Shown: positions 1 through 64,000 of the stretch, in pieces | How the letters are laid out: the number at the start of each line of letters is the position of its first letter | Position numbering within the stretch: position 1 is the first letter of the stretch | Source of the DNA: an uncultured delta proteobacterium | Lineage (GTDB): Bacteria; Desulfobacterota; Desulfobaccia; Desulfobaccales; 0-14-0-80-60-11 | Direction: 5' to 3' | Assembly: GCA_963812015.1 (NCBI GenBank) | Contig: CAWETI010000002.1 | Coordinates: forward strand, 640,001 to 704,000 | DNA length: 64,000 nucleotides | Position numbers and translations under genes: made by a program | Notes under the pieces: model-generated | What the model was told of the DNA's origin: nothing | Database searches by the model: none | Seen by the model: only the letters and a program-made list of their open reading frames with translations

Positions 1-949
1 GCAAATGCCTGGCCACCGCCCCGGCAAAGAAGCGCTCTTCATCTGGGATCAACCGATCGAACACTGCCGTCTGGCAGTGCAGGTCGAAGCGGGGTGACCG
101 TTCAATCAGCAGTTCCCGGGCCACAGCCGTCACCAGAGGAGAATCCAGCCCGCCGCTGAGATATACCCCTACCCTGTCGGTGCGTAAGCGGTCCGCAACC
201 GCCTCCCGCAGCAACTCCTGGAACCGGTCCACATAGTCCCGCTGGCGCCGGTAGTGCACGGGGCCTTCCTGAGGCAGGCGCCAGTAGCGCTGCACCTTTA
301 CGGCGCCCCCTGCCTCCCAGGTCTGGGAGTGGGCCGCGGGCAGGCGCCGGATGTCGACAAAGCTCGTGGTAGCCGGGTCCTGGTTGAATTCAAAGAGGAG
401 GAAATCGGCGATGACCAGGTCATTGAGCCGGTCGGAAACGTCCGGGTGCTGCCGGATGCAGTTCAGGGTATTGCTGAAAACCAGGCTACGGCCCGTTTCG
501 GCATAATAGAAGGGCTTGACACCGAAATGATCCCGGGCGCAGAACAGCCGCCGGTGGCGTCCATCCCAGAGGGCGAAGGCAAAATCTCCGATCAGATGTT
601 GGAGACAGTCGTCCCCCCAGACCTGGTAGGCATGAAGGATCAATTCGACATCGGGGGAATTTTTGGGAACGGCGCAGCCCCGGGCGGCAAGCTGTTTGAC
701 GAGATCGGCGCGGCCGTCGATACGGGCGTCCGCGGTGATCCACACCTGGCCGTCCAGGGTCAAGGGCTGACAATCCGGCCGGGTGTCATCCACCGTGCGC
801 AGCAGGGCATGCCCGAGGCCTACTGTGCCCTGGCTCCAGGTCTCCTGGGCATCGGGGCCGCGGAAGGCCAGGAATTCCGTCAGGCGCCCCAGCAACTCCC
901 GATCCACCGGTTGCCCGTCCAGATTGATGAGGCCCACGATGCCGCTCAT
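1..949 (-). CDS. Asparagine synthetase-like lasso peptide cyclase (C protein), partial, runs off the left edge
   Basis: Manual minus-strand translation from ATG at 949 gives MSGIVGLINLDGQPVDRELLGRLTEFLAFRGPD..., and near 140-170 GVYLSGGLDS (PP-loop). Ser replaces the catalytic Cys2 of true AsnB. ATGA overlap with the upstream gene. Not in the ORF track. Confidence 0.88.
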   Translation of the reverse strand, partial: MSGIVGLINLDGQPVDRELLGRLTEFLAFRGPDAQETWSQGTVGLGHALLRTVDDTRPDCQPLTLDGQVWITADARIDGRADLVKQLAARGCAVPKNSPDVELILHAYQVWGDDCLQHLIGDFAFALWDGRHRRLFCARDHFGVKPFYYAETGRSLVFSNTLNCIRQHPDVSDRLNDLVIADFLLFEFNQDPATTSFVDIRRLPAAHSQTWEAGGAVKVQRYWRLPQEGPVHYRRQRDYVDRFQELLREAVADRLRTDRVGVYLSGGLDSPLVTAVARELLIERSPRFDLHCQTAVFDRLIPDEERFFAGAVARHL

Positions 950-2538
950 TTTGTGCCCTTTATCGCCCGGTATTTAGCTTTAAAAGCGAGACGTATGTGA
1001 TACCAGGCCCGCTGAACTGCGTTCCCGATATCCCGAGGGATCATCTTAATGGCGGCCCAGACTTCCTGTCTAACCTCGGCCCCTTGCCGCTTTTTCAAGA
1101 AGAGCCGGGCCAAGCGGCTGCGGACCACACAGCCGTCATCACCGGCAGCGATACCCATACGCAGCGATATTATAGCAGTATCAATCTGTCCTTGTGCAGC
1201 ATAAAGCCTACCTAAAATCGTATGTATCCGGAAATGATCGGGGTCCATGAGGAGGGCGCGGTCATTGTGGGAAAAGATGGGAGCCCCTATGGGCAGATAG
1301 CCCCGCAGGCTCAAGTGCAGCGATCTTTCGTACGCCTCAATAGCCTCAGGACCTCGACCTCGCTTCGACAGAACCTTTCCCAAGGTGCGCCAGGCATCCA
1401 CCAGATGGTCGTCAAGTTCCAAGGACTTGCGCAGCCAGGCCTCTGCCTCCTGCCACCGCGTGAAACGGGTCGCCAGTTGTCCCAGGCCGAAATGGGCGTA
1501 AGCGTCTTCCGGATTCAAAGTTAGGGTGCGCCGGTGCTCCTGCTCGGCCTCTGGGTAGCGCCGGTCCCAGTAATACCAGAACCCGCCGCTGCCATAAGCG
1601 GTGCCGTAAGCAGGGTCAAGTTCCCGAGCCCGCCGGTGGCACTCCCGGGCGTCGGTTGGTCTCCCCATATCGGCGTAAGCGCCTGCCAGGAGGAATTCGA
1701 GGGCAGGATTGTCCGGGAGAAACTCTCTGGCCTGAAGATAGGTTTGCACAGCCTGGGGCAGGTTCCCCCCAGTCTTGGCTCGGGCTCCCTCCCGCAGCAG
1801 GGTCATCCCTCGCAGAAATGGCTCGTGATCTCGAACCCCATCCAGGCGCCGGGCCAATTCATCGCCCAGATATTTCCACTGCAATGGGGTAAAGCCTCCT
1901 TCCACCGAATAGGCGATGGTCACCAGTTCGGCCTGGATGCCCATGTCCTTGAGGCCGGTCGCCAAAGCGTCGGGCCAGCACCAGGGAAGTCCCCGATGTT
2001 GGTCGCTGGAGTGGCAGGCCTTGGGAATCACCATATAATCCACGTCGATATCTAATAGGACCTTTTCGGTTATCAGGGGCAGGCCCTGCAACGTGCACAC
2101 CCGCAAGGGCCTCCCCAAAATTGCGCCGGCAATCAGATCTCTTTCCGCCTTGAGGGGATGCGGCTTGCCGGGATATTTTGCCAAAATTTTTTGCAAACTC
2201 CGTACCAAAGGCTTGCGGCTTCCGGCATCCCCCAAGGTCCGATCAGGGACCACCCAAAAGATTTCTCTGACCATGCCTTCCTTCAAGGCCTGGCAGATAA
2301 AGTTGCCAATATTGAGGGAAGACCGGTCTGCGCACCAGCTCAGGTCATCATGGGCGTCCACGTGGACCAGAATTTTCTCACGGACTCCGGCATCCTTCCA
2401 AACAAAATAGGCCTGGTCATGGTTTTCCATGAGATGGACACGCTTCAGAAAGGGTTCTACCTGGCTTAAGGCTGACTTTTGCATATCTTTACTGGTCTGC
2501 TGCCCCGATAATTGTGGCTGCATAATGACCGGCCCCAA
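946..2538 (-). CDS. UPF0489/arginase-deacetylase-fold (peptide arginase-like) protein with C-terminal TPR repeats
   Basis: HVDAHDD, LLDIDVDY and YSVEGGFTP motifs, then multiple TPR-like helical repeats. Start uncertain (2538, 2523 or 2484). Confidence 0.7.
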   Translation of the reverse strand: MGPVIMQPQLSGQQTSKDMQKSALSQVEPFLKRVHLMENHDQAYFVWKDAGVREKILVHVDAHDDLSWCADRSSLNIGNFICQALKEGMVREIFWVVPDRTLGDAGSRKPLVRSLQKILAKYPGKPHPLKAERDLIAGAILGRPLRVCTLQGLPLITEKVLLDIDVDYMVIPKACHSSDQHRGLPWCWPDALATGLKDMGIQAELVTIAYSVEGGFTPLQWKYLGDELARRLDGVRDHEPFLRGMTLLREGARAKTGGNLPQAVQTYLQAREFLPDNPALEFLLAGAYADMGRPTDARECHRRARELDPAYGTAYGSGGFWYYWDRRYPEAEQEHRRTLTLNPEDAYAHFGLGQLATRFTRWQEAEAWLRKSLELDDHLVDAWRTLGKVLSKRGRGPEAIEAYERSLHLSLRGYLPIGAPIFSHNDRALLMDPDHFRIHTILGRLYAAQGQIDTAIISLRMGIAAGDDGCVVRSRLARLFLKKRQGAEVRQEVWAAIKMIPRDIGNAVQRAWYHIRLAFKAKYRAIKGTK

Positions 2539-2584
2539 GTAATTGGCAAAGCTCCGGCGACTGTCAAGCCTCCAAAGGGCGAAC

Positions 2585-3061
2585 TTAAGGAGCCGCCGGG
2601 GGGATTATTTCCCGAGGGAAAGGGGGAAACCGCCCGGCCACGTTCGCACCGTCATTCAGCGGCTGGCCCTGGAACTCCACCCAGGCGTGGGCTTCCAGGC
2701 GGCTCGGCTCAGGCTTAACGCCGATGCGCAGCTCTCCGGCAAGCCCCTGGCGGCGCAACAGCCACCAGAGGACCAGGGATCGGGGGAGACAGGTGGGCCG
2801 AAAGAGGCCGTAACGGGCTGCAACCTGCACCAGGCGGGCGGTGGCCCGAGCCTGATCCAAGTCCGACTTTAGGGCAGACAGGTGCGGGGCCAGGGCCTCT
2901 CCCTGGTTCAACCTGGCCTGGAGCCGGCAGAGTCCCCAGCAGCGCAGTCCTAAGGCCACCAGGGGGAGCGCCAGGGAAGCCTGGACCAACAACCACCGCT
3001 CGGCCCCGGAAAGCTGCCATGCTTTCTTTAGATTAATTTTCGTGGAGTTCCAGTAATCCAC
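2585..3061 (-). CDS. Lasso peptide biosynthesis B2 protein (transglutaminase-like leader peptidase)
   Basis: CLPRSLVL...LRIGV...AHAWVE Cys/His motifs. Start uncertain (GTG 3061; ACG at 3043). Confidence 0.9.
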   Translation of the reverse strand: MDYWNSTKINLKKAWQLSGAERWLLVQASLALPLVALGLRCWGLCRLQARLNQGEALAPHLSALKSDLDQARATARLVQVAARYGLFRPTCLPRSLVLWWLLRRQGLAGELRIGVKPEPSRLEAHAWVEFQGQPLNDGANVAGRFPPFPREIIPPAAP

Positions 3062-3317
3062 GCTGCACCATCTTGGACACAAAATCATCTAGGTCTTGCC
3101 GCAGCAAAGGTGGGTCAACCTCATAGTCTGCCAGCAACTTCTGGTAGGCCGCCTCGATATTCTCGCTGGAGGTCAGAGCCTGGCACATGCGCGTCCCCAC
3201 GCCATCCAGACCGTGGTAGCATTCGGTGTCGAGATTGAGGAGCACAGATTCGTTTTCGAAGGTGCGCATTAAAACATTCACGGGGAAGGTAACCCGCATG
3301 CTCATGGAAAAAGGCAT
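3033..3317 (-). CDS. PqqD family RiPP recognition element (lasso B1)
   Basis: 94 aa, ESVLLNLDTECYHGLDGVGTRM...LLADYEVD...DLDDFVSKMVQRGLL, adjacent to B2. Confidence 0.9.
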   Translation of the reverse strand: MPFSMSMRVTFPVNVLMRTFENESVLLNLDTECYHGLDGVGTRMCQALTSSENIEAAYQKLLADYEVDPPLLRQDLDDFVSKMVQRGLLELHEN

Positions 3318-3534
3318 GGTGTCAATTCCTTATATATATTATGCTTGATGTATAATTGCTGTTTTTTAAATTTTTCCCCTTTTCTCCAAAAAGGCTATCT
3401 AAAATATTGCCTTAGGTCAGGGCGTTAATTATATTATCTAAGTATTTAATATTGCTTGATTTTAATAATAAATTTGGGATATTCAAACAAGTTTTTTATA
3501 ATGCTTTATACTACAGATTTAAGGCCACCTCAAC

Positions 3535-4683
3535 ATGTTTCTACCCATGGGCAGTCTCCCAGAGTCTTGGCTGGCGGCATTTACTCTTCTCCGCCCCTTG
3601 TTGCCAGTGATAGAGGAGAGGGATCCTCCGGGGGGGGTAACCACCCTGCGGACTCTGGATGCCACGTGGGTAGAACATTGGCGTGCCTTGCAACTCACCC
3701 CGTTGCTGTACCGCGAACTGGCGCGCCGAGGCTGGGATGCGCAGATTGCGCCCCCATGGTGGTCCACCCTCCGGGATGGCTACGTCCTGGCCTTACAGTC
3801 TGCCTTCCAAGAAGAAGAAGAGATCAAGGAACTCCTGCGAGCCCTAACCAAAGCGGGGGTCACCCCGATTCTTCTTAAAGGCGCCGATCTGCGCCTGCGA
3901 GTTTACGGCGACCCTGCTGTTCGGCCCATGGCTGACCTGGATATCCTGGTGTCGCCGAGCCAAGTCGACCGGGCTCGGGGGGTGCTCGAATCCATGGAGT
4001 TCAGGCTGCAGGCCCAGTGCTTTGATCCACGTCCCGGCTGGCGGGCTCGCTTTCGCAACGAACTTCACTTCGCTCCCCCCCCGGGTTGGCCTCTCCTGAT
4101 CGACCTGCACTGGCAATTATATTATATCTTCCGCTTTTATCACTTGCCTTATACCCGCTTGCAGGAAAAAGCCATCACTTCTGAGTACCAGGGATACCTC
4201 GTAAAGCTACTTTGCCCAGAACACCTAGTGATCCACCTTGCCCTCCACACCTACGCCGAACCCGACAGCGTCCTAAAAATCATTGATCTAGAAGGGGCAC
4301 TTTCCCTTCCCCTAGACTGGCCCTTTTTCCTGGAAGAAGTTGCTCGTTTCAACTGCCAGAGGCCTCTGTATATTATCCTCCTGGGGATATCCCGGCTTTT
4401 TCCCCAAAAAGTGCCTCCCTTTATCCTTGATCACCTGGGCCAATCCCGGCCCGCGTGGGTTGAAAAACTGGTCCTCCGAGAGTCCCTGGGCTACCTGACT
4501 GTTCATGCCGCCACCCTGTACCACCATAGGCGACTCTCAGACTGGTTTTTTTACCTGAAGGCTTTAACCTGGCCGCAAGAAGAATACCTGACAGCAATGT
4601 ATGGAATGCCTGACCGCATTCGTTTTTTTCAACAAATCCTGGCCCACCTGTTTTCCTACGCCAAAAACTGGGGGCCGCATTAA
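3535..4683 (+). CDS. Nucleotidyltransferase family protein (NTP_transf_5-like, lasso-cluster associated)
   Basis: PILLKGADL...RPMADLDILV and IDLHW motifs. Divergent from B1. Confidence 0.85.
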   Translation: MFLPMGSLPESWLAAFTLLRPLLPVIEERDPPGGVTTLRTLDATWVEHWRALQLTPLLYRELARRGWDAQIAPPWWSTLRDGYVLALQSAFQEEEEIKELLRALTKAGVTPILLKGADLRLRVYGDPAVRPMADLDILVSPSQVDRARGVLESMEFRLQAQCFDPRPGWRARFRNELHFAPPPGWPLLIDLHWQLYYIFRFYHLPYTRLQEKAITSEYQGYLVKLLCPEHLVIHLALHTYAEPDSVLKIIDLEGALSLPLDWPFFLEEVARFNCQRPLYIILLGISRLFPQKVPPFILDHLGQSRPAWVEKLVLRESLGYLTVHAATLYHHRRLSDWFFYLKALTWPQEEYLTAMYGMPDRIRFFQQILAHLFSYAKNWGPH

Positions 4684-5042
4684 ATTCTTTCTTCTTAATT
4701 TCTCGTACGCTCAGATAGTAATGGCCATTACAGTCTGGTGTGGATTTTTTTAGTGTGGCAAGGGCTTGGGGCAGGTCATTTGGACTACTTAGCGAGGCCG
4801 TCGAAAAACCTCTTTGAATCTATTGTGATTTACTTTTGAGAGAGTTTTTAGGCGAAAAATCCCTACGACCTTTCTGATCTCTATCTTCTCTTATCATCGG
4901 TGGCTTCCCTGAGTCTCACCTGCCCCCAGCCTACACATATGCAAGCCCATAGTTCAGGACCTTTGCTATATTATGAACCAGGCAGTACAAGCAGCCAGTG
5001 GATATTCACCTTGATCTTACCTCTTAACGTGAACCGGTCTAA

Positions 5043-5640
5043 CAGGATGTTGAAAAACTCGTTTGTTAAGAACCCCAAAGAATCGCTGTCTATAAAACCA
5101 TAAAGCTTTTATAGTTAATGATAACAAAAGGTTATCTGGAGGCAGCGATTATGCGCGGTGACGATATGCAGCAGCAAGCCATGTTCAGCTACCTTTCCCC
5201 TGAAGCTCGAGTGCCCCAGGATCATCCCCTCAGACCCATCCGGAACATGGTGAATCAAGCTTTGGCTGAGCTGGCCGGGGAGTTCCAGGCCATGTATTCC
5301 CGGGAGGGTCGCCCTTCCATCGCCCCGGAGAAGCTGCTGCGCGCCTTATTGCTCCAGGTCCTTTACACCATTCGCAGCGAACGGCTCTTGATGGAGCAGT
5401 TGGATTAAAATCTCCTGTTTCGCTGGTTCGTTGGCCTGTCCATGGACGACAATGTCTGGGACCATTCCGTCTTCTCTAAGAATCGGGAGCGCTTTCTCCG
5501 TTCGGACCTGGCCGCGGCCTTTTTCGGACGCATCCACGAGCAGGCGGCCCAGGCCGGACTGTTGTCGGACGAGCATTTCACCGTGGACGGCACCCTCATT
5601 GAGGCCTGGGCTTCCCTGAAGAGTTTCCGGCCCAAAGACA
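5043..5640 (+). mobile_element. Truncated IS5/IS1182-like insertion sequence (left end plus transposase N-terminus)
   Basis: CAGGATGTTGAAAAA terminal IR-like sequence at 5043 preceded by CTAA. Transposase similarity ends near SFRPKD at about 5640. Confidence 0.7.
5151..5640 (+). pseudogene. IS5-family transposase pseudogene
   Basis: MRGDDMQQQAMFSYLSPEARVPQDHPLRPIR...EQLD*NLLFRWFVGL...HFTVDGTLIEAWAS. In-frame TAA at 5406-5408 and 3' truncation. Confidence 0.85.
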
Positions 5641-5841
5641 CTCTGATTTTGGGCATACCTCACCCGTCAAGAAGGTGCAGAACGAACGGGAGGGAGATAT
5701 TAACCGGGGCTGGCCCGCAGGCCCGGCCGAGGGCCGAAGCATCTCTATAAGAGTTAATCAGTTCCCATATTTCTGCCATTCTATCAATCCTTGGCACCTG
5801 ACCTGAGTCCCTGGCAGGGATATTATCAACTCCTTTCATTA

Positions 5842-7971
5842 TCAGTTAAATTTAGGATTTAATTTCTGATAACCTTTTTCCAATTCTTGATTCATGAGCT
5901 GGATTTGATTGGTTTTTTGATAACATCGGCAGAGAGAAATATTGATCTTCTCGTCTTCCGGGCTGATTTTTTCGGCTTTTTTCAGTTCAGGGATGGCCCG
6001 CAAATATTCATGGGTCTTTTCGAAGCTCATTCCTAATATCGCATGGACATTGATATCATCTTCCTGACAATTCAGTTCCAAGGACTTATAGACCGCCTTG
6101 ATGGCTTGCCGGTAGTGTTTCTTTTCGAATTGATACCTGGCCATGAAGAGATGAAAGCGGCCGTCATGGGGAACTTTCTTTAAGGCTTTCCGAATAATAG
6201 CCAGGGCCTGACGGCTCTTTTTCTTTTCTTCATAATAGGAAACCAATCCCCTCATTTCTTCTTGACCATCTTTATCTAATAGATAATTACCCAAAACTAA
6301 TATATCCATTTCCGTGCTTAAAAAAACCTCGATCGCGTCAGCAGGTGTTTCGACAATCGGCATCCCACGGATATTAAATGAAGTATTTAAAATGACAGGC
6401 ACACCGGTTATTTGATAGAATTCATTTATCAAATCATAATAAAGTTCATCATCAGCTCTGGTTACGGTCTGCACCCTGGCGGTGCCGTCTACATGAATAA
6501 CCGCAGGTATCTCTTTGCCTTTATCCTCTTTTGTGGTCGCCACCAGCAACATAAAAGGGCTGGGGCAAGAAAGATCAAAGAATTCGGTGGCACATTCCAA
6601 AAGGATGCTGGGGGCATAGGGGCGAAAACTCTCCCGGTGCTTCACCTTTTTGGTTACCGACTCTTTTATCCCGGTCTGCCTGGGGTCGGCCAGAATGCTT
6701 CGGTGACCTAATGCCCTGGGGCCGAATTCAGCACCTCCTTGAAACCAGCCAACGATCTTGCCGGCCGCAATATACTGAGCGGTTCTGCTGAGGAGTTCGT
6801 TTCTGGTCAAAGGGTTTTTTACTATCTTATGCTTGCGCAAAGCGGCCCGAATCTCTCCTTTCTTGTATTTTCTCCCAAGATAAACATTTTTCAGAGGAAA
6901 TCTACTCTTTCCATCGGCTAATTTATGCCAGCCGTATAAGGCGCAACCGATGGCTATCCCATCATCCGTTGCGGCCGGCTGAATAAAAATATTTTTAAAT
7001 GGAGTACTATCCAATATCTTCTTATTCGCAACCGAATTCAGGCCGGCACCTCCGGCTATACAAAGATTCTCTGATCCCGTCATTTCAAACAGCCTATTCG
7101 CCAGGCAAATCATGCCTTTTTCCAGTTCTTCCTGTGCTTTGTAGGCCAGATTTTTGTAAAATTGAGTAAAGTTATCGTTTTTCGGCTTTACGATTGGCAC
7201 CAAGTAGCCTTTGTTGGGCTTGGCAATTTTGAGGTCTAACGCCAGCTGGGCAAATCGGCTATTTTCTATATGGTGATCAGTAATTTCAATGATATCCGGC
7301 CAATCTTTCACAGGTTTGCCGTAGGCGGCCAGTCCCATAGTTTTGCCCGCCTCGGTAACAATAATGCCCGATGACGGATGGTATTTTTCCATTGAAAAAC
7401 CTAATACAATAGAGATGAAATTATATATATAAGCTAGCGAATAATAGGCTTTCATTTGAGGATTTTTGGCCGACCATAACTTCTGATAATTTTTTAGTAT
7501 CTGTTCTATGTTACTGCCTTTGGCGTAGAAACCGCTTTCCGCCTCTGTCCCATTCGATGTTTCACTACCGAATACGTCAGCAACTAGCACCGCACTTTCA
7601 CGAAAAGGAGAGCAAAAATAAGAACTATAGGCATGGGCCAGATGATGTGACGGGTGGGGCAGGCATTTAATTTTAGATTTATCTTTAATCGGTAAGAGAG
7701 ATTTAAGGCTCTCTAAATTGACAGGTTCAACGGCATTATCAGCTACGATTAAATCCACATCATCCAGACCGATATTTGCCGAGTTCAGGCAGTAGGTTAT
7801 GGAGCGCATGGGGGGTATTCTGCTATTCTGGTCTTTCTTGCGTACCTGAAAATATAAGGTTGAGTTCTTGACTCCATCCAGCCGCTCTTCAGCAATGGCA
7901 AATAAGATCCTGCCGTCCTTGAGCAGGCAGGCGCTCCGATCATGACTTAGATTTATTCCTAGGATATGCAT
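5842..7971 (-). CDS. Carbamoyltransferase (NodU/CmcH family) with C-terminal TPR repeats
   Basis: ILGINLSHDRSACL, IAEER, HHLAHAYS, GKTMGLAAYG, AGGAGLNSVAN, EFGPRALGHRSIL, HVDGTARVQTV, LNTSFN. Helical TPR-like tail. ATG at 7971. Confidence 0.92.
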   Translation of the reverse strand: MHILGINLSHDRSACLLKDGRILFAIAEERLDGVKNSTLYFQVRKKDQNSRIPPMRSITYCLNSANIGLDDVDLIVADNAVEPVNLESLKSLLPIKDKSKIKCLPHPSHHLAHAYSSYFCSPFRESAVLVADVFGSETSNGTEAESGFYAKGSNIEQILKNYQKLWSAKNPQMKAYYSLAYIYNFISIVLGFSMEKYHPSSGIIVTEAGKTMGLAAYGKPVKDWPDIIEITDHHIENSRFAQLALDLKIAKPNKGYLVPIVKPKNDNFTQFYKNLAYKAQEELEKGMICLANRLFEMTGSENLCIAGGAGLNSVANKKILDSTPFKNIFIQPAATDDGIAIGCALYGWHKLADGKSRFPLKNVYLGRKYKKGEIRAALRKHKIVKNPLTRNELLSRTAQYIAAGKIVGWFQGGAEFGPRALGHRSILADPRQTGIKESVTKKVKHRESFRPYAPSILLECATEFFDLSCPSPFMLLVATTKEDKGKEIPAVIHVDGTARVQTVTRADDELYYDLINEFYQITGVPVILNTSFNIRGMPIVETPADAIEVFLSTEMDILVLGNYLLDKDGQEEMRGLVSYYEEKKKSRQALAIIRKALKKVPHDGRFHLFMARYQFEKKHYRQAIKAVYKSLELNCQEDDINVHAILGMSFEKTHEYLRAIPELKKAEKISPEDEKINISLCRCYQKTNQIQLMNQELEKGYQKLNPKFN

Positions 7972-8113
7972 ACTTTTCCTTTTTCGATGCCTTAATCCGA
8001 GATTATGCCGCATACATAGCTGTTTCTGTCTCAACGAGGTTTTGGAGCCTCTTTGGCCGAGCAAAATCTCCCAAACGGTCCTCTTCTCGAGGCCAATTCT
8101 TCTCAGAGGTGGG

Positions 8114-8143
8114 AAAATAGCACAAATTTGGGCGGAAAGTCAA
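8114..8143 (-). promoter_or_regulatory. Putative outward-facing sigma70 promoter inside the IS1380 right end
   Basis: TTGACT-18 nt-TATTTT with extended TGn, pointing at the carbamoyltransferase start. Confidence 0.5.
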
Positions 8144-8204
8144 TTTTCCCCAGATTTCGGGCATACTAATCCCTCGGCGACCAGATGCTAACTGGCTGGG
8201 AAGC

Positions 8205-9522
8205 CTAAGGACCCCAGGCCAGCACTGCCCGACAATAGTGTGCCAGAGGAAAGGCGGAGGCCACATGGACATACCATCTCCGGGCATGGTAAGAAAGCCT
8301 GGCGCCCACTTTGATTAATCGCTTGATCAGCCACTCCATGGACCGTTTCACTTCTTCACCCCAAACATTAGGACTGCCGGATCATATGCAGAAGGTTGTA
8401 GACCAGAACCCCCATCTGTAGCCTGGCCTGGTTGGCCTCGAACCCTTGGCAGCTGGTTTTGTCCCGCCGAAGAATGTTCTTCCCTTCCTTGATACGGTTT
8501 TCTATCTCGGCCCGGCCATTATAGACCTTGATCACCTTGCCGGCAGGTAGCCTGGAGTTGTTGATCACAAAGCCGATCCTGGGGAAAAGCTCGCCCCGGT
8601 GCCACTCGATCTTGGCCACTACCCGGCGAGGCCGGCTCCAACTCTTGGCCTGGTAGTGGAGGTCAACGATTTTGACCTGAATGCCGCTCTGGGGCGGTCG
8701 CCCGACCGGACGACCAAGATGAGGCGCCACCAACCTATCCAGGTTCTTATTTGACGGCAACCGAATGAAATATGTCATACGGTGTTCTTCGCAATACTCG
8801 TAGGCCTCCGGGTTGGCAAAGGCAGCATCGCTACGCAGCCAAAAGAGCCGGAACCAGGGGGGGTAACGCTCCACCAGGGGAGTAATAAATGGCAGAGTGC
8901 CGTCGGCGGAATGGACGTTCCCCGATCTCAGCTTTGCCATCAGACAAACGCCCTCGCTGGCAAAGCAAAAAAGCGGATGGAAACAGTTCTTGCCAAAGTG
9001 GCCATTGTAGGCGACGCCCTCCTGATTGCCATGCACCGGGTCCTCGGTGGAATCCAGGTCGATGATCAACCGCTTTTTGTTCTTCCTCCTTAACAAGGTA
9101 TCAGTGGACCGGGGCAGGGCGGCTTCCAAGACCTGAAGCCCAGCCTCGTTACCCAGGATGTCATTCTCCAACCGGGAGAGCATGGACTGGCTGGCTCCAG
9201 TCTCATGGCCCTTATCAAGAGTAAGCCTGAGGGCTGGATCGATGCGGAGAAAATCTGCATCGTTACAATCTTCATAGCCCGCAGCTATTTGGTAGACTCT
9301 TTGACGCACCATCTAAACCAATGAGTGTTTCGTATGAGTAGGTGATCTCAAATCTTCCAGATAATCTTTCATGGGGTCAATGATCATGAAACGTTCATCT
9401 ACCTCACGCAGTAGGATGAACCCAGTGTGGGAGGATATGGTGGCGCCCTGGAAATCTATCATGATGGCTCGGTTAAAATCCGGCCGGATCACCTCATTCC
9501 GGCTTTCACCACTATCGAGCAT
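8205..9522 (-). pseudogene. IS1380-family transposase pseudogene
   Basis: IDLDSTEDPVHGNQEG, LRSDAAF, YNGRAEIENRIKEGK. In-frame TAG at 9313-9315 and a frameshift near 8370, after which VWGEEVKRSMEWLIKRLIKVGAR...RRWYVHVASAFPL continues to TAG at 8205. Confidence 0.88.
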
Positions 9523-9675
9523 CTTTGCGACCCCCGATTTGCTAATATTTGCTGCTTATATCATATAGTTAGGTTGATTTCTATCAGTTTTTGCCGAATA
9601 ATCCAGGTTAAAACTATCTAAATTTCAGAGGGAGAGACTTTGGGAATTCTTAGAAAAGTCATAGCGGATTTATTG

Positions 9676-9924
9676 TCAAGGCTTTGATCTCTTTGCCCAT
9701 CTAGCCTGGACAGCTTTGCGGGCAATCTCGCTACGCTGTTCGGGAGTCAATTTTTCGGCTCGAGCTTTGCCGCCTTTTTTTCCCCCAAGGCGACCTAACG
9801 CCACAGCATGTGGGTTCTTGACCTTTTCTTCTTTATCAAGCTCGCCTTCCGGAATGGGGTCGGGTGCACCGGACCCCATATTATCTTGATCAGATGACCG
9901 ATTCTCCGTTCTTCGCCGAGGCAT
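9676..9924 (-). CDS. Small basic hypothetical protein
   Basis: NPHAVALGRLGGKKGGKARAEKLTPEQRSEIARKAVQARW, a recurrent small-protein motif often seen near mobile elements. Confidence 0.75.
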   Translation of the reverse strand: MPRRRTENRSSDQDNMGSGAPDPIPEGELDKEEKVKNPHAVALGRLGGKKGGKARAEKLTPEQRSEIARKAVQARWAKRSKP

Positions 9925-10342
9925 AACTATTTAATGCCATAACCGAAAGAAAAATTCATCTTAAATTTTTTGCGGCATCACCCCCTCTTTTCTTCACAGA
10001 CCATGGTCATCCCTATTTGGCCTGTTAGGATATTCTGCTACCGCAAACCGGCGTAGGCTAAGAAACTTCATTGAATGTCCAAATATTAATAAGGAGATGT
10101 CCAAAAGCTAATGAAGAAAGGGCACGGACTAAGAAAAAAACAATGTTCATGATTATGTCCTGGACAAAACTGCCATAATTGGATACTAATTATGTAATAG
10201 TATGATTGGTTGTCGAAATGGAGGCCAAGGCTCTTCACAGAGAAAGACAAGCGATTGTATGGGAGTGGCTTCCTGCTAAAAAGTTTCGTTCCCTAATGAT
10301 AATGTAACATTAATGCAGACCTGAGGGACTGGAAACCTCGCA

Positions 10343-10705
10343 ATGAATGCCCGGAATCGTGGAAAAGCTAGTGTCCGCCTTCGATTTAACGGGAGCAAGC
10401 TGAGGATCTTCCGGCGACGAGCTAAGCTTTCGTTAAGTCAGGTGTCTGAAATGACAAGCATCTCCACTTCGTCCCTCAGCGATTATGAATGTGGCCTCAT
10501 AGTGCCTCAACTGCATCAACTTAAGAAGCTTTGCGAGATATATGAGCTTGACCCAATTGAGGTTTGTGAGCTCTTATGGCTTAAATTCGTTGACACCTCT
10601 TTCCTTAAAAGCTTTCGCGCCGCTTGTCAGCAGGCAGGACATACTCCACTCCAAGTTTACAGAAGTCTCATAATAAATTATAAGAATTGGGTTAAAAAGG
10701 AATAA
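10343..10705 (+). CDS. XRE-family helix-turn-helix regulator
   Basis: KLRIFRRRAKLSLSQVSEMTSISTSSLSDYECGLIVP HTH_3 pattern. Confidence 0.7.
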   Translation: MNARNRGKASVRLRFNGSKLRIFRRRAKLSLSQVSEMTSISTSSLSDYECGLIVPQLHQLKKLCEIYELDPIEVCELLWLKFVDTSFLKSFRAACQQAGHTPLQVYRSLIINYKNWVKKE

Positions 10706-11120
10706 TCAATTTTGTAGCGAATAACCTGTTGAAAATTGGATATTTTAGAATTAATTTTTGAGAAATTATAAATTCACCTAATTAAAATTATGGGAAATAA
10801 TTTAATAACATAATATATTGATATTAATGGATAATTTAATTTTAATTTAATTAATCGAATTTAAATTTAAATATTTCATCATTTTAGCCAAAAAGTCTTC
10901 CGGTCTCACCGGAAATTATGGCAATGGACATTGGATATCATATTAGTATCTTTATAAACTCAAAACCAAAAATCTTTTTATAAGATTTCCCGTTAAAATC
11001 GCAAATTAAAAATAATTTCCGGTGGTAACGAAAATCATCTCATTTATCCTTCCGTATTCATTGTAAAATCATATAATTGAATACTACTTTCTGATGATTT
11101 GTTACCCTTGGTAATCTCTT

Positions 11121-12938
11121 TTATCGATAAGAACTCGCCTGCATTTCAAATAACCGCGCATACTTACCGGCCATCTGAATCAACTCGTTATGCGTGCCGC
11201 TTTCGAGTATCCGCCCATTTTCCATGACAAAAATATAATCCGCCAGCCTGACCGTCGAAAAACGATGGCTGATGAGCAGAACCATGCGGTCTATAAACAT
11301 TTTCCGGAAGGATTGAAAAACCTCGTATTCCGCCCGGGCATCCATCCAGCTGGTGGGTTCATCCAAAATGATCAATTGGGCTTTGCGCAAGAAGGCCCGG
11401 GCCAGAGCCACTTTTTGCCATTCGCCCTGGCTGAGTTCTCCCTGGTCCTCAAACTCATGGCCCAAAACGGTCTCGTAGCCCCGGGGCAGCTTCTGAATAA
11501 AAATATCGGCTTGGGTCTGTCGGGCGGCACTGATAATCTTATTGTCGTGAGCAGGTAAACTGATGTCTCCCAGCCAGATATTTTCCCGCGCCGTCAGGCA
11601 GTAGCGGGCGTAATCTTGAAGGATAACGCTGATCTCTCGCCTTATGGCATCGGGATCAAACTGGCGCAAGTCAATACCGTCAATGGCTATATTGCCGCTT
11701 ACCGGATCATAGAGACGGCAGAGGAGCTTGATAAGAGTCGTTTTTCCCGACCCATTCTCTCCCACCAGCGCTACCATCTGGCCCGGCAAAATCTGAAGGT
11801 TGATATCCTCCAGGACGGTTCTCTCCGCTGTGGGGTAGTGAAAATTGACCCGTTCTAGCAAGATGCCTTCCTTTATGGGCCGCGGGAAAGCTGCCGGCGT
11901 GCGAGGCTCCACCAGCTTAGGCTTGAGATCGAGGAACTCGTTAAAGTTGGCGAGAAAGAGGTTATCCTCGTAGAGACTGGTCAGGCCGGTCCAGATCTCC
12001 TGGAGAGCCCCCTGACCCCGCTGAAAGGCCCCGTAATACATGACCATATCCCCGATGGTAATCATCCCCTCGACCGTCTGGTAGGCAACGAAAGCGAGGG
12101 CCCCAAAAATTGCCAACGTGGCGCTGGCTTGGGTGACCAAATCCGCCAGGGACCGTTTGGCCGAAATGTGCAGCTTTTCGATCCGGAGCTTCTTTCTTAA
12201 CTCCCGGAACCAACCCATGAAGAGCGGACCCAGGCCAAAGAGCCGGATCTCCTGAGCATGGCCGCCGTCGGTGAGCATCCAATGATAATAATGGGCCCGC
12301 CTTTCAGCCTGGGTGTGCTGGCTCTGCCAATCGTACATCTGCCTGGCGTATTTCAAGCGCATCAAAACCCCGGGGACCGTAGCCACAAACAGCATGGCGG
12401 CAACCCACCAGCGAAATGAGACCAGCAAACCGGCCAGGGCTAAAAGCGAGATGCCGCTTTGCCCCAGTTGCATCAGGCTGTCCATTATCCTCGTCGGCCT
12501 GTAGGTGGCCTCCTGCTGGGCCCGGTGCAGGGTGTCATAGTACTTGGGGTCTTCATAATATTCCAGGTCTACCGCCACCGACTTGCCATGGATGACATCG
12601 GCAACATGATCGGTGACCACCTGGGTCTGGGCTTCCTTGGCAATCTCAGTGAGAGAGCGGCAACAGGCGGCAAACAAGGCCACGGCAGCCGCCAGAACGA
12701 TGAGCAGGGTTACTTTTTTGAGGGAGTCGGTTTTGTCTGGCGAGAGCAGACCAGAGGTGACCGCATCGACAATCAGTTTCATCAGGTAGAGGGAGACCAG
12801 GGGGAGCAAGCCCTGGATCAGAATGAGCCCGAAATTTGCGACCGTCCATCCCGGGGCGCTTTGCCAGACTAGGCGCAAGGCCCGCTCCAGGTGCAGGCTG
12901 TGCCTGATCCTCTCTTTAAGGGTTTTGGCTGGTTGCAT
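11121..12938 (-). CDS. ABC transporter, fused permease/ATP-binding (lasso D-type exporter)
   Basis: N-terminal TM helices, GENGSGKT, LSQGEWQK, ILDEPT, ISHR. Confidence 0.93.
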   Translation of the reverse strand: MQPAKTLKERIRHSLHLERALRLVWQSAPGWTVANFGLILIQGLLPLVSLYLMKLIVDAVTSGLLSPDKTDSLKKVTLLIVLAAAVALFAACCRSLTEIAKEAQTQVVTDHVADVIHGKSVAVDLEYYEDPKYYDTLHRAQQEATYRPTRIMDSLMQLGQSGISLLALAGLLVSFRWWVAAMLFVATVPGVLMRLKYARQMYDWQSQHTQAERRAHYYHWMLTDGGHAQEIRLFGLGPLFMGWFRELRKKLRIEKLHISAKRSLADLVTQASATLAIFGALAFVAYQTVEGMITIGDMVMYYGAFQRGQGALQEIWTGLTSLYEDNLFLANFNEFLDLKPKLVEPRTPAAFPRPIKEGILLERVNFHYPTAERTVLEDINLQILPGQMVALVGENGSGKTTLIKLLCRLYDPVSGNIAIDGIDLRQFDPDAIRREISVILQDYARYCLTARENIWLGDISLPAHDNKIISAARQTQADIFIQKLPRGYETVLGHEFEDQGELSQGEWQKVALARAFLRKAQLIILDEPTSWMDARAEYEVFQSFRKMFIDRMVLLISHRFSTVRLADYIFVMENGRILESGTHNELIQMAGKYARLFEMQASSYR

Positions 12939-13322
12939 GATTGATCGATAGAAGAAAGAAAGCCAACAATTTATTTAACCTGATGGGCGGCGGAGCTCAA
13001 TGGATCCGCCGATTGGAGCCGCATAGCAAGAATCGTAACCCGGATTGGAAAGAGTCGCCGGAAGTCGAAGAAAAAAAGCGGCTCGGAAAGTGGAACGGAC
13101 CTCTCAGTGATTCGCCCACCGCCAGCGACTGGTTATTCTCTATGCACCTCAATTCAGTTTTATCGGCTCTCTTTCCCCTGGCCCCAGGCCGTCTTGGTTT
13201 TTGTCGGTGGATTAAAATTATAAATTTAACCTATGGGTTGGCAAAAGCAAAGCGTCATGGTAACTGACGGAGGGACGAGGGGGGAAAGGCGGGAATGATA
13301 AGACCTTACTCTGTAGCAAGCC

Positions 13323-13476
13323 GGTCCCATCTGGAACCTGGTCTTGCCGCGACAGACCCAAAAACGCTGAAACGAACAGCGGCCACCGATGGTCTCTTCC
13401 AGCCCGCGATCGGACAACCCATACTACTGCTGCAAGGGCAGGGCGTTACCCATTACCCAGGGCGGATGGCTGGGCG
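13323..13476 (-). pseudogene. IS5-family transposase remnant
   Basis: Manual translation: PSHPPWVMGNALPLQQ*YGLSDRGLEETIGGRCSFQRF, then after a frameshift LGLSRQDQVPDGT. Matches the LQQWYGLSD..LEEAI.DR.SF.RFLGL..VPD pattern. Confidence 0.65.
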
Positions 13477-13778
13477 AAAGCCGGCGCCACTTTTTTGATG
13501 GCGACTTGTTGTCAGGCGCCCTGGGGAATAAAGGTTACACCAGGCAAAAGCGCCGGACTGGCCCGGAGGGGTCTCCGGCCGGACGAGGTGGCCGCGCCAC
13601 TGCGCCGGGCTTCGGGTAGTTCAAAGATCGGAACATTTCTTTATTGATTTCACGAAGCGATGGACTTATGGTAAAATTATCCGGTAAAAAAGAGCCAGGG
13701 CGCTCCCGGCGTTTTTGTTACTGAATATATGTTTTGAATTTGCTACATTATATGTTCGTGAATTTAAAAGGAATCGAT

Positions 13779-14246
13779 TTGGAAATTAAGATTTTAGGCG
13801 TGATTTGCCGACCCTTGGAGCTTTATAACGATCAACGCGGCTGGCTGGCGGAAATTTTCCGCCAGGATGAAGTGGCGCCGGAACATATCCCGGTGATGGC
13901 CTATATGTCCGTGACCAAACCGGGCGTGGGTCGTGGCCCCCATGCCCACCGGGATCAGACCGATATGTTCTGTTTTGCCGGGCCGGGCGACTTCCGGGTG
14001 GTCCTGTGGGATAACCGGGCCGACAGCCCCACGTTCGGGCTCCGCCAGGATTTCCACCTGGGCGAATCTTGCCCGGCGGTGCTTATCGTGCCGCCGGGAG
14101 TGGTGCATGGTTATCGGAATGTGGGCGCCGGGCCTGGTTTCGTCTGCAACTTTGCCAACCGCCTTTACCGTGGCCCCGGGCGCGCCGAGGCGGTGGACGA
14201 GGTGCGTTTTGAGAACGACCCTGATTCCCCCTTCCGGCTGGAATAG
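13779..14246 (+). CDS. rfbC: dTDP-4-dehydrorhamnose 3,5-epimerase family
   Basis: DQRGWLAEIFR, RGPHAH and VPPGVVHGY cupin motifs. TTG start with AAAGGA RBS. Confidence 0.88.
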   Translation: MEIKILGVICRPLELYNDQRGWLAEIFRQDEVAPEHIPVMAYMSVTKPGVGRGPHAHRDQTDMFCFAGPGDFRVVLWDNRADSPTFGLRQDFHLGESCPAVLIVPPGVVHGYRNVGAGPGFVCNFANRLYRGPGRAEAVDEVRFENDPDSPFRLE

Positions 14247-14273
14247 GATGACGGGCAGGGCAGGGAGGTCGCC

Positions 14274-15140
14274 GTGGCCGGGAAACTCTTGATTACCGGC
14301 GCGGCTGGGCAATTGGGTCAGGCCCTGGTTATGGAGGCCGGCCGGCAGGGCTGGGAGGTGGTGCCCACCGATGCCCATGACCTGGACATCACCGATTCCC
14401 AGGTGGTGCGGCGCGAGCTGGCCCGGCAGCGTCCGGAGGTGGTGATCAATGCCGCCGCGGCCACCCGGGTGGACGAGTTGGAGTCGGACCAGGACGGGGC
14501 GCTGCGGGTCAACGGCCTGGGACCCCGGAACCTGGCGGTGGCCTGCCGGCGCCTGGGAATGAAATTGATTCACCTGTCCACGGACTATGTCTTCGATGGG
14601 GCCAAAGCGGAGCCTTACGTGGAATGGGACGCCACGGGCCCCCTGTCGGTCTATGGCCGGAGCAAGCTCCTGGGCGAAGAGTGGGTGCGGCAGCAGTGCC
14701 CTGACCACTTCATTGTGCGCACGGCCTGGCTCTATGGCCTTCCCGGCCCCAATTTCGTCACGGCCATTCTGGCCCGGGGCCGCAGTCTGACCCCGGCCGG
14801 GGAACTGAAGGTGGTGCAGGATCAGCGGGGGACCCCCACCAGCGCTCTGGCCCTGGCGCCCCAGCTCCTGGCCCTGGCCGCGACCGAGGCCTTCGGCACC
14901 TATCATGCCACCTGCCAGGGGGAGACCACCTGGTATGAATTTGCCGGCCTGATCCTTGCGGCGGCCGGGATCCCGGTGCGGCTAACTCCTTGCACCACCG
15001 AGGAATTTCCCCGTCCTGCCCCCCGGCCGGCCAACTCGGTATTGGCAAACCGGCTGCTCCAGGTGGCCGGACTGGACCTCATGCCCACCTGGCAGGTAGC
15101 CTTCCAGGAGTTTTGGGCAGCCTATAGGGACCGATTATGA
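14274..15140 (+). CDS. rfbD: dTDP-4-dehydrorhamnose reductase
   Basis: TGAAGQLG, STDYVFDG, YGRSK, DQRGTPT, RPANSVL. Confidence 0.95.
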   Translation: MAGKLLITGAAGQLGQALVMEAGRQGWEVVPTDAHDLDITDSQVVRRELARQRPEVVINAAAATRVDELESDQDGALRVNGLGPRNLAVACRRLGMKLIHLSTDYVFDGAKAEPYVEWDATGPLSVYGRSKLLGEEWVRQQCPDHFIVRTAWLYGLPGPNFVTAILARGRSLTPAGELKVVQDQRGTPTSALALAPQLLALAATEAFGTYHATCQGETTWYEFAGLILAAAGIPVRLTPCTTEEFPRPAPRPANSVLANRLLQVAGLDLMPTWQVAFQEFWAAYRDRL

Positions 15141-16234
15141 GTTATGTCTTGGTAACCGGCGGGGCGGGGTTCATCGGCGCCAACTTCCTCTATTTTCTGC
15201 GGCAGGCCCGGCCGGACTGGCACATCCTCAACCTGGACCTGCTGACCTACGCCGGCAACCCGGAAAGCCTCAGCGGTTTTCAGGGCGATACCCATTATAC
15301 GTTTATCCAGGGGGACGTGGCCGACCGGGATCTGGTCCAGGGCTTGTTTTCTCGGTATCCCATTAACCGGGTGGTGCACTTTGCGGCCGAATCCCATGTG
15401 GACCGCTCAATTTTGGACCCGGGCGTCTTTGTCCGCACCAACGTGGTGGGGACCTTCACTCTGCTGGAAGCGGCCCGCCAGGCCTGGAAACCGCCGGCCG
15501 AGGAAGCGGCCCCCCGGTTTTTGCATGTTAGTACGGATGAAGTGTACGGCTCGTTGGGATCCCACGAGCCGCCGGTCACCGAGGCGGCGCCCTACGCCCC
15601 CCGGAGCCCCTATGCGGCCTCCAAGGCCGGAGCCGACTTTCTGGTGCGCTCCTATTTTCACACGTATCAGATGCCGGTGCTCATCACCAACTGTTCCAAC
15701 AATTATGGCCCTTACCAGTTCCCGGAAAAGCTGATTCCCTTCAGCCTCAGCCAGGCCCTGGAAGGTAAGCCCATCCCCATCTACGGGCAGGGCGCCAATG
15801 TGCGGGACTGGATCTTTGTGGCGGATCATTGCCAGGCGCTGCTGCAAGTGTTGGAGCAGGGCCGCCCCGGGGAGACCTATAATATCGGCGGCCGCCAGGA
15901 GGTCCCCAACCTGGAGCTGGTGCGCCGGTTGCTGCGCCTGCTCCGGGAGATGCGGCCGGATTTGGGCGACCTGGACCAGTTAATCACCTTGGTTCCGGAC
16001 CGTCCCGGCCACGACTGGCGTTATGCGCTGAATATCGGTAAAATTGAGGCTGAACTCGGTTGGCGTCCCCAGGTGGGTCTGGACGAGGGGCTGAGGCGCA
16101 CCATCTCCTGGTATCTCACCCATCAGGACTGGTTAAACCGGGTACGGTCCCAGGCCTACCGCACCTTTATGAAGGAACAATATGGCGCCGGGGTGGTGGG
16201 CTCAGGTTCGCCCCTGGAGAGCCCAAGCCTTTAG
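15137..16234 (+). CDS. rfbB: dTDP-glucose 4,6-dehydratase
   Basis: TGGAGFIG, AAESHVDRS, STDEVYG, YAASK, NNYGPYQFPEKLIP. Confidence 0.97.
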   Translation: MSYVLVTGGAGFIGANFLYFLRQARPDWHILNLDLLTYAGNPESLSGFQGDTHYTFIQGDVADRDLVQGLFSRYPINRVVHFAAESHVDRSILDPGVFVRTNVVGTFTLLEAARQAWKPPAEEAAPRFLHVSTDEVYGSLGSHEPPVTEAAPYAPRSPYAASKAGADFLVRSYFHTYQMPVLITNCSNNYGPYQFPEKLIPFSLSQALEGKPIPIYGQGANVRDWIFVADHCQALLQVLEQGRPGETYNIGGRQEVPNLELVRRLLRLLREMRPDLGDLDQLITLVPDRPGHDWRYALNIGKIEAELGWRPQVGLDEGLRRTISWYLTHQDWLNRVRSQAYRTFMKEQYGAGVVGSGSPLESPSL

Positions 16235-16487
16235 GGGGGCGATCGGCGCCAACCCCGGAGGCTCAAAGGCAAGGGTGGCTGCGGGCCGGAAATTCCTGAC
16301 CCGCCGGCCCGGTTCCCCTTTCCCTTCTCTGGTGAAAGGGGGGCAAAGCGGTGAGATACTTCGATGAGGCATAAGGGGGTATTTCATCCGGGTTATGAAA
16401 AAATCAAGTTATTGATAAGAATGCCCGAACAAGTCCAAAAGGGACGCCAGGCTGTCGTAGAGCCATGGAACAGGCCAAAGGTTAGGC

Positions 16488-18512
16488 ATGCAAGAGCAAC
16501 CGATTATTCTGGTAGTGGACGATGACCCTGCCATTCTGGAGCTGGTAACAGATATTCTGCAGCCATCCGGTTACCTGGTGAACACCGCCGCCAACGGGAA
16601 GGAAGCCTTGGCGGCCCTCCAGGCCCATCCCTATGATCTGGTCCTCACCGATATGATCATGCCCCAGATGGGGGGCATGGAATTAGTGCAATACCTGCGT
16701 CTGAACCATCCTGAGACCCTGGTTCTCGTGTTCACCGGTTTTGCCAGTTACCAGGACGCGGTGGATGCCGTGAAGCTCGGGGCGTTTGACTACCTCCCCA
16801 AGCCCTTGCAGCCCGAAATCTTGCGCCATGCCATCGAGCGGGCCCTGGATTATCAACGGGTGTGCCGGTCGCAACGGGATTTGGAGACGGTGTTCCAGGG
16901 GGCCGAAGCCTTGGGTTGGCAGGCCCTGGAACTAGTTTCCACCACTCCCGAGGCCGCCATCCTGGGAGAGTTGCGAGAGCAGGCCTGGCAGCAGAAAGAC
17001 CTCAAAGAGGTGGGGGGCCTTTTCCTGGAAGCCGCCCAGGCATTGCTGCACGTGACGAACAGCTCCATTTTCCTCTATGACCCCGTCCGGGGCCAGTTTT
17101 CCGGCCTGGCGGCTTTGGGTCACGACTCCGAAGGGAAGGCCGGGGCCATGATCACCGCCTCAGGGGTCATGGGTTACGTGGCCACGCACCGGCGTCCTTT
17201 GCTGGTCCCCGATCTCAGCCGGGACTCCCACTTAGCCCTGATGCCCCGGCGCACCACCTACCGGACTAACAGCTTCATGGTTATCCCCCTCACGGGATAT
17301 AAATTCTGGGGGGTGATCAACCTCGCCGATCGGCAGGACAAAAATCCTTTTGGCTCCCGGGATCTCTTCCTGGGCTGGCTGATAGGCCGGTTGCTGGTGG
17401 AGATTTTAGAGGCCAGGGAAGCCCCCGAGGAGATGAGCGTCCCGTCCCTGACAACCTGGATCACCAAAGAGATCCCCATGGGCATGGCGGTTCTGGACCA
17501 GGATCTCTCCGTCATCCAGGCCAACCCGGCCCTGGAGCGGATGGTGCATTTAACCAAAGGGAGTCTGGTGGGACGGAATCTTTTATCCTGCCTGAGATTA
17601 AGCCTCGCCGACCAGGATCTTCTCGGGCAAGCCTTCCAACAAGTCCTGGCCAGCCAGGAGCCCCGGGAATTGTCTTCCCTGAAATCGACTGGCAAGAATA
17701 ACGAAATCCGTTACCTCGGTATCAAAATGTTAACGGTGCCGGATGAACGCACCCCCCGCCGGGGATTGCTGCTGGTTGAGGATGTGACCGAATCGGAACA
17801 GCTCAAACAGCGGCTGGAACTTTACGAGCATCTGGCCATCATGGGCAAGCTCACCCTCTGCGTAGCCCACGAGCTGAACAATCCCCTGGACGGCATCCGA
17901 CGCTACCTGTCCCTGGCTATTTTGAAGAAAGAGGACGCCTCGAGTGTGGAACGCTACCTCACCGAGGCCCAGAAAGGGCTCCAGAAAATGTCCATGAGCC
18001 TCAAGTCATTGATGTTTTCGGCCAATCCGTTTAAAGCGCCGCCCCGAGCCAGCGACACGCTCCTCAACCTTCTCCAGGACGCCATCAAGATCATGATGTT
18101 CCAGGCCAGCGACCAACGGGTGCAGATCGATTTCCATCCGCCCCCGGAGTTTGAAAAAATTGTCACCGAGGCCGACCTCTATTACGTGTTCATCAATCTT
18201 ATCAAGAATGCCCTCCAGGCCATGCCTCAGGGAGGCCGCCTGGAGATGAGCGGCACGCTGAATGCGCCCGGTTTGGAGATTTCCTTTCATGACACCGGAG
18301 CCGGCCTCACCTCCGAGGAGATGAACCACATCTTCCAGCCGTTCTATTCCACCAAAGAGGGGATCCAGGGCTTGGGGTTGGGTTTACCCATTTGCCAGAA
18401 GATCCTGGAGCGCTACGGTGGCCGCTTAGCGGTGGAAAGCCAGCCCGGCCAGGGCACCACTGTCCGGGTGCTGTTGCCCTATGGTGAATCGGGAGTATCC
18501 CATGGCCAATAA
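16488..18512 (+). CDS. Hybrid sensor histidine kinase (REC-GAF-PAS-HisKA-HATPase)
   Basis: VVDDD/LTD/PKP receiver, AHELNNPL, NLIKNA, DTGAG, GLGLGL. Confidence 0.92.
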   Translation: MQEQPIILVVDDDPAILELVTDILQPSGYLVNTAANGKEALAALQAHPYDLVLTDMIMPQMGGMELVQYLRLNHPETLVLVFTGFASYQDAVDAVKLGAFDYLPKPLQPEILRHAIERALDYQRVCRSQRDLETVFQGAEALGWQALELVSTTPEAAILGELREQAWQQKDLKEVGGLFLEAAQALLHVTNSSIFLYDPVRGQFSGLAALGHDSEGKAGAMITASGVMGYVATHRRPLLVPDLSRDSHLALMPRRTTYRTNSFMVIPLTGYKFWGVINLADRQDKNPFGSRDLFLGWLIGRLLVEILEAREAPEEMSVPSLTTWITKEIPMGMAVLDQDLSVIQANPALERMVHLTKGSLVGRNLLSCLRLSLADQDLLGQAFQQVLASQEPRELSSLKSTGKNNEIRYLGIKMLTVPDERTPRRGLLLVEDVTESEQLKQRLELYEHLAIMGKLTLCVAHELNNPLDGIRRYLSLAILKKEDASSVERYLTEAQKGLQKMSMSLKSLMFSANPFKAPPRASDTLLNLLQDAIKIMMFQASDQRVQIDFHPPPEFEKIVTEADLYYVFINLIKNALQAMPQGGRLEMSGTLNAPGLEISFHDTGAGLTSEEMNHIFQPFYSTKEGIQGLGLGLPICQKILERYGGRLAVESQPGQGTTVRVLLPYGESGVSHGQ

Positions 18513-19911
18513 AGACATCCTGATCGTGGATGACGAGGCTCTGGTAGGTGAGTCCCTCAAAGAGATGCTCACCCTGGAAGGTTTCAGCGCCGATGCGGTG
18601 CTGGATGGCCAGGCCGCCTTGGCCAAGATCAAGGACGATCACTACGATTTGATTCTCTCCGATATCCAGATGCCCGACCTCAACGGCATCGAGTTACTCA
18701 AGGAGTTGAAAGGCCGGTCTCCCGATACGGCAGTCATTTTCATCACCGGCCACGGCCACATTGCCGGGGCCGTGGAGGCCATCAAACTGGGGGCTTACGA
18801 CTACATTACCAAGCCCATCGACGATCTGCGTCTCAAACTCACCATCGGCCACGCCCTGGAGCAGAAAAAGCTGCGGGCTTCTTACGACTCCCTGAAACAG
18901 CGCATCAAGCCCTGGAGCCTGGATGAGACCCTGGTGGTCGGGGACCGGAAGATGGACCAGCTCCTGGAACTGGTCCACACCATCGCCGACACCATGGCCA
19001 CGGTGCTGATCACCGGGGAATCGGGGACCGGCAAATCCATGCTGGCCCACTACATTCACCTGCACTCGCATCGCCGGGACAAGCCCTTTGTCAAAATCAG
19101 CTGCGGGTCCCTGTCCGAAACCCTTCTGGAGAGCGAGCTGTTCGGCCATGTCCGGGGTTCTTTTACCGGGGCCATCCGGGATAAAAAGGGGAAATTCGAA
19201 GAAGCCAGCGGCGGCACCATCTTTCTGGACGACATCAACTCGGCCTCCCCCAATTTACAGATTAAACTTCTGCGCGTCCTCCAGGAAAAGGTCATTGAAC
19301 GCGTGGGGGGAAATGTCCCCATCCATACGGATGTGCGGATCATCACGGCTACCAATGCCTCCCTCCAAGAAGAGGTAGCCAAGCAGAGCTTCCGGGAAGA
19401 CCTGTACTACCGCGTCAACGTGGTCTCGTTCACTATTCCGCCCTTGCGGGACCGATTGAGTGACATTGAACCCCTGGCAACCTTTTTCATCAAACAATTC
19501 AATCAGATCCACCATCGGGAGATCAAGGGCATCTCCAAGAGCGCCCTGCAATTCTGTCTCCAATACCCCTGGCCGGGAAATGTCCGGGAGTTGGAGAATG
19601 TCATGGAACGCGCCGTCATCCTGAGCCAGGGAGAGTTCATCGTCCCGGAATCCCTGCCAGCCAATATCCGGGAAAACCAGGCGGCCACCTTCCGGGAAGA
19701 TCTCAAGCACCTGACCCTGGAAGAAGCCATGGACCGGGCCGAGAAGCAGATCATCCTGGAGACCCTCCATGCGTTTAGCTGGAACCGCAAGCTCAGCGCC
19801 CGGACCCTGGGAATCAGCCGCACCACCCTGTTCAACAAGATGCGGCGGTTTCAACTGGTCGATCCCCGGCGGTCGGCGTCGAACAGCTTTAGCGAATTCG
19901 CCTCCACTTAA
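18502..19911 (+). CDS. Sigma-54-dependent NtrC-family response regulator
   Basis: Receiver domain, GESGTGKS, GSFTGA, WPGNVRELEN, Fis-type HTH. Confidence 0.95.
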   Translation: MANKDILIVDDEALVGESLKEMLTLEGFSADAVLDGQAALAKIKDDHYDLILSDIQMPDLNGIELLKELKGRSPDTAVIFITGHGHIAGAVEAIKLGAYDYITKPIDDLRLKLTIGHALEQKKLRASYDSLKQRIKPWSLDETLVVGDRKMDQLLELVHTIADTMATVLITGESGTGKSMLAHYIHLHSHRRDKPFVKISCGSLSETLLESELFGHVRGSFTGAIRDKKGKFEEASGGTIFLDDINSASPNLQIKLLRVLQEKVIERVGGNVPIHTDVRIITATNASLQEEVAKQSFREDLYYRVNVVSFTIPPLRDRLSDIEPLATFFIKQFNQIHHREIKGISKSALQFCLQYPWPGNVRELENVMERAVILSQGEFIVPESLPANIRENQAATFREDLKHLTLEEAMDRAEKQIILETLHAFSWNRKLSARTLGISRTTLFNKMRRFQLVDPRRSASNSFSEFAST

Positions 19912-20133
19912 CCTTCCTTAAGGCCTTCGGGACGCGGGCACGATGCATCAGCCCCGCCAGGCATGGCGATGGCCTGGCTTAAGGCCACGGCCGGCCGTGC
20001 TCCCCGCCGGTCTGATAAAATGTCGGGGGGATGATTTTCCTTCCCGGCTGCTTTTTGCAGAGAGGAGCGGTGAGGCCGGAAGGCCGCCGTGAGTTTGCGG
20101 CGCCCGGTCGCCGCCAGGTACGCGAGGGACATT

Positions 20134-21483
20134 ATGGGTTACGACCCCGAGACTTTGGTGCAGTGGGACCGGGAGCATCTCTGGCATCCCTTTACCCAGA
20201 TGCGGGGCTTTAAAGAAGAAGCCCCCCTGATTATCAGCCGGGGAGAAGGGGTTTACCTCTATGACCTCCAGGGCAACCGCTACCTGGACGGGGTTTCTTC
20301 CCTGTGGGCCAATCTCCATGGGCACCGGCGCCCAGAATTGGACCGGGCCCTGGTGGCGCAGGTTTCCCTGGTGGCCCACAGCACCATGTTGGGGATCGCC
20401 CATCCCCCCGCCATCCTCCTGGCCCGCCGCCTGGTGGAAATCGCCCCGCCGGGCCTGAACAAGGTGTTCTTTTCGGACAACGGCTCCACCGCGGTGGAGG
20501 TGGCCCTGAAGGTGGCCTTCCAATTCTGGCGGAACCGGGGCCAGAGCCGGAAACAGCGCTTCCTGAAGCTCAGCGGCGCCTATCACGGCGACACCCTGGG
20601 GGCGGTGTCGGTGGGCGGCATCCCCTTATTCCATGAGATTTACCAGCCGCTCTTGTTTGACACCCTGGAGGCCCCGGCGCCCTACTGCTACCGGTGTCCC
20701 CACGGACAAGATTGTCGGGAGCAGTGTCTCGCCGGGCTGGAAGAACTGGTGGCCGCGCACCACCAGGAACTGGCCGCGGTGATCGTCGAGCCGGTGATGC
20801 AGGGCGCCGCGGGCATGATCCCCCAGCCCCCCGGTTATCTGGCGAAGGTCAGGGACGTGACCCGGCGCCATGACGTGCTCCTCATCGCCGATGAGGTGGC
20901 CGTGGGCTTCGGCCGCACCGGGAAGATGTTCGCCTGCGAACATGAAGGGGTGAGCCCCGATCTGCTCTGTCTGGCCAAAGGCATCACCGGGGGCTACCTG
21001 CCCCTGGCCGCCACCCTGGCTACCGACGACATCTACCAGGCTTTTTTGGGGGAATACCAGGAATTCAAGGCGTTCTTCCACGGGCACACCTATACCGGCA
21101 ACCCCCTGGGCGCCGCAGTGGGCCTGGCCAGCCTGGATATCTTCGTACAAGACCGGGTGCTGGAGGGGCTCCCGGCCAAGATCGAGCTCCTGGCCCAACG
21201 TCTGGCCCAGATGGCCGGCCAGCCCCACGTGGGGGATATCCGGCAGCGGGGCCTGATGGTGGGCCTCGAGTTGGTGGCCGATAAGGGCACCCGGGAACCC
21301 TTCCCCATGGCGCGGCGCACCGGGCACCGGGTGATTCTGGCGGCCCGGGAGCTGGGGGCCATCTTGCGCCCCCTGGGGGATGTCATCGTGCTGCTGCCGC
21401 CCCTGTGCATCACCGCGAGAGAACTGGACACCCTGTGTGACATCACCGCCGCGGCCATCGCCCAGGGCACGTCAGGGGATTAG
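20134..21483 (+). CDS. bioA: Adenosylmethionine-8-amino-7-oxononanoate transaminase
   Basis: WHPFTQM, SSLWANLHGH, NGSTAVEVALK, DEVAVGFGRTG, AKGITGGYLP, HGHTYTGNP. Confidence 0.93.
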   Translation: MGYDPETLVQWDREHLWHPFTQMRGFKEEAPLIISRGEGVYLYDLQGNRYLDGVSSLWANLHGHRRPELDRALVAQVSLVAHSTMLGIAHPPAILLARRLVEIAPPGLNKVFFSDNGSTAVEVALKVAFQFWRNRGQSRKQRFLKLSGAYHGDTLGAVSVGGIPLFHEIYQPLLFDTLEAPAPYCYRCPHGQDCREQCLAGLEELVAAHHQELAAVIVEPVMQGAAGMIPQPPGYLAKVRDVTRRHDVLLIADEVAVGFGRTGKMFACEHEGVSPDLLCLAKGITGGYLPLAATLATDDIYQAFLGEYQEFKAFFHGHTYTGNPLGAAVGLASLDIFVQDRVLEGLPAKIELLAQRLAQMAGQPHVGDIRQRGLMVGLELVADKGTREPFPMARRTGHRVILAARELGAILRPLGDVIVLLPPLCITARELDTLCDITAAAIAQGTSGD

Positions 21484-21492
21484 GCAGTAAAG

Positions 21493-21513
21493 GTAGGGTG
21501 GGCCCTGCCCACC
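21493..21513. repeat. REP-like palindrome (GTAG type)
   Basis: GTAG followed by the GGTGGGC-CCT-GCCCACC hairpin just after the bioA stop. Confidence 0.5.
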
Positions 21514-21592
21514 ACATGGTTTTTTCGTTCCCAGGCAGGAGCTTGGAAATGAGTTGAGCTCAATTCATTGAATTCGGTGAGAACCGGAAAAT

Positions 21593-21859
21593 ATGCTCTA
21601 TACCACCCGCAGAGGCGAATCATTTGACGTGGGAAAAGATTTTTCCTCGCCGGAACGCCACATCCTCCAGAAGTTGTTTTTATGGAGAGACATGGCTGCC
21701 AGTGTGGAGGAATTCCGACTGAAGAAGCAGGAGGCCTTGCACAAAGGCTGGGGCGATTCCGGCCCCATTCAGGAAAGCCGCAATCTGCAAAGTATCACCC
21801 AAGATTTTGAAGAGCAGGTCGCCCGGCGACTACGGTCGGCGACGCCGGACCAGGGATGA
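21593..21859 (+). CDS. Hypothetical protein
   Basis: 88-aa ORF, co-oriented, fills the gap after bioA. Confidence 0.65.
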   Translation: MLYTTRRGESFDVGKDFSSPERHILQKLFLWRDMAASVEEFRLKKQEALHKGWGDSGPIQESRNLQSITQDFEEQVARRLRSATPDQG

Positions 21860-21930
21860 CGGAGGGGTGAAAGACATCAACCTATTGATTTTTCAAGTAA
21901 CTTATCTCATTTTATTCTGAGAGGACCACC

Positions 21931-22122
21931 ATGAAAACCTGGTCTTGGTTGCTCTTGGCCATGCTTGCGCTTATGGTGGGCTGCGCTCCGGGATACGAGG
22001 CCCCAAAGCCGGCCTACCCAACCGAGGCTCCCGCTTTTCGGGATACCGGGATGTGGCATCAAAACCCCGAGACCGAGTCCGAGCGGGAGCTGCGGATATG
22101 GCGTGAAGAGTCCGGCCGCTGA
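21931..22122 (+). CDS. Small putative lipoprotein
   Basis: GAGGA RBS. MKTWSWLLLAMLALMVGC signal peptide with lipobox. Confidence 0.7.
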   Translation: MKTWSWLLLAMLALMVGCAPGYEAPKPAYPTEAPAFRDTGMWHQNPETESERELRIWREESGR

Positions 22123-22363
22123 CCGCATGGTTGGCGATCCCCGGCTTAAGTAATGGAGGGCGGGCCTTGCCTGCCATATATGGTGCGCCGTGTGCACCCG
22201 ACACCAAGCCCAGGCCGGACGCCTGTGCCACCAATGCATCATAATGCTTCAGGGCAGTTATTCATGGGCCTTTGGCCCACCCGTAAATTATGAAAAGTTT
22301 ATGATTTGCATACCCCTGACTTTGAACCTTGAACCTGGAACTTTTCGGAACAGAGACAAAACC

Positions 22364-23461
22364 TTGGACCAGCTTCTTGCCGTAGCCGAGCAGTTTACCC
22401 CGCCGGGGCAGGTCCTGGGCCTCCGGGAATATGGCTCCGGCAATGTCAATGACACCTTCCTGGTAACCCTGGAGGGCGCGGCAGAACCGTACTTTATCCT
22501 GCAACGCCTCAATCCCCGGGTATTTCGCCGGCCCGAACTGGTCATGGGAAACCTTCGCACCGTGAGCGACCATGTGCGCCGGCGTTTAGCAGTTGCCCCC
22601 CTCAGCCCCGGACGCCGCTGGGAGGTGCCGCAGGTTAGGTTGACCCGGGACGGCCAGGACCATTTTATTGATCCCGAAGGGTCGTTCTGGCGGGCCCTCA
22701 GCTTTATTGAGGCCGCCGAAACCTTTGACATCATCAAAGATGTGGGGCAGGCGAAGGAAGTCGGCTATGCTCTGGGCATGTTCCATGGCTTCTTGAGCGA
22801 TTTGCCCCCGGAAAGACTGGCCGACACCCTGCCCGGGTTCCACCAGACGCCGGGGTATCTTAAGCACTATGACGAGGTCCTGGCGCAACCTGGGCCCCGC
22901 CAATCCCCCGAAGTGAATTATGCTTTACGGTTTGTTGAGGAGCGCAGAACCTGCGCGGCCGTCCTGGAGCAGGCCCGGGCCCAAGGTCGGCTCGCACTCC
23001 GCCCGATCCACGGCGACCCCAAGGTCAACAACGTCATGATGGACATCGCCACCGGGCAGGCCGTCAGCATGGTGGACCTGGACACCGTCAAGCCCGGCCT
23101 GGTGCATTATGATATCGGCGACTGCCTCCGGTCGGGCGGCAATCCCCTGGGCGAAGAAACCGGGGACTGGGAGTGGGTGCGCTTCGAGGCGGAACTCTGC
23201 CGGGCTATCCTGACAGGCTATCTCTCCCTGGCGAAAGGCTTCCTCACCGAGGACGACTATGCCCATCTGTACGATGCCATCCGCCTCATCACCTTCGAGT
23301 TGGGGCTGAGGTTTTTTACCGACTATCTGGCCGGCAATGTCTACTTCAAGGCCAGGCGCCCGGAACACAATCTGGCCCGGGCCCTGGTCCAATTCAAGCT
23401 GACCGAGAGCATTGAAGCCCAGGCCGCCGCCATTCATGCCATTATCCGGGAACTGAAATGA
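22364..23461 (+). CDS. Aminoglycoside phosphotransferase (APH)-like kinase
   Basis: GSGNVNDT, ILQRLN, IHGDPKVNN, VDLDT. TTG start chosen but uncertain. Confidence 0.88.
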   Translation: MDQLLAVAEQFTPPGQVLGLREYGSGNVNDTFLVTLEGAAEPYFILQRLNPRVFRRPELVMGNLRTVSDHVRRRLAVAPLSPGRRWEVPQVRLTRDGQDHFIDPEGSFWRALSFIEAAETFDIIKDVGQAKEVGYALGMFHGFLSDLPPERLADTLPGFHQTPGYLKHYDEVLAQPGPRQSPEVNYALRFVEERRTCAAVLEQARAQGRLALRPIHGDPKVNNVMMDIATGQAVSMVDLDTVKPGLVHYDIGDCLRSGGNPLGEETGDWEWVRFEAELCRAILTGYLSLAKGFLTEDDYAHLYDAIRLITFELGLRFFTDYLAGNVYFKARRPEHNLARALVQFKLTESIEAQAAAIHAIIRELK

Positions 23462-24003
23462 ACGGCCGCAACTTTTCCCTCCAGCCATTTTCCCCAATCA
23501 GCCCGCGCCTCGATATTACGATGAGCGGCAGCATCATTCGGCGCGCCCATAAACTTGCCATCCGCTATGAACTCAGCGGCCAGTTGGGGAAACTCGTCAT
23601 TCCGGCCCCGGCCTCCACGCCGGCCCGCCGGCACGGGCTTTGGCAAGCAACTTGTTTCGAGTTTTTTCTTGGGGTCAAGCAGGCGCGGCGATATTGGGAA
23701 TTCAACCTGTCCCCCGCCGGGGATTGGAACGTCTATCGCTTTGCCGCGTATCGACAGGGGGTTAAAGAGGAAATGGCCTTTACCTCACTCCCAGTGAGCC
23801 TCCGGCCCGAACCGGACTCGGTGCGGCTGGCCCTGGAAGTGGATTTGGGCAGCATCATCCCGGCGGACCAGCCCCTGGAGGTTGGCATTGCGGCAGTCAT
23901 CCAGCTCGCCGGCGGCGGGCTGACTTACTGGGCCTTGACCCATGGCGGCCTCCAGCCCGACTTTCACCGGCGGGACAGTTTTATCGTCGCCTTGTCAGCC
24001 TGA
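23458..24003 (+). CDS. DOMON-like domain protein
   Basis: LWQATCFEFF, YWEFNLSPAGDW..Y.F..YR, YWAL.H...PDFH. Overlaps the kinase stop. Confidence 0.8.
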   Translation: MNGRNFSLQPFSPISPRLDITMSGSIIRRAHKLAIRYELSGQLGKLVIPAPASTPARRHGLWQATCFEFFLGVKQARRYWEFNLSPAGDWNVYRFAAYRQGVKEEMAFTSLPVSLRPEPDSVRLALEVDLGSIIPADQPLEVGIAAVIQLAGGGLTYWALTHGGLQPDFHRRDSFIVALSA

Positions 24004-24061
24004 ACCCGGGCGGAGGGTGCGCCTCTAAAATAATTTGGCAAGATACTTCCGGAATATAACC

Positions 24062-24787
24062 CTAAGGTCCGCCGCCCCGGGCGTTTTTGAGCATGGCGAT
24101 GGGCTTGGCCATATCGAGGATGTGTTGATGAATCGCGGCCAGGAGGTTACCGGGGACGCCCATCATGAGGTGGCAGGCGTCCAGGGCCGACTTCAGGCGG
24201 CACCCCAGGCCCAGAAAGGTGACGTTGGGGACCCCCTGCAGCAGGGGCAGAGCGGTGATATCCGCACAGCCCCCCAGGGCCCCCCCCGACTGGGGCAGGT
24301 CCATTCTCCCGCCTCGCTCGTAGTTCACCGCATAGAGGAGCCACATGACCTGCTCGCTGTCGGCCGCGAACACCACGACCTGGGGCTGGTCCCGGAAGGC
24401 GGATAGGGGTGCAATCAGGACCGCCCGGGTCTTGCCCTTTTCCAGGTAGGTGGAGTTGAGGATGGTGGCGGCGGAAGCCTCTTCGGAGCCATAGAGGCCC
24501 ACGCCGTATTTTTCCAGGACGCCGTCATCCAAAAAGGCCTCCGGGTCGGTCTCGAGCCCCAGCACCGAGGTGCCCAGCTTGCAGCCCATCTGGTCTTTCT
24601 TTAAGAGCAGGGTGCGGCCTTTCCCGGCCAGGACCAGGGCCTGGCAATAGCTCTTCAGCTTATCCGTGGCGAAGGGCAGATCGGGCGGGAGGGGGTCGGT
24701 TTCCCGGTAGAGGGTGACGCCCACGGGTTCATAGGTGAGGTCCAGGCCGGCCACCAGGTCATGGGACATGGCCTTGAAAGGGCTCAT
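24062..24787 (-). CDS. DUF169-like protein
   Basis: PVGV, SYCQAL, GCKLG, GCAD, LGCR Cys pattern. GGAG RBS. Confidence 0.7.
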   Translation of the reverse strand: MSPFKAMSHDLVAGLDLTYEPVGVTLYRETDPLPPDLPFATDKLKSYCQALVLAGKGRTLLLKKDQMGCKLGTSVLGLETDPEAFLDDGVLEKYGVGLYGSEEASAATILNSTYLEKGKTRAVLIAPLSAFRDQPQVVVFAADSEQVMWLLYAVNYERGGRMDLPQSGGALGGCADITALPLLQGVPNVTFLGLGCRLKSALDACHLMMGVPGNLLAAIHQHILDMAKPIAMLKNARGGGP

Positions 24788-25055
24788 AAGGCACTCCATC
24801 TTGTCAAGATACTCAGAGTTTGTGGGTCCCTTGTAGCACAATTTTCCCAACCGGGCAACCGGCCGGGGCTGACCGAGGGCGGCTCACTCTGCGCCCCAGG
24901 ATTATGGGGCCGGTCTCCTGAGGGTCGGGCTGAATTCCCCGCATTTCTTCTTGGCGGGGGTTTTTTCATCTTGACGGCTTCGCTGAAAATCATATGGTGA
25001 GAATAGCTTATCTCAGGTAACCGGCCAACGAAGGGCGAAGCAGCGGGGGTAAAGG

Positions 25056-26072
25056 ATGGCAACGCCAAAAACGATGCGGGCCATGGTGCTGGAGCAGCCT
25101 GGGCAGCCCCTTAAGTGGTTGGAAGTGCCGGTGCCGACGCCGGGGCCGGAGCAGGTGCTTATTCGCGTCCATACCTGCGGGGTCTGCCGCACCGACCTCC
25201 ACGTGGTGGACGGCGAACTGCCCCATCCCAAACTGCCCCTGATCCTGGGCCATGAAATTGTGGGCACGGTGGTGGAGACCGGCAGTGCGGTCCGGCAGTT
25301 TCAGATCGGGGAGCGCCTCGGGGTGCCGTGGCTGGGTTATACCTGCGGCCGGTGCCGTTACTGTCGCCGGGGCCGGGAGAACCTGTGCGATCACCCCCGG
25401 TTCACCGGTTACACCCTGGACGGGGGATACGCCGAATACGCCGTGGCCGACCAGCGCTACAGTTTCTCCCTGCCGCCGGCCTACGGCGACGCTGAGGCGG
25501 CGCCGCTGCTGTGCGCCGGGCTCATCGGCTACCGCTCCTACCGCATGGCCCGGGACGCCGGGGAGCGGTTGGGGATTTACGGGTTTGGGGCCGCGGCCCA
25601 CATCGCCATCCAGATCGCGGTGTACCAGGGGAAAAAGGTCTATGCCTTCACCCGGGCGGGGGACGCCGAGACCCAGGAGTTTGCCCGCCGGCTGGGGGCG
25701 GTGTGGGCCGGGAGCTCCGAAGTGCGGCCCCCGGAGGAACTTGACGCCGCCATCATCTTTGCGCCGGTGGGCTCCCTTATCCCCGCGGCCCTCAGGGCTT
25801 CGGCCAAAGGTGGGGTCGTGGTCAGCGGCGGCATCCACATGAGCGACATCCCGTCGTTCCCCTACGACATTCTCTGGGGGGAGCGGATGGTGCGTTCGGT
25901 GGCCAACCTGACCCGCCGCGACGGCGAGGAGTTTCTTCAGCTCGCTCCCCAGGTGCCGGTCAAGACCGAAGTGCAGACCTTTCCCCTGGAGCAGGCCAAT
26001 GAGGCCCTAGATCAGTTGCGCCGGGGCCGGATCCAGGGGGCGGCGGTGTTGGTGGTGGGGGAAAAAGAATAG
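25056..26072 (+). CDS. Zinc-dependent alcohol dehydrogenase family protein
   Basis: CGVCRTDLH, GHEIVG, CGRCRYC...C, GIYGFGAAA. Confidence 0.95.
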   Translation: MATPKTMRAMVLEQPGQPLKWLEVPVPTPGPEQVLIRVHTCGVCRTDLHVVDGELPHPKLPLILGHEIVGTVVETGSAVRQFQIGERLGVPWLGYTCGRCRYCRRGRENLCDHPRFTGYTLDGGYAEYAVADQRYSFSLPPAYGDAEAAPLLCAGLIGYRSYRMARDAGERLGIYGFGAAAHIAIQIAVYQGKKVYAFTRAGDAETQEFARRLGAVWAGSSEVRPPEELDAAIIFAPVGSLIPAALRASAKGGVVVSGGIHMSDIPSFPYDILWGERMVRSVANLTRRDGEEFLQLAPQVPVKTEVQTFPLEQANEALDQLRRGRIQGAAVLVVGEKE

Positions 26073-26150
26073 TTGAGGAGAGGGCTGGGGGAACCAGTTT
26101 CCCCACCCTCCCCTCAAACTCATCTCCCAGTCGCCTGTAAAGGAAGATTG

Positions 26151-26174
26151 GTGGCGCAGGCGTCTCGCCTGTGC
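26151..26174. repeat. REP-like palindrome (GTGG type)
   Basis: GTG followed by the imperfect hairpin GCGCAGGCG-TCT-CGCCTGTGC in an intergenic spacer. Confidence 0.45.
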
Positions 26175-26188
26175 AGGAAACCAGCGTC

Positions 26189-26632
26189 ATGCCGACACCC
26201 AAGGTCCTGTTCATCTGTTTGGGAAACTCCTGCCGCAGCATCATGGCCGAGGCCCTGACCCGGCACCGGTGCGGGGATCGCTGGGCCCCGGCTTCCGCCG
26301 GTCTCAACCCCCTGGGGTGGGTGGCCCCGGAGACCCTGGAGGTTTTGACGGAGATGGGGGTGAGCACCGCGGGGCTGCGCTCCAAGGGCCTGGAAGAGTT
26401 CGACCTTGGGGAGTTTCATCTCCTGGTCAACCTTTCCGACCATTCCCTGGGAGGGCGCCTCTCGCCCGTTTCCCCTGACCGATTGATCCACCGCCCGGTG
26501 CTTGACCCCTTCGGTGGCAGCCTGACGGTTTATCGCCGCAGCCGGGACGCCATCATGGAGGTAGTCATCCGGGAACTCTGCCGGGTGAAAAGGGGCAAAG
26601 ACCAGGCGCTGCCGAGGTGCTCTGATGGATAA
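26189..26632 (+). CDS. Low molecular weight phosphatase / ArsC family protein
   Basis: LFICLGNSCRS P-loop, SAG and DP motifs. Confidence 0.88.
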   Translation: MPTPKVLFICLGNSCRSIMAEALTRHRCGDRWAPASAGLNPLGWVAPETLEVLTEMGVSTAGLRSKGLEEFDLGEFHLLVNLSDHSLGGRLSPVSPDRLIHRPVLDPFGGSLTVYRRSRDAIMEVVIRELCRVKRGKDQALPRCSDG

Positions 26633-26854
26633 AATTCGGATGGGGCCGGCTGGCCGGCGGTGGGCCAGCCATCAGGGCGACAGCCATGAAGTGTAATTGT
26701 TAGGACTGGGGATTTCCGAAGCGATACCGCGCTCAGACTGAAAGCTCTTGGCGCCGGCGCCCGCCGGTTTCAGGTTGGACCGTTCTCTGAAGGATTTTCT
26801 TCAAACCCGGATATCTTGAGGAACGCCGGGGCCTTTTGAGGGAGCACCAGTTCT

Positions 26855-27778
26855 ATGCAAGCGGAAAAACACCAGATGTGGGGCAAATACCTGGGTTGTA
26901 TGCTGGGCGGCGCCCTGGGAGATGCCATCGGCGAACTGGCCTTCCGCTTTGCGGAAGAGGGCCGGCTCCGGGCCGCCATTGCCGCCACCCCCCTGTTGCG
27001 CTACACCGACGACACGGCCATGGCCATTGGTGTGGCCGAATCCCTGATCGAGAGGGGGGACTTGGATCCTCCCCACCTGGGCCGGACCTTTCACCGCCAT
27101 TTCAACCGGGAACCTTGGAGAGGGTACGCTTCCGGTCCCCCCAGCATCTTTCAACAGGTGGAAACCTCTGGTCTCACTTACGAGGAGGCGGCCCGGCATC
27201 TGTTCGGGGGCCAGGGCTCCCTGGGTAACGGGGCGGCCATGCGGGTGGCCCCCCTGGGGTTGTTCTATCACGACGCTCCGGACCTGTATACTAAGGCCGT
27301 GGCATCCGCCGCGGTCACCCACGCCCATCCCCTGGCCCAGGATGGGGCCGCAGTCCAGGCCGACGCCGTGGCCATGGCGGTTCACCTGGACCCGGGGGAC
27401 CCCTTCCCCCGAGCCGCCTTCGTGAAGCGGATGCTCTTGCTGGCCAAAACTCCGGAGCTCAAAGAGAAATTATCCCTGGTCAGAGCATTGTTGAAGAGTA
27501 GGGTTCCCGGTCCGGAGGCGGCTAGAATCTTGGGCAAGTCGGTCATGATCCACGAGTCCCTGCCTTTTGCCCTCTATGCTTTTCTGGCCTGGCCCCATTC
27601 CTTTGAAAACTGCCTCCTGAACGCAGTGCTGAGCGGCGGGGACCGGGACACCCTGGGCGCCATGGCGGGGGCTATATCCGGCGCTTACTTGGGCGCGGCG
27701 GCCATCACCGCGCTCTGGCGGGAAAAACTGGAAAACCAAGACCTCATTGCAAAGCTGGCTCTGGCTCTCCTGGTGTAA
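26855..27778 (+). CDS. ADP-ribosylglycohydrolase family protein
   Basis: GGALGDAIG, YTDDT, GNGAAMR, GGDRDT. Confidence 0.93.
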   Translation: MQAEKHQMWGKYLGCMLGGALGDAIGELAFRFAEEGRLRAAIAATPLLRYTDDTAMAIGVAESLIERGDLDPPHLGRTFHRHFNREPWRGYASGPPSIFQQVETSGLTYEEAARHLFGGQGSLGNGAAMRVAPLGLFYHDAPDLYTKAVASAAVTHAHPLAQDGAAVQADAVAMAVHLDPGDPFPRAAFVKRMLLLAKTPELKEKLSLVRALLKSRVPGPEAARILGKSVMIHESLPFALYAFLAWPHSFENCLLNAVLSGGDRDTLGAMAGAISGAYLGAAAITALWREKLENQDLIAKLALALLV

Positions 27779-27934
27779 TCGCCTGCTTCTACGGCGCTCT
27801 GCGGCCGGCGCGGCGCCAGTGATTCGACGGTCATCCGGTGTGACAATCTTACGGGAAGTATGGGTGGCAGAAATCATCGTGAGCTTAGCAATCGATTCCC
27901 GATGAAGATTCTCCCGGGGAACTGTAGTGAAAGG

Positions 27935-27963
27935 TTGGCAAATTTGGGTAAGAAGTGTAAAAT
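27935..27963 (+). promoter_or_regulatory. sigma70 promoter of tRNA-Thr
   Basis: TTGGCA-17 nt-TAAAAT, 12 nt upstream of the tRNA. Confidence 0.7.
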
Positions 27964-27975
27964 TTTAACGATAAA

Positions 27976-28050
27976 GCCGGCATAGCTCAGTGGTAGAGCA
28001 GCTGATTCGTAATCAGCAGGCCCGGGGTTCGACCCCCCGTGCCGGCTCCA
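27976..28050 (+). tRNA. tRNA-Thr(CGT)
   Basis: GCCGGCA/TGCCGGC acceptor stem, anticodon arm GCTGA-TTCGTAA-TCAGC, GGTTCGA T-loop, encoded CCA. Confidence 0.97.
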
Positions 28051-28061
28051 ATGAAATCAAT

Positions 28062-28084
28062 GGGTTAGCTGAAGCGGCTAACCC
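28062..28084 (+). terminator. Hairpin downstream of the tRNA
   Basis: GGGTTAGC-TGAAGCG-GCTAACCC followed by an AT-rich tract without a long U-run. Confidence 0.5.
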
Positions 28085-28096
28085 TATAATTATTCT

Positions 28097-28118
28097 GGGC
28101 TACCAATCGGGCTACCAA
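28097..28118 (+). repeat. Tandem 10-bp direct repeat, possible integrase arm-type sites
   Basis: GGGCTACCAA at 28097 and at 28109. Confidence 0.55.
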
Positions 28119-28870
28119 AAATGTGGGGGCTGGGAGCCTGAAATAAAAAAGGGCAGGAAGATAATAGAGGTATCCCCCCAGACCGCAACCCTCTAACGCC
28201 CCGTCCCTGGCCCCGTTTCATAATCATACGGCCCGGAAGGTTGGGATGGGCGCCAGGTACAAGTAGCCCTCCTTTCTACCCCAGGCCTCTCGACCTGGCC
28301 CCGTGGGCCAGAGCCAGGTCAGAGCATCTGGACCCGAGCATGGCGAAGGACATTCCTTTCTTATGGCCGCCGCCCCTCGGCGCCCACGCTCATGCCTCTA
28401 ACCGGGACTGCCGCCTGCCCGCGTCCCTTCCCCGAATCGCACCCAGCTCCAACCCCGAAACCCAAACCCCGGGACCCGGGACTCCCCCCCCCCATACTAT
28501 AAATGCCACGGTGGCACCTGACTTGACAAAACCATTCAAGCCGTTTTCATCTCAGGAAAACCCCGGCAGAAATCACCTCCCCCTTTCTTCCGGTTCCCCA
28601 AAATTTTTAAAACCCAAAATCCGGCCTGGGTACCGGGCGGCGTTGGTCTGGGGGATGGTTCCGGCGGACCCCTGGCCGCGTGGCAAGGCTACTCATGCCC
28701 CTTTCTTCCCTTGGGTGCCCCCTTTGTGGACCGTGGTGGGGCTGTGAGTGGTCCTGAGAGCAGTTGATTTATCGTTCCCGGGGACGGTTTAAGGGTGCGT
28801 TTTGGTGTAGGTGCCTTCACCGGGCGGGTTCGGTCAGGAGCGAGGCGACGGACTCTTTGAGGGGCCCACT

Positions 28871-29117
28871 GGTGCACCATTAACGGGCGGTGCTGACTTG
28901 ACGTCCTTAGGCTTACCAGCCAGATAGCATCTGGTCGCCGAGGGATCGGTATGATTGACATTTGGGGGAAATTGATTTTCCGCCCAAATTTGTGCTATTT
29001 TGTCACCTGTGAGAAGAATTGGCTTCGAGAAGAGGACCGCTTGGGAGATTTTACTCGGGCAAAGAGGTTTCAAGACCTCGTTGCGAAAGAAATAGCATGG
29101 ATGCCGCATAATCTTAG
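28871..29117 (+). mobile_element. IS1380 right-end remnant
   Basis: Clear homology to the reverse complement of about 7997-8245 (shared TAGCATCTGGTCGCCGAGGGAT and TTTCCGCCCAAATTTGTGCTATTTT), ending in TGCCGCATAATC. Confidence 0.85.
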
Positions 29118-29149
29118 TTTTGATATGCAGTTTTAGGGGGATTAAGGCG

Positions 29150-29752
29150 ATGGAAAAAAATGAGCTGACGATTATAGCTTATCACGAGGCGGGCCATGCT
29201 GTTATGTATTATGTAACAAAAAAGAAACATATGGGTGTGTCAATAATACCAGATGGAAGCAATTTGGGTATTGTTAAAGAGGCTCCGATCGACACTCATA
29301 GTCTAAGCTATAATCACTATCGAGAGGCAATTATAATGATGGCTGGTAGAATAGCTGAAAGTATATATAGGGCAGAAGAAATTGATTTTTCTGGCTGTAT
29401 AATGGATGCCGCAGATTATGGTGTTGGATTTTACGATCCAGGCGAAACTCTCGATGCTTTTTTAAATTATATATTCCATTATACACACGATTTAGTGAAG
29501 AAATGGTGGCCTGAAATCGAAATGTTAGCAAAAGAACTTTTGGATAAGAAAGAGCTTAGTTATGTAAAGGCATACAAATTGATAAAAGAAACTCATAAGC
29601 GCAGAATACTTGGTGAAAGATATGAAGAGGAAAAAGATAAGGATAAATTAATGAGAAAGAAATTGATGGAGTATGGCAGAAAACATAAAATTCAAGAATT
29701 AAAGTTTAAAATAGAAAGCTTACAAAAGAAGTTAGAAACGCTAATAGCTTAA
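29150..29752 (+). CDS. Stand-alone peptidase M41-like (HExxH) protein
   Basis: IAYHEAGHAV and MMAGRIAE, with no AAA or TM domains. Confidence 0.7.
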   Translation: MEKNELTIIAYHEAGHAVMYYVTKKKHMGVSIIPDGSNLGIVKEAPIDTHSLSYNHYREAIIMMAGRIAESIYRAEEIDFSGCIMDAADYGVGFYDPGETLDAFLNYIFHYTHDLVKKWWPEIEMLAKELLDKKELSYVKAYKLIKETHKRRILGERYEEEKDKDKLMRKKLMEYGRKHKIQELKFKIESLQKKLETLIA

Positions 29753-29823
29753 TAATAATATCTCAGGCTTGGTAATCATTATAGATCTAAAATAATTCTA
29801 AGAAGCTTATACTCCAATCTTGG

Positions 29824-30798
29824 TCAATAATTCATTTTTGCAGGGATCACGCCTCTAACTCCGCCTCTCGGATTAGGAGTATCACCATCCCTTCGGGGAA
29901 TTAAGTGTAAATGTGCATGGTCTATGGTTTGCCCTGCAGAAATCCCACAATTTGCACCAACGTTGAATCCAGAAACTAATCTGTCATCTTGTAAGATTCT
30001 TTTCCGTAGTAATCTTAGCAAACCTTCGGCATCTTCTCTCTCTTTGGCAGTCATCGTGAAAAAATCTGCTGTGTGCCTGAAAGGGATTATGAGATGATGT
30101 CCTGGGGATACTGGGAAATTGTCTTCTATGGCAAAGACGGAATCGAATTCTTCAATTTTTCGAGATTTGATGTCATCTGAGCAAAATGGGCACCTGGGAT
30201 CTGTCTCCCGAACCCCAAATTTTCTAAAGTCGGTTTCGTCCTTGTTCCCTTTTGATCGGTTGCATTTGGCGCATAAAACCTGGAGGTTTTCTTCATTGTT
30301 TTTTCCCTTTCGGGACCTTGGTTTGATGTGGTCAATATCCAAAGGTTGCTCATTCTTCGTCGCCCCACAGAGAGCACAGCGTCCTCCCGCCTCTTTAAGG
30401 AGCTTAAACCGCATACTATCTGGCACCGGTTCTGTGTCCAGCATACGATAATCCCATATTCCAAGACCTTTCTTTTGAATAAAATCTTGTAGACGCCTTT
30501 CACATGCCATCTTTATCTGGGCTTTTTGGACGTAGGTCATTTTCGGAGTGGTCAGCGAAATGAGTTCTCCATCTCGCAAAACGACACCATGTTTTAAGAG
30601 CACGGGCAAGGGCATATGCTTAATTTTCTTTTCATAAAAGGTTAGCTGGCTTTCATCTTGGAGAAGAAAAGCCTGGGCTAATTGACGCAGGGTAGCAGAA
30701 CCATCAGATTCTATGAGTGCTCTTATCAATAGCGGTTGATAGATATGGCTCATGGTCATTCGTTTTTCGATAAATTCAACCAGGTCATTAAATTCCAT
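29824..30798 (-). CDS. HNH endonuclease-HIT domain fusion protein
   Basis: MSHIYQPLL N-domain, CALCG...DIDHIKP...NLQVLCAKCNRSK, then CPFC...FPVSPGHHL...HAHLHLIPR. Confidence 0.9.
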   Translation of the reverse strand: MEFNDLVEFIEKRMTMSHIYQPLLIRALIESDGSATLRQLAQAFLLQDESQLTFYEKKIKHMPLPVLLKHGVVLRDGELISLTTPKMTYVQKAQIKMACERRLQDFIQKKGLGIWDYRMLDTEPVPDSMRFKLLKEAGGRCALCGATKNEQPLDIDHIKPRSRKGKNNEENLQVLCAKCNRSKGNKDETDFRKFGVRETDPRCPFCSDDIKSRKIEEFDSVFAIEDNFPVSPGHHLIIPFRHTADFFTMTAKEREDAEGLLRLLRKRILQDDRLVSGFNVGANCGISAGQTIDHAHLHLIPRRDGDTPNPRGGVRGVIPAKMNY

Positions 30799-32488
30799 GA
30801 TGAGGATCCCTTTCCACTCCCTTATCTCACAGGTCTGGGGAACAAGGCAAGAGTTGATCATCGACTATATGTGTGCCCCACTATGACGCCGGCCATACTC
30901 TCCCCGGCGCCCACCCTGGGGTGCCCTGCCTGCCAAAACTCAAAATGGAAACCAGGAGTGGGTCCCATAACCCCCCCTATGCTCAATTACCAGTACGGAC
31001 ACCACCTCAAAAAAATCGTTTATACCGGTTCCCACTGGCAGGAATGCCCCCCCTTATGGAGCCATCCCCAAAAATTTTTATACGAAAATCTTTTCCTGGC
31101 CTGGATGGATATGCTTCACTCCCTTGCCCACCTTCAAAGGCTAGGGGCAACACGAAGCCCAGGAGCTACCCGCAGGGGAAACTCCCTGGAGTTCGCCTTA
31201 AAGGTGCCTCTGGCCTCCCTTAGAAGGGCCCTGTGGGGCCTCTGGGGCTAGCCTGTAGGGGGGGGGTGGCGGTGTCATGAGGTTGCCCCACCCTCCATGG
31301 GCTTTAGGATGGATCGCCTTGACCTTGCCCTGAGCACATGCGGATGAGGCAGGTCGAGGGGCGCCTTGCCCCCGGCGCCCCCCCCTCTTGCGAGCCGTGG
31401 CGGGGCCGTGGTGGGTCTGTACGCATTGGAAGGCAGGCCTAGGGGAGGGTTGGGCTATGCATTTTACCCCGGCGGGCGGTGTCGGCCAGGAGAAGGGCGA
31501 CGGCACCATGTGGTGATTTCTTAATGCCTGCTGCTCCCAGTCGATATGACCGCCCCAGAAGATTTCCGATTTTTCTGGAGGATTCCCAATTCAAGGTCTA
31601 TTTGCAAGGTCACGATAAACGAACGATATGGAAAAATTGACCAAAGGGCGGATAGTGGCAAGATATTTGCGATTCTTTGATCAGCCCCTATATCGTGCCC
31701 GAAGTGGAATGTGGACGTGGCTTTTGGTTTTCTCCTGGCGTACCTTAACCGGCTGTGTTTGCCTGGTCTCCTATGTCTGGAATTTGTTAAAAAAGTGATT
31801 ACTTGATAAATATATTATCCCACGAGAAAATTTGCCTACGAAGAAGAAATTCTTTTTAGGGGTTAAACTCGGGGATAGTTCCCAAAACAATTTTTGACTG
31901 CTGTGGCCAAGGTTACCGCATAATTTCAGGAAATAGGAAGAAATCAAGGGCAACCAAAAAACTTGACTTATGGCGAACTTTATGTTGGATTAGGTAAAAG
32001 TTTCCTTAAATTCTTGGGTCCTTGGGTTTGCATAGCCTCAGAGAAATGCTTACTTTAAGGGCACCTGGGAGACTGACGATATTCCAAAGCACTTTTCATT
32101 CGATTATAATATTCTAAACTCACACGGTGGAATGTCGATAACCTTTGGAGAGACTCATCAATCAATTTGAGATTTTCGAAAGGAAGCTAAGATGAAGACC
32201 TCTAAGCGGCTTTTCCTGCCTTCAGACGATTTCGATAATGGGTTAGTTCGCGCCCAGATGGCCCAAAAATTTGTACACGGGACTGGTTTTTGCGGATGGG
32301 AAGAGAATGCTGTTATTGATCCTGCTGAAATAATCGGAATCCGCCCAGACGAAGTTCGACAAGCCATTAGCAAGGAGGATGAATCTGTTATCAAGCGTAG
32401 CGTTAAATTATAATTAATAAATTTTTAATAAATTGAGAATCACAACTCTTGGCGAAATATCTTAAGGATAGTTCCATTTTTCCTCCGT

Positions 32489-33583
32489 GTGAATTTTCCT
32501 GAAAGAATATATGAATTATTAAAACTTCCCCCCCGCAAAAGAGGAAAGCTCATCCTCGTCCTCGGTGCAGGAATCAGCACTCTTTCTCGAATTCGTCACC
32601 CCAGCGTCGTTCTTCAAGAAAACCCAATTACACAATGTATAGAATGCAATCATAGCTCAAGGTATTATGAAGAACAGAGAGCTATTTGGTCTTGGTATGA
32701 ATACAATAGAATGTATTCTAGGAATGTATTGCCCCCTTTTGCATATTATTTCATAGGCAAACTTTGTTCATTAAAACTTGTAAGAAGTATTATTACAACA
32801 AATTATGATTCATATTTAACGTCAATTTTCAAAAAAGATAGAACTCTCCCAAATTATGTAATAAATCCGGTCCTGCGAAATACCGAAGTTGATCACTCGG
32901 GTTTTAGGTCGTTCCATGAATCTAATATATTGCGTATATTTTCTCTGCACGGTAGTTTTGATTGGGCTCAATTCAAGAATTGCCATTGCATTGTAAATCT
33001 TCCGTCGTGGGTTGTTGGGACAAACCTTTGGCGTGTGCCCAAAGAGTGGGGAGGTGTTGTATATCATGATTACGATCCCCTCTTCGGGCATAAGCCGCTT
33101 CCCACTGGGGAAGCTCAGCATTATATTGATTGGCTTGTTGGGCGGGAGCCATTCCGTCGAGAAATAGATGGAGCACTAAGAGAAATTAATTGGGCGGTCA
33201 AAAGGGATGGCCACATACTTTTATTAGGGTTTAGAGGGACCCATTGTCCCAGATTGCCCACATGGGATGAAGAAATCTCTGAGCCTATCGCGGATGCCGC
33301 TGAGAAAATTCCAACCCTCATGGTTCTAACCGAGCCACAAGCAGAGGAAAGCAAACAAGGCATACCCACTGGGCCTACCAGCGACGAACTAAGCTGGCTA
33401 ATTCGGGAGCTTTCCAAGAAACAATATGGATCCGTAGAAGTATCTCCAAATATAGACGAGTGGTTTCTCAAGACATTTAAAGGATCGGTTCTTGATCCAA
33501 AATCTATCCAGGAAGAATATATTTTTAATTGGATTTACAAAGGGCTTTTTTTAAGACCACGTGAATTTGAGGGTAACCCATGA
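32489..33583 (+). CDS. SIR2-like domain protein
   Basis: LVLGAGIS, IITTNYD, SLHGS, LLLGF. Confidence 0.8.
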   Translation: MNFPERIYELLKLPPRKRGKLILVLGAGISTLSRIRHPSVVLQENPITQCIECNHSSRYYEEQRAIWSWYEYNRMYSRNVLPPFAYYFIGKLCSLKLVRSIITTNYDSYLTSIFKKDRTLPNYVINPVLRNTEVDHSGFRSFHESNILRIFSLHGSFDWAQFKNCHCIVNLPSWVVGTNLWRVPKEWGGVVYHDYDPLFGHKPLPTGEAQHYIDWLVGREPFRREIDGALREINWAVKRDGHILLLGFRGTHCPRLPTWDEEISEPIADAAEKIPTLMVLTEPQAEESKQGIPTGPTSDELSWLIRELSKKQYGSVEVSPNIDEWFLKTFKGSVLDPKSIQEEYIFNWIYKGLFLRPREFEGNP

Positions 33584-35880
33584 CAAGCAAAGGTGAGAGC
33601 ATTATCCTAGGAGATTTTGGGTTTAAGATAATCTTATTTCGCGTTCGAGCCGGATACGAAAAAGATATTGTAACTATGCTGAATGATTATCTGACAGAGG
33701 AAATTAATGAAAAGACGAATATTATTGAGTTTAAGATTTATAAGGTACTAGGATTATATGACATAATGATTATATTGCGCTGTAAGAATTTCCATCACGA
33801 TCTATTAGAAAGAGGGACTTTTGACCATGTTATTCAAAGCAATGAAATTCTTTGTTATAATCTTTATATGCCTAAAGCTAATCAATTTAACCTTAATAAT
33901 GACCTAAAAGATGGGATATTTATTAGTTTACTTAAACTTAGATTGGAGGCCCTTCTTGATTTTGGAATAGATATAACAAATGCATTAGCTATATATATGG
34001 AAGAGAAGAGAGATTTGATAGTCTTAGGAGGATTGGGCTGGAATGAGTTATTAATTATACACCCTCATAATTTTCAAAAAGAAGAATTAGAATACATTTT
34101 TAGTAAGTTTATATATGGCACCTCATCACTCTACCTTCCTGTAAATGGGAAGAATTACCCACTCATCCACAAAACATATTCTTTTTTAGGGGTAAGTTAT
34201 GATGTTATGGACAATTTAGAAAATACATTTCCTTCTAGTTTTGATGATTCGTCAACAGGACCTTGCCCAAGACTCCTCATATCCGTACCTGCACATAATT
34301 TTGAATTAGTTAATAAGAATATTCCAAAGATTTTTAGAAAAGGAAAAAATCATTTTGACTATGATAGACCACAAGTTATGACCGGAATTTATGATATTTC
34401 GCTCTCTTTTAAGAAAGGAACATGGGGCAGATTCCTCCAAAGCATTATGGATTTCCGAAAAGTTCATTCTGAAATCGTATTGGATACACGTACAGAGCTC
34501 GGGGCTTATATTTCACCTATCGATGTTTCTTCTCCTTATAAAAAGAAGAAACATCAAAAGGATATATTTCCACAATTAATTTTGGGGGAAGATGAAACGA
34601 TAAAGATATTAGATAGGCCAGGTACAATACATGTAGTCTCTACTATTTATAGGTTTAATAATTTCTTTCAAGATCCTCTTATTAAAGACAGTTTTTTAGA
34701 TTTGTTTATACCGGCAAGCAAATTAATAAGCCGTGTTTTGGGTAAGAATAGTTCTGGAAAATGGAACTTTAACGATAAAGAAATTAACCAGTTGCTTGTA
34801 GAATTTCAATGGGCAATTCGGGAGAGGGCAATGGGGGCTTATCTGTTTACAGAAGATGATGAACATTCCTTTTCCCCCATTAGGGGAGGGCTTCAGAAAA
34901 TATTATTGGCCATGGAGTCTATCCCGTATAGCATTTTGAATAAACTTGTTAATAGGGATTTTCCTTGGCAAGGGTTTATTTCAATAGGTTTAAAAGAAGA
35001 GCCAATGCATTTTTTGGAAAATCTGCACATTCCTTTCGACCATGCGTTATATCCTGAGAAATACTGGTGGTGTATCATTCACGAAATAGGACATATGTTA
35101 GCTGGTTTATGGAATATACTCGATGAAAATGATGCAGCAATTAAATATGCAATGAACATATTGCCGAATATATTGCCTAAGCCATTTAAAAATTTAGCCG
35201 ACAACTGCTTTGCTGATACATTTGATTTTATAATAGGTTTCCTATGCAATAGATATCTATATTTCAATGTTTGCTGGCCATTCCTTTTAGAAAACATTGA
35301 AAGGCAGGATCAACCATACTCATTTCTAAAGCGTCATATTACCAGACATTTTTTTGTCTGGATTTTTGAAAAAACATATTTAAACAAAAAAATTAACTTA
35401 CAAAGCTTGGATGATCGCGATATTTTAAATAGAGAATGTAAAATGCTTTTAAGAAATTTAGAATCGGTTCATCAAGTGAAGGAATATTTTTCAAAAAATA
35501 TTTCTGATAAAAATGCATTTTCAAATGATATTGTATTAGAAACTTTCCCTTATTTAAAATTAATTGACCACTATTCAAAATACTTTATTCCGGTGGTTAA
35601 GTTTATGAAAGAACTCAAAAGCGAATATCATTCGGCAAGATTCAAAAGAATGATTAAAAAAATAGAAGTAAAGGGAGATATATTGGGACATCAAGAAATT
35701 AAATATCCACACCTTATTCCTCTTAAGATAATGGAAAATATATTATATGCTAAAAAAGAATACGACACAAAATTTAGAACTAAAATGGCGACAATCCTTT
35801 CGCTTTATTGGTATTCTCATAATTTTTTCCTGCCTTCAATTTTAAACTTATGCAAAAAGGAAGTTTCTAACTCTTCTTAA
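33580..35880 (+). CDS. 766-aa hypothetical protein with HExxH motif
   Basis: Long AT-rich ORF with ATGA overlap to the SIR2 gene. IIHEIGH motif and repeated G-x-(Y/W)-(D/N) motifs in the N-terminal half. Confidence 0.8.
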   Translation: MTSKGESIILGDFGFKIILFRVRAGYEKDIVTMLNDYLTEEINEKTNIIEFKIYKVLGLYDIMIILRCKNFHHDLLERGTFDHVIQSNEILCYNLYMPKANQFNLNNDLKDGIFISLLKLRLEALLDFGIDITNALAIYMEEKRDLIVLGGLGWNELLIIHPHNFQKEELEYIFSKFIYGTSSLYLPVNGKNYPLIHKTYSFLGVSYDVMDNLENTFPSSFDDSSTGPCPRLLISVPAHNFELVNKNIPKIFRKGKNHFDYDRPQVMTGIYDISLSFKKGTWGRFLQSIMDFRKVHSEIVLDTRTELGAYISPIDVSSPYKKKKHQKDIFPQLILGEDETIKILDRPGTIHVVSTIYRFNNFFQDPLIKDSFLDLFIPASKLISRVLGKNSSGKWNFNDKEINQLLVEFQWAIRERAMGAYLFTEDDEHSFSPIRGGLQKILLAMESIPYSILNKLVNRDFPWQGFISIGLKEEPMHFLENLHIPFDHALYPEKYWWCIIHEIGHMLAGLWNILDENDAAIKYAMNILPNILPKPFKNLADNCFADTFDFIIGFLCNRYLYFNVCWPFLLENIERQDQPYSFLKRHITRHFFVWIFEKTYLNKKINLQSLDDRDILNRECKMLLRNLESVHQVKEYFSKNISDKNAFSNDIVLETFPYLKLIDHYSKYFIPVVKFMKELKSEYHSARFKRMIKKIEVKGDILGHQEIKYPHLIPLKIMENILYAKKEYDTKFRTKMATILSLYWYSHNFFLPSILNLCKKEVSNSS

Positions 35881-35959
35881 AATAGCAGAATAACTATTAG
35901 CAATTCCTCGATTTTAGGCCGCCGCTGAGCTTGGTTGTGAGACCACAGGACTATCAGAA

Positions 35960-36676
35960 ATGAGTCGCCTTCTCGTCCCAACGCTCGGCCCATCAGATTG
36001 GCGTCGCTTGCTCACAGACCCGTCAACGCAGTGGGTTCGTGGGAAGTCCGCATACGAGACCGCCGTGGCATGGGAGGCGGCTCGCACAACGCCTCGTGGT
36101 CTCCCCTTGCAAGTTTGCCAGATCCTGGATACGCAAGATGACCTGCGCGGAGCCAAGCTGCTGCTGGGTATTCCCGAACATCGCGTCTATCTTCCAGGTG
36201 GTGGACATGCTTCTCAGACGGATCTCTGGGCACTCCTGCGCAATGAAGGCCACCTCATTTCGCTCGCCGTCGAGGGAAAGTCGGGCGAGTCATTCGACAA
36301 GACGGTCGGCGAGTGGCTGACGAGCGCAAAGCCCAAAAGCGGGAAACCAAGCCGGCTCGCCTTCTTGCGCGAACGCCTCGGCTTATCTCACGTAGAGGTC
36401 ACTCACATCCGCTATCAACTTCTACACCGGACTGCATCGGCACTGCTCGAGGCGGAACGGTTCATGGCTGACTTCGCTGTGCTTCTTATCCAGTCATTCG
36501 GCGGCCAGAACGATGCCGCGAGTTTCTCAGACTTTCAGGCGTTTGGGCGCCTGTTCGATCTTGAACTCAACTTGGGCGAACTCAGTGCGGCCAAGGTGCC
36601 AGGCAACCCGCGGTTGCTGCTCGGTTGGGTCGCCTGCCGGGCCGCCAAAAAACGGGGTCTTGAGGCTGCGGTCTAA
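35960..36676 (+). CDS. DUF6946-like PD-(D/E)xK-fold protein, probable gene cassette
   Basis: DWRRLL.DP..QW..GKSA, PEH, SQTDLW, AVEGK, RYQLLHR. Stop lies inside GTCTAAC. Confidence 0.7.
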   Translation: MSRLLVPTLGPSDWRRLLTDPSTQWVRGKSAYETAVAWEAARTTPRGLPLQVCQILDTQDDLRGAKLLLGIPEHRVYLPGGGHASQTDLWALLRNEGHLISLAVEGKSGESFDKTVGEWLTSAKPKSGKPSRLAFLRERLGLSHVEVTHIRYQLLHRTASALLEAERFMADFAVLLIQSFGGQNDAASFSDFQAFGRLFDLELNLGELSAAKVPGNPRLLLGWVACRAAKKRGLEAAV

Positions 36677-36695
36677 CAAGTTGCTGCAGTTGGTA
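36671..36695 (+). repeat. Degenerate attC-like site (inverse core end)
   Basis: GTCTAACAAGTTGCTGCAG. GTCTAAC nearly complements the upstream core GTGAGAC at 35937-35943. Confidence 0.5.
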
Positions 36696-36810
36696 CCAAA
36701 CCGCTTGTTGCAGTCAGCCGGCGGTGTCAGTCTTATACGGACAGGAAACCGAATCTCCGCATTTTATGTGGATCAATCTAATTATTGTGAGATCGCAAGA
36801 GGAGATTATT

Positions 36811-37482
36811 ATGGACCAGAATAACTGGATCATAATTTTGATGATCGGAGCTGGTTTGCTTGGAGGAATTACTAACTATTTTAGAATTGAGCAAGAAGAG
36901 AAGAGCTTGTTCTCGTTTTCAAAGAGTGTTTTAATGGGCGTATCCGCATCCCTATTGATACCTTTGTTTCTAAAAATGATATCAAGCGATCTACTTAATG
37001 GAAGCATTTTTGATAGTTCAAGGCAGTTTATTTTATTTGGATTTTGTCTCATTGCATCACTTTCTTCGAAAGCATTCATTGAGACGATCTCTAATCGTCT
37101 GATAAATGAGGTCAAGGATACGAAAGAAAAATTGGAAGACATAAAAAAGGATATAGAACCTATTATTTCTAAGGAAAGCGAAGCACAAGAAGAACTAGCA
37201 AACTCTTTCATAAATGGTACCGGTTTCAGTCTAGATGAAGACGCAAATAAAGTCATAAATTCTCTTGGCAGTAGCAGATATGCATGGAGAACTCCGAGAG
37301 GAATTGCTCGAGAAATAGGGTTGCCACTAGAAAACGTCTTGAGCTCATTGGATTGGCTATCATTAAACCGTTTGACTGTTAGGGCAAGTGAAAAAGGGCG
37401 ATGGGGGCTGACTTTATTAGGCCGTAATATCCTTGCAAAGATATCTTCTGCGAAGGAATCTGAGCAAAAAGAAAAAGACTGA
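36811..37482 (+). CDS. YEATS-associated three-TM-helix protein with a winged-helix-like tail
   Basis: GAGLLGGITNYF...MGVSASLLIPLFLKMISS...FGFCLIASLSSKAFIETIS. AGGAG RBS. Confidence 0.7.
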   Translation: MDQNNWIIILMIGAGLLGGITNYFRIEQEEKSLFSFSKSVLMGVSASLLIPLFLKMISSDLLNGSIFDSSRQFILFGFCLIASLSSKAFIETISNRLINEVKDTKEKLEDIKKDIEPIISKESEAQEELANSFINGTGFSLDEDANKVINSLGSSRYAWRTPRGIAREIGLPLENVLSSLDWLSLNRLTVRASEKGRWGLTLLGRNILAKISSAKESEQKEKD

Positions 37483-37487
37483 ACTCG

Positions 37488-37527
37488 ATCTAACAACAGC
37501 TTCAAGATGGACACGAAAACACGCGTG
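37488..37527 (+). repeat. Truncated attC-like site
   Basis: ATCTAACAACAGCTTCAAG...GAAAACACGCG, 5 nt after the stop codon. Confidence 0.5.
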
Positions 37528-38132
37528 GCAATCATCGGCGCAAGTTGAACACTTAGAAACCTTTAAAAAAGAGGTCATCATAATATGGAATTCCATGTTA
37601 CGGTGGAATATGGCAACCAATCACATATATATGTGATGGATGTTGAAGGACTTTCATTATCAACCCATCGGGAAGAGATTCGAAAGAAAGTTGTCGATAA
37701 ATTTTACTCTACCGTTAAATTCGAAATTGTTGAGGAAGGCGGAGAGACATATTGACGAAACTATAATAGCACAGCCCTTAGGGGAAAGGCCGAAAAAGCA
37801 GGGCAAGGCGATGAATGCGATGAAGAAACGAGTCGAATCACTCTTGCTACAAAGAGAGTTCCATGTGGGGTGATCACCCATAGGATCGATGCGTTCCTAA
37901 AGGCATGAACGGCCAACAAGCGGTTGTACGTGCCTGATATTCAGACCATATCATCGCTTCTCAGCTAAAAAGCTAAACAAAAAAGGACCACAACCGGTCC
38001 CGTAACCGAGGTAAAAAAGGGGGGGGTCGGCCCTATGCTGGCGGCGGCCCCCCGGCCCCAAACATCCATCAATGGTCAGCCGTTCCCGCGGTTCCACCAA
38101 GCGGTGATGCCTCCCCTTGTCTTATAGGCCAT

Positions 38133-39347
38133 TTATTTCCTTCCCTGATCTTCCTGTCTTTGTTGTTGGCGTAGTCGGGCTAATTTTTCCCCCAAATCTC
38201 CCAAGCGAGACTCTAATTGTTCATCAAAACCTTCGATCCGTTGAACGTAAGGGGTATGGGGCCAGAAAATGGGACCTTGGTTACACTTGAGTAACATTTC
38301 CTCATACACTTTTGCCATCAAGGGCGAGTGGTCCTTGTAGGAATTCTCCAGAGCGAGTCCCCTGGCCTCTGCATCTGGGCAGCGGGGGCTACATGGATAA
38401 AATTCAAACGCATAATAAGCCTGGCTGGGGGGTATCACCTCAGGCCAGTGCATGGACTTCAGGGTTTCACGGAGCAGTTGTGTCAAGGCGGTTTTTTCAA
38501 AATTTCCACCTTGAGCCCTCAAGGAAGAGGCCGCTCGGCTACAGCATTCTGGATAACCTAACAGGTCACCTTCTCTGACCATGATCTCCTGCCAGATAGG
38601 TTCATTTTGCCAAGGAGTGGCGGCCTTCCAGTAAAGTTCCTCAAGGTCTTCCAGCCGATCCAACAAGGCGGGGTCAGTTACAAAATAGAGTTTTACCAGC
38701 GGGACACCCTTTGGTGATGCCAGATGCACAAAAAAGGCGGTGTGTATACCGAAAGCGTGATAGAGAACCTGAGCTAAAGTCCCGTGCAGTTTTTTCAATA
38801 TCTCCGCCGATTCTCCGCGCGCATCCTCAAGGAGCTTCACTTGGTCCTGAAAGCAGCAAGTGGCTGGACGACAATGCCAGACAATGGGTAGTAAATTTTC
38901 TAAGACAAAATGGTAGCCCAATCGGGCCCCTATTGCCAATTCAAGGACTTCTTCCAGGGTGGGAAGTGTCTTGCTCCTGGATGATTTTTTCGGCTTTTCT
39001 TTATATAGCTCCCGCAACTCTATCAGGGTGGGGATGTAGGTGAAGGCCTTCTGGAGCCATTGGTGGGCATTATCCTTCAGGCCAACGTCCCAACAGGCCG
39101 AGGCCAGCATTTCTGCAATATGCGGCGGCATTTCCGCATCTTGAGATAGGGTCTCGGCCAAGAAGATCAATTTGGGAAGGTCATTTTTTTGGTGAAGAGC
39201 TTGAATTCTCATGAACGAGGTGGCCTGTTTAGCCTCCAAGCCAGCCGTGTCAGGAATCTCAGTCAGTGCGGCCAGAGCCTCGTCTGGGAGGTAAAACCGT
39301 AAATACTCAGCACTCAGATGCAAAAGAAAATCGGCTTCACGCCCCAT
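38133..39347 (-). CDS. Hypothetical protein with TPR-like N-terminus and DUF483-like Cys-rich C-terminus
   Basis: LLGYPECC and FYPCSPRC motifs. Confidence 0.6.
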   Translation of the reverse strand: MGREADFLLHLSAEYLRFYLPDEALAALTEIPDTAGLEAKQATSFMRIQALHQKNDLPKLIFLAETLSQDAEMPPHIAEMLASACWDVGLKDNAHQWLQKAFTYIPTLIELRELYKEKPKKSSRSKTLPTLEEVLELAIGARLGYHFVLENLLPIVWHCRPATCCFQDQVKLLEDARGESAEILKKLHGTLAQVLYHAFGIHTAFFVHLASPKGVPLVKLYFVTDPALLDRLEDLEELYWKAATPWQNEPIWQEIMVREGDLLGYPECCSRAASSLRAQGGNFEKTALTQLLRETLKSMHWPEVIPPSQAYYAFEFYPCSPRCPDAEARGLALENSYKDHSPLMAKVYEEMLLKCNQGPIFWPHTPYVQRIEGFDEQLESRLGDLGEKLARLRQQQRQEDQGRK

Positions 39348-39383
39348 TGCAATATCTCCTTAAATATCAGTTGGAGCACTTTG

Positions 39384-40013
39384 TCAGGCATATACCAGCC
39401 TCTGCCTTGCGGAAAAATCATAAGTGGTTAGCACATCAACAATTGCCGTGGTAATTTTGTCGCCCCCCCGCGAGGATGGCTCGATGGGCGAAGTATCGGA
39501 ATAGTCCGCAGGTTGGTTACAAATGAGTCGCAGATCTATTACGGGTATCCTGGCGCTGAAGGCCTCCCGTAATATGACGTCGTTGAACAGCGATAACGCC
39601 GTAACGAGTGAAGGATTTAACCCAGGCACGGAATCGTAGATAGTACAAACAGTCGTTGGTCTTTTATGGCTCAACACCTTTTCCAACATGGCAGCGTAAT
39701 CTCTACGAAAATCATTCAGGATAATGGCGAAGCGGTCAAAAACCTCTGCCACCGAGCGAGCACCTTCAGATAAAATATAACTTTTATGCAGGGCGTCATT
39801 TCCACCTACGCTCACGAACAAATTCGTCGCATCTGGAGGTAAATTATCGAGCTGTGTCAGGACGTTTATAGTAATATGCCCATCGATGGCCAAAAGTGAT
39901 GCCTGACAACCATCAGGCAATTTCCCTCGGAGTTGGTCAATCACCGCCGGCCCACCGCTAACGTAGGCTGCGTTGTCAAAAATCGAATCACCAAGAAGGA
40001 CGATGTGGGTCAT
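39384..40013 (-). CDS. SGNH/GDSL hydrolase
   Basis: LLGDSIFDN, SVGGND, IEPS..GG. Confidence 0.88.
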   Translation of the reverse strand: MTHIVLLGDSIFDNAAYVSGGPAVIDQLRGKLPDGCQASLLAIDGHITINVLTQLDNLPPDATNLFVSVGGNDALHKSYILSEGARSVAEVFDRFAIILNDFRRDYAAMLEKVLSHKRPTTVCTIYDSVPGLNPSLVTALSLFNDVILREAFSARIPVIDLRLICNQPADYSDTSPIEPSSRGGDKITTAIVDVLTTYDFSARQRLVYA

Positions 40014-40103
40014 CAATGATTTCCCCTTCCCGTCGATTAATGATTATCTAAAATTAGATAATGAGGGTTTCCCGGATTTATTAATTTTATCGAGGAATAA
40101 AAA

Positions 40104-41615
40104 ATGGGCAACTACGCCAACGGACCAAAGCTTTCCAAATCGAAATTCGTCGCTGGTTGTCAATGCCTGAAGAGGTTGTATCTCCAATATTATCAGTTGG
40201 TGCCGGTTGAAATTAATGCCGCGCAACAGGCCAAGTTTGACCAGGGCCACGAGGTTGGCTTGTTGGCCACCAGGGCCTTTCCGAACGGGATGGCGGTGCA
40301 AGAGGACTACCTGCACCATGCTGAAGCGGTGGCCCGAACCCAAAATCTGATGGCGGATAAAAACATTCCTGCCATTTTTGAAGCTGCTTTTACCTATCAA
40401 GGCATTCGGGTGCGGGTCGATATCCTGGAGCGCCAACCTAAAAACCGGTGGCGGTTGATCGAGGTCAAAGCCTCCAATTCAGTGAAGGACTATCACCATT
40501 TGGATGTCGCGATTCAAAAGTATGTTTTAGAGGGCTGCGGGCTTGCATTGTCAGGGGCTTGTCTGATGCACCTAAACCGGGATTATGTTTATGATGGCCG
40601 CGATCTCGATCCGAAAGAATTATTCCTCATCGATGACCTTACCGAGGTTTTGGCAGATCGTATGGCTGAAATTCCCGATAAGGTGGCCCAGGAAAAAGAA
40701 ATCTTGAGCCAGGATGAACCTCCCAATATTGCTCCCGGTGACCAGTGCACCGACCCGTTTGAATGTGAGTTTTATAGTTTTTGCAATCTAGAAGTTCCAG
40801 AGTACTCGGTGAGAAGCCTGCCCCGGTTGAGCAAACGAAAGCGACAAGAACTTGTGGATCAGGGGATCGAATTGATCCATGATATTCCCGATGATTTCGG
40901 CCTGACCGAATTGCAACGCCGTGTCTGCCTCTGTGTCCGACAAGGCGAGCCCTACTTTGGGGGGGAACTCTCGAAGGAACTGAATAAGTTAGAGTATCCG
41001 CTTTATTTTATGGACTTTGAGAGCTATAACCCGGCGATCCCCCGTTATGCCGGGATGAGGCCGTTTGATCAGATCCCCTTCCAGTGGTCGGTCCATGTGC
41101 AGAGGCAGCCTGGGAGTGACCCGGAGCATTATGAATTTCTCGCGGATAATGCCGATGACCCCAGGGAAGCTTTTATCAGTGGCTTGCTGGAAGTTTTGGA
41201 AGATGGTGGCGGGAAAGGCCATATCGTCTCCTACTATGCCAGTTTTGAAACAGGCCGCCTCAATGATTTGGCCGTTTGGCTGTCTCAATACGCTGCCAGG
41301 ATCGAAAACATTAAAGGCCGCCTGTGGGATTTGCACCCGGTTATCAAGGATTACGTCTACCACCCTGAATTTTATGGGTCCTTTTCCCTTAAACAGGTGC
41401 TGCCAGCCCTTGTCCCGCACATGACTTATGAAGGGATGGAAGTATCTGGAGGGACAGAGGCAGGCCTGGCTTATGAGGCCATAATCAGAGGGGAATCCGA
41501 CGATGATGAGATCGATAAATTACGAAATGCCCTCCTCGAGTATTGCAAGCAAGACACTTTAGCCATGGTTGAGCTGATTCAAAAACTGCGTCACTGCGCG
41601 AGAGACCGGGGATGA
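40104..41615 (+). CDS. DUF2779 protein (Cas4-like PD-(D/E)xK plus RNase H-like domain)
   Basis: LSKSKF..GCQC, RVDIL...LIEVK, C...CEF...C, MDFES, QIPFQWS, SFSLKQVLP, YCKQDT. Confidence 0.85.
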   Translation: MGNYANGPKLSKSKFVAGCQCLKRLYLQYYQLVPVEINAAQQAKFDQGHEVGLLATRAFPNGMAVQEDYLHHAEAVARTQNLMADKNIPAIFEAAFTYQGIRVRVDILERQPKNRWRLIEVKASNSVKDYHHLDVAIQKYVLEGCGLALSGACLMHLNRDYVYDGRDLDPKELFLIDDLTEVLADRMAEIPDKVAQEKEILSQDEPPNIAPGDQCTDPFECEFYSFCNLEVPEYSVRSLPRLSKRKRQELVDQGIELIHDIPDDFGLTELQRRVCLCVRQGEPYFGGELSKELNKLEYPLYFMDFESYNPAIPRYAGMRPFDQIPFQWSVHVQRQPGSDPEHYEFLADNADDPREAFISGLLEVLEDGGGKGHIVSYYASFETGRLNDLAVWLSQYAARIENIKGRLWDLHPVIKDYVYHPEFYGSFSLKQVLPALVPHMTYEGMEVSGGTEAGLAYEAIIRGESDDDEIDKLRNALLEYCKQDTLAMVELIQKLRHCARDRG

Positions 41616-41618
41616 GGT

Positions 41619-41789
41619 ATGGACGTAAGGGGCTATGTTGACTGCCCGGCCTGCAAAACAAAGTTCCTGGCTCCCCTTGACGAAAAGAACGGCAGTTACA
41701 TCGGCAATTGCCCTTTCTGCAAGGTCCGCCTCCGTGTCACTTATGCCGTAAGTGACAAGGGAGTTATCTGCTGGGCGACAAGGGCTTGA
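41619..41789 (+). CDS. Small zinc-ribbon protein (56 aa), below the ORF-track cutoff
   Basis: MDVRGYVDCPACKTKFLAPLDEKNGSYIGNCPFCKVRLRVTYAVSDKGVICWATRA, starting 3 nt after the DUF2779 stop. Confidence 0.65.
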   Translation: MDVRGYVDCPACKTKFLAPLDEKNGSYIGNCPFCKVRLRVTYAVSDKGVICWATRA

Positions 41790-41804
41790 GGCATCTATAC
41801 GTTT

Positions 41805-41882
41805 CGGCGGTGGTATGTGCATGTGGCCTCAGCCTTTCCTCCGGTTCACCATTACAGGGCGGTGTTGGCCTAGGGTTTATAG
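41805..41882 (+). pseudogene. IS1380 transposase C-terminal remnant
   Basis: Translates RRWYVHVASAFPPVHHYRAVLA*, matching RRWYVHVASAFPLAHYCRAVLAW of the element at 8205-8285. Confidence 0.8.
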
Positions 41883-42023
41883 GCCGACACGCCACTAAAT
41901 CATTTGGGTATGCATGTCAACGTACTCTGATTTCCAAATCATTTTTTTCGTTTTTCCCTTATATCATGGTATAAGGGTAACGATTTGATATTCAAATATA
42001 ATATTTAATCGCAGAGGCTGGAA

Positions 42024-42848
42024 ATGAAAGAGAAATCTATTGTTGGAGATTTGATTAATTTTCGTGGATTAGTTTATGCTCCTGTAAATGAAAATGGAGT
42101 TATATTTCTATTCGGCAGGGTTGCTGACGACCTTAATATGTATATTGAAGAAATCAAGCCCGGATTTCCTGATTGCGTAGGCAGAAGATTTGTTGGAAAA
42201 GGATGGGAAAGAATTTCAATAGAATTTGAATTTAGAAGTTCTAATTTTATCCAGCACGGACATGACCCCAGTAACTGCGATATAATTATTTGTTGGGAAC
42301 ATGATTGGAAGGAGTGCCCATTAGAGGTAATCGAATTAAAATCTGAGATACAAGAACTTCCTAATAATCCAGTTAGAAGACCAGGAGCAACTGAAAAACA
42401 AGAGAAAGATATAGAAAAGAGTTTGAACGAAATTTTCACTAAGGTATCAGCTCTTCCAAAGATTAGAGAATGTTATGAGAAAACATTTGAAAAAGTTACT
42501 GAAATCAATGATGCAATCTGGGCAAAAATTGGTACTTCCTATATTGGATGGTATTCTCCAGAAAGAGCTTTTGTTTCCATAAAAATCAATAAAACCTCTA
42601 TTAGATTTGAATGCTTTTCTCGGGGATTGGATATTCCAGGAACAAAAGTAACAAGTGAAAAGTATGCTCCTCGTTGGGTAGTATTTACAGTCAAAAGCGA
42701 TAGTGATGTTGAGAAAGCGACAAATATTATTGCCGAGTCTTATAAAAGAATAAAAGAAGCAATTTCTGCAGGAGAACCTACAGGGTATTTTTCGGGTGGA
42801 GAAAGTTTTAAACCAAGAGAGTCACTTATGGAAAATGAGAGTGAGTAA
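42024..42848 (+). CDS. PD-(D/E)xK-like endonuclease with a C-terminal DUF5655-like domain
   Basis: APVNENGVIFLFG, GFPDC, IEFEFRSSNF, HGHDP..CDIIICWEHDW. Confidence 0.7.
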   Translation: MKEKSIVGDLINFRGLVYAPVNENGVIFLFGRVADDLNMYIEEIKPGFPDCVGRRFVGKGWERISIEFEFRSSNFIQHGHDPSNCDIIICWEHDWKECPLEVIELKSEIQELPNNPVRRPGATEKQEKDIEKSLNEIFTKVSALPKIRECYEKTFEKVTEINDAIWAKIGTSYIGWYSPERAFVSIKINKTSIRFECFSRGLDIPGTKVTSEKYAPRWVVFTVKSDSDVEKATNIIAESYKRIKEAISAGEPTGYFSGGESFKPRESLMENESE

Positions 42849-43045
42849 TTAAAGACTACTGCCTTTCAAAGGATACTACTGACGCTGGTTTTCTATTGGT
42901 ACTTGATTGAAGGTTTCTGCTATTTAACAACATGTTCTGAAAATAAATAATATTTAGGATATCCGCTTCATATCAATAGTTAGACCAAAGAAGCCCCTTT
43001 GTCCATTTTTCCACCTTCCAACCCTTCCAGGGACCATTCTTTCCC

Positions 43046-43100
43046 TTGACTTTGCCCCGCAGTCGGCAGTAAGATTGGACCAAAATCATTTTTGTCCAAT
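43046..43100 (+). promoter_or_regulatory. sigma70 promoter overlapped by an inverted repeat (recombinase operator or res-like site)
   Basis: TTGACT-18 nt-TAAGAT. ATTGGACCAAAA-TCA-TTTTTGTCCAAT at 43074-43100. Confidence 0.6.
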
Positions 43101-43105
43101 TTTCT

Positions 43106-43696
43106 ATGGTTGGTCGCTCCCTCATCCCCAAGGCCTGGGTGCCCCAGGCCCTGAGCATCGTCCCCTACTTGACTCGGGAGGAGGTCGCCCGCATGGCGGT
43201 CGCCTGCCAAGGACGAAATCGGCTTCGGGATGAACTCCTCATCCTTACCCTCTTCCAGACGGGTCTGCGTATCTCCGAGGCCCTGCGCCTCACCCCCCGT
43301 AAGATCGAGAGTTATGAAGGCGGCGCCGCCCTGCACATCTTGGGAAAAGGGGGCAAGGCCCGCTTGGTGGCCTGCCCGCCAAGCCTGGCCCATCGCCTCA
43401 AAAGTTACGCCTTCGACAAAAAACTGGAACTCGATGACCGGATCTTCAAGATCAACCGCAAGCGCGCTTGGCAGATCGTCAAGGCAGCCGCGGAGCAGGC
43501 CGGCGTCGCCAAAAGGGTTTACCCCCACCTGTTTCGCCACTCCGGGGCCATTGAGCGCCTGCGGCAGACCGGCAACCCCCGGGCCCTGCAATTGCATTTG
43601 GGTCATGCTTCTCCCTTCATGACCATGCGGTATCTCAGCACTCTCACGGAGGAAGAGGCTTTGCGGATCCAACAAGGGGTGCAGTTTGACCAATAA
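43106..43696 (+). CDS. Small tyrosine recombinase (catalytic domain only)
   Basis: TGLRISE, GKGGK, HLFRHS, LGH, TMRY. Confidence 0.93.
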   Translation: MVGRSLIPKAWVPQALSIVPYLTREEVARMAVACQGRNRLRDELLILTLFQTGLRISEALRLTPRKIESYEGGAALHILGKGGKARLVACPPSLAHRLKSYAFDKKLELDDRIFKINRKRAWQIVKAAAEQAGVAKRVYPHLFRHSGAIERLRQTGNPRALQLHLGHASPFMTMRYLSTLTEEEALRIQQGVQFDQ

Positions 43697-43794
43697 GTTC
43701 AGCCCTTAGACTTACTGACCACCTAAGGGATTGGGATAATCCTTTAGGACCAGTGTTTAGGCTTGCAACTAACCTTCACCATGAGGAGCGACAT

Positions 43795-44175
43795 ATGGGC
43801 GGCGTATTTGAAGTCTATATCCAGACCCATTTCTCAGCGGCCCATCGCTTAGAGGGCTATCCGGGTGACTGCGCCCGTACTCACGGCCATAATTGGATCG
43901 TCGAGGTCTATGTGAAATGTTCGGCCTTGAATGACATTGGGATCGGCATCGATTTTCGGGACATCAAAGTCGCGGTGAAGGAGGTCCTCTCAGGACTGGA
44001 TCATTTTAACCTGAATGACCTGGAACCTTTTCAACAGATCAACCCCACTTCAGAATATATTGCCAAATTCCTCTATGAAGAACTATCCAAAAAATTGGAT
44101 GCCCGCACCTTGAAGGTCTCCAAGGTTAAAGTGAGCGAAACCCCGGGGGCCGGGGCCTTTTACTATGAAGAGTAA
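43795..44175 (+). CDS. queD: 6-carboxytetrahydropterin synthase
   Basis: FSAAH, CARTHGHNW, IDF, LDH..LN, PTSE, SETP. Confidence 0.95.
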   Translation: MGGVFEVYIQTHFSAAHRLEGYPGDCARTHGHNWIVEVYVKCSALNDIGIGIDFRDIKVAVKEVLSGLDHFNLNDLEPFQQINPTSEYIAKFLYEELSKKLDARTLKVSKVKVSETPGAGAFYYEE

Positions 44176-44211
44176 GAGTCCTAGCGATAAATTTGCGTTG
44201 CGGAGGACCCC

Positions 44212-44856
44212 GTGACCATCTTTTTTGACGGTGGTTTCGAGCCGGGCAAGTGGGCCGGAGGTCTAGCGAAACTCTTGCATCAGGCCAAGATTATCGATGA
44301 TCTACTGCCCAAGGCCCGGGTGTGGCGGGCCAATTGGACCCAATGGATCCAGTTTGAACCAGTGGGGCATGTGGGGCCGGCCTTCTGGTTAGGCAAGCCT
44401 GCCATCTTGTCAGGAAATGGCTTTCTTTATGTGGGGTATTATGTGGAAAGGGGTCTCTTAAGCCACCCCAGTCATCCCGAATATGTCATCACCCCCGAAT
44501 GGGAGTGGCATGGCTTCATGAAATGTCTGGAGCATGACCCTTGCCGCAGGACCCTCAATTCCCTCATGCAAAATTTACCTGAGGAACAGCGCTGCCTCTG
44601 GGTGCGCATTGTGCACGACGAGAAAGGGATCCTCTTGGATCAAGTCCTGGCCTATGGGGATGAACACACCTTATTGGATTTTATGAGGATCAGCGCGCAA
44701 GCCCCGACTGATCATTGGGTCGAGGCCATGCTGGGAGTACGCTTCTCTAAAGAAGAATGCCTACATTTGCAAAAGAAAATAGTACCAGAGATGAGGAACC
44801 CACTTATTCGGGCCGATGAGATTCGCTGGTTAGCTATTCAACAATTAAAAAAATGA
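44212..44856 (+). CDS. Hypothetical protein inserted between queD and queE
   Basis: 214-aa ORF with GGAGG RBS and GTG start, Trp-rich, no recognised motif. Confidence 0.75.
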   Translation: MTIFFDGGFEPGKWAGGLAKLLHQAKIIDDLLPKARVWRANWTQWIQFEPVGHVGPAFWLGKPAILSGNGFLYVGYYVERGLLSHPSHPEYVITPEWEWHGFMKCLEHDPCRRTLNSLMQNLPEEQRCLWVRIVHDEKGILLDQVLAYGDEHTLLDFMRISAQAPTDHWVEAMLGVRFSKEECLHLQKKIVPEMRNPLIRADEIRWLAIQQLKK

Positions 44857-44886
44857 TTAATTATTAATGCCTTTGGTAACAAGTGA

Positions 44887-45534
44887 ATGCCTCTCCAAAT
44901 AAATGAAATTTTCTATTCTATTCAAGGGGAATCTTCATATGGAGGGTATCCTTGTGTTTTCATAAGACTAACTGGCTGTAATCTGCGCTGCTCATATTGC
45001 GATACCCAGTATGCTTATTTTGAGGGAGAACAGTTAGAGATAGATGATATTTTGAAGCGAATTAAGCTTTATCAATGCAAACTGGTGGAAATAACGGGAG
45101 GAGAACCATTGTTGCAACAGAAAACCCCCCAGTTAATAACGCAATTACTGGAAAAAAGATATAAAGTTTTATTAGAAACTAACGGCAGCCAAGATATCAG
45201 GCAGGTTGACCCGCGCTGTGTCAGAATCATTGATATCAAGTGCCCCTCCAGCGGTGAAGCGGACCAGAATAAGTTAGACAACCTGAACCACTTAACCCAA
45301 GAAGATGAAATAAAGTTTGTTATTGGCAATCGCCAAGACTACGAATTTGCCAAAAATATCATTCCATTAACTGAGTTAGATAAAAAACCATTAAGGTTTA
45401 TCCATTTCTCGCCGGTTTTTGGTAGGCTGGAACCACGGACTTTAGCCCAATGGCTACTGGAAGATCATCTCCCGGTGAGACTCCATCTGCAACTGCACAA
45501 AATAATCTGGGCTCCAGAACAGCGAGGAGTATAG
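44887..45534 (+). CDS. queE: 7-carboxy-7-deazaguanine synthase (radical SAM)
   Basis: EIFYSIQGES, GCNLRCSYCDT, TGGEP, ETNGS, QLHK. Confidence 0.95.
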   Translation: MPLQINEIFYSIQGESSYGGYPCVFIRLTGCNLRCSYCDTQYAYFEGEQLEIDDILKRIKLYQCKLVEITGGEPLLQQKTPQLITQLLEKRYKVLLETNGSQDIRQVDPRCVRIIDIKCPSSGEADQNKLDNLNHLTQEDEIKFVIGNRQDYEFAKNIIPLTELDKKPLRFIHFSPVFGRLEPRTLAQWLLEDHLPVRLHLQLHKIIWAPEQRGV

Positions 45535-46233
45535 GTGATGGTGAGGGGAAAAGCCATCGTGCTTTCAAGTGGCGGACTTGATTCTACCACCACCATGGCT
45601 ATCGCTCAGGCGGAAGGATTTGAAATTTTTAGCCTAAGCTTTCGTTATGGTCAGCGTCATAGCCTGGAAATTCAGGCAGCGGAAAATGTGGCGAGGGTCT
45701 TCGGAGTTAAGGAACACTTGGTAGTTGACATCGATTTGACCAAAATTGGGGGGTCCGCCCTCACTGACAATCTAGAGGTACCCAAAGCCCGTTCTGAGCA
45801 CGAAATGCAGAAGGGAATCCCGATCACTTATGTGCCGGCCCGCAATACCATATTCCTATCCTTTGCCTTAGCATGGGCCGAGGTGTTGAACGTCGCCGAT
45901 ATCTTCATCGGGGTGAACGCCCTCGATTATAGCGGTTATCCGGACTGCCGCCCCGAGTTTATCCGAGCCTTCGAGAACTTAGCAAACCTAGCCACCAAAG
46001 CAGGAGTCGAAGGAACCACCCGGTTTCGGATTCATGCTCCTCTCATCAATATGACCAAAGCGGATATTATTCGCACGGGTAATAAACTCGGGGTGGATTT
46101 TAGCCTCACCCACAGTTGCTATGACCCCTCTCCGGATGGACGGGCCTGCGGAAATTGCGACAGTTGTCTGCTGAGGAAAAAAGGCTTTTGGGAAGCGGGA
46201 ATTCCCGATCCGACTCTCTATCTGATTTCGTAA
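45535..46233 (+). CDS. queC: 7-cyano-7-deazaguanine synthase
   Basis: SGGLDS, YGQRH, YVPARN, YPDCR, SCY...CGNCDSC. Confidence 0.97.
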
Positions 46234-46250
46234 GCACTAAGAGGTGTGTC

Positions 46251-47031
46251 ATGATAGATGTCCAAAACCTTCCTGGTTTGTACAATCTCAACATTGACAA
46301 AGTGGGCATCTCAGATGTGAGTTATCCCATCGAAGTTTTAGACAAGAACCAGGAAAAGCAAGCCGCTACCGCCACGATTAATATGTATGTGGATCTCCCC
46401 CACCATTTTAAGGGGACCCACATGAGACCGCTTTATTGAGGTACTTAATAAATACCGGGGTGAGATCACCGTGAGAAATATGGGCAATATCCTGAGGGAA
46501 ATCGCCCGGAGCCTGGAAGCCAGATCATCCCACATGGAATTGAGCTTTAAATATTTTATTGAGAAAGAAGCACCCGTTTCCAAAGCCCGGAGCCTCATGG
46601 GATATGATTGCCGCTTTATCGCCTCCTACACCCAGGACAAAGACGAGGATTTTATTCTGGAAGTTAAAGTGCCGGTGATGAATCTATGTCCCTGTTCCAA
46701 GGAGATCAGTGGCACCGCCGCCCATAACCAAAGAAGTGAGGTGACCGTCCAGGTGCGATTCAAAGACTTTGTCTGGATCGAGGATGTCATCGCCTTGGCA
46801 GAGCAATCTGCAAGTTCGGACCTTTATGCCCTTCTGAAAAGGCCTGATGAAAAATATGTTGCAGAACGGGCTTATGAGAATCCGAGATTTGTCGAAGACA
46901 TTGTCAGGATCATCGCCAATGGACTCTTGCAAGACGAAAAAATCACCTGGTTTGCGGTCAAGTCTATCAATTACGAAAGCATCCACAATCATAACGCATA
47001 TGCCTTTATCACCAGAGATAAGCGGCTATGA
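46251..47031 (+). pseudogene. folE2: GTP cyclohydrolase I type 2, frameshifted as given (about 259 aa if repaired)
   Basis: MIDVQ, KGTHM[SRF], LCPCSKEIS, AHNQRS, NPRFVED, ESIHNHNA. One extra base near 46427, possibly a sequencing error. Confidence 0.9.
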
Positions 47032-49330
47032 TCACTTTTGACCTGTTTCACGAAATTGCGATTAAAATTCGCGATGACAAGAAATTAGACGAAGCTCAGA
47101 AAGAAGCCGTTTCATTTCCCGCATGTGACCCTCTTTTCTTGGTTGCAGGTCCTGGTTCAGGGAAAACTACGGTCCTTACGTTGAGAACCCTTCGGTTTAT
47201 TTTTGTAGACGGCATCTATCCCCAGAGTATCGTGGCCACCACCTTCACCAAAAAAGCAGCAGCAGAACTACGCTCCCGCATTTTGAGTTGGGGGGAACTC
47301 ATCAAGGAAGAGGTTAAAAAACAAAAACTTACCCCAGAACAGCATACTTTTCTGGAAAGTATAGACATCAACCGAATCAATACCGGGACGTTGGACAGCC
47401 TATCTGAGACCATTATGCGGGAATACCGCATGGCAGGTGACCCTCCTCCGGTCGTCCTTGATCAGTTTCTTGCAGATGTGCGTTTAGCGCAGAAGGGCTT
47501 ATTTGAAGGGGGGCGGTTCCAAAATAAAGAATTGGAGGCTTATCTCAAACAGATACGAGGATCTTATCAGGCTCGCAGCCTATCCACTAAAAAGAATTTC
47601 CTTCGGGGCCTGCACGACCGATTTGCCCAGAATCAGGTGGATATGGAGGCCTTCGCCAGGGAGGATCCCGGGCGGCAACAGGCCAAAGAGGCCATAAGCG
47701 GCTATCGGGACTCCCTCAGAGATGATGAAGCTCTGGACTTCGCTCTCCTGGAAGAAGAGTTTCGCTCTCGTTTGCTCGATAATAGGCTGGCGGCTTTTTT
47801 AGAGACGATCAAGGTGCTCTTGGTGGATGAATACCAGGATACCAACTATCTCCAAGAGCAGATCTATTTCACCATTGCCCAGTCTATTCAGGGGGCCATT
47901 ACGGTGGTGGGGGATGATGACCAATCGCTTTACCGCTTTCGGGGTGCCACCGTGGACCTCTTTCGGGAACTTCCTGATCGATTGAAGGGGGTACTAGGGG
48001 GTAAAACTGCGAAGACGATTCACCTACGCACCAATTACCGTTCTAGTCAGCAGATCGTCACGTTCTTTTCTCATTTTATCAAATTAGATCCCGCATATCT
48101 TCCCCGCGAGTCTTAAATAAACCCGAGGTTTTGCCCCACGCCGGCGCTGAGGTGGGTCTCCCCGTGTTGGGTATGTTCCGAGATAACCGGGAAGCCCTGG
48201 CCCAGGATTTGGCTGAATTAATTCATGCCATTTTTAGGGGACCCGGGTTTGAAATAATTTTACAGAATAAGAAAATAACCATTCAGAAAGATCCCGAAGG
48301 CGGGGATGTTGGCGATTGCGCACTCTTAATGAGCAGTCCGGCCGAATATGCTAGTGGCGGTGCGGAACGACTACCCAGGTTATTGCAGGACGGGTTGAAT
48401 CAATATGAAGATTTCATCCAGTTATTCAACCCCCGAGGAGAATTTTATGCCGACATCGATCAAGTAATGACTCTCTGCGGCCTACTCTTGGAGGCCATCG
48501 ACCCGCACAAGAAAGTGGAAGAGGCCGTGGGCAACTTTCCCGAGGAAGCGGTCCACCAAATGCAATGCTGGCGGGACCATGCCCGCAGGTTCATCACGAC
48601 TAATCCGGTCCCAAACCGACCGCATCCCCTTAAAGATTTCATTGACGCATGGGCCGTCCGGCGCTCCCAAGAACCGGGCCGGAAATGGCTCCAGGAAGCC
48701 CTTATCCTGGACCTTTGCTACAAACTAGTCACCTGGCTTCCGTTTTTCCAAGACGATCCCGAAGGGCAGGTGTACTTGGAGGTCATCTGCCGGGCCATCG
48801 CTCAAAATGCCGCCTACTCTCGGTACGAATCAAAGCTTTTGAGCAATAAAGAATTCGAAAGCATCAAAGAAGCCTACTGGAACATTTTTATCCCCTTAGC
48901 CACCGGCGTGATCGAACTTAATGAAGAACTCATCGAAACCTTCCCCCGAAATCGCCTATCCATTTTATCGATTCATCAGGCCAAGGGCCTGGAATTCCCC
49001 ATGGTGATCGTAGATGTATCCTCGGATTTCAAAAGTAATCATTATTCTCAAAGATTTAAGAGATTTCCTGATCCCAAAAGGGTTGGCGAAACTTACAGCA
49101 TGGAAGATGAGGTACGCCGTTTTTCCCCTTTACAAAATTTCCCCATCGGCTCCAAACTTGACCGTGCCTTCGATGACTTAGTGAGACAATATTTCGTCGC
49201 CTATAGTCGGGCTCAAATAGTATTACTGCTGGTAGGCTTGCGGAACCACCACATCCCGAATGTGGCTTTGGGTTGGCGCCGGGACGAAAGTTGGGCATGG
49301 CAGAATAAATTACCTTGGTTAACTATTTGA
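47028..49330 (+). pseudogene. UvrD/Rep-family SF1 helicase, frameshifted as given (about 767 aa if repaired)
   Basis: AGPGSGKT, TFTKKAA, VDEYQD, VGDDDQSLYRFRGA, TNYRS, then SIHQAKGLEF and FVAYSRA. One base missing near 48102-48107. Confidence 0.88.
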
Positions 49331-49337
49331 GGTTCCT

Positions 49338-50456
49338 ATGAAACTCGAGATACGTCCCTCTCACTATCTCATTCCGCAGTATAGTCTAACGGGAGACCTC
49401 CTGTCTTATCTGCGTTGTGGGTTGCAGTATCGCTATCTCAATGGCAGCGCCCTGCCGCCTTCCCGTCCGGTGCAGCAATGGTTTGGAGAATTCATCCACG
49501 GGGTTATGGAGGAGGCCTTTAAGACTTTTCGGGAACGAAATGCCCTACCACCTTGGCCCAACGAGGATATTCAGGCCATTTGCCAGAGGATTGAAAAACG
49601 CCTGGGGGTAAGGGGAAAATCCCCTCGGAACCGTACCCTTCGGGAGATTGCATATAGCCGGGCGCATTTGGCTATCAATGAACTTGGCCCTCACCTCTTC
49701 CCCCTAATCGCCGTTGCAGAGGTTAGGCTGAGTGCCACACGGGAAATGCCCCAGGAGCAAGGTATCCAGTTTCGGTCAAAGCATTTTGAGATACGGGGAG
49801 TGATCGACGTCCTTACCAGGGTTTCACTCAGCCAGTTTCAGGGTGACAACCTGCTATTGCAAATGCTCTGGGAGGTACTCGGTCCTGAGATCCCCCGTGA
49901 TGATTTTGAGGTCATCGTGGATTACAAGGGGATGCGTCGTCCATCCGTTATGGATGACACTTGGGCTCAACTGGATTGGCAGATTAATACATACGCCTGG
50001 CTACGGATGATGCAACCGGAAAGCCAAACAGTAATTGCGGGAGTGCTCATCTTTATCAATGAACTCCAACCCTCCAAGGAAGACCTCATAGAACTCCAGC
50101 AAGAGATCAAAATGGGCAGGACGGATGTCATCCCGGCCAAGGATGTAACCGAATTTCAAACCATTATGACATGGGATAAAAAAGCTGAGGTTCCCAGCCT
50201 GCCGCTGGATTTTCGGTTTCGTCGGGCCATCCGCATCGTCAAAATAAGCCCGAAGACTACGACGAATTCATTAAATAAATTTCACGAAGTCGTGAAGAAC
50301 ATTGAACATTGTGTCCTAAAAGAAAAAAATTGTGGTTCCATCCTCACTGTTTGGCCTCAGAAACCAGAGGAAAAGACCTGTACCGCCTGTGATTTTGAGA
50401 CCTTTTGTCCAAGTCTCAAAAAGTCTGGCGAACCTCGGGCACCAAAAGCCCCCTGA
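49338..50456 (+). CDS. PD-(D/E)xK nuclease, Cas4/AddB-like with four Cys
   Basis: YLRCGLQY, GEFIH, GVIDV, IVDYKG, QINTY, CTACDFETFC. Confidence 0.88.
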   Translation: MKLEIRPSHYLIPQYSLTGDLLSYLRCGLQYRYLNGSALPPSRPVQQWFGEFIHGVMEEAFKTFRERNALPPWPNEDIQAICQRIEKRLGVRGKSPRNRTLREIAYSRAHLAINELGPHLFPLIAVAEVRLSATREMPQEQGIQFRSKHFEIRGVIDVLTRVSLSQFQGDNLLLQMLWEVLGPEIPRDDFEVIVDYKGMRRPSVMDDTWAQLDWQINTYAWLRMMQPESQTVIAGVLIFINELQPSKEDLIELQQEIKMGRTDVIPAKDVTEFQTIMTWDKKAEVPSLPLDFRFRRAIRIVKISPKTTTNSLNKFHEVVKNIEHCVLKEKNCGSILTVWPQKPEEKTCTACDFETFCPSLKKSGEPRAPKAP

Positions 50457-50588
50457 CCATTACACCAGGCCACCAAAATCCCTCCTTGGAAATATCCCTC
50501 GATTTACAAGAAATTACTTGAAATAAATATTCTTATTGTGGTAATTTCCGGATATCGCTATCTTCATTAACTACCTTAATAAATTTCT

Positions 50589-51557
50589 ATGATTAACGTA
50601 ATTAATCTCTTCGTGACCTGTACCCAGAGGAAGAGTCGGGAAATTTCCTCTGAATTGCGGTTCAGGTTCCTTCCTGCCTATGAGACGTTGGAAGATCTCA
50701 GCGTGGCCTGGATCGATCGCTTGCAGGAACGGAAGGGGGAATTGGTCCACGCAAGTGAACTCTATGCCGGTGACCACTGGCAGGTAGTCCGATCCATAAA
50801 AAACGCGACAAACAATTCCCCTCTTGATTTGAGGATCTGGGTTATCTCGGCAGGCTATGGGCTCATATCTTACGATGCCCCATTGCAGCCTTATGCCGCC
50901 ACGTTTTCCGTTAGGAACCCGGATTCCATCCTCTCTCACTGCCCTTTAACAAAAGCAAAACAGATGCGGGCAGAGTGGTGGCGTCTGCTGGCAGAATGGA
51001 CCGGACCAGAACCACACAAACCTCGTTCTTTCGTTCAGGTGATCGGACAGGATCCGGAAGCTTTCCTCTTAATTGTTGCCTCGAACACCTATCTCGAAGC
51101 CATTGCACCGGATTTGACACAGGTGGTTCAGCGCCACCCGGCCCACAAAATCGGCATTATCTCAGCCGGAGTTCCTCAAAAGGGATGGTTAAGACCATAT
51201 CTTCTCCCCTGTGATTTGCGATTGAGATCGGTTCTAGGCGGCAGTTGTCATTCTCTCAATGTACGCATGGCCAGATGGGTATTACAGGAATGCGGTGGCC
51301 AACCATTGAATTTTGCAAAAATGAGGGAATGGCTACCAAGGTTTTTGGAAGGTGAAAAAAAACCTGAACTACCACAAAGAAAACCAATGAACGATAGCAG
51401 CGTAATAGATTTTATTTATAAAAAGATTAAACGTAATCCTGCAATAAAACCAACGCCTTTGCTTACGGAATTCCGTAAATCAGGATATGCCTGTGAACAA
51501 CATAGATTTTTATCATTATTTATGACCGCTCGAGAGGAGTTCATTAATAATGGTTAA
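50589..51557 (+). CDS. DpdC-like (YaaA/DUF328-related) protein
   Basis: CTQRK, ASELYAG and VISAGYGLI...PY YaaA-like motifs. Directly upstream of dpdB-dpdA. Confidence 0.6.
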   Translation: MINVINLFVTCTQRKSREISSELRFRFLPAYETLEDLSVAWIDRLQERKGELVHASELYAGDHWQVVRSIKNATNNSPLDLRIWVISAGYGLISYDAPLQPYAATFSVRNPDSILSHCPLTKAKQMRAEWWRLLAEWTGPEPHKPRSFVQVIGQDPEAFLLIVASNTYLEAIAPDLTQVVQRHPAHKIGIISAGVPQKGWLRPYLLPCDLRLRSVLGGSCHSLNVRMARWVLQECGGQPLNFAKMREWLPRFLEGEKKPELPQRKPMNDSSVIDFIYKKIKRNPAIKPTPLLTEFRKSGYACEQHRFLSLFMTAREEFINNG

Positions 51558-52686
51558 GAGAAAAGTCATTGTAAGGCGTGCTCTTAAAATTGAGCAAAAC
51601 AGTTCCCATTCTCTCTATACATTCAGTTTAAGAGGGTACGAACTGTTGACTATTGCCGATATTTCCAAAATCTCCCGGGACGAAGCTGGGAAATTAATAG
51701 GATATCAACGGCCAGAAGTGAAAAAACACATCCAAGATATAATAGACTATCTAAATAGTGAGGAAGTATTATTCCCCAATTCTATTATCTTATCTCTCTC
51801 CTCGCTGGTAACTTTTCGTTCTAGTCGAGGACCAAACGTCTATGATGGTATTGCCACCGGTGGAACCATTGAAATACCGGTGCCTGGCCCAAATGAGCCA
51901 AAACCAGGGTGGATCGTGGATGGGCAACAAAGAGCCTTGGCCTTATCAAAATCCAAAAAATCTGGTCTAGCCATTCCCATCAACGCCTTTATTGCTGATG
52001 AAGTTGAAATTCAGCGGGATCAGTTTTTGCGAATTAACAATACTAAACCTCTCCCTCGAGGTTTGATTACGGAACTATTGCCTGAGGTCTCCTTGCCACT
52101 TCCGGCAAACCTCACGGCACGCAAAATTCCCTCCTCACTTTGTGATTTATTGAATCGAGACCCAGTTTCGCCATTTTATGGCCTGATTTATCGAGCTTCC
52201 TCAACCTCCCAGGAACGGGCTAAGGCCGTAGTGGCCGATACCTCAGTGGTCAAGATGTTACAGGAGAGTTTCTCTTCTGCTTCTGGGTGCCTGTTTCCTT
52301 TTCGCAATTTGGCCACCGGCGAAACCGATTTTCAGAGCGTCTGGCTATTAATAAATACCTTCTGGGCAGCCGTTCGGAATGTGTTTCCCAAAGCTTGGGG
52401 CAAACCACCAACGATGAGTCGGTTGATGCATGGTGTAGGCATCCGGGCGATGGGAAAGTTAATGGACAAAATGATGTCAGCCTTCAATCCCGCTCACAAT
52501 AACTCTCAAGAGGCAATTGAACGGCAACTGAGATTGATCAAAGATCAATGTCATTGGACCGAGGGAAGATGGGAGAACTTGGGCGGGGTTGAGTGGAACG
52601 AACTGCAGAATGTTCCCCGCCACATCCGTATCCTTTCCAATTATTTGATAAGGGCTCATTTGCAGGCAAGGACTATCGCACCTTGA
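51550..52686 (+). CDS. dpdB: DGQHR domain protein DpdB (paralogue 1)
   Basis: GYQRPEV, FPNSII, WIVDGQQR, QFLRINNTKPLP. Confidence 0.88.
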   Translation: MVKRKVIVRRALKIEQNSSHSLYTFSLRGYELLTIADISKISRDEAGKLIGYQRPEVKKHIQDIIDYLNSEEVLFPNSIILSLSSLVTFRSSRGPNVYDGIATGGTIEIPVPGPNEPKPGWIVDGQQRALALSKSKKSGLAIPINAFIADEVEIQRDQFLRINNTKPLPRGLITELLPEVSLPLPANLTARKIPSSLCDLLNRDPVSPFYGLIYRASSTSQERAKAVVADTSVVKMLQESFSSASGCLFPFRNLATGETDFQSVWLLINTFWAAVRNVFPKAWGKPPTMSRLMHGVGIRAMGKLMDKMMSAFNPAHNNSQEAIERQLRLIKDQCHWTEGRWENLGGVEWNELQNVPRHIRILSNYLIRAHLQARTIAP

Positions 52687-53945
52687 AATATTTCTTTCCA
52701 GATAGCCACGATCTCATCGACCCGTCTTTCGATTTTGAATCCGAAACTCGGTCTTCCACTCGCATCACGCAAAGGGATGATCTTTACGCCCACCAAGTGT
52801 TCGATACCCCTCCCTATGATGGCATGTTGATTTCCAAAGCCATTGTCGAAGGGGACAGCAGCAAATATTCGTTGGGACAACGCCACCGACTTTACCGCGA
52901 AGGGGTGCGTCGTTTCCTGCGCCTGGATAAACTCAAAACCGGTCGCCGTCTTGAAACCATGGGTGATTGCGGCGCCTTTTCTTACGTCCGGGAAGAAGAC
53001 CCCCCGATTACTGTGGATGAAGCGATAGATTTTTATGAAGAATGTGGCTTCGACTATGGTATTTCTGTAGATCACATTATCCTGGGCTATAAAGAAGATT
53101 TGGACCGCACTCTTTTTGATCTGGAGGCGGTGCCCCCGGAATGGCGCCGGCGGCAGGAAATTACCCTACAAAGGGCCAGTGAATTCCTGAGGCGCCATGA
53201 GGCTCGGCGTTGCCGCTTCACCCCTATCGGGGTGGCCCAAGGGTGGAGTCCGGCCTCTTATGCAGCCTCGGTGGTGGAACTTCAAAAGATGGGGTACCGC
53301 ATGATTGCCATGGGAGGCATGGTCCCCCTGAAAACCCATGAGGTTCTGGCCTGCTTGCAGAGAACCCAAGAGATTCGGAACGCTGCCACTTTTTTCCACC
53401 TCCTGGGGATTACCAGACTCGGAAAAATTGATCGATTTGCCCGATTCGGAGTGGTGAGTTTTGACAGTACTACGCCGTTACTGCAAGCTTTCAAGGATAT
53501 CAAAGATAATTATCACACCCTGGAACGCAATTATTCAGCTATTAAAGTTCCCCAAGTGGATATGAACAATAATCTAAGAAATCTCATTAAGGCAGGAAAA
53601 GTTAAACAGGAAGAGGCTGTCAGGCTTGAGAAAGATTGTCTGAAATTATTAATGGACTATGATAATGGGATGGTCTCATTAGAAAATGTTTTAGAAGTTC
53701 TCATGGACTATGAATTTTTATATGATGGTAAGCATAAGAGAACCGAGGCTTATCGGGAAGTGCTGACCGATCAACCCTGGAAAAAATGCCAGTGCACCAT
53801 TTGCCGAGAGCTTGGGATCCACGTTATTATTTTTAGAGGTTCCGAACGCAATCGCCGTCGCGGTTTTCATAATATCTTTGTATTTTACAACCGTCTGAAG
53901 AGCGGACTCGAGGCGCGCCCTAAAGCCACCCATCAACCGGAATGA
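52683..53945 (+). CDS. dpdA: DNA deazaguanine transglycosylase DpdA (TGT-like)
   Basis: KYFFPDS, GDCGAFSY, SVDH, GVAQG, HLLG, SFDST, CQCTIC...RRRGFHN. TTG start overlaps the dpdB stop. Confidence 0.92.
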   Translation: MKYFFPDSHDLIDPSFDFESETRSSTRITQRDDLYAHQVFDTPPYDGMLISKAIVEGDSSKYSLGQRHRLYREGVRRFLRLDKLKTGRRLETMGDCGAFSYVREEDPPITVDEAIDFYEECGFDYGISVDHIILGYKEDLDRTLFDLEAVPPEWRRRQEITLQRASEFLRRHEARRCRFTPIGVAQGWSPASYAASVVELQKMGYRMIAMGGMVPLKTHEVLACLQRTQEIRNAATFFHLLGITRLGKIDRFARFGVVSFDSTTPLLQAFKDIKDNYHTLERNYSAIKVPQVDMNNNLRNLIKAGKVKQEEAVRLEKDCLKLLMDYDNGMVSLENVLEVLMDYEFLYDGKHKRTEAYREVLTDQPWKKCQCTICRELGIHVIIFRGSERNRRRGFHNIFVFYNRLKSGLEARPKATHQPE

Positions 53946-53962
53946 ACCGATAGAGGTTGCCC

Positions 53963-55096
53963 ATGAAGCAAAACTATGAACTCAGGATACCGGCCCTAGA
54001 AATCCTTCAGGGGGAAAACCGGACCCTGTATTGCTTCGCCGTGGACGGTAAACTCCTGCCGTCTTTCACCACCATCTCCCGCCTCAGGCGAACCCCAGAA
54101 TCCCAGTTGCAAGGGTATCAAAGACCCGAAGTGATCTCCCACATTGCGGAGATCCGCAGATATCTTGAATCCGCGGACCCCATGATCCCTAATGCCGTGG
54201 TGGTGGCCTTAAATCGAACAGTACGCTTTCAAAGAACCGACTCCGAACCGGGAAATTCCCATGAGACCCGGATGGGGACGCTGATTATCCCCCTTGACCC
54301 CAACCTTCCAGAGGAAGACAAGCCTGGGTGGATCGTGGATGGGCAACAACGCATCGCAACCATTCGTGACGCCCAGTTGGAGAAGTTTCCTATTTGTGTG
54401 ATCGGCTTTATTACCGATGACCTTCACGAACAGAAAAACCAGTTTATTTTGGTCAACTCCACGAAGCCCTTGCCCAAGGGCTTAATCTACGAACTCCTGC
54501 CATCCACCGAGGGTTTCTTACCCACTTTTTTGCAAAAGCGGCGGTTCCCCGCTTACCTCATGGAACGACTCAACCACGACGAGGACTCGCCGTTCAAAGA
54601 AATTATAATGACGGCCAGCAATCCTGGGGGCATCGTTAAAGATACCTCCATCCTCAAGATGTGTGAAAACAGTTTGCATGACGGTGTCCTCCACCGCTTT
54701 AGGGACTCTACTAACGGGGGGTGGAATGCCGAGGACATGCTGCGGGTATTGAAATGTTTCTGGAGCGCGGTTGCAAAAGTTTTCAAAGACGCCTGGGGGT
54801 TGCCTCCCCGCCGGTCACGTCTAATGCATGGGGCCGGCATCGTGAGTTTAGGGTTCATCATGGATGCAATTGGTGACCGGAGTCCCTTCGATTCGATACC
54901 AACAGAGGATTTTTTCAAGGTGGACTTAGACCAACTCACGCCTTTGTGCCGCTGGACTCATGGGTATTGGGATTTTGCCCCTGGCATGCAAAGGAAATGG
55001 AACGATATCCAGAATACCCCAAGAGATATACAGTTGTTGGCTAATTATTTACTATCTCAGTATAAAAGAATGGCAAGGCACGGACATACAAGTTAA
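53963..55096 (+). CDS. dpdB: DGQHR domain protein DpdB (paralogue 2)
   Basis: GYQRPEV, IPNAVV, WIVDGQQR, QFILVNSTKPLP. Confidence 0.88.
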   Translation: MKQNYELRIPALEILQGENRTLYCFAVDGKLLPSFTTISRLRRTPESQLQGYQRPEVISHIAEIRRYLESADPMIPNAVVVALNRTVRFQRTDSEPGNSHETRMGTLIIPLDPNLPEEDKPGWIVDGQQRIATIRDAQLEKFPICVIGFITDDLHEQKNQFILVNSTKPLPKGLIYELLPSTEGFLPTFLQKRRFPAYLMERLNHDEDSPFKEIIMTASNPGGIVKDTSILKMCENSLHDGVLHRFRDSTNGGWNAEDMLRVLKCFWSAVAKVFKDAWGLPPRRSRLMHGAGIVSLGFIMDAIGDRSPFDSIPTEDFFKVDLDQLTPLCRWTHGYWDFAPGMQRKWNDIQNTPRDIQLLANYLLSQYKRMARHGHTS

Positions 55097-55239
55097 GTTT
55101 ACGGAGTAATAAAACAATCAATTTTCGGTTATATTCTTGATAAAATACTCTTCTAATGCCAGTTTGTGTCGATTATTAGGAAGTCCTATTCACCAACATA
55201 GCAAAATTATTTTCTTTGCTTCTGATTCAAGGGGGAAGT

Positions 55240-57001
55240 TCATGATCGTTCCCGACTCCACCTTTCGAGGGCGCGCACTATACTTGATGCTCCCGTCCCC
55301 TGAACGTAGCATAACTTTCTGCGATCAAAACCGTCAAAAGCGCGAAAGACGGCATGAGAGGTAGCTATCCAGACAAACAAAACAACATCACAAGTTCGCG
55401 CCAAGTCAGTGTCGGTACCAACCACTTTAGTAGATACTATCGAGACCTTAGCCCCGGCCCGGTCTTGAATAATTTCGGCTGCCATCCGGGCTTGTTGCTC
55501 GCGCATGCAAACAATCGCAACCTTTTTGAGGTTGGCATTAACTAAGAGATCTTCGGGAGGTACATCATTTTTAATAGGGAAGTATTCTTGAATCGTCTCC
55601 TCTTCTAGACCTATTATAGATCCTGTGCTGCGCCATAGGACCTTCTCGGATTCCAGCAATTGCTGCGAGTTCCTCTTTCGCTAGATCAGCCGCATCAATC
55701 CACAAATTGCCTGCCGCCCCACTATCCGGGTGCTGATACGCGAGCAACTCAATTGCGTCCAGGGCAAATGGTAACTGAGAAGGTACTGGGCGGGCCTTCC
55801 ACCATGCTTCGATAATACTTTTTGCCTCATCAATATTATGGTTGAGTTCAAAAAGCGCGTTAGCCAGTTCGAGGAGTACATGACCTTCTTCTCTCCCTCC
55901 CCCTATCCCGGCATTCATTTCACCCCAAAGGCGTAACAAAGATGAATAAAGTTCAGCAAAATCTCTTCTGGGAAAATCTGGTTCACGGACAAAGTCTCCA
56001 AGAAAAGTAACAAGGGCCTCATTAATTAGTTGTCTGTTTTGTTGTTTGAGTTCATTACTTACAAATAAAGAATCCCAGCGTTCAGAATAGGCTTCGATTT
56101 GATTCTGGTTTAGTTGCTCAACAAAAATCGCATCTTTCTCCTCCAACCAATTCCGGGCGCTTTCTATGTCGTTTTGGTCAATTAATAGCGAAAACCATTG
56201 CTCCCACTCATCTTTTATATCTATAGGTATGACTTCTGGTTCCCCAATGAAAACCGGTTCAGGTTGAAACTCTCCCAGTGCTTCCCTAATGCATTCATTT
56301 ATTATGTTCGGCAAGTAAGGTTGAGTTTGCAGATAGGGTAGATTGCGGCAGTTTCTTATGTTTTCAAATTCCCTGAAATGATGCCACAGGCGAATGCGCA
56401 TCAATTGAGTATTCAGGGCTTTATCTAGTTCGTAGGTATCAATTAATTCTATTGCCTTTTCAGCCAGGTCGCGATCACCCAGTAACAAGGCTGATTGAAA
56501 TTGCGTCCTGAGTTCATAGAGAGAAGGTCGCCTCAAACGATTCCGCTCTGGACGTCTTTCTTCGAGTTGATAAAATGTGGCGAGTTTATGTTCGACTATG
56601 GAATATTGCTCAATCGAACATCGCCAGCGAAAATAATTGGTTGGCGAAATTTCCGATATGACTCGTTGGAAGGTATCCCGGGAGGTATCAGGGATCTTAT
56701 ATCCATCGCCACTTTCCTGCCATCCGTAGCTAGGAAGTATCCATGCCTGCAATTTTTCAATCTGTTTTTGGAGCAGCAAAGGTTGAGGGGCTAGTGTACA
56801 CCAAATTACATGCCTATCAGTAAAAAAAGGAAAAGAGCCACCTTTCCCATTAATAAGATTTATCAACTCTCCACTTAATGGGTGGGCTTCGATGTTACGA
56901 ATTTCTTCCTCTAATAAGTCAAAGCAAAGCCTTTTCTGATATTTCTCCCAATTGCTATTGAACTGCTTTAGTACTTCTAGGAGGGGCTTAGTAATTTTCA
57001 T
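55240..57001 (-). pseudogene. dpdD: DpdD-like protein, frameshifted as given (about 586 aa if repaired)
   Basis: Follows dpdK with a TAATG overlap. C-terminal DVVLFVWIATSHAVF..GTGASSI domain. One extra A near 55676-55678 separates the two ORFs. Confidence 0.7.
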
Positions 57002-57558
57002 TAGATTTGATCCGCACTTAATTCTAAATTGTCCCAAATACGCTCGAACTCAAGATAGGCTTCATTGATTTTCCGATTGCCTTCAGGATCGAGCGAAGCA
57101 TTACAAGTGATCTTTTCGCGATTTACGTAAAGTCCACTGTAAGTGAAGTTCATAGATCCCTCAAAATAGAACAACTCTGACAATAATCCTTTCTGATGGT
57201 CCTTCTGGGCTTTTTCGAATTTTACTTGGACTCGTCTTTGTTTATCGAATTTCACTGCGAATGCTCTGGATTTCGTATCAGGCCAGGTGATGATGCGGAC
57301 CGGTAAGCGATTTGAAACCTCAATCAGAGTCTCACTAAAAAGGATATGCCGGTTTTCAGCAAAATTATTCTGGTATCTGAGCAGATCTTTAAACTCTCCA
57401 AATGCATTATCGAGCAACTTAAAATCGGAAAGCCAAGGTGAAATCAGGTACATTGGTCGCTTACAGGGAACCCCGAGCAATAAAGTGCTAAAGAAAGAAG
57501 CTAGCAAATCCCGGACTTTCTTCCCCCCATCTCTTGAATGAATATCACGACTAGACAT
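57001..57558 (-). CDS. dpdK: Phospholipase D-like protein DpdK
   Basis: YLISPWLSD, HQKGLL...GSMNFTYSG. Directly after dpdJ. Confidence 0.85.
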   Translation of the reverse strand: MSSRDIHSRDGGKKVRDLLASFFSTLLLGVPCKRPMYLISPWLSDFKLLDNAFGEFKDLLRYQNNFAENRHILFSETLIEVSNRLPVRIITWPDTKSRAFAVKFDKQRRVQVKFEKAQKDHQKGLLSELFYFEGSMNFTYSGLYVNREKITCNASLDPEGNRKINEAYLEFERIWDNLELSADQI

Positions 57559-60500
57559 TTGCGAAATCTCGAATCTGAAGCGCAACCTTGATGTATCCAC
57601 CTGTGACTTCTATTCGACTGATATGCACTGATTCACGATAAGTTTGCACATTTATCTCCTCAAAAAAAAGGGGTACCAGGTTTTCGATTAATTGCTGTTG
57701 AAGGTTCATCGGCGCAACTAAGGAAACACGCCCTTCCTTTTCAAGCGCGGCGCGAGCATTAGTTACCCATTTGTTGCTTGTTGCACTTACCGCTACCATC
57801 ATTTGTTCGAGGGACAGCCACGGAAGGGCTAAGTTGCGAGCAGGCTTACCGAAGTCGTTGAAATAGTTTGGATTGTTCAAACAATCTGGACAGCTATCTT
57901 CACAACCATCAAACAACAATTGCTGAATGATCGCATAAAGTTGGGGTAATGTTGGAGGAGTATTGTATGCCCGCCTAAATAGATCGACCAATCGTCTTTG
58001 ACTAGGAGGAAAAGAGCTAACTACGTAAGCAAAGGTGCGAATAGGAATTTTCAAACCGATCTTCTTGCTATGTCGCTCCCATAATTCATTGAGTAAAAAG
58101 GTTAGCATATCCGTATTCCTGGAACTTCCGGGCCTTAATAATTTCATACTCACTGCTGATATATTATTACGCTGCGGATTCAGTCCGCGAACATGCATTG
58201 CATTTATAAGAGATTGTTTTGCCTGCTCCAAGGAACTCATATTTGGAGCATTGCGTACGTCATTGAAGGCATCGACTAAGGCACCGGCACCGTCTCGATG
58301 CTCCTTATACACCTCCCTTGTTACAGCATTCAGATTGACGCACCAGGATTGACGAGGACAATTGGCCACAGCGTGCTCCAGGGCATCAAGGAAGAATCTC
58401 GGGTCACCCTTGATTTCGCGAACAACCGACTCCATTTGTCCCACTCCCCCAGAACTCTTTTCGGTTAACAGGATTTCATGCTTCTCATCGGAAGAAATCA
58501 CGTCAACAATAAGATCATCCTCATCAACTTGGTCTGATACCGTTGCTACTGCTATCCGCAAAGCTTGGGCCAATGTCGCCAAATAGCGCTGCCTAACCCA
58601 ATGATCGAAATCAGGTCCTGGCGGAGTATTCCAGAGGGTTTTTTCTAAGCGTTCAATTTCAGATATGACACTACTGGCCTGCCATAAATCAATGATATCC
58701 TGCTTAAGCTTGGATTCCTCTTCTTGCCCGGTTGGATCCACTCCTCTTACCTGAAAAATTACATCCAGAACTCGCCGAACGGACTCAATTCGCCTCTCGC
58801 TAAGCAGTTCTTGCGCTTTAGGCAGCGATATCTTCTTTCGAATTGCGGTGGCACATATCATGGCCATTGAGATCTCTGCCATCCATACTGCCCGGAATAC
58901 ATTAAGGTGGTCCTGCAGCGCAGGAGATGTTTTAAGCTTATGTAGGAAATATTCATAGCGTAGTTGCCCAAGCATGTTTTGAGTGATTAATGGTAGGTCA
59001 TTTAAGTGAGAGTTTCCCACCACAAATCGAAGTCCGTCGGCGTTCACCTGAAAGCCCACTGCTTCTGGGATCCCATCATCACCCTGTAAATGCAATACGC
59101 CAAGGATTGGATTTTTGTTCTTGTGACGGATTTCAAATTGGCAACTGTTGGCATAACGCAACAGTTCAATCCATGATCCGTTGATATGAAGGTGGGCTGT
59201 TGCTTGAGATAAGACCAGGTTCCAAGGCTTGCTGCCCCTGACCGGCAGTGACTCTCCGCAATCATTATTGTGTATGGATGCAATGGTCTCCCACTGCCAT
59301 TCGCTCGAACTGGATTCGACGACGCCATTTGGTATATGAGTTAGCTTGGCATCCAAGGGGCGGTAGATTTGAGTACTGCCAGCAGCGCTTAAGGGTACGT
59401 ATTCATTATAAAGCTGGCCAATGGAAGCGATATTATGCCCGACATTAAGTTGTGAGGAATATTCGTGCCAATATCCCGGTTCTGGAGGGTCGAAATTAGC
59501 AAGGGTTGAGAAGCGCTTGGAAACCCTTCCAGGGCAACTCTCTCGGAGAAACTGTGGAAGCGACAGAAGTTCGTCGTCCTTATCGTGGCCTCGGAAGGAT
59601 TCTAATACAATGGTTGCATCATTAAGGTCCAATTCTTCAAAGGTAGCTTTTGGAATTGCAAGCGGCATGGGTCGACCCGAATTCGCATCTTCATCAGGTC
59701 GATTGCCGGGTCCCGATTGCCTCCATTCAACTTCTATCTTTCTTAGTAGAGCGGGAATTCCTCCGGTGAGCAAAGGCCTGGGTTCTTCCCAAAAAATGTC
59801 ATTGAGTTCACTCATGGCAATAGCTCGATCTTCCTCATTTTTCCAGGAGAGACCTCCCCGACCGTTAAAGTACATTGAAAATGCGCTGGAGAAAAACCTT
59901 TTCCACTGAGCACCTTGTTGCAAGAAGTCTTTTAAATATCTTTTTGCTTCGCTTTGAGCTTGCTGAGATATTTTCCATGTGCTTCGCTTGCTTAAATACG
60001 AGAAAGGGGAATCTGCTTTATCTATCATCTGACCCAACCAATCGACCAGAAATAAAGCCATTTGAACGCGTAGGACATATGGGTTAGCAATGGGAAGGTG
60101 AATACGATCTATTTCGGGATCAAACAAACGCTCTGCCGATTGAAACGCCCATCGATCTCGTCCGTAATCGGATAGTATCACCACTGTCCAAGGCCGACTT
60201 CCGCGGGTTCGGCCAGCTCGCCCTTTTCTCTGGATAAAGGAAGACATGGAAATAGGAGATTTATGGTGCAGGACAATCCCAACATGTGGATCATCGAAGC
60301 CTACCTCCAGTGAACTAGTGGCCAAGATAATATCTGAATTGGCATTGGCTCCCGGGTCCTGAGAACTGCAGCGGGATATATCTAGGCTCTGAGTAAGGTT
60401 ATGCCCTATCTCTTGAGGCAGGTCCCAAATCTGACCCTCCGCCCGCATGCTTCGCAAAGTGGTCTGGTTAGGAAGCGGACTGGGCATACTTCGTAAGCCT

Positions 60501-62173
60501 GCCAAGCGCTGGCTTTCAGCATGACGCATATTCGCAAACCAGCGGTTCAAAGAATCCAGATTATCGGTGAAGCCAAAAGCCTTTTTGAGATGAAAAATAT
60601 CTGCCCTGATGGGCGGGGCAGGCATGGGCACCACATAATTTCGTGGGGTCAACATCCGGGTAAGCAGCATTGCAGTTTGAATCGAGGTCGATAGTAAGGC
60701 GGTCCCCGAAGAGGGGTCACCCTTAATTGCCAAATTATATTCCTGTCCTTCTGCCTGCATTTCGCCTTCTGGACCGATACCTGGCTTGGGTGGAAATTCG
60801 GCAACTCGGTCTGGGAAAATCCCACATATGCGTCCCATATGCTCTGGAGCGTCCCTCAAAGTTGCAGACAAGCCAACAAAGTGAGGAGGCTTCGCTCCTG
60901 CTCCTGCATGAACCCAATATTTCCATCGCCTCAACACCCAAGCTGTCTGAGCCCCGGCAATGCCCTCATGAGTATGGACTTCATCAAGTAAAACTAACCG
61001 GGGTGCCAGATTCCCTTGCCTGATCCCGAACGTTCTTCGCCATTGGGGGTTGCCCATTTCGCGGTTGAGCATCTCCAGAGAAATGAAGAGAACATCCGGC
61101 GGATTCTGTATAAGTTGCTCCCTGGTGATCCGCAAGACTCCGTCGGGAACATCCGGAATGGATTCTCCCAGGCGATAAAGAACCGTCCTCCCTTTTTCTC
61201 GATCGCAATTCTTCCAGATTAGATCGCTCCGCCCATCTTTAGGAGAACTAAGATAAGGTATCACATGACCTTCTGCTCTTTGTTCCCAATACCACTTTGG
61301 TGGCCGCTTCCCCGGAGTTACTGGCTTGAACCAGTAATCCATTGGAGAACTCCCCAACAAAGCTCCGAAAACGATGGGACGCTGTCCATGCCGCTGTAGG
61401 ACAGGACGCAGTTTTGCCGATTCTGACAAGGCTTCGCGTAACTGGTCCGCCAGAAGGACATTGCGCGGATATATAGCGACAACCTTAGTGAAGAAGGTGG
61501 GGTCTTTAGAAATTTCCTCTGCAACACGGAGGAATGCGGGTACGTAAAAAGCCTTCGTCTTGCCAGACCCCGTACCTGCACAAATTACAGAAGCGGAGCC
61601 ATTGCCAGAGTTATATTCTCTAAAAATGTGCTCAAATGAACGCTTTTGAAACCCGGCAAACTTCAATTCATTGCCTTGGTCATCTCGACATAGAGCTTCG
61701 TAGCATTCCTTAACCAGTTGCTCGGAGTTCTTAGAACATAACCTCTCTAAATTGTCTCTCCAGATATCCAAACTCGGTAAGTCTCGGCGAGGATAGACGC
61801 GGTATCTTAGGTGTATCTTAATATCTGAGACTAGTCGCGGACCAGTAGCCCAATCTTGCGGATTAAACATTTGTCGAAGATTGGCCAGAAGTCGAATTCC
61901 CTCAGCCATTCTGGTCCGATACATATCCGAGACATCGGGAAGTTGATAGATCAGATGACTCCTACGTAATTCCCTAATAAGAGTCTTAAAAGTAATTCCC
62001 TGAATCTGGAGGTTGTTCCACTGGTCTCTTAGTTCAATAGGTGCCTCATGCTGAAGGACATGTAGCATATCGGTCTCAGAATACTGAACATTATGAAATC
62101 CCCAGGAAAGCAGCTTTTCTTCACGTCTTTCAAGAAAAGTTAAGAAGTTGCTGGCAAACTCTTGAATATTCAT
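57551..62173 (-). CDS. dpdJ: Large DEAD/DEAH helicase DpdJ
   Basis: 1540 aa, GTGSGKT, YPRNVL, DEVH, LSAT, TSSLEVGFD, QRKGRAGR, C-terminal C..SCPDCL. Confidence 0.9.
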   Translation of the reverse strand: MNIQEFASNFLTFLERREEKLLSWGFHNVQYSETDMLHVLQHEAPIELRDQWNNLQIQGITFKTLIRELRRSHLIYQLPDVSDMYRTRMAEGIRLLANLRQMFNPQDWATGPRLVSDIKIHLRYRVYPRRDLPSLDIWRDNLERLCSKNSEQLVKECYEALCRDDQGNELKFAGFQKRSFEHIFREYNSGNGSASVICAGTGSGKTKAFYVPAFLRVAEEISKDPTFFTKVVAIYPRNVLLADQLREALSESAKLRPVLQRHGQRPIVFGALLGSSPMDYWFKPVTPGKRPPKWYWEQRAEGHVIPYLSSPKDGRSDLIWKNCDREKGRTVLYRLGESIPDVPDGVLRITREQLIQNPPDVLFISLEMLNREMGNPQWRRTFGIRQGNLAPRLVLLDEVHTHEGIAGAQTAWVLRRWKYWVHAGAGAKPPHFVGLSATLRDAPEHMGRICGIFPDRVAEFPPKPGIGPEGEMQAEGQEYNLAIKGDPSSGTALLSTSIQTAMLLTRMLTPRNYVVPMPAPPIRADIFHLKKAFGFTDNLDSLNRWFANMRHAESQRLAGLRSMPSPLPNQTTLRSMRAEGQIWDLPQEIGHNLTQSLDISRCSSQDPGANANSDIILATSSLEVGFDDPHVGIVLHHKSPISMSSFIQRKGRAGRTRGSRPWTVVILSDYGRDRWAFQSAERLFDPEIDRIHLPIANPYVLRVQMALFLVDWLGQMIDKADSPFSYLSKRSTWKISQQAQSEAKRYLKDFLQQGAQWKRFFSSAFSMYFNGRGGLSWKNEEDRAIAMSELNDIFWEEPRPLLTGGIPALLRKIEVEWRQSGPGNRPDEDANSGRPMPLAIPKATFEELDLNDATIVLESFRGHDKDDELLSLPQFLRESCPGRVSKRFSTLANFDPPEPGYWHEYSSQLNVGHNIASIGQLYNEYVPLSAAGSTQIYRPLDAKLTHIPNGVVESSSSEWQWETIASIHNNDCGESLPVRGSKPWNLVLSQATAHLHINGSWIELLRYANSCQFEIRHKNKNPILGVLHLQGDDGIPEAVGFQVNADGLRFVVGNSHLNDLPLITQNMLGQLRYEYFLHKLKTSPALQDHLNVFRAVWMAEISMAMICATAIRKKISLPKAQELLSERRIESVRRVLDVIFQVRGVDPTGQEEESKLKQDIIDLWQASSVISEIERLEKTLWNTPPGPDFDHWVRQRYLATLAQALRIAVATVSDQVDEDDLIVDVISSDEKHEILLTEKSSGGVGQMESVVREIKGDPRFFLDALEHAVANCPRQSWCVNLNAVTREVYKEHRDGAGALVDAFNDVRNAPNMSSLEQAKQSLINAMHVRGLNPQRNNISAVSMKLLRPGSSRNTDMLTFLLNELWERHSKKIGLKIPIRTFAYVVSSFPPSQRRLVDLFRRAYNTPPTLPQLYAIIQQLLFDGCEDSCPDCLNNPNYFNDFGKPARNLALPWLSLEQMMVAVSATSNKWVTNARAALEKEGRVSLVAPMNLQQQLIENLVPLFFEEINVQTYRESVHISRIEVTGGYIKVALQIRDFANV

Positions 62174-62176
62174 TGC

Positions 62177-62857
62177 TCAAAGCCTGACATGGAACGAATC
62201 CCATAGGTTATATTCATCAATTTTTGACTTGACTTCATCGTTTAGTAAGTCACGTGGCGATGCAGTTCCTGCTGCCGCAGATGTAAGGAACTGTCCGAAA
62301 GGTCCCTCAAGCCCCAACTTCGCAATACTCTTCTCCAGTTTCTCTTTGATTGCTTTGACCTGTTGCACTTCTTTATCGCTTTGTGGGATTCCCTGCAGTT
62401 TAAGATTGTCAACAGACTCCTTGAATTCCTTTCCTCCTTTGGCACCTAGACTCTGGACGACGATAGCAAGTTTCTCCCATTTGGTAACGCTATTGCTAAT
62501 GTTTAGGTTCCAAATATCGCGGCATTGATTTGTAGCCTTGTCGGCATAATCTCCCAACCGAATAACTTTATTTTCCGTTGCCCTAGCTTTAACTTTTTTT
62601 GGATCCTCGTCGATCTCTTTATGTAGTCGCTTGGCTTCAGTTACGCTAGATTTCAACAAGGGGAGAATTTTCTTTGCACATTCAGCATCTGGATAGGCTT
62701 TGGAGATATAGCCCATGTTTATAAAAGCTTGTTTCAGTTTCTCTCGAGATTTTGCTACCTTCTGCGTATACTCGCCAAAATTCTCTGCAAATTCTCGCAA
62801 AGATTTTTTCTCTGGTAGTTGCTCAAGACGCTCTTTTAACTGACTTAGGTTTGACAT
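62177..62857 (-). CDS. dpdI: Coiled-coil protein, DpdI position
   Basis: 226-aa helical protein between dpdH-like and dpdJ. The call rests on synteny. Confidence 0.55.
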   Translation of the reverse strand: MSNLSQLKERLEQLPEKKSLREFAENFGEYTQKVAKSREKLKQAFINMGYISKAYPDAECAKKILPLLKSSVTEAKRLHKEIDEDPKKVKARATENKVIRLGDYADKATNQCRDIWNLNISNSVTKWEKLAIVVQSLGAKGGKEFKESVDNLKLQGIPQSDKEVQQVKAIKEKLEKSIAKLGLEGPFGQFLTSAAAGTASPRDLLNDEVKSKIDEYNLWDSFHVRL

Positions 62858-62862
62858 ATTGA

Positions 62863-64000
62863 CTAGTCCTCAGAATTTTTCTTTTCGGGGGTGATCAAGA
62901 TTTCGGAAATCTGTTTTAGTTCATTGAGAAAATCCTCCTTGGTACCTGCGTTTTCTCCGCCTCCAGGCTTTTCCTGTCCACTGAGTTCCTTTTCAATCAA
63001 CTCCAGGTGCTGCTTTGTCACATACACAAGATCGTGCTGAGCTTCCTTGAGAGAAGAGGGATCAAAGCACAAAATATCAATATTCGAAGGATTGGCGATA
63101 ACTTTAGCTGCCTTCCCCACACTGATGCTCCAGTCTTCTCGGTTCTTCATCAAACGATTTGATTCCCAAAGGTTGTCAAAAGGTAGGTCGGGGTAGCTTA
63201 AGTTCTCTTTTTGAATCTCAATCAGTTCAACAATTTCTGCGACGCAAGTTCTTAATTCTTTTTTCAAATCATTATCTACAAAACCACATGCGATCAGAAA
63301 TTCCTTGAGCATGGCAAGGGAATCTGAGATCGCTTTTATTTCTCCTTCTAAACCTTTATGGAATTCAGCATACGCACCTAATTTTGCGACAGAACCAAAC
63401 CGCACCTGCCAAAAATTCTCGTTAATTTCTTTAAGAGGCAGGTCGATAGCCAGTTTTTCTTCAAATTTCTCAAGAGCTTCTATAATCGGTAATGGATCAA
63501 TAAAATCCTTTGGCGTAGCAGTCCCCTGGCCCACCCCTAGTTCACTAATGAGAAATTCTTTGGAGTTTTTCCATTTTGTTTCAATATCTCTAATAAACCG
63601 GTTCATCGAATCGGTGAGGTTTTGGGGTCGGTTCGCATCCTCCCAGATTGGAGTGAATACCTCAGATATGCGCTTTTGCGGCTCTTTTTTTGGCAAGGGA
63701 GAACGTGTTCTGAAGATTGCTGCCAGTGCCAGCAATTGGGAAGCAGCCCTCACCCCATCTTGAGTGAGCGAAGGAGGATCGGGCTCTAAACTTTTGATGA
63801 TCCTTTGTTGATTTTTCCTTAGCCAGCAAGAAACTCGCCTTTTATGGAGTTCACCATTTTTAAAATTCCATGACCCTTTACCCTCGCGCTCATAACGCAC
63901 CAATGCTTCCAAGAGTTGACGTGTTTCTTCATCACGAGGAAAGTTTAAGAAATAGAGTTGGCCCGCTGGGTGGGCAGGTTGACCATCTATATGGATAGGT
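62863..64000 (-). CDS. dpdH: DpdH-like protein, C-terminal part (runs off the right edge)
   Basis: Frame is open to the window edge. Position upstream of dpdI-dpdJ. The ATPase motifs would lie outside the window. Confidence 0.55.
   Translation of the reverse strand, partial: PIHIDGQPAHPAGQLYFLNFPRDEETRQLLEALVRYEREGKGSWNFKNGELHKRRVSCWLRKNQQRIIKSLEPDPPSLTQDGVRAASQLLALAAIFRTRSPLPKKEPQKRISEVFTPIWEDANRPQNLTDSMNRFIRDIETKWKNSKEFLISELGVGQGTATPKDFIDPLPIIEALEKFEEKLAIDLPLKEINENFWQVRFGSVAKLGAYAEFHKGLEGEIKAISDSLAMLKEFLIACGFVDNDLKKELRTCVAEIVELIEIQKENLSYPDLPFDNLWESNRLMKNREDWSISVGKAAKVIANPSNIDILCFDPSSLKEAQHDLVYVTKQHLELIEKELSGQEKPGGGENAGTKEDFLNELKQISEILITPEKKNSED

Follow-up and report, generated by a model that had tools for sequence, protein, structure and literature searches.

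A lasso peptide cluster with a probable TPR-fused peptide arginase, beside a carbamoyltransferase that appears to be an unrelated passenger

The window analysed here is a stretch of 64,000 nucleotides from an uncultured delta proteobacterium. The genes and features considered are the following.

2..949, minus strand: lasso cyclase (C), N-terminal half, a 316-aa piece with NF033535 as best match and GATase_7 and Asn_synthase domains
946..2538, minus strand: putative UPF0489/OspR-like peptide arginase with C-terminal TPRs, from OspR alignment and lasso synteny
2585..3088, minus strand: leader peptidase B2 (NF033537, 81 bits, cut-off 33; PF13471)
3033..3317, minus strand: lasso RRE protein B1 (PqqD; PF05402, 48.8 bits, cut-off 23.4)
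3535..4683, plus strand: NTP_transf_5 nucleotidyltransferase-like protein (PF14907, 131 bits)
5040..5639, plus strand: truncated transposase remnant, DUF772, with an internal stop (PF05598)
5842..7971, minus strand: NodU/CmcH-family carbamoyltransferase with C-terminal TPRs (PF02543, PF16861 and TPR)
about 7993..9611, minus strand: IS1380-type element (DDE_Tnp_1_4) with a fragmented transposase (PF13701, 291 bits)
11121..12938, minus strand: ABC exporter (ABC_tran and ABC_membrane; gene order of L228)

The B1 RRE protein and the B2 peptidase, both above their cut-offs, and the asparagine-synthetase-like cyclase domains identify a lasso peptide cluster. The cyclase score of 323 bits refers to the 316-aa piece only and the cut-off of 525 to a whole protein; the whole gene encodes 610 aa and extends past the window's left end. 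Just left of the window lie the precursor, an HPr-kinase-like gene, a PRMT-like methyltransferase, a GT41 and a Wza/Wzc polysaccharide locus, and such Wza/Wzc loci adjoin these lasso clusters in many genomes. The true start of B2 is probably at about 3013 and that of the arginase probably the ATG at 2484. A promoter and terminator scan of the locus found nothing decisive.

The precursor is a 48-aa ORF (L001, 15803-15949) with a YxxPxL-type leader, Thr at position -2 and a 21-residue core. The core has Asp9, where Asp or Glu is expected at positions 7-9, and contains Arg4 and Arg16, Thr residues and Lys18.

The N-terminal domain of the arginase matches OspR (PDB 8BRP, E 4.6e-8), and its TPRs begin after residue 258. 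The motifs ENHDQAY, DAHDD and LDIDVDY align to 8BRP, the family motifs being EEH(N/H)EAF, DXHXD and LDIDLDYFSC. All six Mn ligands of OspR (His12, Asp39, His41, Asp43, Asp165 and Asp167, assigned in PMC10028609) are kept, aligning with His40, Asp60, His62, Asp64 and the two Asp of LDIDVD. They are invariant across 66 aligned homologues.

The curated family models respond little to this domain. The peptide arginase model NF052474 gives 47 bits, below its cut-off of 350, and a Pfam search of the domain returned no match, PF12640 included; PF12640 is carried by 2 of the 120 homologues listed. Such scores would suit a protein that is no lasso arginase but, say, a deacylase or an amidinohydrolase working on a different product, perhaps the neighbouring polysaccharide, whose Wza/Wzc genes abut the cluster in many genomes. 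The ureohydrolase and deacetylase folds are related, which agrees with that possibility. Its motifs of the peptide-arginase type, its place between B2 and the cyclase, its start-stop overlap with the cyclase and the Arg-bearing cores described below all speak against it, as does a published TPR-containing peptide arginase, PbsE (PMC12257519). We regard it as improbable.

A cyclase-like gene lies near the arginase at 24 of the 27 best-ranked loci and at 31/78 overall (flanks up to 10 kb), and about half of the 78 are not lasso loci. Every arginase locus with a recognisable precursor has an Arg-containing core (27/27) versus 10/19 arginase-free, cyclase-selected controls, by raw counts made by eye over loci related to one another. 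Arg is thus frequent in this peptide group even without the arginase. No precursor was found at nine lasso-type arginase loci. The second cassette of one arginase locus (L070) has one core without Arg, and in G021 a decayed arginase adjoins an Arg-free core.

Because the metal ligands are intact, the position in the lasso cluster is conserved and Arg is present in every precursor found beside the arginase, Arg-to-Orn tailoring of the lasso peptide is likely, as judged from sequence comparison. The protein encoded at 946..2538 is probably the tailoring enzyme. It would occupy a tailoring slot between B2 and the cyclase that is variable, holding a radical SAM gene in G046 and empty in G005. The cluster it serves would comprise B1, B2, cyclase, precursor, kinase, PRMT-like methyltransferase, nucleotidyltransferase, GT41 and ABC exporter. 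With a binuclear Mn centre, the arginase would most likely convert Arg4 and/or Arg16 to ornithine and urea (-42 Da each), and its TPRs may be a precursor-binding module.

The real partner of the arginase could be the PRMT-like methyltransferase, which accompanies it more often than a carbamoyltransferase does. Arg would become Orn and the freed amine would be N-methylated, the same enzyme otherwise methylating Lys. The outcome of such a hand-off would be enteropeptin-like, on a lasso scaffold. The methyltransferase is homologous to PRMT1 (E 1e-27); in the alignment its double-Glu loop carries Asp and Gln, and the THW motif is missing. Given the roles that both presumably have in PRMTs, these features make a guanidine substrate doubtful.

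Counted by eye, methyltransferase loci have Arg in the core at 12/12 with the arginase versus 3/14 without it, and 11 of the latter 14 have Lys in the core. With both enzymes absent, Arg occurs at 10 of 12 cyclase-selected loci (also by eye). Four of the 12 loci with both enzymes lack Lys in any core, and N-methylation of Orn after arginase action is known in enteropeptins (PMC12703449). However, at 15/27 arginase loci the flanks retrieved contain no methyltransferase of this kind, and the core at one methyltransferase locus (L260) lacks both Lys and Arg. The loci are also few and related, 3/14 have a distant or split methyltransferase or a short flank, and methylation could instead fall on His, Met or the C-terminus. 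We consider the hand-off unlikely.

The carbamoyltransferase looks intact, with 709 aa from the ATG at 7971; a longer TTG start at 8064 from the ORF caller falls within the IS end. Carbam_trans_N (126 bits, cut-off 24), Carbam_trans_C (235, cut-off 27) and, in the C-terminal region, TPR_19 (36.6, cut-off 25) are all above cut-off. His10, His109, His113, Asp132, Asp336, Lys444, Asn529 and Ser531 all match in the TobZ alignment, which we take to be the metal-site His/Asp and the adenylation-site Lys/Asn/Ser. NodU proper (NF041651) gives 175 bits, below the equivalog cut-off of 1000.

The initial annotation had placed such an enzyme between the lasso genes and the ABC exporter, with IS elements on both sides, and had counted two enzyme-TPR proteins in the locus. 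All of this is borne out, with GT41 as a third enzyme-TPR protein. The carbamoyltransferase is co-oriented with the lasso cluster and TPR-fused, as are the arginase and GT41. We considered the shared TPR architecture as a sign of partnership and rejected it, given that third TPR enzyme in the cluster; PbsE is TPR-fused as well, and the available part of its paper (PMC12257519) names no carbamoyltransferase alongside.

The same annotation suggested testing whether the carbamoyltransferase-TPR co-occurs with UPF0489-TPR and B/C genes in other genomes. Searched from the arginase side, it does not. Orthologues are missing from all 78 arginase loci, from the 50 arginase genomes that were scanned in full (a weak 34% match aside), from 82 further genomes of the order, three of which (G050, G028 and G462) share the arginase-lasso cassette, and from 400 genomes of the phylum (one 36% match). 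Any carbamoyltransferase near the arginase was found at 2/78 loci, both 33-36% identical and without the TPR tail. That of L102 is flanked by glycosyltransferases and groups in the tree with polysaccharide-locus enzymes and with this genome's paralogue L202, not with the window enzyme.

In other collections the best matches were 43% in plasmids, 43% in 151 Elusimicrobiota-centred genomes and 36% in 251 genomes of G229's class; a viral scan gave one 33% match, a metagenome scan none above 38% among the matches listed, and an Atlas search no usable match. Closer relatives form 22 TPR-bearing clusters of 56-80% identity, the longest of their contigs reaching 513 kb. Since co-occurrence was read from the arginase side, these clusters may lie in other RiPP loci. 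The nearest context-visible relatives adjoin NRPS-like, phenazine-type or radical-SAM genes, or housekeeping genes. The window enzyme falls outside the polysaccharide-type group in the tree, a quick IQ-TREE result of 61 rows, with L061 and L245 excluded and long branches among distant rows.

Composition and surroundings set the gene apart as well. Its GC is 0.43 and its GC3 0.46, versus a GC3 of 0.65-0.78 for B1, B2, arginase, cyclase, kinase and methyltransferase, and a GC3 below 0.50 occurs in 3.3% of 1323 long frames of this genome. GT41 is also lowish (0.53), yet it recurs in these clusters. The nucleotidyltransferase gene, recurrent in many related loci, sits between B1 and the carbamoyltransferase, divergent from the former and convergent with the latter. 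In the relative G046 the exporter directly precedes B1, about 0.4 kb upstream, and the interval holding the carbamoyltransferase is absent.

IS remnants lie on both sides. A copy on contig C3 shares 87% identity with the DUF772 piece (5040-5639). The IS1380-type element, its ends set from related copies elsewhere in the genome, has its downstream end 22 bp before the carbamoyltransferase start codon. Neither clear terminal inverted repeats nor a target duplication could be found around the IS and the carbamoyltransferase, so one-ended mobilisation by the IS1380-type element is a guess. The carbamoyltransferase is probably a recently inserted passenger gene.

Two peat runs contain short contigs about 90-99% identical to the carbamoyltransferase, with little or no cover of B1, B2 and the nucleotidyltransferase. 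One 517-letter contig departs from the window sequence beyond 5722. A joint from 948 to 2666 that skips the arginase has just 30 letters on one side. All of these are contig fragments, and our reading does not draw on them.

One proposal made earlier for this locus was a possible two-step route in which the arginase and the carbamoyltransferase act in turn. Its arginase half holds up by the Mn ligands, the lasso synteny and the Arg cores; the pairing does not, for want of an orthologue at any other arginase-lasso cluster searched. In that route the arginase would make peptidyl ornithine, from which a newly recruited carbamoyltransferase would form citrulline by N-carbamoylation, with a net change of +0.98 Da relative to Arg. 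Both enzymes are intact, co-oriented and TPR-fused, and lie 3.3 kb apart. Precedents exist: the NodU-like domain of StdF carbamoylates the side chain of a Lys in a RiPP, which yields homocitrulline in vitro (PMC13174530), and other RiPPs modify peptidyl Orn further (PMC12703449). The crocagin carbamoyltransferase is likewise an outlier among related clusters (PMC10070186), so a one-off recruit can be functional, and linkage is not needed for function given that the citrulassin PAD is encoded far from its cluster (10.1101/2020.07.16.207027).

The missing co-occurrence, the IS flanks, the low GC3 and the opposing gene plus IS remnant that separate the carbamoyltransferase from B1 all count against the citrulline route. 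It would also cost ATP and carbamoyl phosphate, whereas a PAD reaches citrulline from Arg by a single hydrolysis. As the carbamoyltransferase looks like a recently inserted passenger, the route is unlikely. It is not refuted, because co-occurrence was read from the arginase side and a NodU-like enzyme is on record as N-carbamoylating a RiPP side chain (PMC13174530). We give little credence to a PAD-independent two-enzyme route to lasso citrulline, caught during IS-mediated assembly.

The carbamoyltransferase might instead act on the lasso product without the arginase, giving O-carbamoyl Thr, a carbamoylated sugar or N-carbamoyl Lys18 (homocitrulline). The core offers these residues, the solved relatives are O-carbamoyltransferases, and the cluster has a kinase, a nucleotidyltransferase and GT41; a kinase/nucleotidyltransferase pair leads to glycosylated lasso peptides in pseudomycoidin (PMC9266682). 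Yet the gene is equally absent from the sister clusters, which tells against the earlier suggestion of O-carbamoylation of the peptide or an attached sugar. Among the 19 lasso loci without the arginase, carbamoyltransferases occur close by at two: a 34% enzyme of the polysaccharide type next to Wzc, and a fragmented one. This activity, too, seems very improbable.

The locus is thus best explained, with reasonable but limited confidence, as a lasso cluster with a peptide arginase and an unrelated passenger carbamoyltransferase side by side. The latter would be an ATP- and carbamoyl-phosphate-dependent enzyme of foreign origin, a late arrival that came with IS elements into the interval separating exporter and B1, and it probably leaves the lasso peptide untouched.

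Should the prediction for the arginase hold, widespread uncultured soil and sediment bacteria make ornithine-containing lasso peptides, and a lasso-adapted arginase becomes available for peptide engineering. Our literature searches found no report of ornithine in lasso peptides, and two lasso reviews mention neither ornithine nor arginase; a 2020 survey (PMID 32780902) may already list lasso-associated arginases. The hand-off from arginase to PRMT-like methyltransferase is a possible new pairing and directly testable. The citrulline route would be new chemistry if true, with the comparative evidence against it.

Among known systems, the peptide arginases OspR, FlmR/OhkR and PbsE (pfam12640) share with the window arginase the three metal motifs, the six ligands and an Arg in a RiPP core, and PbsE also the enzyme-TPR architecture. 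Unlike OspR-type members, the window arginase scores low against the family models. Its host pathway is a lasso peptide, a substrate unmentioned in the OspR and FlmR/OhkR papers. Citrulassins are likewise lasso peptides with a modified Arg, made by one-step deimination with a distally encoded PAD (10.1101/2020.07.16.207027), whereas the window arginase points to ornithine. A PAD search (PF03068) gave no match in this genome, nor in 14 control genomes.

StdF and the crocagin enzyme CgnI, compared by description only, are likewise NodU/CmcH enzymes beside RiPP genes, and they show that peptidyl N- or O-carbamoylation can occur (PMC13174530, PMC10070186). StdF is described as a NodU-like carbamoyltransferase-peptidase fusion and a core gene of its own cluster (PMC13174530). 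Unlike StdF, the window carbamoyltransferase ends in TPRs, is flanked by IS elements and shows no conserved link to the genes around it; viewed from the arginase side, it lacks the conserved co-location with precursor and core enzymes of a StdF- or CgnI-like role. TobZ, GdmN and the novobiocin carbamoyltransferase share its two-domain fold family, Kae1-like plus YrdC-like (E about 1e-60 to 1e-64), but without the C-terminal TPR extension of about 130 aa.

The pseudomycoidin PsmK/PsmN clusters have B1, B2, C, a kinase and a nucleotidyltransferase-like gene in common with the window, and we take paeninodin to be a further kinase/nucleotidyltransferase lasso cluster. Unlike the pseudomycoidin type, the window-type clusters add the arginase-TPR, the PRMT-like methyltransferase and GT41-TPR. 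Desulfobacterota, Acidobacteriota and other groups carry them, and Wza/Wzc loci often adjoin them.

In the 3.96-Mb genome (G000), the lasso locus of the window (G000:C2:640001-704000) holds both enzyme genes, the lasso genes, the exporter and the IS elements just where the initial annotation had described them.

Features of the lasso locus (window coordinates; L001, a stretch of the same genome including DNA left of the window, has its own)
11121-12938, minus: ABC exporter
Between exporter and carbamoyltransferase-TPR gene, minus: IS1380-type element
5842-7971, minus: carbamoyltransferase-TPR gene
Between carbamoyltransferase-TPR and nucleotidyltransferase-like genes: transposase remnant
3535-4683, plus: nucleotidyltransferase-like gene
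Minus, in this order: B1 (lasso RRE protein, PqqD), B2 (leader peptidase), UPF0489-TPR gene (946-2538; the arginase), lasso cyclase
Left of window, beyond the cyclase: GT41-TPR gene
L001 15803-15949, left of window: lasso precursor
Left of window, beside the precursor: kinase-like gene
L001 13549-14736, left of window: PRMT-like methyltransferase
Left of window, after the methyltransferase: NusG fragment
Left of window, after the NusG fragment: Wza/Wzc polysaccharide locus

The precursor has a predicted 21-residue core with Arg4, Asp9, Arg16 and Lys18. The kinase-like gene, which we take to encode a kinase, has no kinase match in Pfam. Wza/Wzc polysaccharide-export loci often adjoin these lasso clusters (L001 8920-12523; L037, L038, L070 and others).

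The arginase matches OspR (8BRP) in its N-terminal domain at E 4.6e-8. All six OspR metal ligands, as named in PMC10028609, have identical counterparts in it and are invariant across a 66-sequence alignment (the query and 65 of the 120 listed homologues; 627 were found). It scores below the curated family cut-offs, so it would work like a peptide arginase but as a divergent member. The TPR fusion is not new, since PbsE, a TPR-containing peptide arginase, has been shown to make Orn (PMC12257519).

A GTDB genome scan gave 78 arginase loci, and their cyclase-like genes were recognised by profiles made from the window's own genes. Of the 27 best-ranked loci, 24 have such a gene in the fetched flanks, as have 31 of the 78 overall (from the best 80 of 85 confirmed stretches). 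Two of the three top loci without it are short contigs, still with B1 or B2, the kinase and the methyltransferase. The B2-to-cyclase slot holds the arginase in G000, G050 and G462 (the last two of the same order) and a radical SAM gene in the relative G046, and is empty in G005; this variation is as expected of an optional tailoring enzyme. The G046 sister cluster (L228 7400-8869, the radical SAM gene) also carries two GT41-TPR genes.

A second, more distant arginase group lies beside PqqD and radical SAM genes. These Omnitrophota and Nitrospirota loci (L076 7943-15775, L088 and others) may make up a RiPP-like system: they have no lasso cyclase, and they encode PqqD proteins, radical SAM enzymes (one of the B12 type among them), a kinase-like protein and a nucleotidyltransferase. 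An Acidobacteriota lasso cluster with two kinases and two methyltransferases fuses arginase, TPRs and GT41 glycosyltransferase in one 1330-aa frame (L057 9881-13870). In a Melainabacteria MAG, the stretch from arginase to cyclase contains five PqqD-bearing ORFs in tandem (L040 11449-16294), and the single one scanned is a 2OG-Fe(II) oxygenase-PqqD fusion.

Precursors, sought by leader motif, were found at 27 arginase loci including G000 (L053 and L055 share one core) and at none of 9 further lasso-type arginase loci. Counted by eye, every one of the 27 encodes one or more cores with Arg. Among 20 control cyclase loci picked regardless of arginase, one had it and was dropped, and 10 of the remaining 19 have Arg in the core. 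In G021, a 156-aa arginase remnant lies beside an Arg-free core. This excess is support rather than proof, because the loci are related. In the proposed route from Arg through Orn to Cit, the arginase half is upheld by the kept ligands, the lasso-cluster setting and the Arg cores, but its partnership with the carbamoyltransferase is not.

The PRMT-like methyltransferase is a likelier partner of the arginase than the carbamoyltransferase. It is a PRMT1 homologue (E 1e-27), encoded repeatedly in these clusters, but its double-Glu loop carries Asp and Gln and the THW motif is missing, the roles of both motifs being presumed here; the second Glu is also absent in most cluster homologues listed. 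By eye, loci with the PRMT-like gene have Arg cores in 12 of 12 cases if the arginase is present and in 3 of 14 if it is absent, the cores of the latter mostly lacking Arg and containing Lys; of the loci with neither gene, 10 of 12 have Arg. These findings fit a methyltransferase that acts on the amine of Lys or of arginase-made Orn; in enteropeptins, arginase-derived Orn is methylated in this way (PMC12703449). This reading is nonetheless rather unlikely, as 15 of the 27 arginase loci show no PRMT-like gene in the fetched flanks and one methyltransferase locus has a core with neither Lys nor Arg.

Both family domains are present in the carbamoyltransferase-TPR, which aligns with TobZ, GdmN and their relatives at E about 1e-60 without loss of the active-site residues, whose roles we assume. 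The TPR tail is common to 22 protein clusters, 56-80% identical to it, so the architecture defines a genuine subfamily rather than an accident of this locus. Of its relatives whose gene context is visible, the nearest (38-49%) have as neighbours NRPS-like genes (L117), phenazine-type genes (L197), genes for radical SAM, P450 and TldD proteins (L198) or genes of housekeeping type (L200), so that the window enzyme leans to secondary metabolism rather than polysaccharide. In L201 6509-10390 (G229), a 1294-aa frame fuses carbamoyltransferase to a methyltransferase domain.

Sought from the arginase side, the carbamoyltransferase-TPR does not co-occur. Only 2 of the 78 loci (from the best 80 of 85 stretches) have any carbamoyltransferase, 33% and 36% identical and tailless. 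That of L102 has a GT2 gene on one side and GT4/sugar-transferase genes on the other; a quick tree of 61 rows places it with L238 and the G000 paralogue L202 (SH-aLRT 100), outside the window enzyme's 16-row group (98). Searched against whole genomes, the first 300 residues of the window enzyme gave one weak match among 50 arginase genomes, one 36% match among 400 genomes of the phylum and nothing in a further 82 genomes of the order, among them the arginase-lasso carriers G050 (93% complete), G028 (97%) and G462 (75%). MAG incompleteness weakens single absences but leaves the pattern unaffected.

The gene itself has a GC3 of 0.46 versus 0.65-0.78 in core cluster genes, which places it among the 3.3% of 1323 long frames with the lowest values. 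Its start codon stands 22 bp from the end of the IS1380-type element, the transposase remnant lies downstream of it, and a gene on the opposite strand comes between it and B1. The exporter of G046 sits immediately before B1, which marks the 7.8-kb exporter-B1 interval of G000 as a later insertion zone. The pair drawn by the initial annotation is most likely a chance neighbourhood, given no shared occurrence at the loci and genomes searched, low GC3, IS flanks and the inserted interval.

Action of the arginase and then the carbamoyltransferase on the lasso peptide, giving Cit, is accordingly very improbable, and we hold carbamoylation of the lasso product independently of the arginase to be a remote prospect. 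The enzyme's lean to secondary metabolism speaks against the chance-neighbourhood reading. A one-off functional recruitment is possible, because a NodU-like domain carbamoylates RiPP Lys to homocitrulline (2026 preprint, PMC13174530), the crocagin carbamoyltransferase is an outlier among sister clusters (PMC10070186) and the citrulassin peptidyl arginine deiminase is encoded distally (10.1101/2020.07.16.207027).

Elsewhere, window 44887-62173 is a low-GC island. From labels we presume on the translations, and not from family search, it holds genes resembling QueE, QueC and FolE2, a helicase, a tRNA-guanine-transglycosylase-like ORF, two proteins with the DGQQR motif and a further helicase of 1540 aa, and resembles a 7-deazaguanine DNA-modification (dpd) system.

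In summary, what is real here is a lasso-peptide cluster whose arginase probably converts Arg to Orn. Among the papers listed by the literature searches, no ornithine or carbamoyl lasso peptide appeared. Of known systems, the arginase comes closest to OspR, FlmR/OhkR and PbsE, the carbamoyltransferase to TobZ, StdF and CgnI, and the kinase/nucleotidyltransferase pair to pseudomycoidin (PMC9266682).

Follow-up and report, generated by a model that had tools for sequence, protein, structure and literature searches.

Peptide arginases have been described from several ribosomal peptide pathways, and their published motifs, EEH(N/H)EAF and EEHxE, place a Glu directly before the metal-binding His; the OspR paper gives this residue, Glu11, a proposed role in stabilising the guanidinium. 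The precursor types reported to date are NHLP, N11P, SCIFF, SCCRRSCN, DD(I/V)LF and MGXRRSSE, with no lasso precursor among them (PMC12703449), and the part of the literature that we searched yielded no link of these enzymes to lasso peptides. PbsE and BipC, two TPR-containing UPF0489-type arginases of biphenomycin-type pathways, have been shown to make RiPP ornithine (PMC12257519, PMC12707348). For lasso peptides themselves, the roles of the kinase and nucleotidyltransferase in paeninodin/pseudomycoidin-type clusters are covered in a review (PMC9266682). Here we analyse a locus that appears to bring the two together: with a probability of roughly 0.7, we take it to be a lasso peptide cluster of the paeninodin type, in which the third gene encodes a di-manganese peptide arginase of a TPR-fused branch, which would convert core Arg to Orn.

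Organisation of the cluster

The window, i.e. the whole 64,000-nucleotide stretch of DNA that was analysed, contains the following features.

1..949, minus strand: lasso cyclase, 5' half within the window (whole gene 610 aa, ending at G000:C2:639117)
946..949, minus strand: ATGA stop/start overlap from the arginase-like gene to the cyclase (plus-strand tcat)
946..2538, minus strand: gene for a peptide-arginase-like domain plus TPR, longest frame 530 aa
2585..3088, minus strand: lasso leader peptidase B2, 167-aa open frame (NF033537, PF13471)
3033..3317, minus strand: lasso B1, a PqqD-family RiPP recognition element of 94 aa (PF05402, 48.8 bits, cut-off 23.4)
3330..3534, unstranded: AT-rich intergenic region between divergent genes, carrying sigma-70-like sites on either strand
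3535..4683, plus strand: NTP_transf_5 nucleotidyltransferase, divergent (PF14907, 131 bits, cut-off 31.2)
11121..12938, minus strand: ABC exporter (PF00005, PF00664)

The cluster extends beyond the left edge of the window, and the precursor gene sits there; the neighbouring features outside the window are given in coordinates of contig C2 of the same genome (G000).

C2:634549-635736, minus strand: PRMT-fold methyltransferase
C2:635733-636773, minus strand: HprK-like kinase (TIGR04352, E 3e-8, under cut-off)
G000:C2:636803-636949, minus strand: precursor, 48 aa, with an AGGAGG ribosome site
C2:637158-639002, minus strand: GT41/TPR glycosyltransferase

The first-pass annotation had read the genes as B1, B2, an arginase/TPR protein and a cyclase on a single strand, and this order stands: all four ORFs lie on the minus strand, and B1 and B2 both score above their cut-offs (for B2, NF033537 at 81.2 bits against 33 and PF13471 at 79.6 bits against 26). 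The ATGA overlap that it had placed between the third gene and the cyclase is likewise there, with the cyclase starting at 949, and several of the related loci, e.g. L003, L027, L082, L083 and L090, also show ORFs that overlap by 4 nt. B1 is present once in the whole genome, and in the profile search its NF033536 and NF033530 scores were both under their cut-offs. The B2 frame overlaps B1 by 56 nt, and comparison with the N-termini of relatives suggests that its real start may lie further inside. The arginase-like gene is called at 512 aa (start 2484) in the database, as opposed to 530 aa for the longest frame.

In the divergent intergenic region, sigma-70-like sites lie at 3486-3459 on the minus strand and at 3474-3502 on the plus strand; these are consensus matches only, and the scanned region holds 12 such sites compared to 5.7 in shuffles. 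The nucleotidyltransferase is a regular companion, occurring in 20 of the 32 close-homologue loci. The ABC exporter is a possible transporter of the lasso peptide; ABC genes were found in many related loci with a profile that also catches unrelated ABC genes. A NodU-type carbamoyltransferase (5842-8064) was considered as a pathway member and rejected, as it occurs in only 3/32 close loci and has a GC content of 43.5% vs 57.7%. After the PRMT-fold methyltransferase gene comes a UpxY/Wza/Wzc polysaccharide locus.

The precursor has a lasso-type leader with Thr26 at -2, from which the cleavage site was inferred by the -2 Thr rule, and a core with Ala1, Asp9 and two Arg residues, Arg4 and Arg16, so that the arginine on which the ornithine proposal depended is indeed there. 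It thus fits the lasso precursor pattern, which asks for Thr at -2, a small residue at position 1 and Asp or Glu at 7-9. The core has no Ser and ends in K-T-A-A; in one contig of run X1 (depth 4; possibly an error), position 16 is His. That the peptide is modified but does not become a threaded lasso, ending up branched-cyclic or linear, or that the locus is silent, is an option to which we give very little credence. It could draw on the Gly-rich core with few bulky residues, on the ambiguous B2 start and on two scores under their cut-offs, namely 362.5 of 525 bits for the cyclase against its best model, the lasso cyclase NF033535 (best AsnB model, 240 bits), and 21.5 of 33 bits for the precursor against the lasso leader model NF033528. 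However, every gene of the cluster is an open frame, all 37/37 aligned precursors share Y, P, G and T(-2) in the leader, the ring Asp is found in at least 90% of these, and, counting from position 6, 83 of 101 cores have their first acidic residue at position 8 or 9.

An arginase-like domain fused to TPR repeats

The third gene encodes an arginase-like domain at approximately residues 30-240, followed by TPR repeats at ~240-500 (TPR Pfams from ~258). An arginase fold had been named beforehand as a point on which the assignment could fail, and it was recovered: among 48,161 chains, the best structural match of the N-terminal domain is OspR (8BRP; Z 15.8, 172 residues aligned at rmsd 2.8), and the runner-up ureohydrolase reaches Z 11.0. 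Foldseek also matches the domain to OspR (E 6e-8; enzyme model pLDDT 88), while the full-length model retrieved TPR proteins only among the matches listed. In a profile search of PDB sequences, 8BRP (E 1.8e-15) is the sole entry under E 0.1. The motifs previously read as arginase-type, DAHDD (61-65) and DIDVD (163-167), contribute to a predicted set of Mn ligands, H40, D61, H63, D65, D165 and D167, which aligns with OspR H12/D39/H41/D43/D165/D167 and is invariant in 101/101 aligned homologues. The His-to-Asp spacing of 21 equals that reported for PbsE.

The label "UPF0489-like" holds in part. By Pfam the match is weak (PF12640, 12.3 bits, E 0.23, cut-off 27), whereas the NF052474 E-value (6e-14; 52.3 bits, cut-off 350), the profile match to 8BRP and the structure favour it. 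Of the relatives, 36/49 match PF12640 at E<=0.05 (best 1.9e-5) and 49/49 match NF052474 at E<=0.001. The top ESM Atlas matches (0.86-0.87, under 0.9), two of three carrying the UPF0489 name, serve as a lead only. Directly ahead of the first metal His stands N39, where OspR has Glu11, and Asn is found at this place in 96% of the 101 rows; the enzyme's own motif is ENHDQAY, and the 144 motifs read from 159 loci include 92 ENHD, 26 EDHD and one EEHD, while D41 is invariant and E213 near-invariant. Because Glu11 is replaced by Asn, the dimerisation domain is mostly missing and the scores lie under the Pfam and NCBIfam cut-offs, we class the enzyme as a sister branch of the peptide arginases and not a member. 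Its own sister clade serves radical-SAM peptide clusters, and the enzyme is thus not lasso-specific. Complex prediction for enzyme residues 10-490 (512-aa form) with two Mn and the precursor gave a score of 0.02 (mark 0.32) and was counted neither for nor against the proposal.

These features also bear on what the enzyme does to its substrate. It might act on core Arg in some way other than simply hydrolysing Arg to Orn on the unmodified peptide: the replacement of Glu by Asn, together with D41 and E213, could alter the outcome (e.g. to citrulline), or another cluster enzyme might have to act first. We consider this unlikely, as the nearest fold and ligand set are those of OspR, while recognising that N39 stands in place of Glu, that ureohydrolases acting on different substrates (guanidinase, metformin hydrolase, hydroxyarginine hydrolase) are among the structural neighbours, and that PbsE is reported to require a pre-modified substrate.

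Covariation of the enzyme with core arginine

Linkage to B/C genes, on which the original proposal also relied, was assessed in the 32 close-homologue loci that are flanked on each side by 4 kb or more: B2 or C is nearby in 29, the three others being L023, L035 and L074. In a uniformly B2-anchored sample, none of 20 Vicinamibacteria-class loci carries the enzyme.

Core Arg is present in 45/47 lasso loci with the enzyme compared to 22/47 without (naive p 1e-7, the two sets having been sampled differently), and Arg is the sole residue enriched at p<0.01 in enzyme-bearing cores. The association holds in tree-independent pairs, with 8.2 to 0 of 12 in a first test (median p 0.008) and 6.8 to 0 of 9 in a weaker one (median p 0.016, with a p range that reaches 0.125), while the Lys and Asn controls in the pair test showed no association. 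A general preference for basic residues was rejected, as Lys occurs in 36/47 cores of both sets. In none of the 47 control genomes was the enzyme found elsewhere in the genome. Individual loci agree: L180 combines a decayed enzyme copy with an Arg-free core, and L185 and L186 have identical gene order with and without the enzyme, with three and zero core Arg, respectively. Two of the 47 enzyme-bearing loci lack core Arg (L026 and L113, the latter a short locus), and 4/11 enzyme-free loci of a later set have it. The position of Arg in the core is not fixed, at most 10/49 cores sharing any one place. As read from sequence, this covariation is the strongest evidence that core Arg would be the target; it tells that Arg matters and not what its product is, which leaves room for an altered outcome. 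A route through methyl-Arg, with core Arg first methylated by the PRMT-fold enzyme and then processed by the arginase, was rejected, since the methyltransferase does not track core Arg (Arg in 4/20 enzyme-free methyltransferase loci; pair test null), making methyl-Arg an unlikely substrate.

The same data speak to whether the peptide is the target at all. The domain could be a metal hydrolase, such as a deacetylase or amidohydrolase, for a sugar or small guanidino compound belonging to the adjacent polysaccharide locus, or a non-catalytic scaffold that only binds the basic peptide; the cluster adjoins a Wza/Wzc locus, the fold is common to HDAC-like deacetylases (Z 6-7), and lasso genes are absent from the surroundings of a few homologues. 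We nonetheless regard this as improbable, given that the gene lies inside the B1-B2-C unit and is coupled to the cyclase, that Wza or Wzc occurs in just 9/32 close loci as against 29/32 for B2 or C, and that the association is specific to Arg and not Lys; a dead scaffold would hardly be expected to keep all six ligands invariant.

Proposed pathway and its significance

The original proposal of an ornithine-containing lasso peptide is therefore supported as a predicted activity by the OspR-like fold, the core Arg and the linkage to B2/C, with the covariation as independent support, and Arg-to-Orn tailoring of the lasso precursor is the best reading of these sequences, and a probable one. We suggest that the guanidino group of Arg4 and/or Arg16 would be hydrolysed, releasing urea and leaving ornithine (-42.02 Da per Arg). 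The substrate would probably be the linear precursor, presented by the TPR part or B1, which might take over from the dimer cleft that OspR has and this enzyme lacks. B2 would then cleave after Met27, and the cyclase would join Ala1 to Asp9 around the tail. The predicted masses, leaving aside whatever the kinase, nucleotidyltransferase, GT41 enzyme or methyltransferase may do, are 2086.99 unmodified, 2044.97 with one Orn and 2002.95 with two.

We also speculate, with considerable doubt, that ornithine serves as a handle for further steps and is not the final product of these pathways. In relatives with Arg1 and Asp7, the Orn side-chain amine might close the ring, the product then being a side-chain-to-side-chain lasso, while here ornithine might be combined with N-glycosylation at Asn17 by GT41. 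Cores that start with Arg and have their only ring Asp at position 7 number 3/50 with the enzyme vs 0/50 without, and an N-x-S/T sequon is found in 5/7 GT41 loci vs 18/88.

Enzymes of this type have been described in other peptide pathways; a role in tailoring lasso peptides would be novel, although it represents neither new chemistry nor a new pathway class. If the reading is true, ornithine would be added to the approximately dozen secondary modifications known in lasso peptides, and a large peptide-arginase branch that databases label only as "TPR protein" would gain a function; one search counted 625 proteins of this branch and another gave 328 clusters (50% identity, E<=1e-30), and its position below the Pfam cut-off may be why genome mining has missed it. 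The enzyme could also show whether an arginase works without OspR's Glu11 and dimer cleft, and might provide a position-tolerant tool for placing ornithine into lasso scaffolds.

Comparison with known systems

OspR (8BRP; PF12640) and FlmR/OhkR (NF052474) have in common with the enzyme the fold (Z 15.8 for OspR), the six Mn ligands in three motifs, and a gene beside an Arg-containing RiPP precursor; OspR Ser264 is retained as S211. In contrast to them, the enzyme is TPR-fused and below both family cut-offs. It reads ENHD where OspR reads EEHN (Glu11 to Asn), and the stretch from its DxD motif to the helix that aligns next has ~22 residues compared to ~76 in OspR, so that most of OspR's Ser170-Ser234 dimerisation domain is absent. 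PbsE and BipC, with which the enzyme was compared through their published descriptions, have the motif EEHxE, a strict site selectivity on an FRF motif and MNIO/B12-rSAM clusters, whereas here lasso machinery is the partner and the Arg position is variable.

Among lasso clusters, the paeninodin/pseudomycoidin type has the same core gene set (split B1/B2, kinase and nucleotidyltransferase), to which the arginase-like, GT41 and PRMT-fold genes are added here; the kinases of that type act on a C-terminal Ser, while the core here contains no Ser. Citrulassin, as covered in the same review (PMC9266682), resembles our proposal in the tailoring of an Arg side chain in a lasso peptide, yet there a remote peptidyl-arginine deiminase makes citrulline, while here the candidate is a ureohydrolase-type enzyme encoded within the cluster.

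Organisation of the lasso cluster

The first-pass annotation had proposed an order of B1 (the RRE gene), B2 (leader peptidase), an arginase-like gene with TPR repeats (window 946-2538) and C (cyclase) on one strand; all four genes were found in this order on the minus strand, and the ATGA overlap coupling the third gene to the cyclase is present (plus-strand 946-949 reads tcat). In profile searches both B1 and B2 passed curated cut-offs, while the complete genomic cyclase (610 aa) had a lasso cyclase model as its best match, at a score under that model's cut-off. B1, B2, the kinase, the nucleotidyltransferase and the arginase-like gene are each single-copy in the genome. The lasso cluster is a real feature, with a divergent, TPR-fused peptide-arginase-like maturase. 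Beyond the window edge the same strand carries a TPR/GT41 glycosyltransferase, a small ORF, an HprK-like kinase, a PRMT-fold methyltransferase and a UpxY/Wza/Wzc polysaccharide locus. Three of these are placed here on the host contig (G000:C2, whose positions 640001-704000 form the window) and, for two, in the coordinates of the host locus (L002):

G000:C2:637158-639002 (L002:5158-7002), minus strand: GT41/TPR glycosyltransferase, between cyclase and precursor
G000:C2:636803-636949, minus strand, as the cluster: precursor ORF (the small ORF), AGGAGG upstream, product MKSTKKERLAYHPPQVMDYGNVKQITMATGRNGNTDTGGWTGRNKTAA
G000:C2:634549-635736 (L002:2549-3736), minus strand: PRMT-fold methyltransferase (PF22528), weak C-terminal PqqD-like match

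Polysaccharide loci are frequent neighbours, a hint that a surface-related function is possible. The UpxY/NusG antiterminator before the host's polysaccharide locus seems divided between two frames (L002:1623-2286), a KOW-like part presumably lying in a separate ORF. Within the window, a NodU/CmcH-type carbamoyltransferase with a TPR tail (5842-8064, 43.5% GC) has a weak link to the cluster, and is flanked by what we take to be broken transposase genes (5118-5750 and 8368-9522). ORFs at 43753-63912 resemble QueD, QueE, QueC, FolE2, a tRNA-guanine-transglycosylase-like protein, two DGQQR-motif proteins and a large helicase, presumably a 7-deazaguanine DNA modification (Dpd) island.

The third gene encodes an arginase-fold protein

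Assignment of the third gene to UPF0489 held only in part: PF12640 barely matched the N-terminal domain (E 0.23), whereas the FlmR/OhkR model NF052474 matched at E 6e-14. Against PDB sequences, the peptide arginase OspR was the only one under E 0.3 (E 4.5e-8), and a 49-sequence profile found it at E 1.8e-15. The arginase fold itself was borne out, as an AlphaFold2 model (pLDDT 88) had OspR (8BRP) as its best match (Z 15.8, rmsd 2.8, 172 residues; other ureohydrolases, Z 11 or less); the full-length arginase-like/TPR model reached a pTM of 0.89. The arginase-type metal ligands are also kept: those reported for OspR in PMC10028609 (His12, Asp39, His41, Asp43, Asp165, Asp167) map to H40, D61, H63, D65, D165 and D167, invariant in 101/101 homologues (the query and 100 of the 120 matches listed).

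The protein nonetheless differs from OspR: Glu11 is replaced by Asn39 (Asn in 96% of homologues), D41 (100%) and E213 (96%) are additional conserved acids, and the dimerisation domain is mostly absent. It was thus not filed under the curated FlmR/OhkR or PF12640 family; it is a sister branch, most likely working like them. This branch is large: it takes in 625 of 2073 candidates, and a further count, at E<=1e-30, gave 328 clusters (50% identity). The closest named homologue (83%) comes from a Desulfobaccales genome, so the host probably belongs to this group. Length variants include an arginase-TPR-GT41 fusion frame of 1329 aa (L021:9884-13873), P0137 (1298 aa, fusion length) and P0036 (646 aa), where GATase Pfams perhaps reflect read-through into a cyclase.

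Linkage to lasso genes

Related loci numbered 159 (79 from genomes, 80 from metagenomes). The 64 flanked by 4 kb or more on each side were split by the loop after DxHxD into 32 short, as in the host protein, and 32 other. Homologues are indeed linked to B/C genes, B2 or C occurring in 29/32 short-loop loci, along with a kinase (31/32), nucleotidyltransferase (20/32), methyltransferase (17/32), Wza or Wzc (9/32) and carbamoyltransferase (3/32). Neither B2 nor C occurred in the 22 of these well-flanked loci with a 33-44-residue loop; in the remaining 10, whose loop length was unmeasurable by pattern, five had B2 or C. Outside the short-loop group, 27/32 loci encode a CxxxCxxC protein. The long-loop members keep the metal ligands wherever inspected, and lie in PqqD/radical-SAM/kinase clusters. 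This sister clade (often EDHD; L025-L081, e.g. L037:9962-12993 and L063:9336-12286) combines PqqD, radical SAM, HprK kinase and nucleotidyltransferase with Cys- and Arg-rich precursors of similar leader (KKPYxKP); in 57 of its loci, 24 Cys-rich precursors were recovered and every one contains Arg, a count without a control set.

Of 83 genomes of the host class, 15 have B2 and four a full arginase domain, each with B2 alongside; one more has a remnant, and another weak matches only. No lasso genes lie within 10 kb of a close homologue on a Ramlibacter albus contig (L023); the B2 match in this genome is at G086:C34:188680-189030. In the locus of the nearest cyclase, a radical-SAM-like ORF lies between B2 and C in the arginase gene's place (L183:10521-11972), so this slot seems open to exchangeable tailoring genes.

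Precursor and other tailoring genes

The leader/core boundary of lasso precursors follows the Thr(-2) rule, which here would place the core at residues 28-48, with Ala1, Arg4, Asp9, Trp13, Arg16 and Asn17-Lys18-Thr19. The predicted core thus holds the arginine that the proposal needs, twice. The precursor matches two lasso leader models, both below cut-off; among 37 aligned relatives from enzyme-bearing loci (those with the arginase-like gene), the leader residues Y, P, G and -2 Thr never vary, and the ring Asp is almost invariant. Sequencing run X1 is probably from the source sample and hence not independent; one of its contigs carries a C>T change at L002:4822 turning Arg16 into His (depth 4, allele or error); if real, Arg4 would be the steadier target.

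As the core offers the kinase no Ser, our guess for its target is Thr19. GT41 relatives of the host locus are L021, L095, L118, L183, L217 and L277. An N-x-S/T sequon occurs in 5/7 GT41-locus cores vs 18/88 others (p 0.008, kinship uncorrected; 5/6 vs 18/89 before adding L095, dropped as a duplicate core), making N-glycosylated lasso peptides possible. Methyltransferase presence does not track core Arg; Cys-Leu core ends occur in 10/47 loci with and 0/48 without it.

The enzyme and core arginine covary

Precursors were called with a leader-only profile built from enzyme-bearing loci and run on these and on 114 B2-anchored loci from three classes, a subset of B2 matches biased to strong ones distant from contig ends. 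This gave 106 loci with a call; 11 with identical cores were removed and a pseudogene locus set aside. Arg is present in 45/47 enzyme-bearing vs 22/47 enzyme-free cores (Fisher 1.2e-7, uncorrected for kinship; the sets were sampled differently). Arg apart, enzyme-bearing vs enzyme-free cores show no residue enrichment at p<0.01; Phe shows depletion (p 0.001), GC does not differ, and the enzyme was found elsewhere in 0/47 control genomes, some of them incomplete.

On the cyclase tree (88 rows; L180 and six loci without a full cyclase excluded), 12 independent pairs gave 8.2 the same way and 0 opposite (median p 0.008). IQ-TREE, with one long branch dropped, gave 6.8 to 0 over 9 pairs (median p 0.016, range 0.004-0.125); its pair tests on Lys, Asn and methyltransferase-versus-Arg were all null. 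In L180 a decayed 156-aa arginase remnant lies between B2 and C (4575-5045), and the adjoining core is Arg-free. Against the association count L026 and L113, enzyme-bearing with cores lacking Arg. Because Arg is common in enzyme-free cores too (including 4/11 in 20 loci sampled later, none of which carried the enzyme), the relation holds from enzyme to Arg only.

A further point against the association is that core Arg has no fixed position across loci. The cores of L008, L016 and L090 start with Arg and have their sole ring-range Asp at position 7; this makes 3/4 Arg1 vs 0/46 other cores of enzyme-bearing loci, and 0/50 enzyme-free cores, and amounts to no more than two or three independent cases.

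Proposed mechanism and relation to known peptide arginases

With parts, fold, ligands and the enzyme-Arg association in place, we predict ornithine as the product of this putative maturase, at a probability of roughly 0.7. Arg4, Arg16 or both would be attacked at the guanidino carbon by a hydroxide bridging two Mn ions, and urea would leave, as PMC10028609 proposes for OspR. The enzyme probably acts ahead of cyclisation, since lasso tailoring is mostly on the linear precursor (10.1101/2024.12.31.630886); the TPR array or B1 may present the substrate, and B2 and C would then close the Ala1-Asp9 ring.

A literature search that covered titles and abstract openings, with few subscription papers and not the founding paper of 2020, gave no ornithine lasso peptide or lasso-linked arginase. 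In the searchable text, 'lasso' occurs 0 times in PMC12703449 (supplement search included) and in the OspR paper PMC10028609, whose supplement, like those on bioRxiv, may bear on novelty; 'ornithine' occurs 0 times in that of PMC9266682. The scope also included the accessible parts of PMC12257519, PMC12707348, PMC9811515 and PMC10373908. Peptide-arginase chemistry and the TPR fusion are already known; the lasso setting and the arginase-like branch are new relative to the searchable papers. The scattered Arg positions would fit better with a tolerant, OspR-like enzyme than with the strict PbsE/BipC type.

Follow-up and report, generated by a model that had tools for sequence, protein, structure and literature searches.

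A SIR2_2-like sirtuin bearing TTNYD and HG motifs is found in several described bacterial defence systems: Thoeris (ThsA), DSR1/2, Sir2-HerA, SPARSA, Avs5 and Kongming (KomC). The catalytic Asn/His pair is required for the NADase activity of DSR2 (PMC10981675), and SIR2_2 sirtuins are reported to have no zinc module (PMC12700824). Three further groups are pertinent to the locus presented here: (i) Lamassu, which combines a constant SMC sensor with exchangeable effectors (including SIR2) and a small accessory gene; (ii) Zn-peptidases paired with variable toxic genes, as in RosmerTA, which has a Zn-peptidase antitoxin (10.1101/2022.05.11.491447); and (iii) HExxH proteins of zincin-like fold, which can be alphaKG-dependent oxygenases (PMC12636437).

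The locus lies in the window (the whole stretch of 64,000 nucleotides of DNA that was analysed) and consists of three genes encoding a small protein, a sirtuin and a 766-aa HExxH protein (Table 1). A preliminary description had proposed a two-gene system: both of its open reading frames are real, paired and delimited as it stated, but a third small conserved gene located upstream had been overlooked. The ATGA overlap it noted between the SIR2 gene and its partner is present, and the same overlap is kept in three metagenome loci (L002, L003, L004). Conservation of the pair, named beforehand as a check, was found: SIR2 precedes the partner in all four metagenome loci that have DNA upstream of an intact start. 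The same order occurs in the distant genome G340 at ~25% identity; gene order plus overlap are kept at 50% identity, and order alone at 25%. Both large genes are AT-rich, as had been claimed, with a GC content of 41% (SIR2) and 32% (partner) vs. 58% for the genome. Promoter and terminator counts are at or near chance level.

Table 1. Features of the cassette and of the element that carries it (positions are those of the window).
Feature	Position	Strand	Remarks
tRNA-Thr(CGT)	27976..28050	+	Left end of 57-kb element
Small conserved protein, 73 aa	32192..32413	+	Candidate inhibitor or substrate without family assignment; ribosome-binding site good
Stand-alone sirtuin, 364 aa	32489..33583	+	GTG start without clear Shine-Dalgarno; N105 (32801-32803) and H154 (32948-32950) invariant
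Putative controller protein, 766 aa, unannotated family	33580..35880	+	Three ferredoxin/RAM-like domains, helical linker, HExxH metallopeptidase-like domain, helical tail
Three ferredoxin-like repeats	33604..34503	+	Residues ~9-96, 112-206, 220-308
Metal-site region	35080..35346	+	H501-E502-H505 (35080-35094), N542 (35203-35205), H586, R589

The small upstream gene is conserved in L002, L003 and L004 (three of three loci; 45-54% identity, E 1e-17 to 5e-22), where its dN/dS of ~0.10-0.19, similar to that of the two large genes, denotes purifying selection. All copies are preceded by a purine-rich ribosome-binding site. The protein has zero matches in Pfam, PHROG, PADLOC and NCBIfam. In G340, a 65-aa open reading frame with a strong ribosome-binding site stands ahead of the sirtuin and looks similar by eye; it is counted as a positional equivalent only, because it obtains no score against the small-protein profile.

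The cassette is carried, together with a Dpd system (DpdA/B/C/D/E/F/G/J), on a 57-kb integrative element inserted at tRNA-Thr. The last 49 bases of this tRNA are repeated outside the window, at G000:C2:725480-725528, beside a tyrosine integrase. The distribution is patchy: the cassette occurs in none of the 82 other genomes of the class.

Regarding the sirtuin, the motifs quoted in the preliminary description are all in place, i.e., GAGIS, CIEC (50-53), TTNYD (with N105), LHGS (with H154) and CHC (165-167). A Rossmann-like sirtuin fold, GxGxS and the catalytic Asn and His assign the protein to the sirtuin superfamily, and the suggested Foldseek search retrieved the sirtuin fold (E 2.5e-7; Z 13.1 in structure comparison). 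The Pfam SIR2_2 profile gives E 1e-4 and 22.8 bits vs. a cut-off of 24.5, a value reached only with neighbouring stretches included. The protein would be an NAD-consuming, NAD-depleting enzyme. The best structural matches are, on a mediocre model (pLDDT 68), canonical deacylases (Z 13.1) vs. defence sirtuins at Z 9-10. The extra Cys motifs are genuine, with C50, C53, H55, C165 and C167 (four Cys and one His, as might suit a zinc module) invariant in the nine sequences of the close clade and lying in segments of pLDDT <50; since the CxxC is absent from the distant G340 sirtuin, it is no general feature. Among 401 genomes, the sirtuin clade was found in two, adjoining the partner in both (these two genomes were already part of the query). 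A predicted complex of the sirtuin with partner residues 8-620 scored 0.00, which is evidence neither way.

Compared with the SIR2-effector systems listed above, the cassette resembles them in having a SIR2_2-like sirtuin with these motifs, in forming an operon in a defence island and in probable NAD+ depletion. Unlike them, it has no TIR, HerA, Argonaute, STAND or ITPase partner; the 364-aa sirtuin stands alone, with none of the cognate partners or fused domains of Thoeris, DSR (long C-terminus), Sir2-HerA, SPARSA, Avs5 or Kongming (KomA/B); its PADLOC similarity is weak (best E 5e-4) and does not extend beyond the catalytic motifs; and extra conserved Cys residues and a third small gene are added.

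The partner has zero matches in Pfam, NCBIfam, PHROG and PADLOC, the last being another check suggested in advance, and NCBIfam recognises none of the family members tested. The view that it is not TIR, HerA or pAgo is upheld by the lack of any family match and by a different modelled architecture (pLDDT 93.5, pTM 0.94), in which three ferredoxin/Lrp-RAM-like domains precede a helical HExxH domain. By reading, it also holds no Walker A motif: the sole GxxxxGK precedes W and is not conserved in relatives. The turns VLGLYDI, GLGWNEL and MTGIYDI had been likened to Lrp/AsnC repeats, and they do belong to true structural repeats in the model, recognisable among themselves by hhalign (probability 90/86/70%). 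Repeats 1 and 2 form a pair resembling a dimeric alpha+beta barrel (residues 9-207 vs. 2pgc, Z 14.3, 177 aligned, rmsd 3.2), while repeat 3 resembles the ligand-binding (RAM) domain of Lrp/AsnC proteins (residues 217-311 vs. the Lrp 8q90, Z 9.5, 80 aligned, rmsd 3.1); profile matches of these repeats are weak (PH1519, E 0.067; RAM protein 2zbc, E 0.23). The ferredoxin-like fold and G-x-x-D turn of Lrp/AsnC RAM domains are thus present, with D61 and G153 conserved in 116/116 and G269 and D272 in 113/116 family members. In contrast to Lrp/AsnC proteins, the partner has no DNA-binding HTH, and the three copies are fused to an HExxH domain. No immune sensor in which a peptidase is joined to ligand domains of the Lrp/AsnC type came up in the literature searched.

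The family comprises 212 clusters (representatives at E<=0.001). PDB sequence searches with close alignments gave no match, nor did a BFVD fold search at E<=0.001; a Lit/U49 search matched nothing anywhere, its controls being silent too. Matches to ribosomal eS1 at E 0.04 were judged to be chance. Fused forms of 1400-3995 aa were sought and none found, in a search that is weak as evidence, and the seven longest family matches showed insertions or short extensions only. No relatives were found in plasmids, phages or viral contigs, and searches of the classes around G297, G340, G232 and G360 yielded no further family member. G989 and G366 represent one locus. Five weak further genome matches (E 1e-9 to 8e-4) fall outside the loci examined.

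At the metal site, IIHEIGH (501-505) and NCFAD (542-546) are present as described, and H501, E502, H505 and R589 are invariant in 116/116 family members. As in gluzincins, the HExxH helix is preceded by beta strands. The third-ligand Glu on a downstream helix is found in 107/116 members, and its replacement by Asn542 is a real clade-specific change, occurring exactly in the nine close relatives (this protein and eight others). Position 586 is His in all nine and, among 111 others, Tyr in 94 and His in nine; H586 might, speculatively, act as the replacement third ligand of a re-wired metal site. Since this clade has no Glu as third zinc ligand, confidence in a peptidase activity is lowest for the present copy. 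ImmA, IrrE and CapP belong to the M78/IrrE-type Zn-peptidase systems. An hhalign comparison of the metal-site region with a seven-locus M78/IrrE set (six usable) gave a probability of 60% (E 9e-5) vs. 0.1% for a control region. Whole-chain structure searches returned match lists filled by the N-terminal domains and gave no match of the HExxH domain to a solved structure. The family shares with RosmerTA and the M78/IrrE type an HExxH with downstream Glu, a weak profile similarity around the active helix and the pairing with variable toxic genes. It differs in having 720-770 aa with three N-terminal ferredoxin/RAM domains, no HTH, no Pfam M78 or PADLOC match and, in this clade, Asn as third ligand.

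Across the family, the partner and not SIR2 is the constant part: at least four types of neighbour can replace one another, and SIR2 is one of them. The others are (i) an HD-type protein in four loci; (ii) RelA/SpoT in one locus (E 5e-20); and (iii) an AAA ATPase in one locus (E 3e-5). Neighbour type tracks the family tree, and the four HD-linked members all fall in one supported clade. Their likeness to an HD fold is based on motifs and on Atlas features (HD in 16% of one 0.95 cluster), and the HD-CE profile PF24391 matches at none of the four loci. Restriction-modification genes adjoin the cassette in L002, L004, L028 and L032; nuclease, PIN, integrase, IS or resolvase genes lie near L005, L027, L029, L030 and L031; and housekeeping or transport genes surround L001, L007 and L034. 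These are raw counts from 16 loci of one phylum or metagenomes out of the 212 clusters. The logic of a single conserved component combined with exchangeable effectors, plus a small accessory gene, recalls Lamassu, but there is no SMC or ATPase core and the fold is unrelated.

Because a conserved three-gene cassette lies in a mobile defence island, and combines SIR2 with a family paired elsewhere with other growth-arresting enzymes, it probably represents an anti-virus system that has not been described before. The claim that it is uncatalogued stands: the papers searched contain no description of a three-gene SIR2/HExxH system. The reading we favour, with slightly better than even confidence, is a mobile conflict cassette acting by abortive infection, with the HExxH protein as sensor and activator and the sirtuin as NAD-depleting effector. 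The RAM-like pockets or a peptide groove would detect an infection cue, either an amino-acid-like metabolite or a peptide, and the activated sirtuin would hydrolyse NAD+, leading to cell arrest. Given HExxH plus Glu, proteolysis would probably be the switch in most family members; in this clade, as Glu is replaced by Asn, it would be either the re-wired metal site or binding without cutting. On a speculative note, the small protein, whose ribosome-binding site is strong vs. the weak GTG start of the sirtuin, is probably made in excess and would restrain the sirtuin until cut or displaced. Counted against this abortive-infection reading are the deacylase-like matches of the mediocre sirtuin model, the conserved four Cys and His vs. 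the zinc-module-free SIR2_2 sirtuins, and the housekeeping or transport neighbours at three loci.

The opposite sign of control, in which the HExxH protein restrains the adjacent enzyme, as in a toxin-antitoxin or guard arrangement, and the sirtuin becomes free once this restraint is lost or titrated away by a phage protein, appears unlikely but has several points on its side: the peptidase antitoxin of RosmerTA, tight translational coupling, toxin-type neighbouring enzymes and the location of cassettes on mobile elements. Nevertheless, the SIR2 cassettes already offer a separate small gene as candidate inhibitor, and in three of the four HD loci a broken partner gene accompanies an intact HD gene. 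Provided that the breaks are genuine, this suits an activator better than an antitoxin, but assembly errors might account for the frameshifts (G000 copy 2, G232 and G360); the HD cassette of G620 is intact. Somewhat less credible is a protein- or peptide-modification unit, in which the small protein would be ADP-ribosylated or deacylated by the sirtuin and then hydroxylated or cleaved by the HExxH protein, which would have a re-wired three-His site and act like the alphaKG-HExxH enzymes of RiPP pathways. Those enzymes likewise adjoin a small open reading frame and have a non-canonical third ligand, and the combined Glu-to-Asn and Tyr-to-His change, together with a Cys-rich sirtuin that in the model appears closest to protein-modifying sirtuins, would agree with such a role. 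On the other hand, the NCBIfam searches were negative, radical SAM, transporter and other tailoring genes are not conserved as neighbours of the cassette, most of the family has the peptidase-type Glu, and, by reading, no comparable small open reading frame precedes the RelA/SpoT-, AAA- or two of the four HD-linked members. The host group is anaerobic, which suits an oxygenase poorly.

The RelA/SpoT pairing, the conserved ligand-turn residues of the RAM/Lrp-like domains and the three loci with housekeeping neighbours might also speak for a regulator of stress or nutrition that has no connection with viruses and would adjust the pools of NAD+, (p)ppGpp or other nucleotides to the amino acids it senses. 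We regard this as improbable for a gene set that is rare, patchy, low in GC, often broken and borne on integrative elements beside Dpd or restriction systems. Finally, that two independent cargo genes are adjacent by accident is highly improbable and already contradicted by the conservation data: the order and overlap persist as given above, and the sirtuin clade was never seen without the partner in the 401 genomes.

Returning to the sensor-activator reading, a broader proposal can be advanced tentatively, at well below even confidence: the triple-RAM plus gluzincin protein of 720-770 aa may represent a novel type of immune sensor. As a metallopeptidase gated by its ligand, it would respond to a peptide or an amino-acid-like cue by turning on the nucleotide-attacking effector paired with it (sirtuin NADase, HD hydrolase, alarmone synthetase or ATPase). 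In the clade found in the window, the peptidase would have become a switch that is re-wired or does not cut, and that acts by way of a dedicated small third protein. The natural Glu-to-Asn variant, set against the intact-site SIR2 cassette of G340, offers a direct comparison of cutting vs. binding as the activating step, with NAD+ as an easy read-out. This unnamed family, which counts at least 212 clusters, shows the behaviour of a constant sensor whose effectors are exchanged, as seen in the major bacterial immune families.

The preliminary description proposed a two-gene unit of a SIR2 gene and a gene for a 766-aa HExxH partner. Both ORFs, their ATGA overlap, the low GC content and all the motifs quoted are present in the sequence, and the pair is conserved, but a third gene, a 73-aa ORF, had been overlooked. 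Eight loci of the close clade (the nearest relatives of the window cassette) were retrieved, three of which start within the partner gene. A sirtuin gene lies before an intact partner start in all four loci with DNA there (L002, L003, L004 and L006); at L008, a DDE transposase directly precedes a partner fragment. A distant genome, G340, carries a sirtuin-partner pair with identical gene order and ~25% identity. A sirtuin-clade profile matched 2/401 genomes, both with the partner adjoining and both already in the query.

The small gene has a dN/dS of ~0.10-0.19 among L002, L003 and L004, similar to the large genes, synonymous sites being saturated versus the window. In four close-clade loci the sirtuin start is a GTG without a clear Shine-Dalgarno sequence, which suggests that the small protein would be made in greater amount than the sirtuin. 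The same place upstream of the G340 sirtuin is taken by an ORF of 65 aa, which has a strong RBS and is followed, by reading, by a terminator-like hairpin; its similarity to the window small protein lacks significance, and it is a possible analogue.

Judged by sequence and predicted fold, the 364-aa protein is a sirtuin, as initially proposed: Pfam SIR2_2 matches at E 1e-4 (slightly below cut-off), and the model (pLDDT 68) has a sirtuin fold (Foldseek E 2.5e-7; Z 13.1). PADLOC, a search advised in the preliminary description, gave weak sirtuin matches confined to the catalytic motifs and none for the partner. N105 and H154 are unchanged across 9 close relatives and match by motif the catalytic Asn and His which, in the available text of PMC10981675, are required for the NADase activity of DSR2.

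The partner likewise has no match in Pfam, NCBIfam or PHROGs. Exhaustive search gives its family 212 representatives at E<=0.001 (143 at 1e-10); 110 of the 148 other members listed measure 680-800 aa, and every name on record is "hypothetical protein". A Pfam scan of 60 members gave none above cut-off and one weak AsnC match (E 0.008). Similar unnamed clusters in Atlas are most frequent in Verrucomicrobiota and Bacillota. The model (pLDDT 93.5; 116-row alignment as input) bears out the Lrp/AsnC-like repeats first recognized from motifs: residues 9-308 are predicted to form three mutually homologous ferredoxin-like domains, of which 1 and 2 resemble dimeric alpha+beta barrel proteins (Z 14.3) and 3 resembles Lrp/AsnC ligand-binding domains (Z 9.5). 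In Lrp domains, amino-acid binding takes place at a G-x-x-D/E turn. These turns are almost invariant in the family, which argues for preserved ligand pockets in its RAM-like domains. The predicted C-terminal part follows the gluzincin order: short strands lead into the HExxH helix, after which comes another helix. The M78/IrrE peptidase profile matches the HExxH region weakly and position-specifically (60% versus 0.1% for the control); whole-chain structure searches, whose result lists the N-terminal domains filled, gave this part no match to a solved structure. H501, E502, H505 and R589 are conserved in 116/116 sequences. Position 542 is Glu in 107/116; the other 9, which carry Asn, are precisely the close-clade sequences. 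Position 586 is His in the close clade and, among 111 others, Tyr in 94 and His in 9.

Three overlapping genome samples were searched. Strong members occur in 6/401 genomes of the phylum (the window's own included) and in 2/401 of one large class, where one of the two is new; a further 82 genomes from the class to which the window belongs gave none. The coupled gene, readable at 12 loci, encodes: (i) a sirtuin, upstream (six); (ii) an unannotated HD-motif protein of 390-410 aa, downstream (four: G232, G360, G620 and a second copy in the window's genome, G000); (iii) a RelA/SpoT synthetase (G297); or (iv) an AAA-type ATPase (G366). In a FastTree phylogeny of 123 sequences, the four HD-linked members fall within one clade (support 0.95-1.0), and the close SIR2, G340 and RelA/SpoT clades have support 1.0 each; since the backbone is unresolved, no order of exchange is claimed. 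As assembled, the partner gene is split and the HD gene whole in 3/4 HD loci. The second G000 copy adjoins a type ISP restriction enzyme. Small genes around this copy are similar to those of the element described next, which suggests a related element. Distant relatives of the HD-motif proteins are receiver-domain fusions or adjoin radical SAM/SPASM genes.

The cassette is carried by a 57-kb element (47% GC), both ends of which are marked by a 49-base repeat derived from the 3' end of tRNA-Thr. At its far end, this element has a tyrosine integrase gene, a primase-like gene and a gene for a family A polymerase. Its cargo includes DpdA, B, C, D, E, F, G, J and QueC, together with an HNH-HIT protein, DUF6946, YLATT and a DUF2779 nuclease. 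Elsewhere, restriction-modification genes flank family loci L002, L004, L028 and L032; a nuclease, PIN, IS, tRNA plus integrase, or resolvase lies near L005, L027, L029, L030 and L031; and L001, L007 and L034 have ordinary neighbours.

Features of the cassette, its element and related loci (G000:C2, contig of the window's genome; L, fetched loci)
Feature	Location	Strand	Remarks
M41-like HEAGH peptidase fragment	window 29120-29752		short, stand-alone; start of island
HNH endonuclease-HIT hydrolase fusion	window 29824-30861	-	345 aa
Small ORF, 73 aa	window 32192-32413	+	45-54% identity, 3/3 loci with enough DNA; good RBS
DUF6946	window 35960-36676		precedes YLATT gene
YLATT three-TM protein	window 36724-37482		C-terminal winged-helix-like tail (by reading)
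Dpd 7-deazaguanine DNA-modification system	window 43753-64000 and G000:C2:704001-712800		near-complete; QueD/E/C, FolE-like, DpdC, A, B, D, J, G, F, E; same 57-kb element
Third tRNA-Thr(CGT) 3'-end copy	G000:C2:810783	-	30 bases or more; absent from the tRNA calls; possibly an additional attachment site
Second G000 family member	G000:C2:1621941-1625455 (L032:7942-11455)		frameshift-split near residue 220-238, then whole HD-motif gene
65-aa ORF, G340	L028:9633-9830	-
HD-motif proteins	L030:9407-10648, L029:5149-6351, L032:10265-11455, L034:7582-8760		unannotated
Small alarmone synthetase	L027:5676-6572		coupled to family member; like PADLOC PDC-S33 (E 3e-8), PHROG 2211

The most likely reading, to which we give somewhat better than an even chance, is abortive-infection defence: the HExxH protein would sense and activate, and the activated sirtuin would deplete NAD+. 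Against it, the sirtuin keeps Cys residues, while SIR2_2 enzymes reportedly lack the zinc module (available text of PMC12700824), and canonical sirtuins are the best fold matches of its model. Less likely, the HExxH protein might be an antitoxin, by analogy with RosmerTA (10.1101/2022.05.11.491447, as far as its available text goes); an activating rather than restraining role is favoured because broken partner genes adjoin whole effectors and a separate small candidate inhibitor exists. The cassette might also modify peptides, by analogy with the alphaKG-HExxH enzymes in the accessible part of PMC12636437, or act as a nutrient regulator; both are judged less probable than defence.

The expectation that the partner resembles none of TIR, HerA or pAgo holds: the cassette is not a member of Thoeris, DSR, Sir2-HerA, SPARSA, Avs5, Kongming or RosmerTA, failing each time on the partner. 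No description was found in the literature covered; subscription papers and large-screen supplements fell outside it and may list the cassette, and the available parts of PMC9503650, PMC13464706 and PMC13069673 do not mention it. The cassette is real, conserved and apparently undescribed. Lamassu, in its partly available source, resembles the family in joining a constant sensor to variable effectors; that the partner family represents a new sensor class is a tentative proposal, which we consider rather doubtful.
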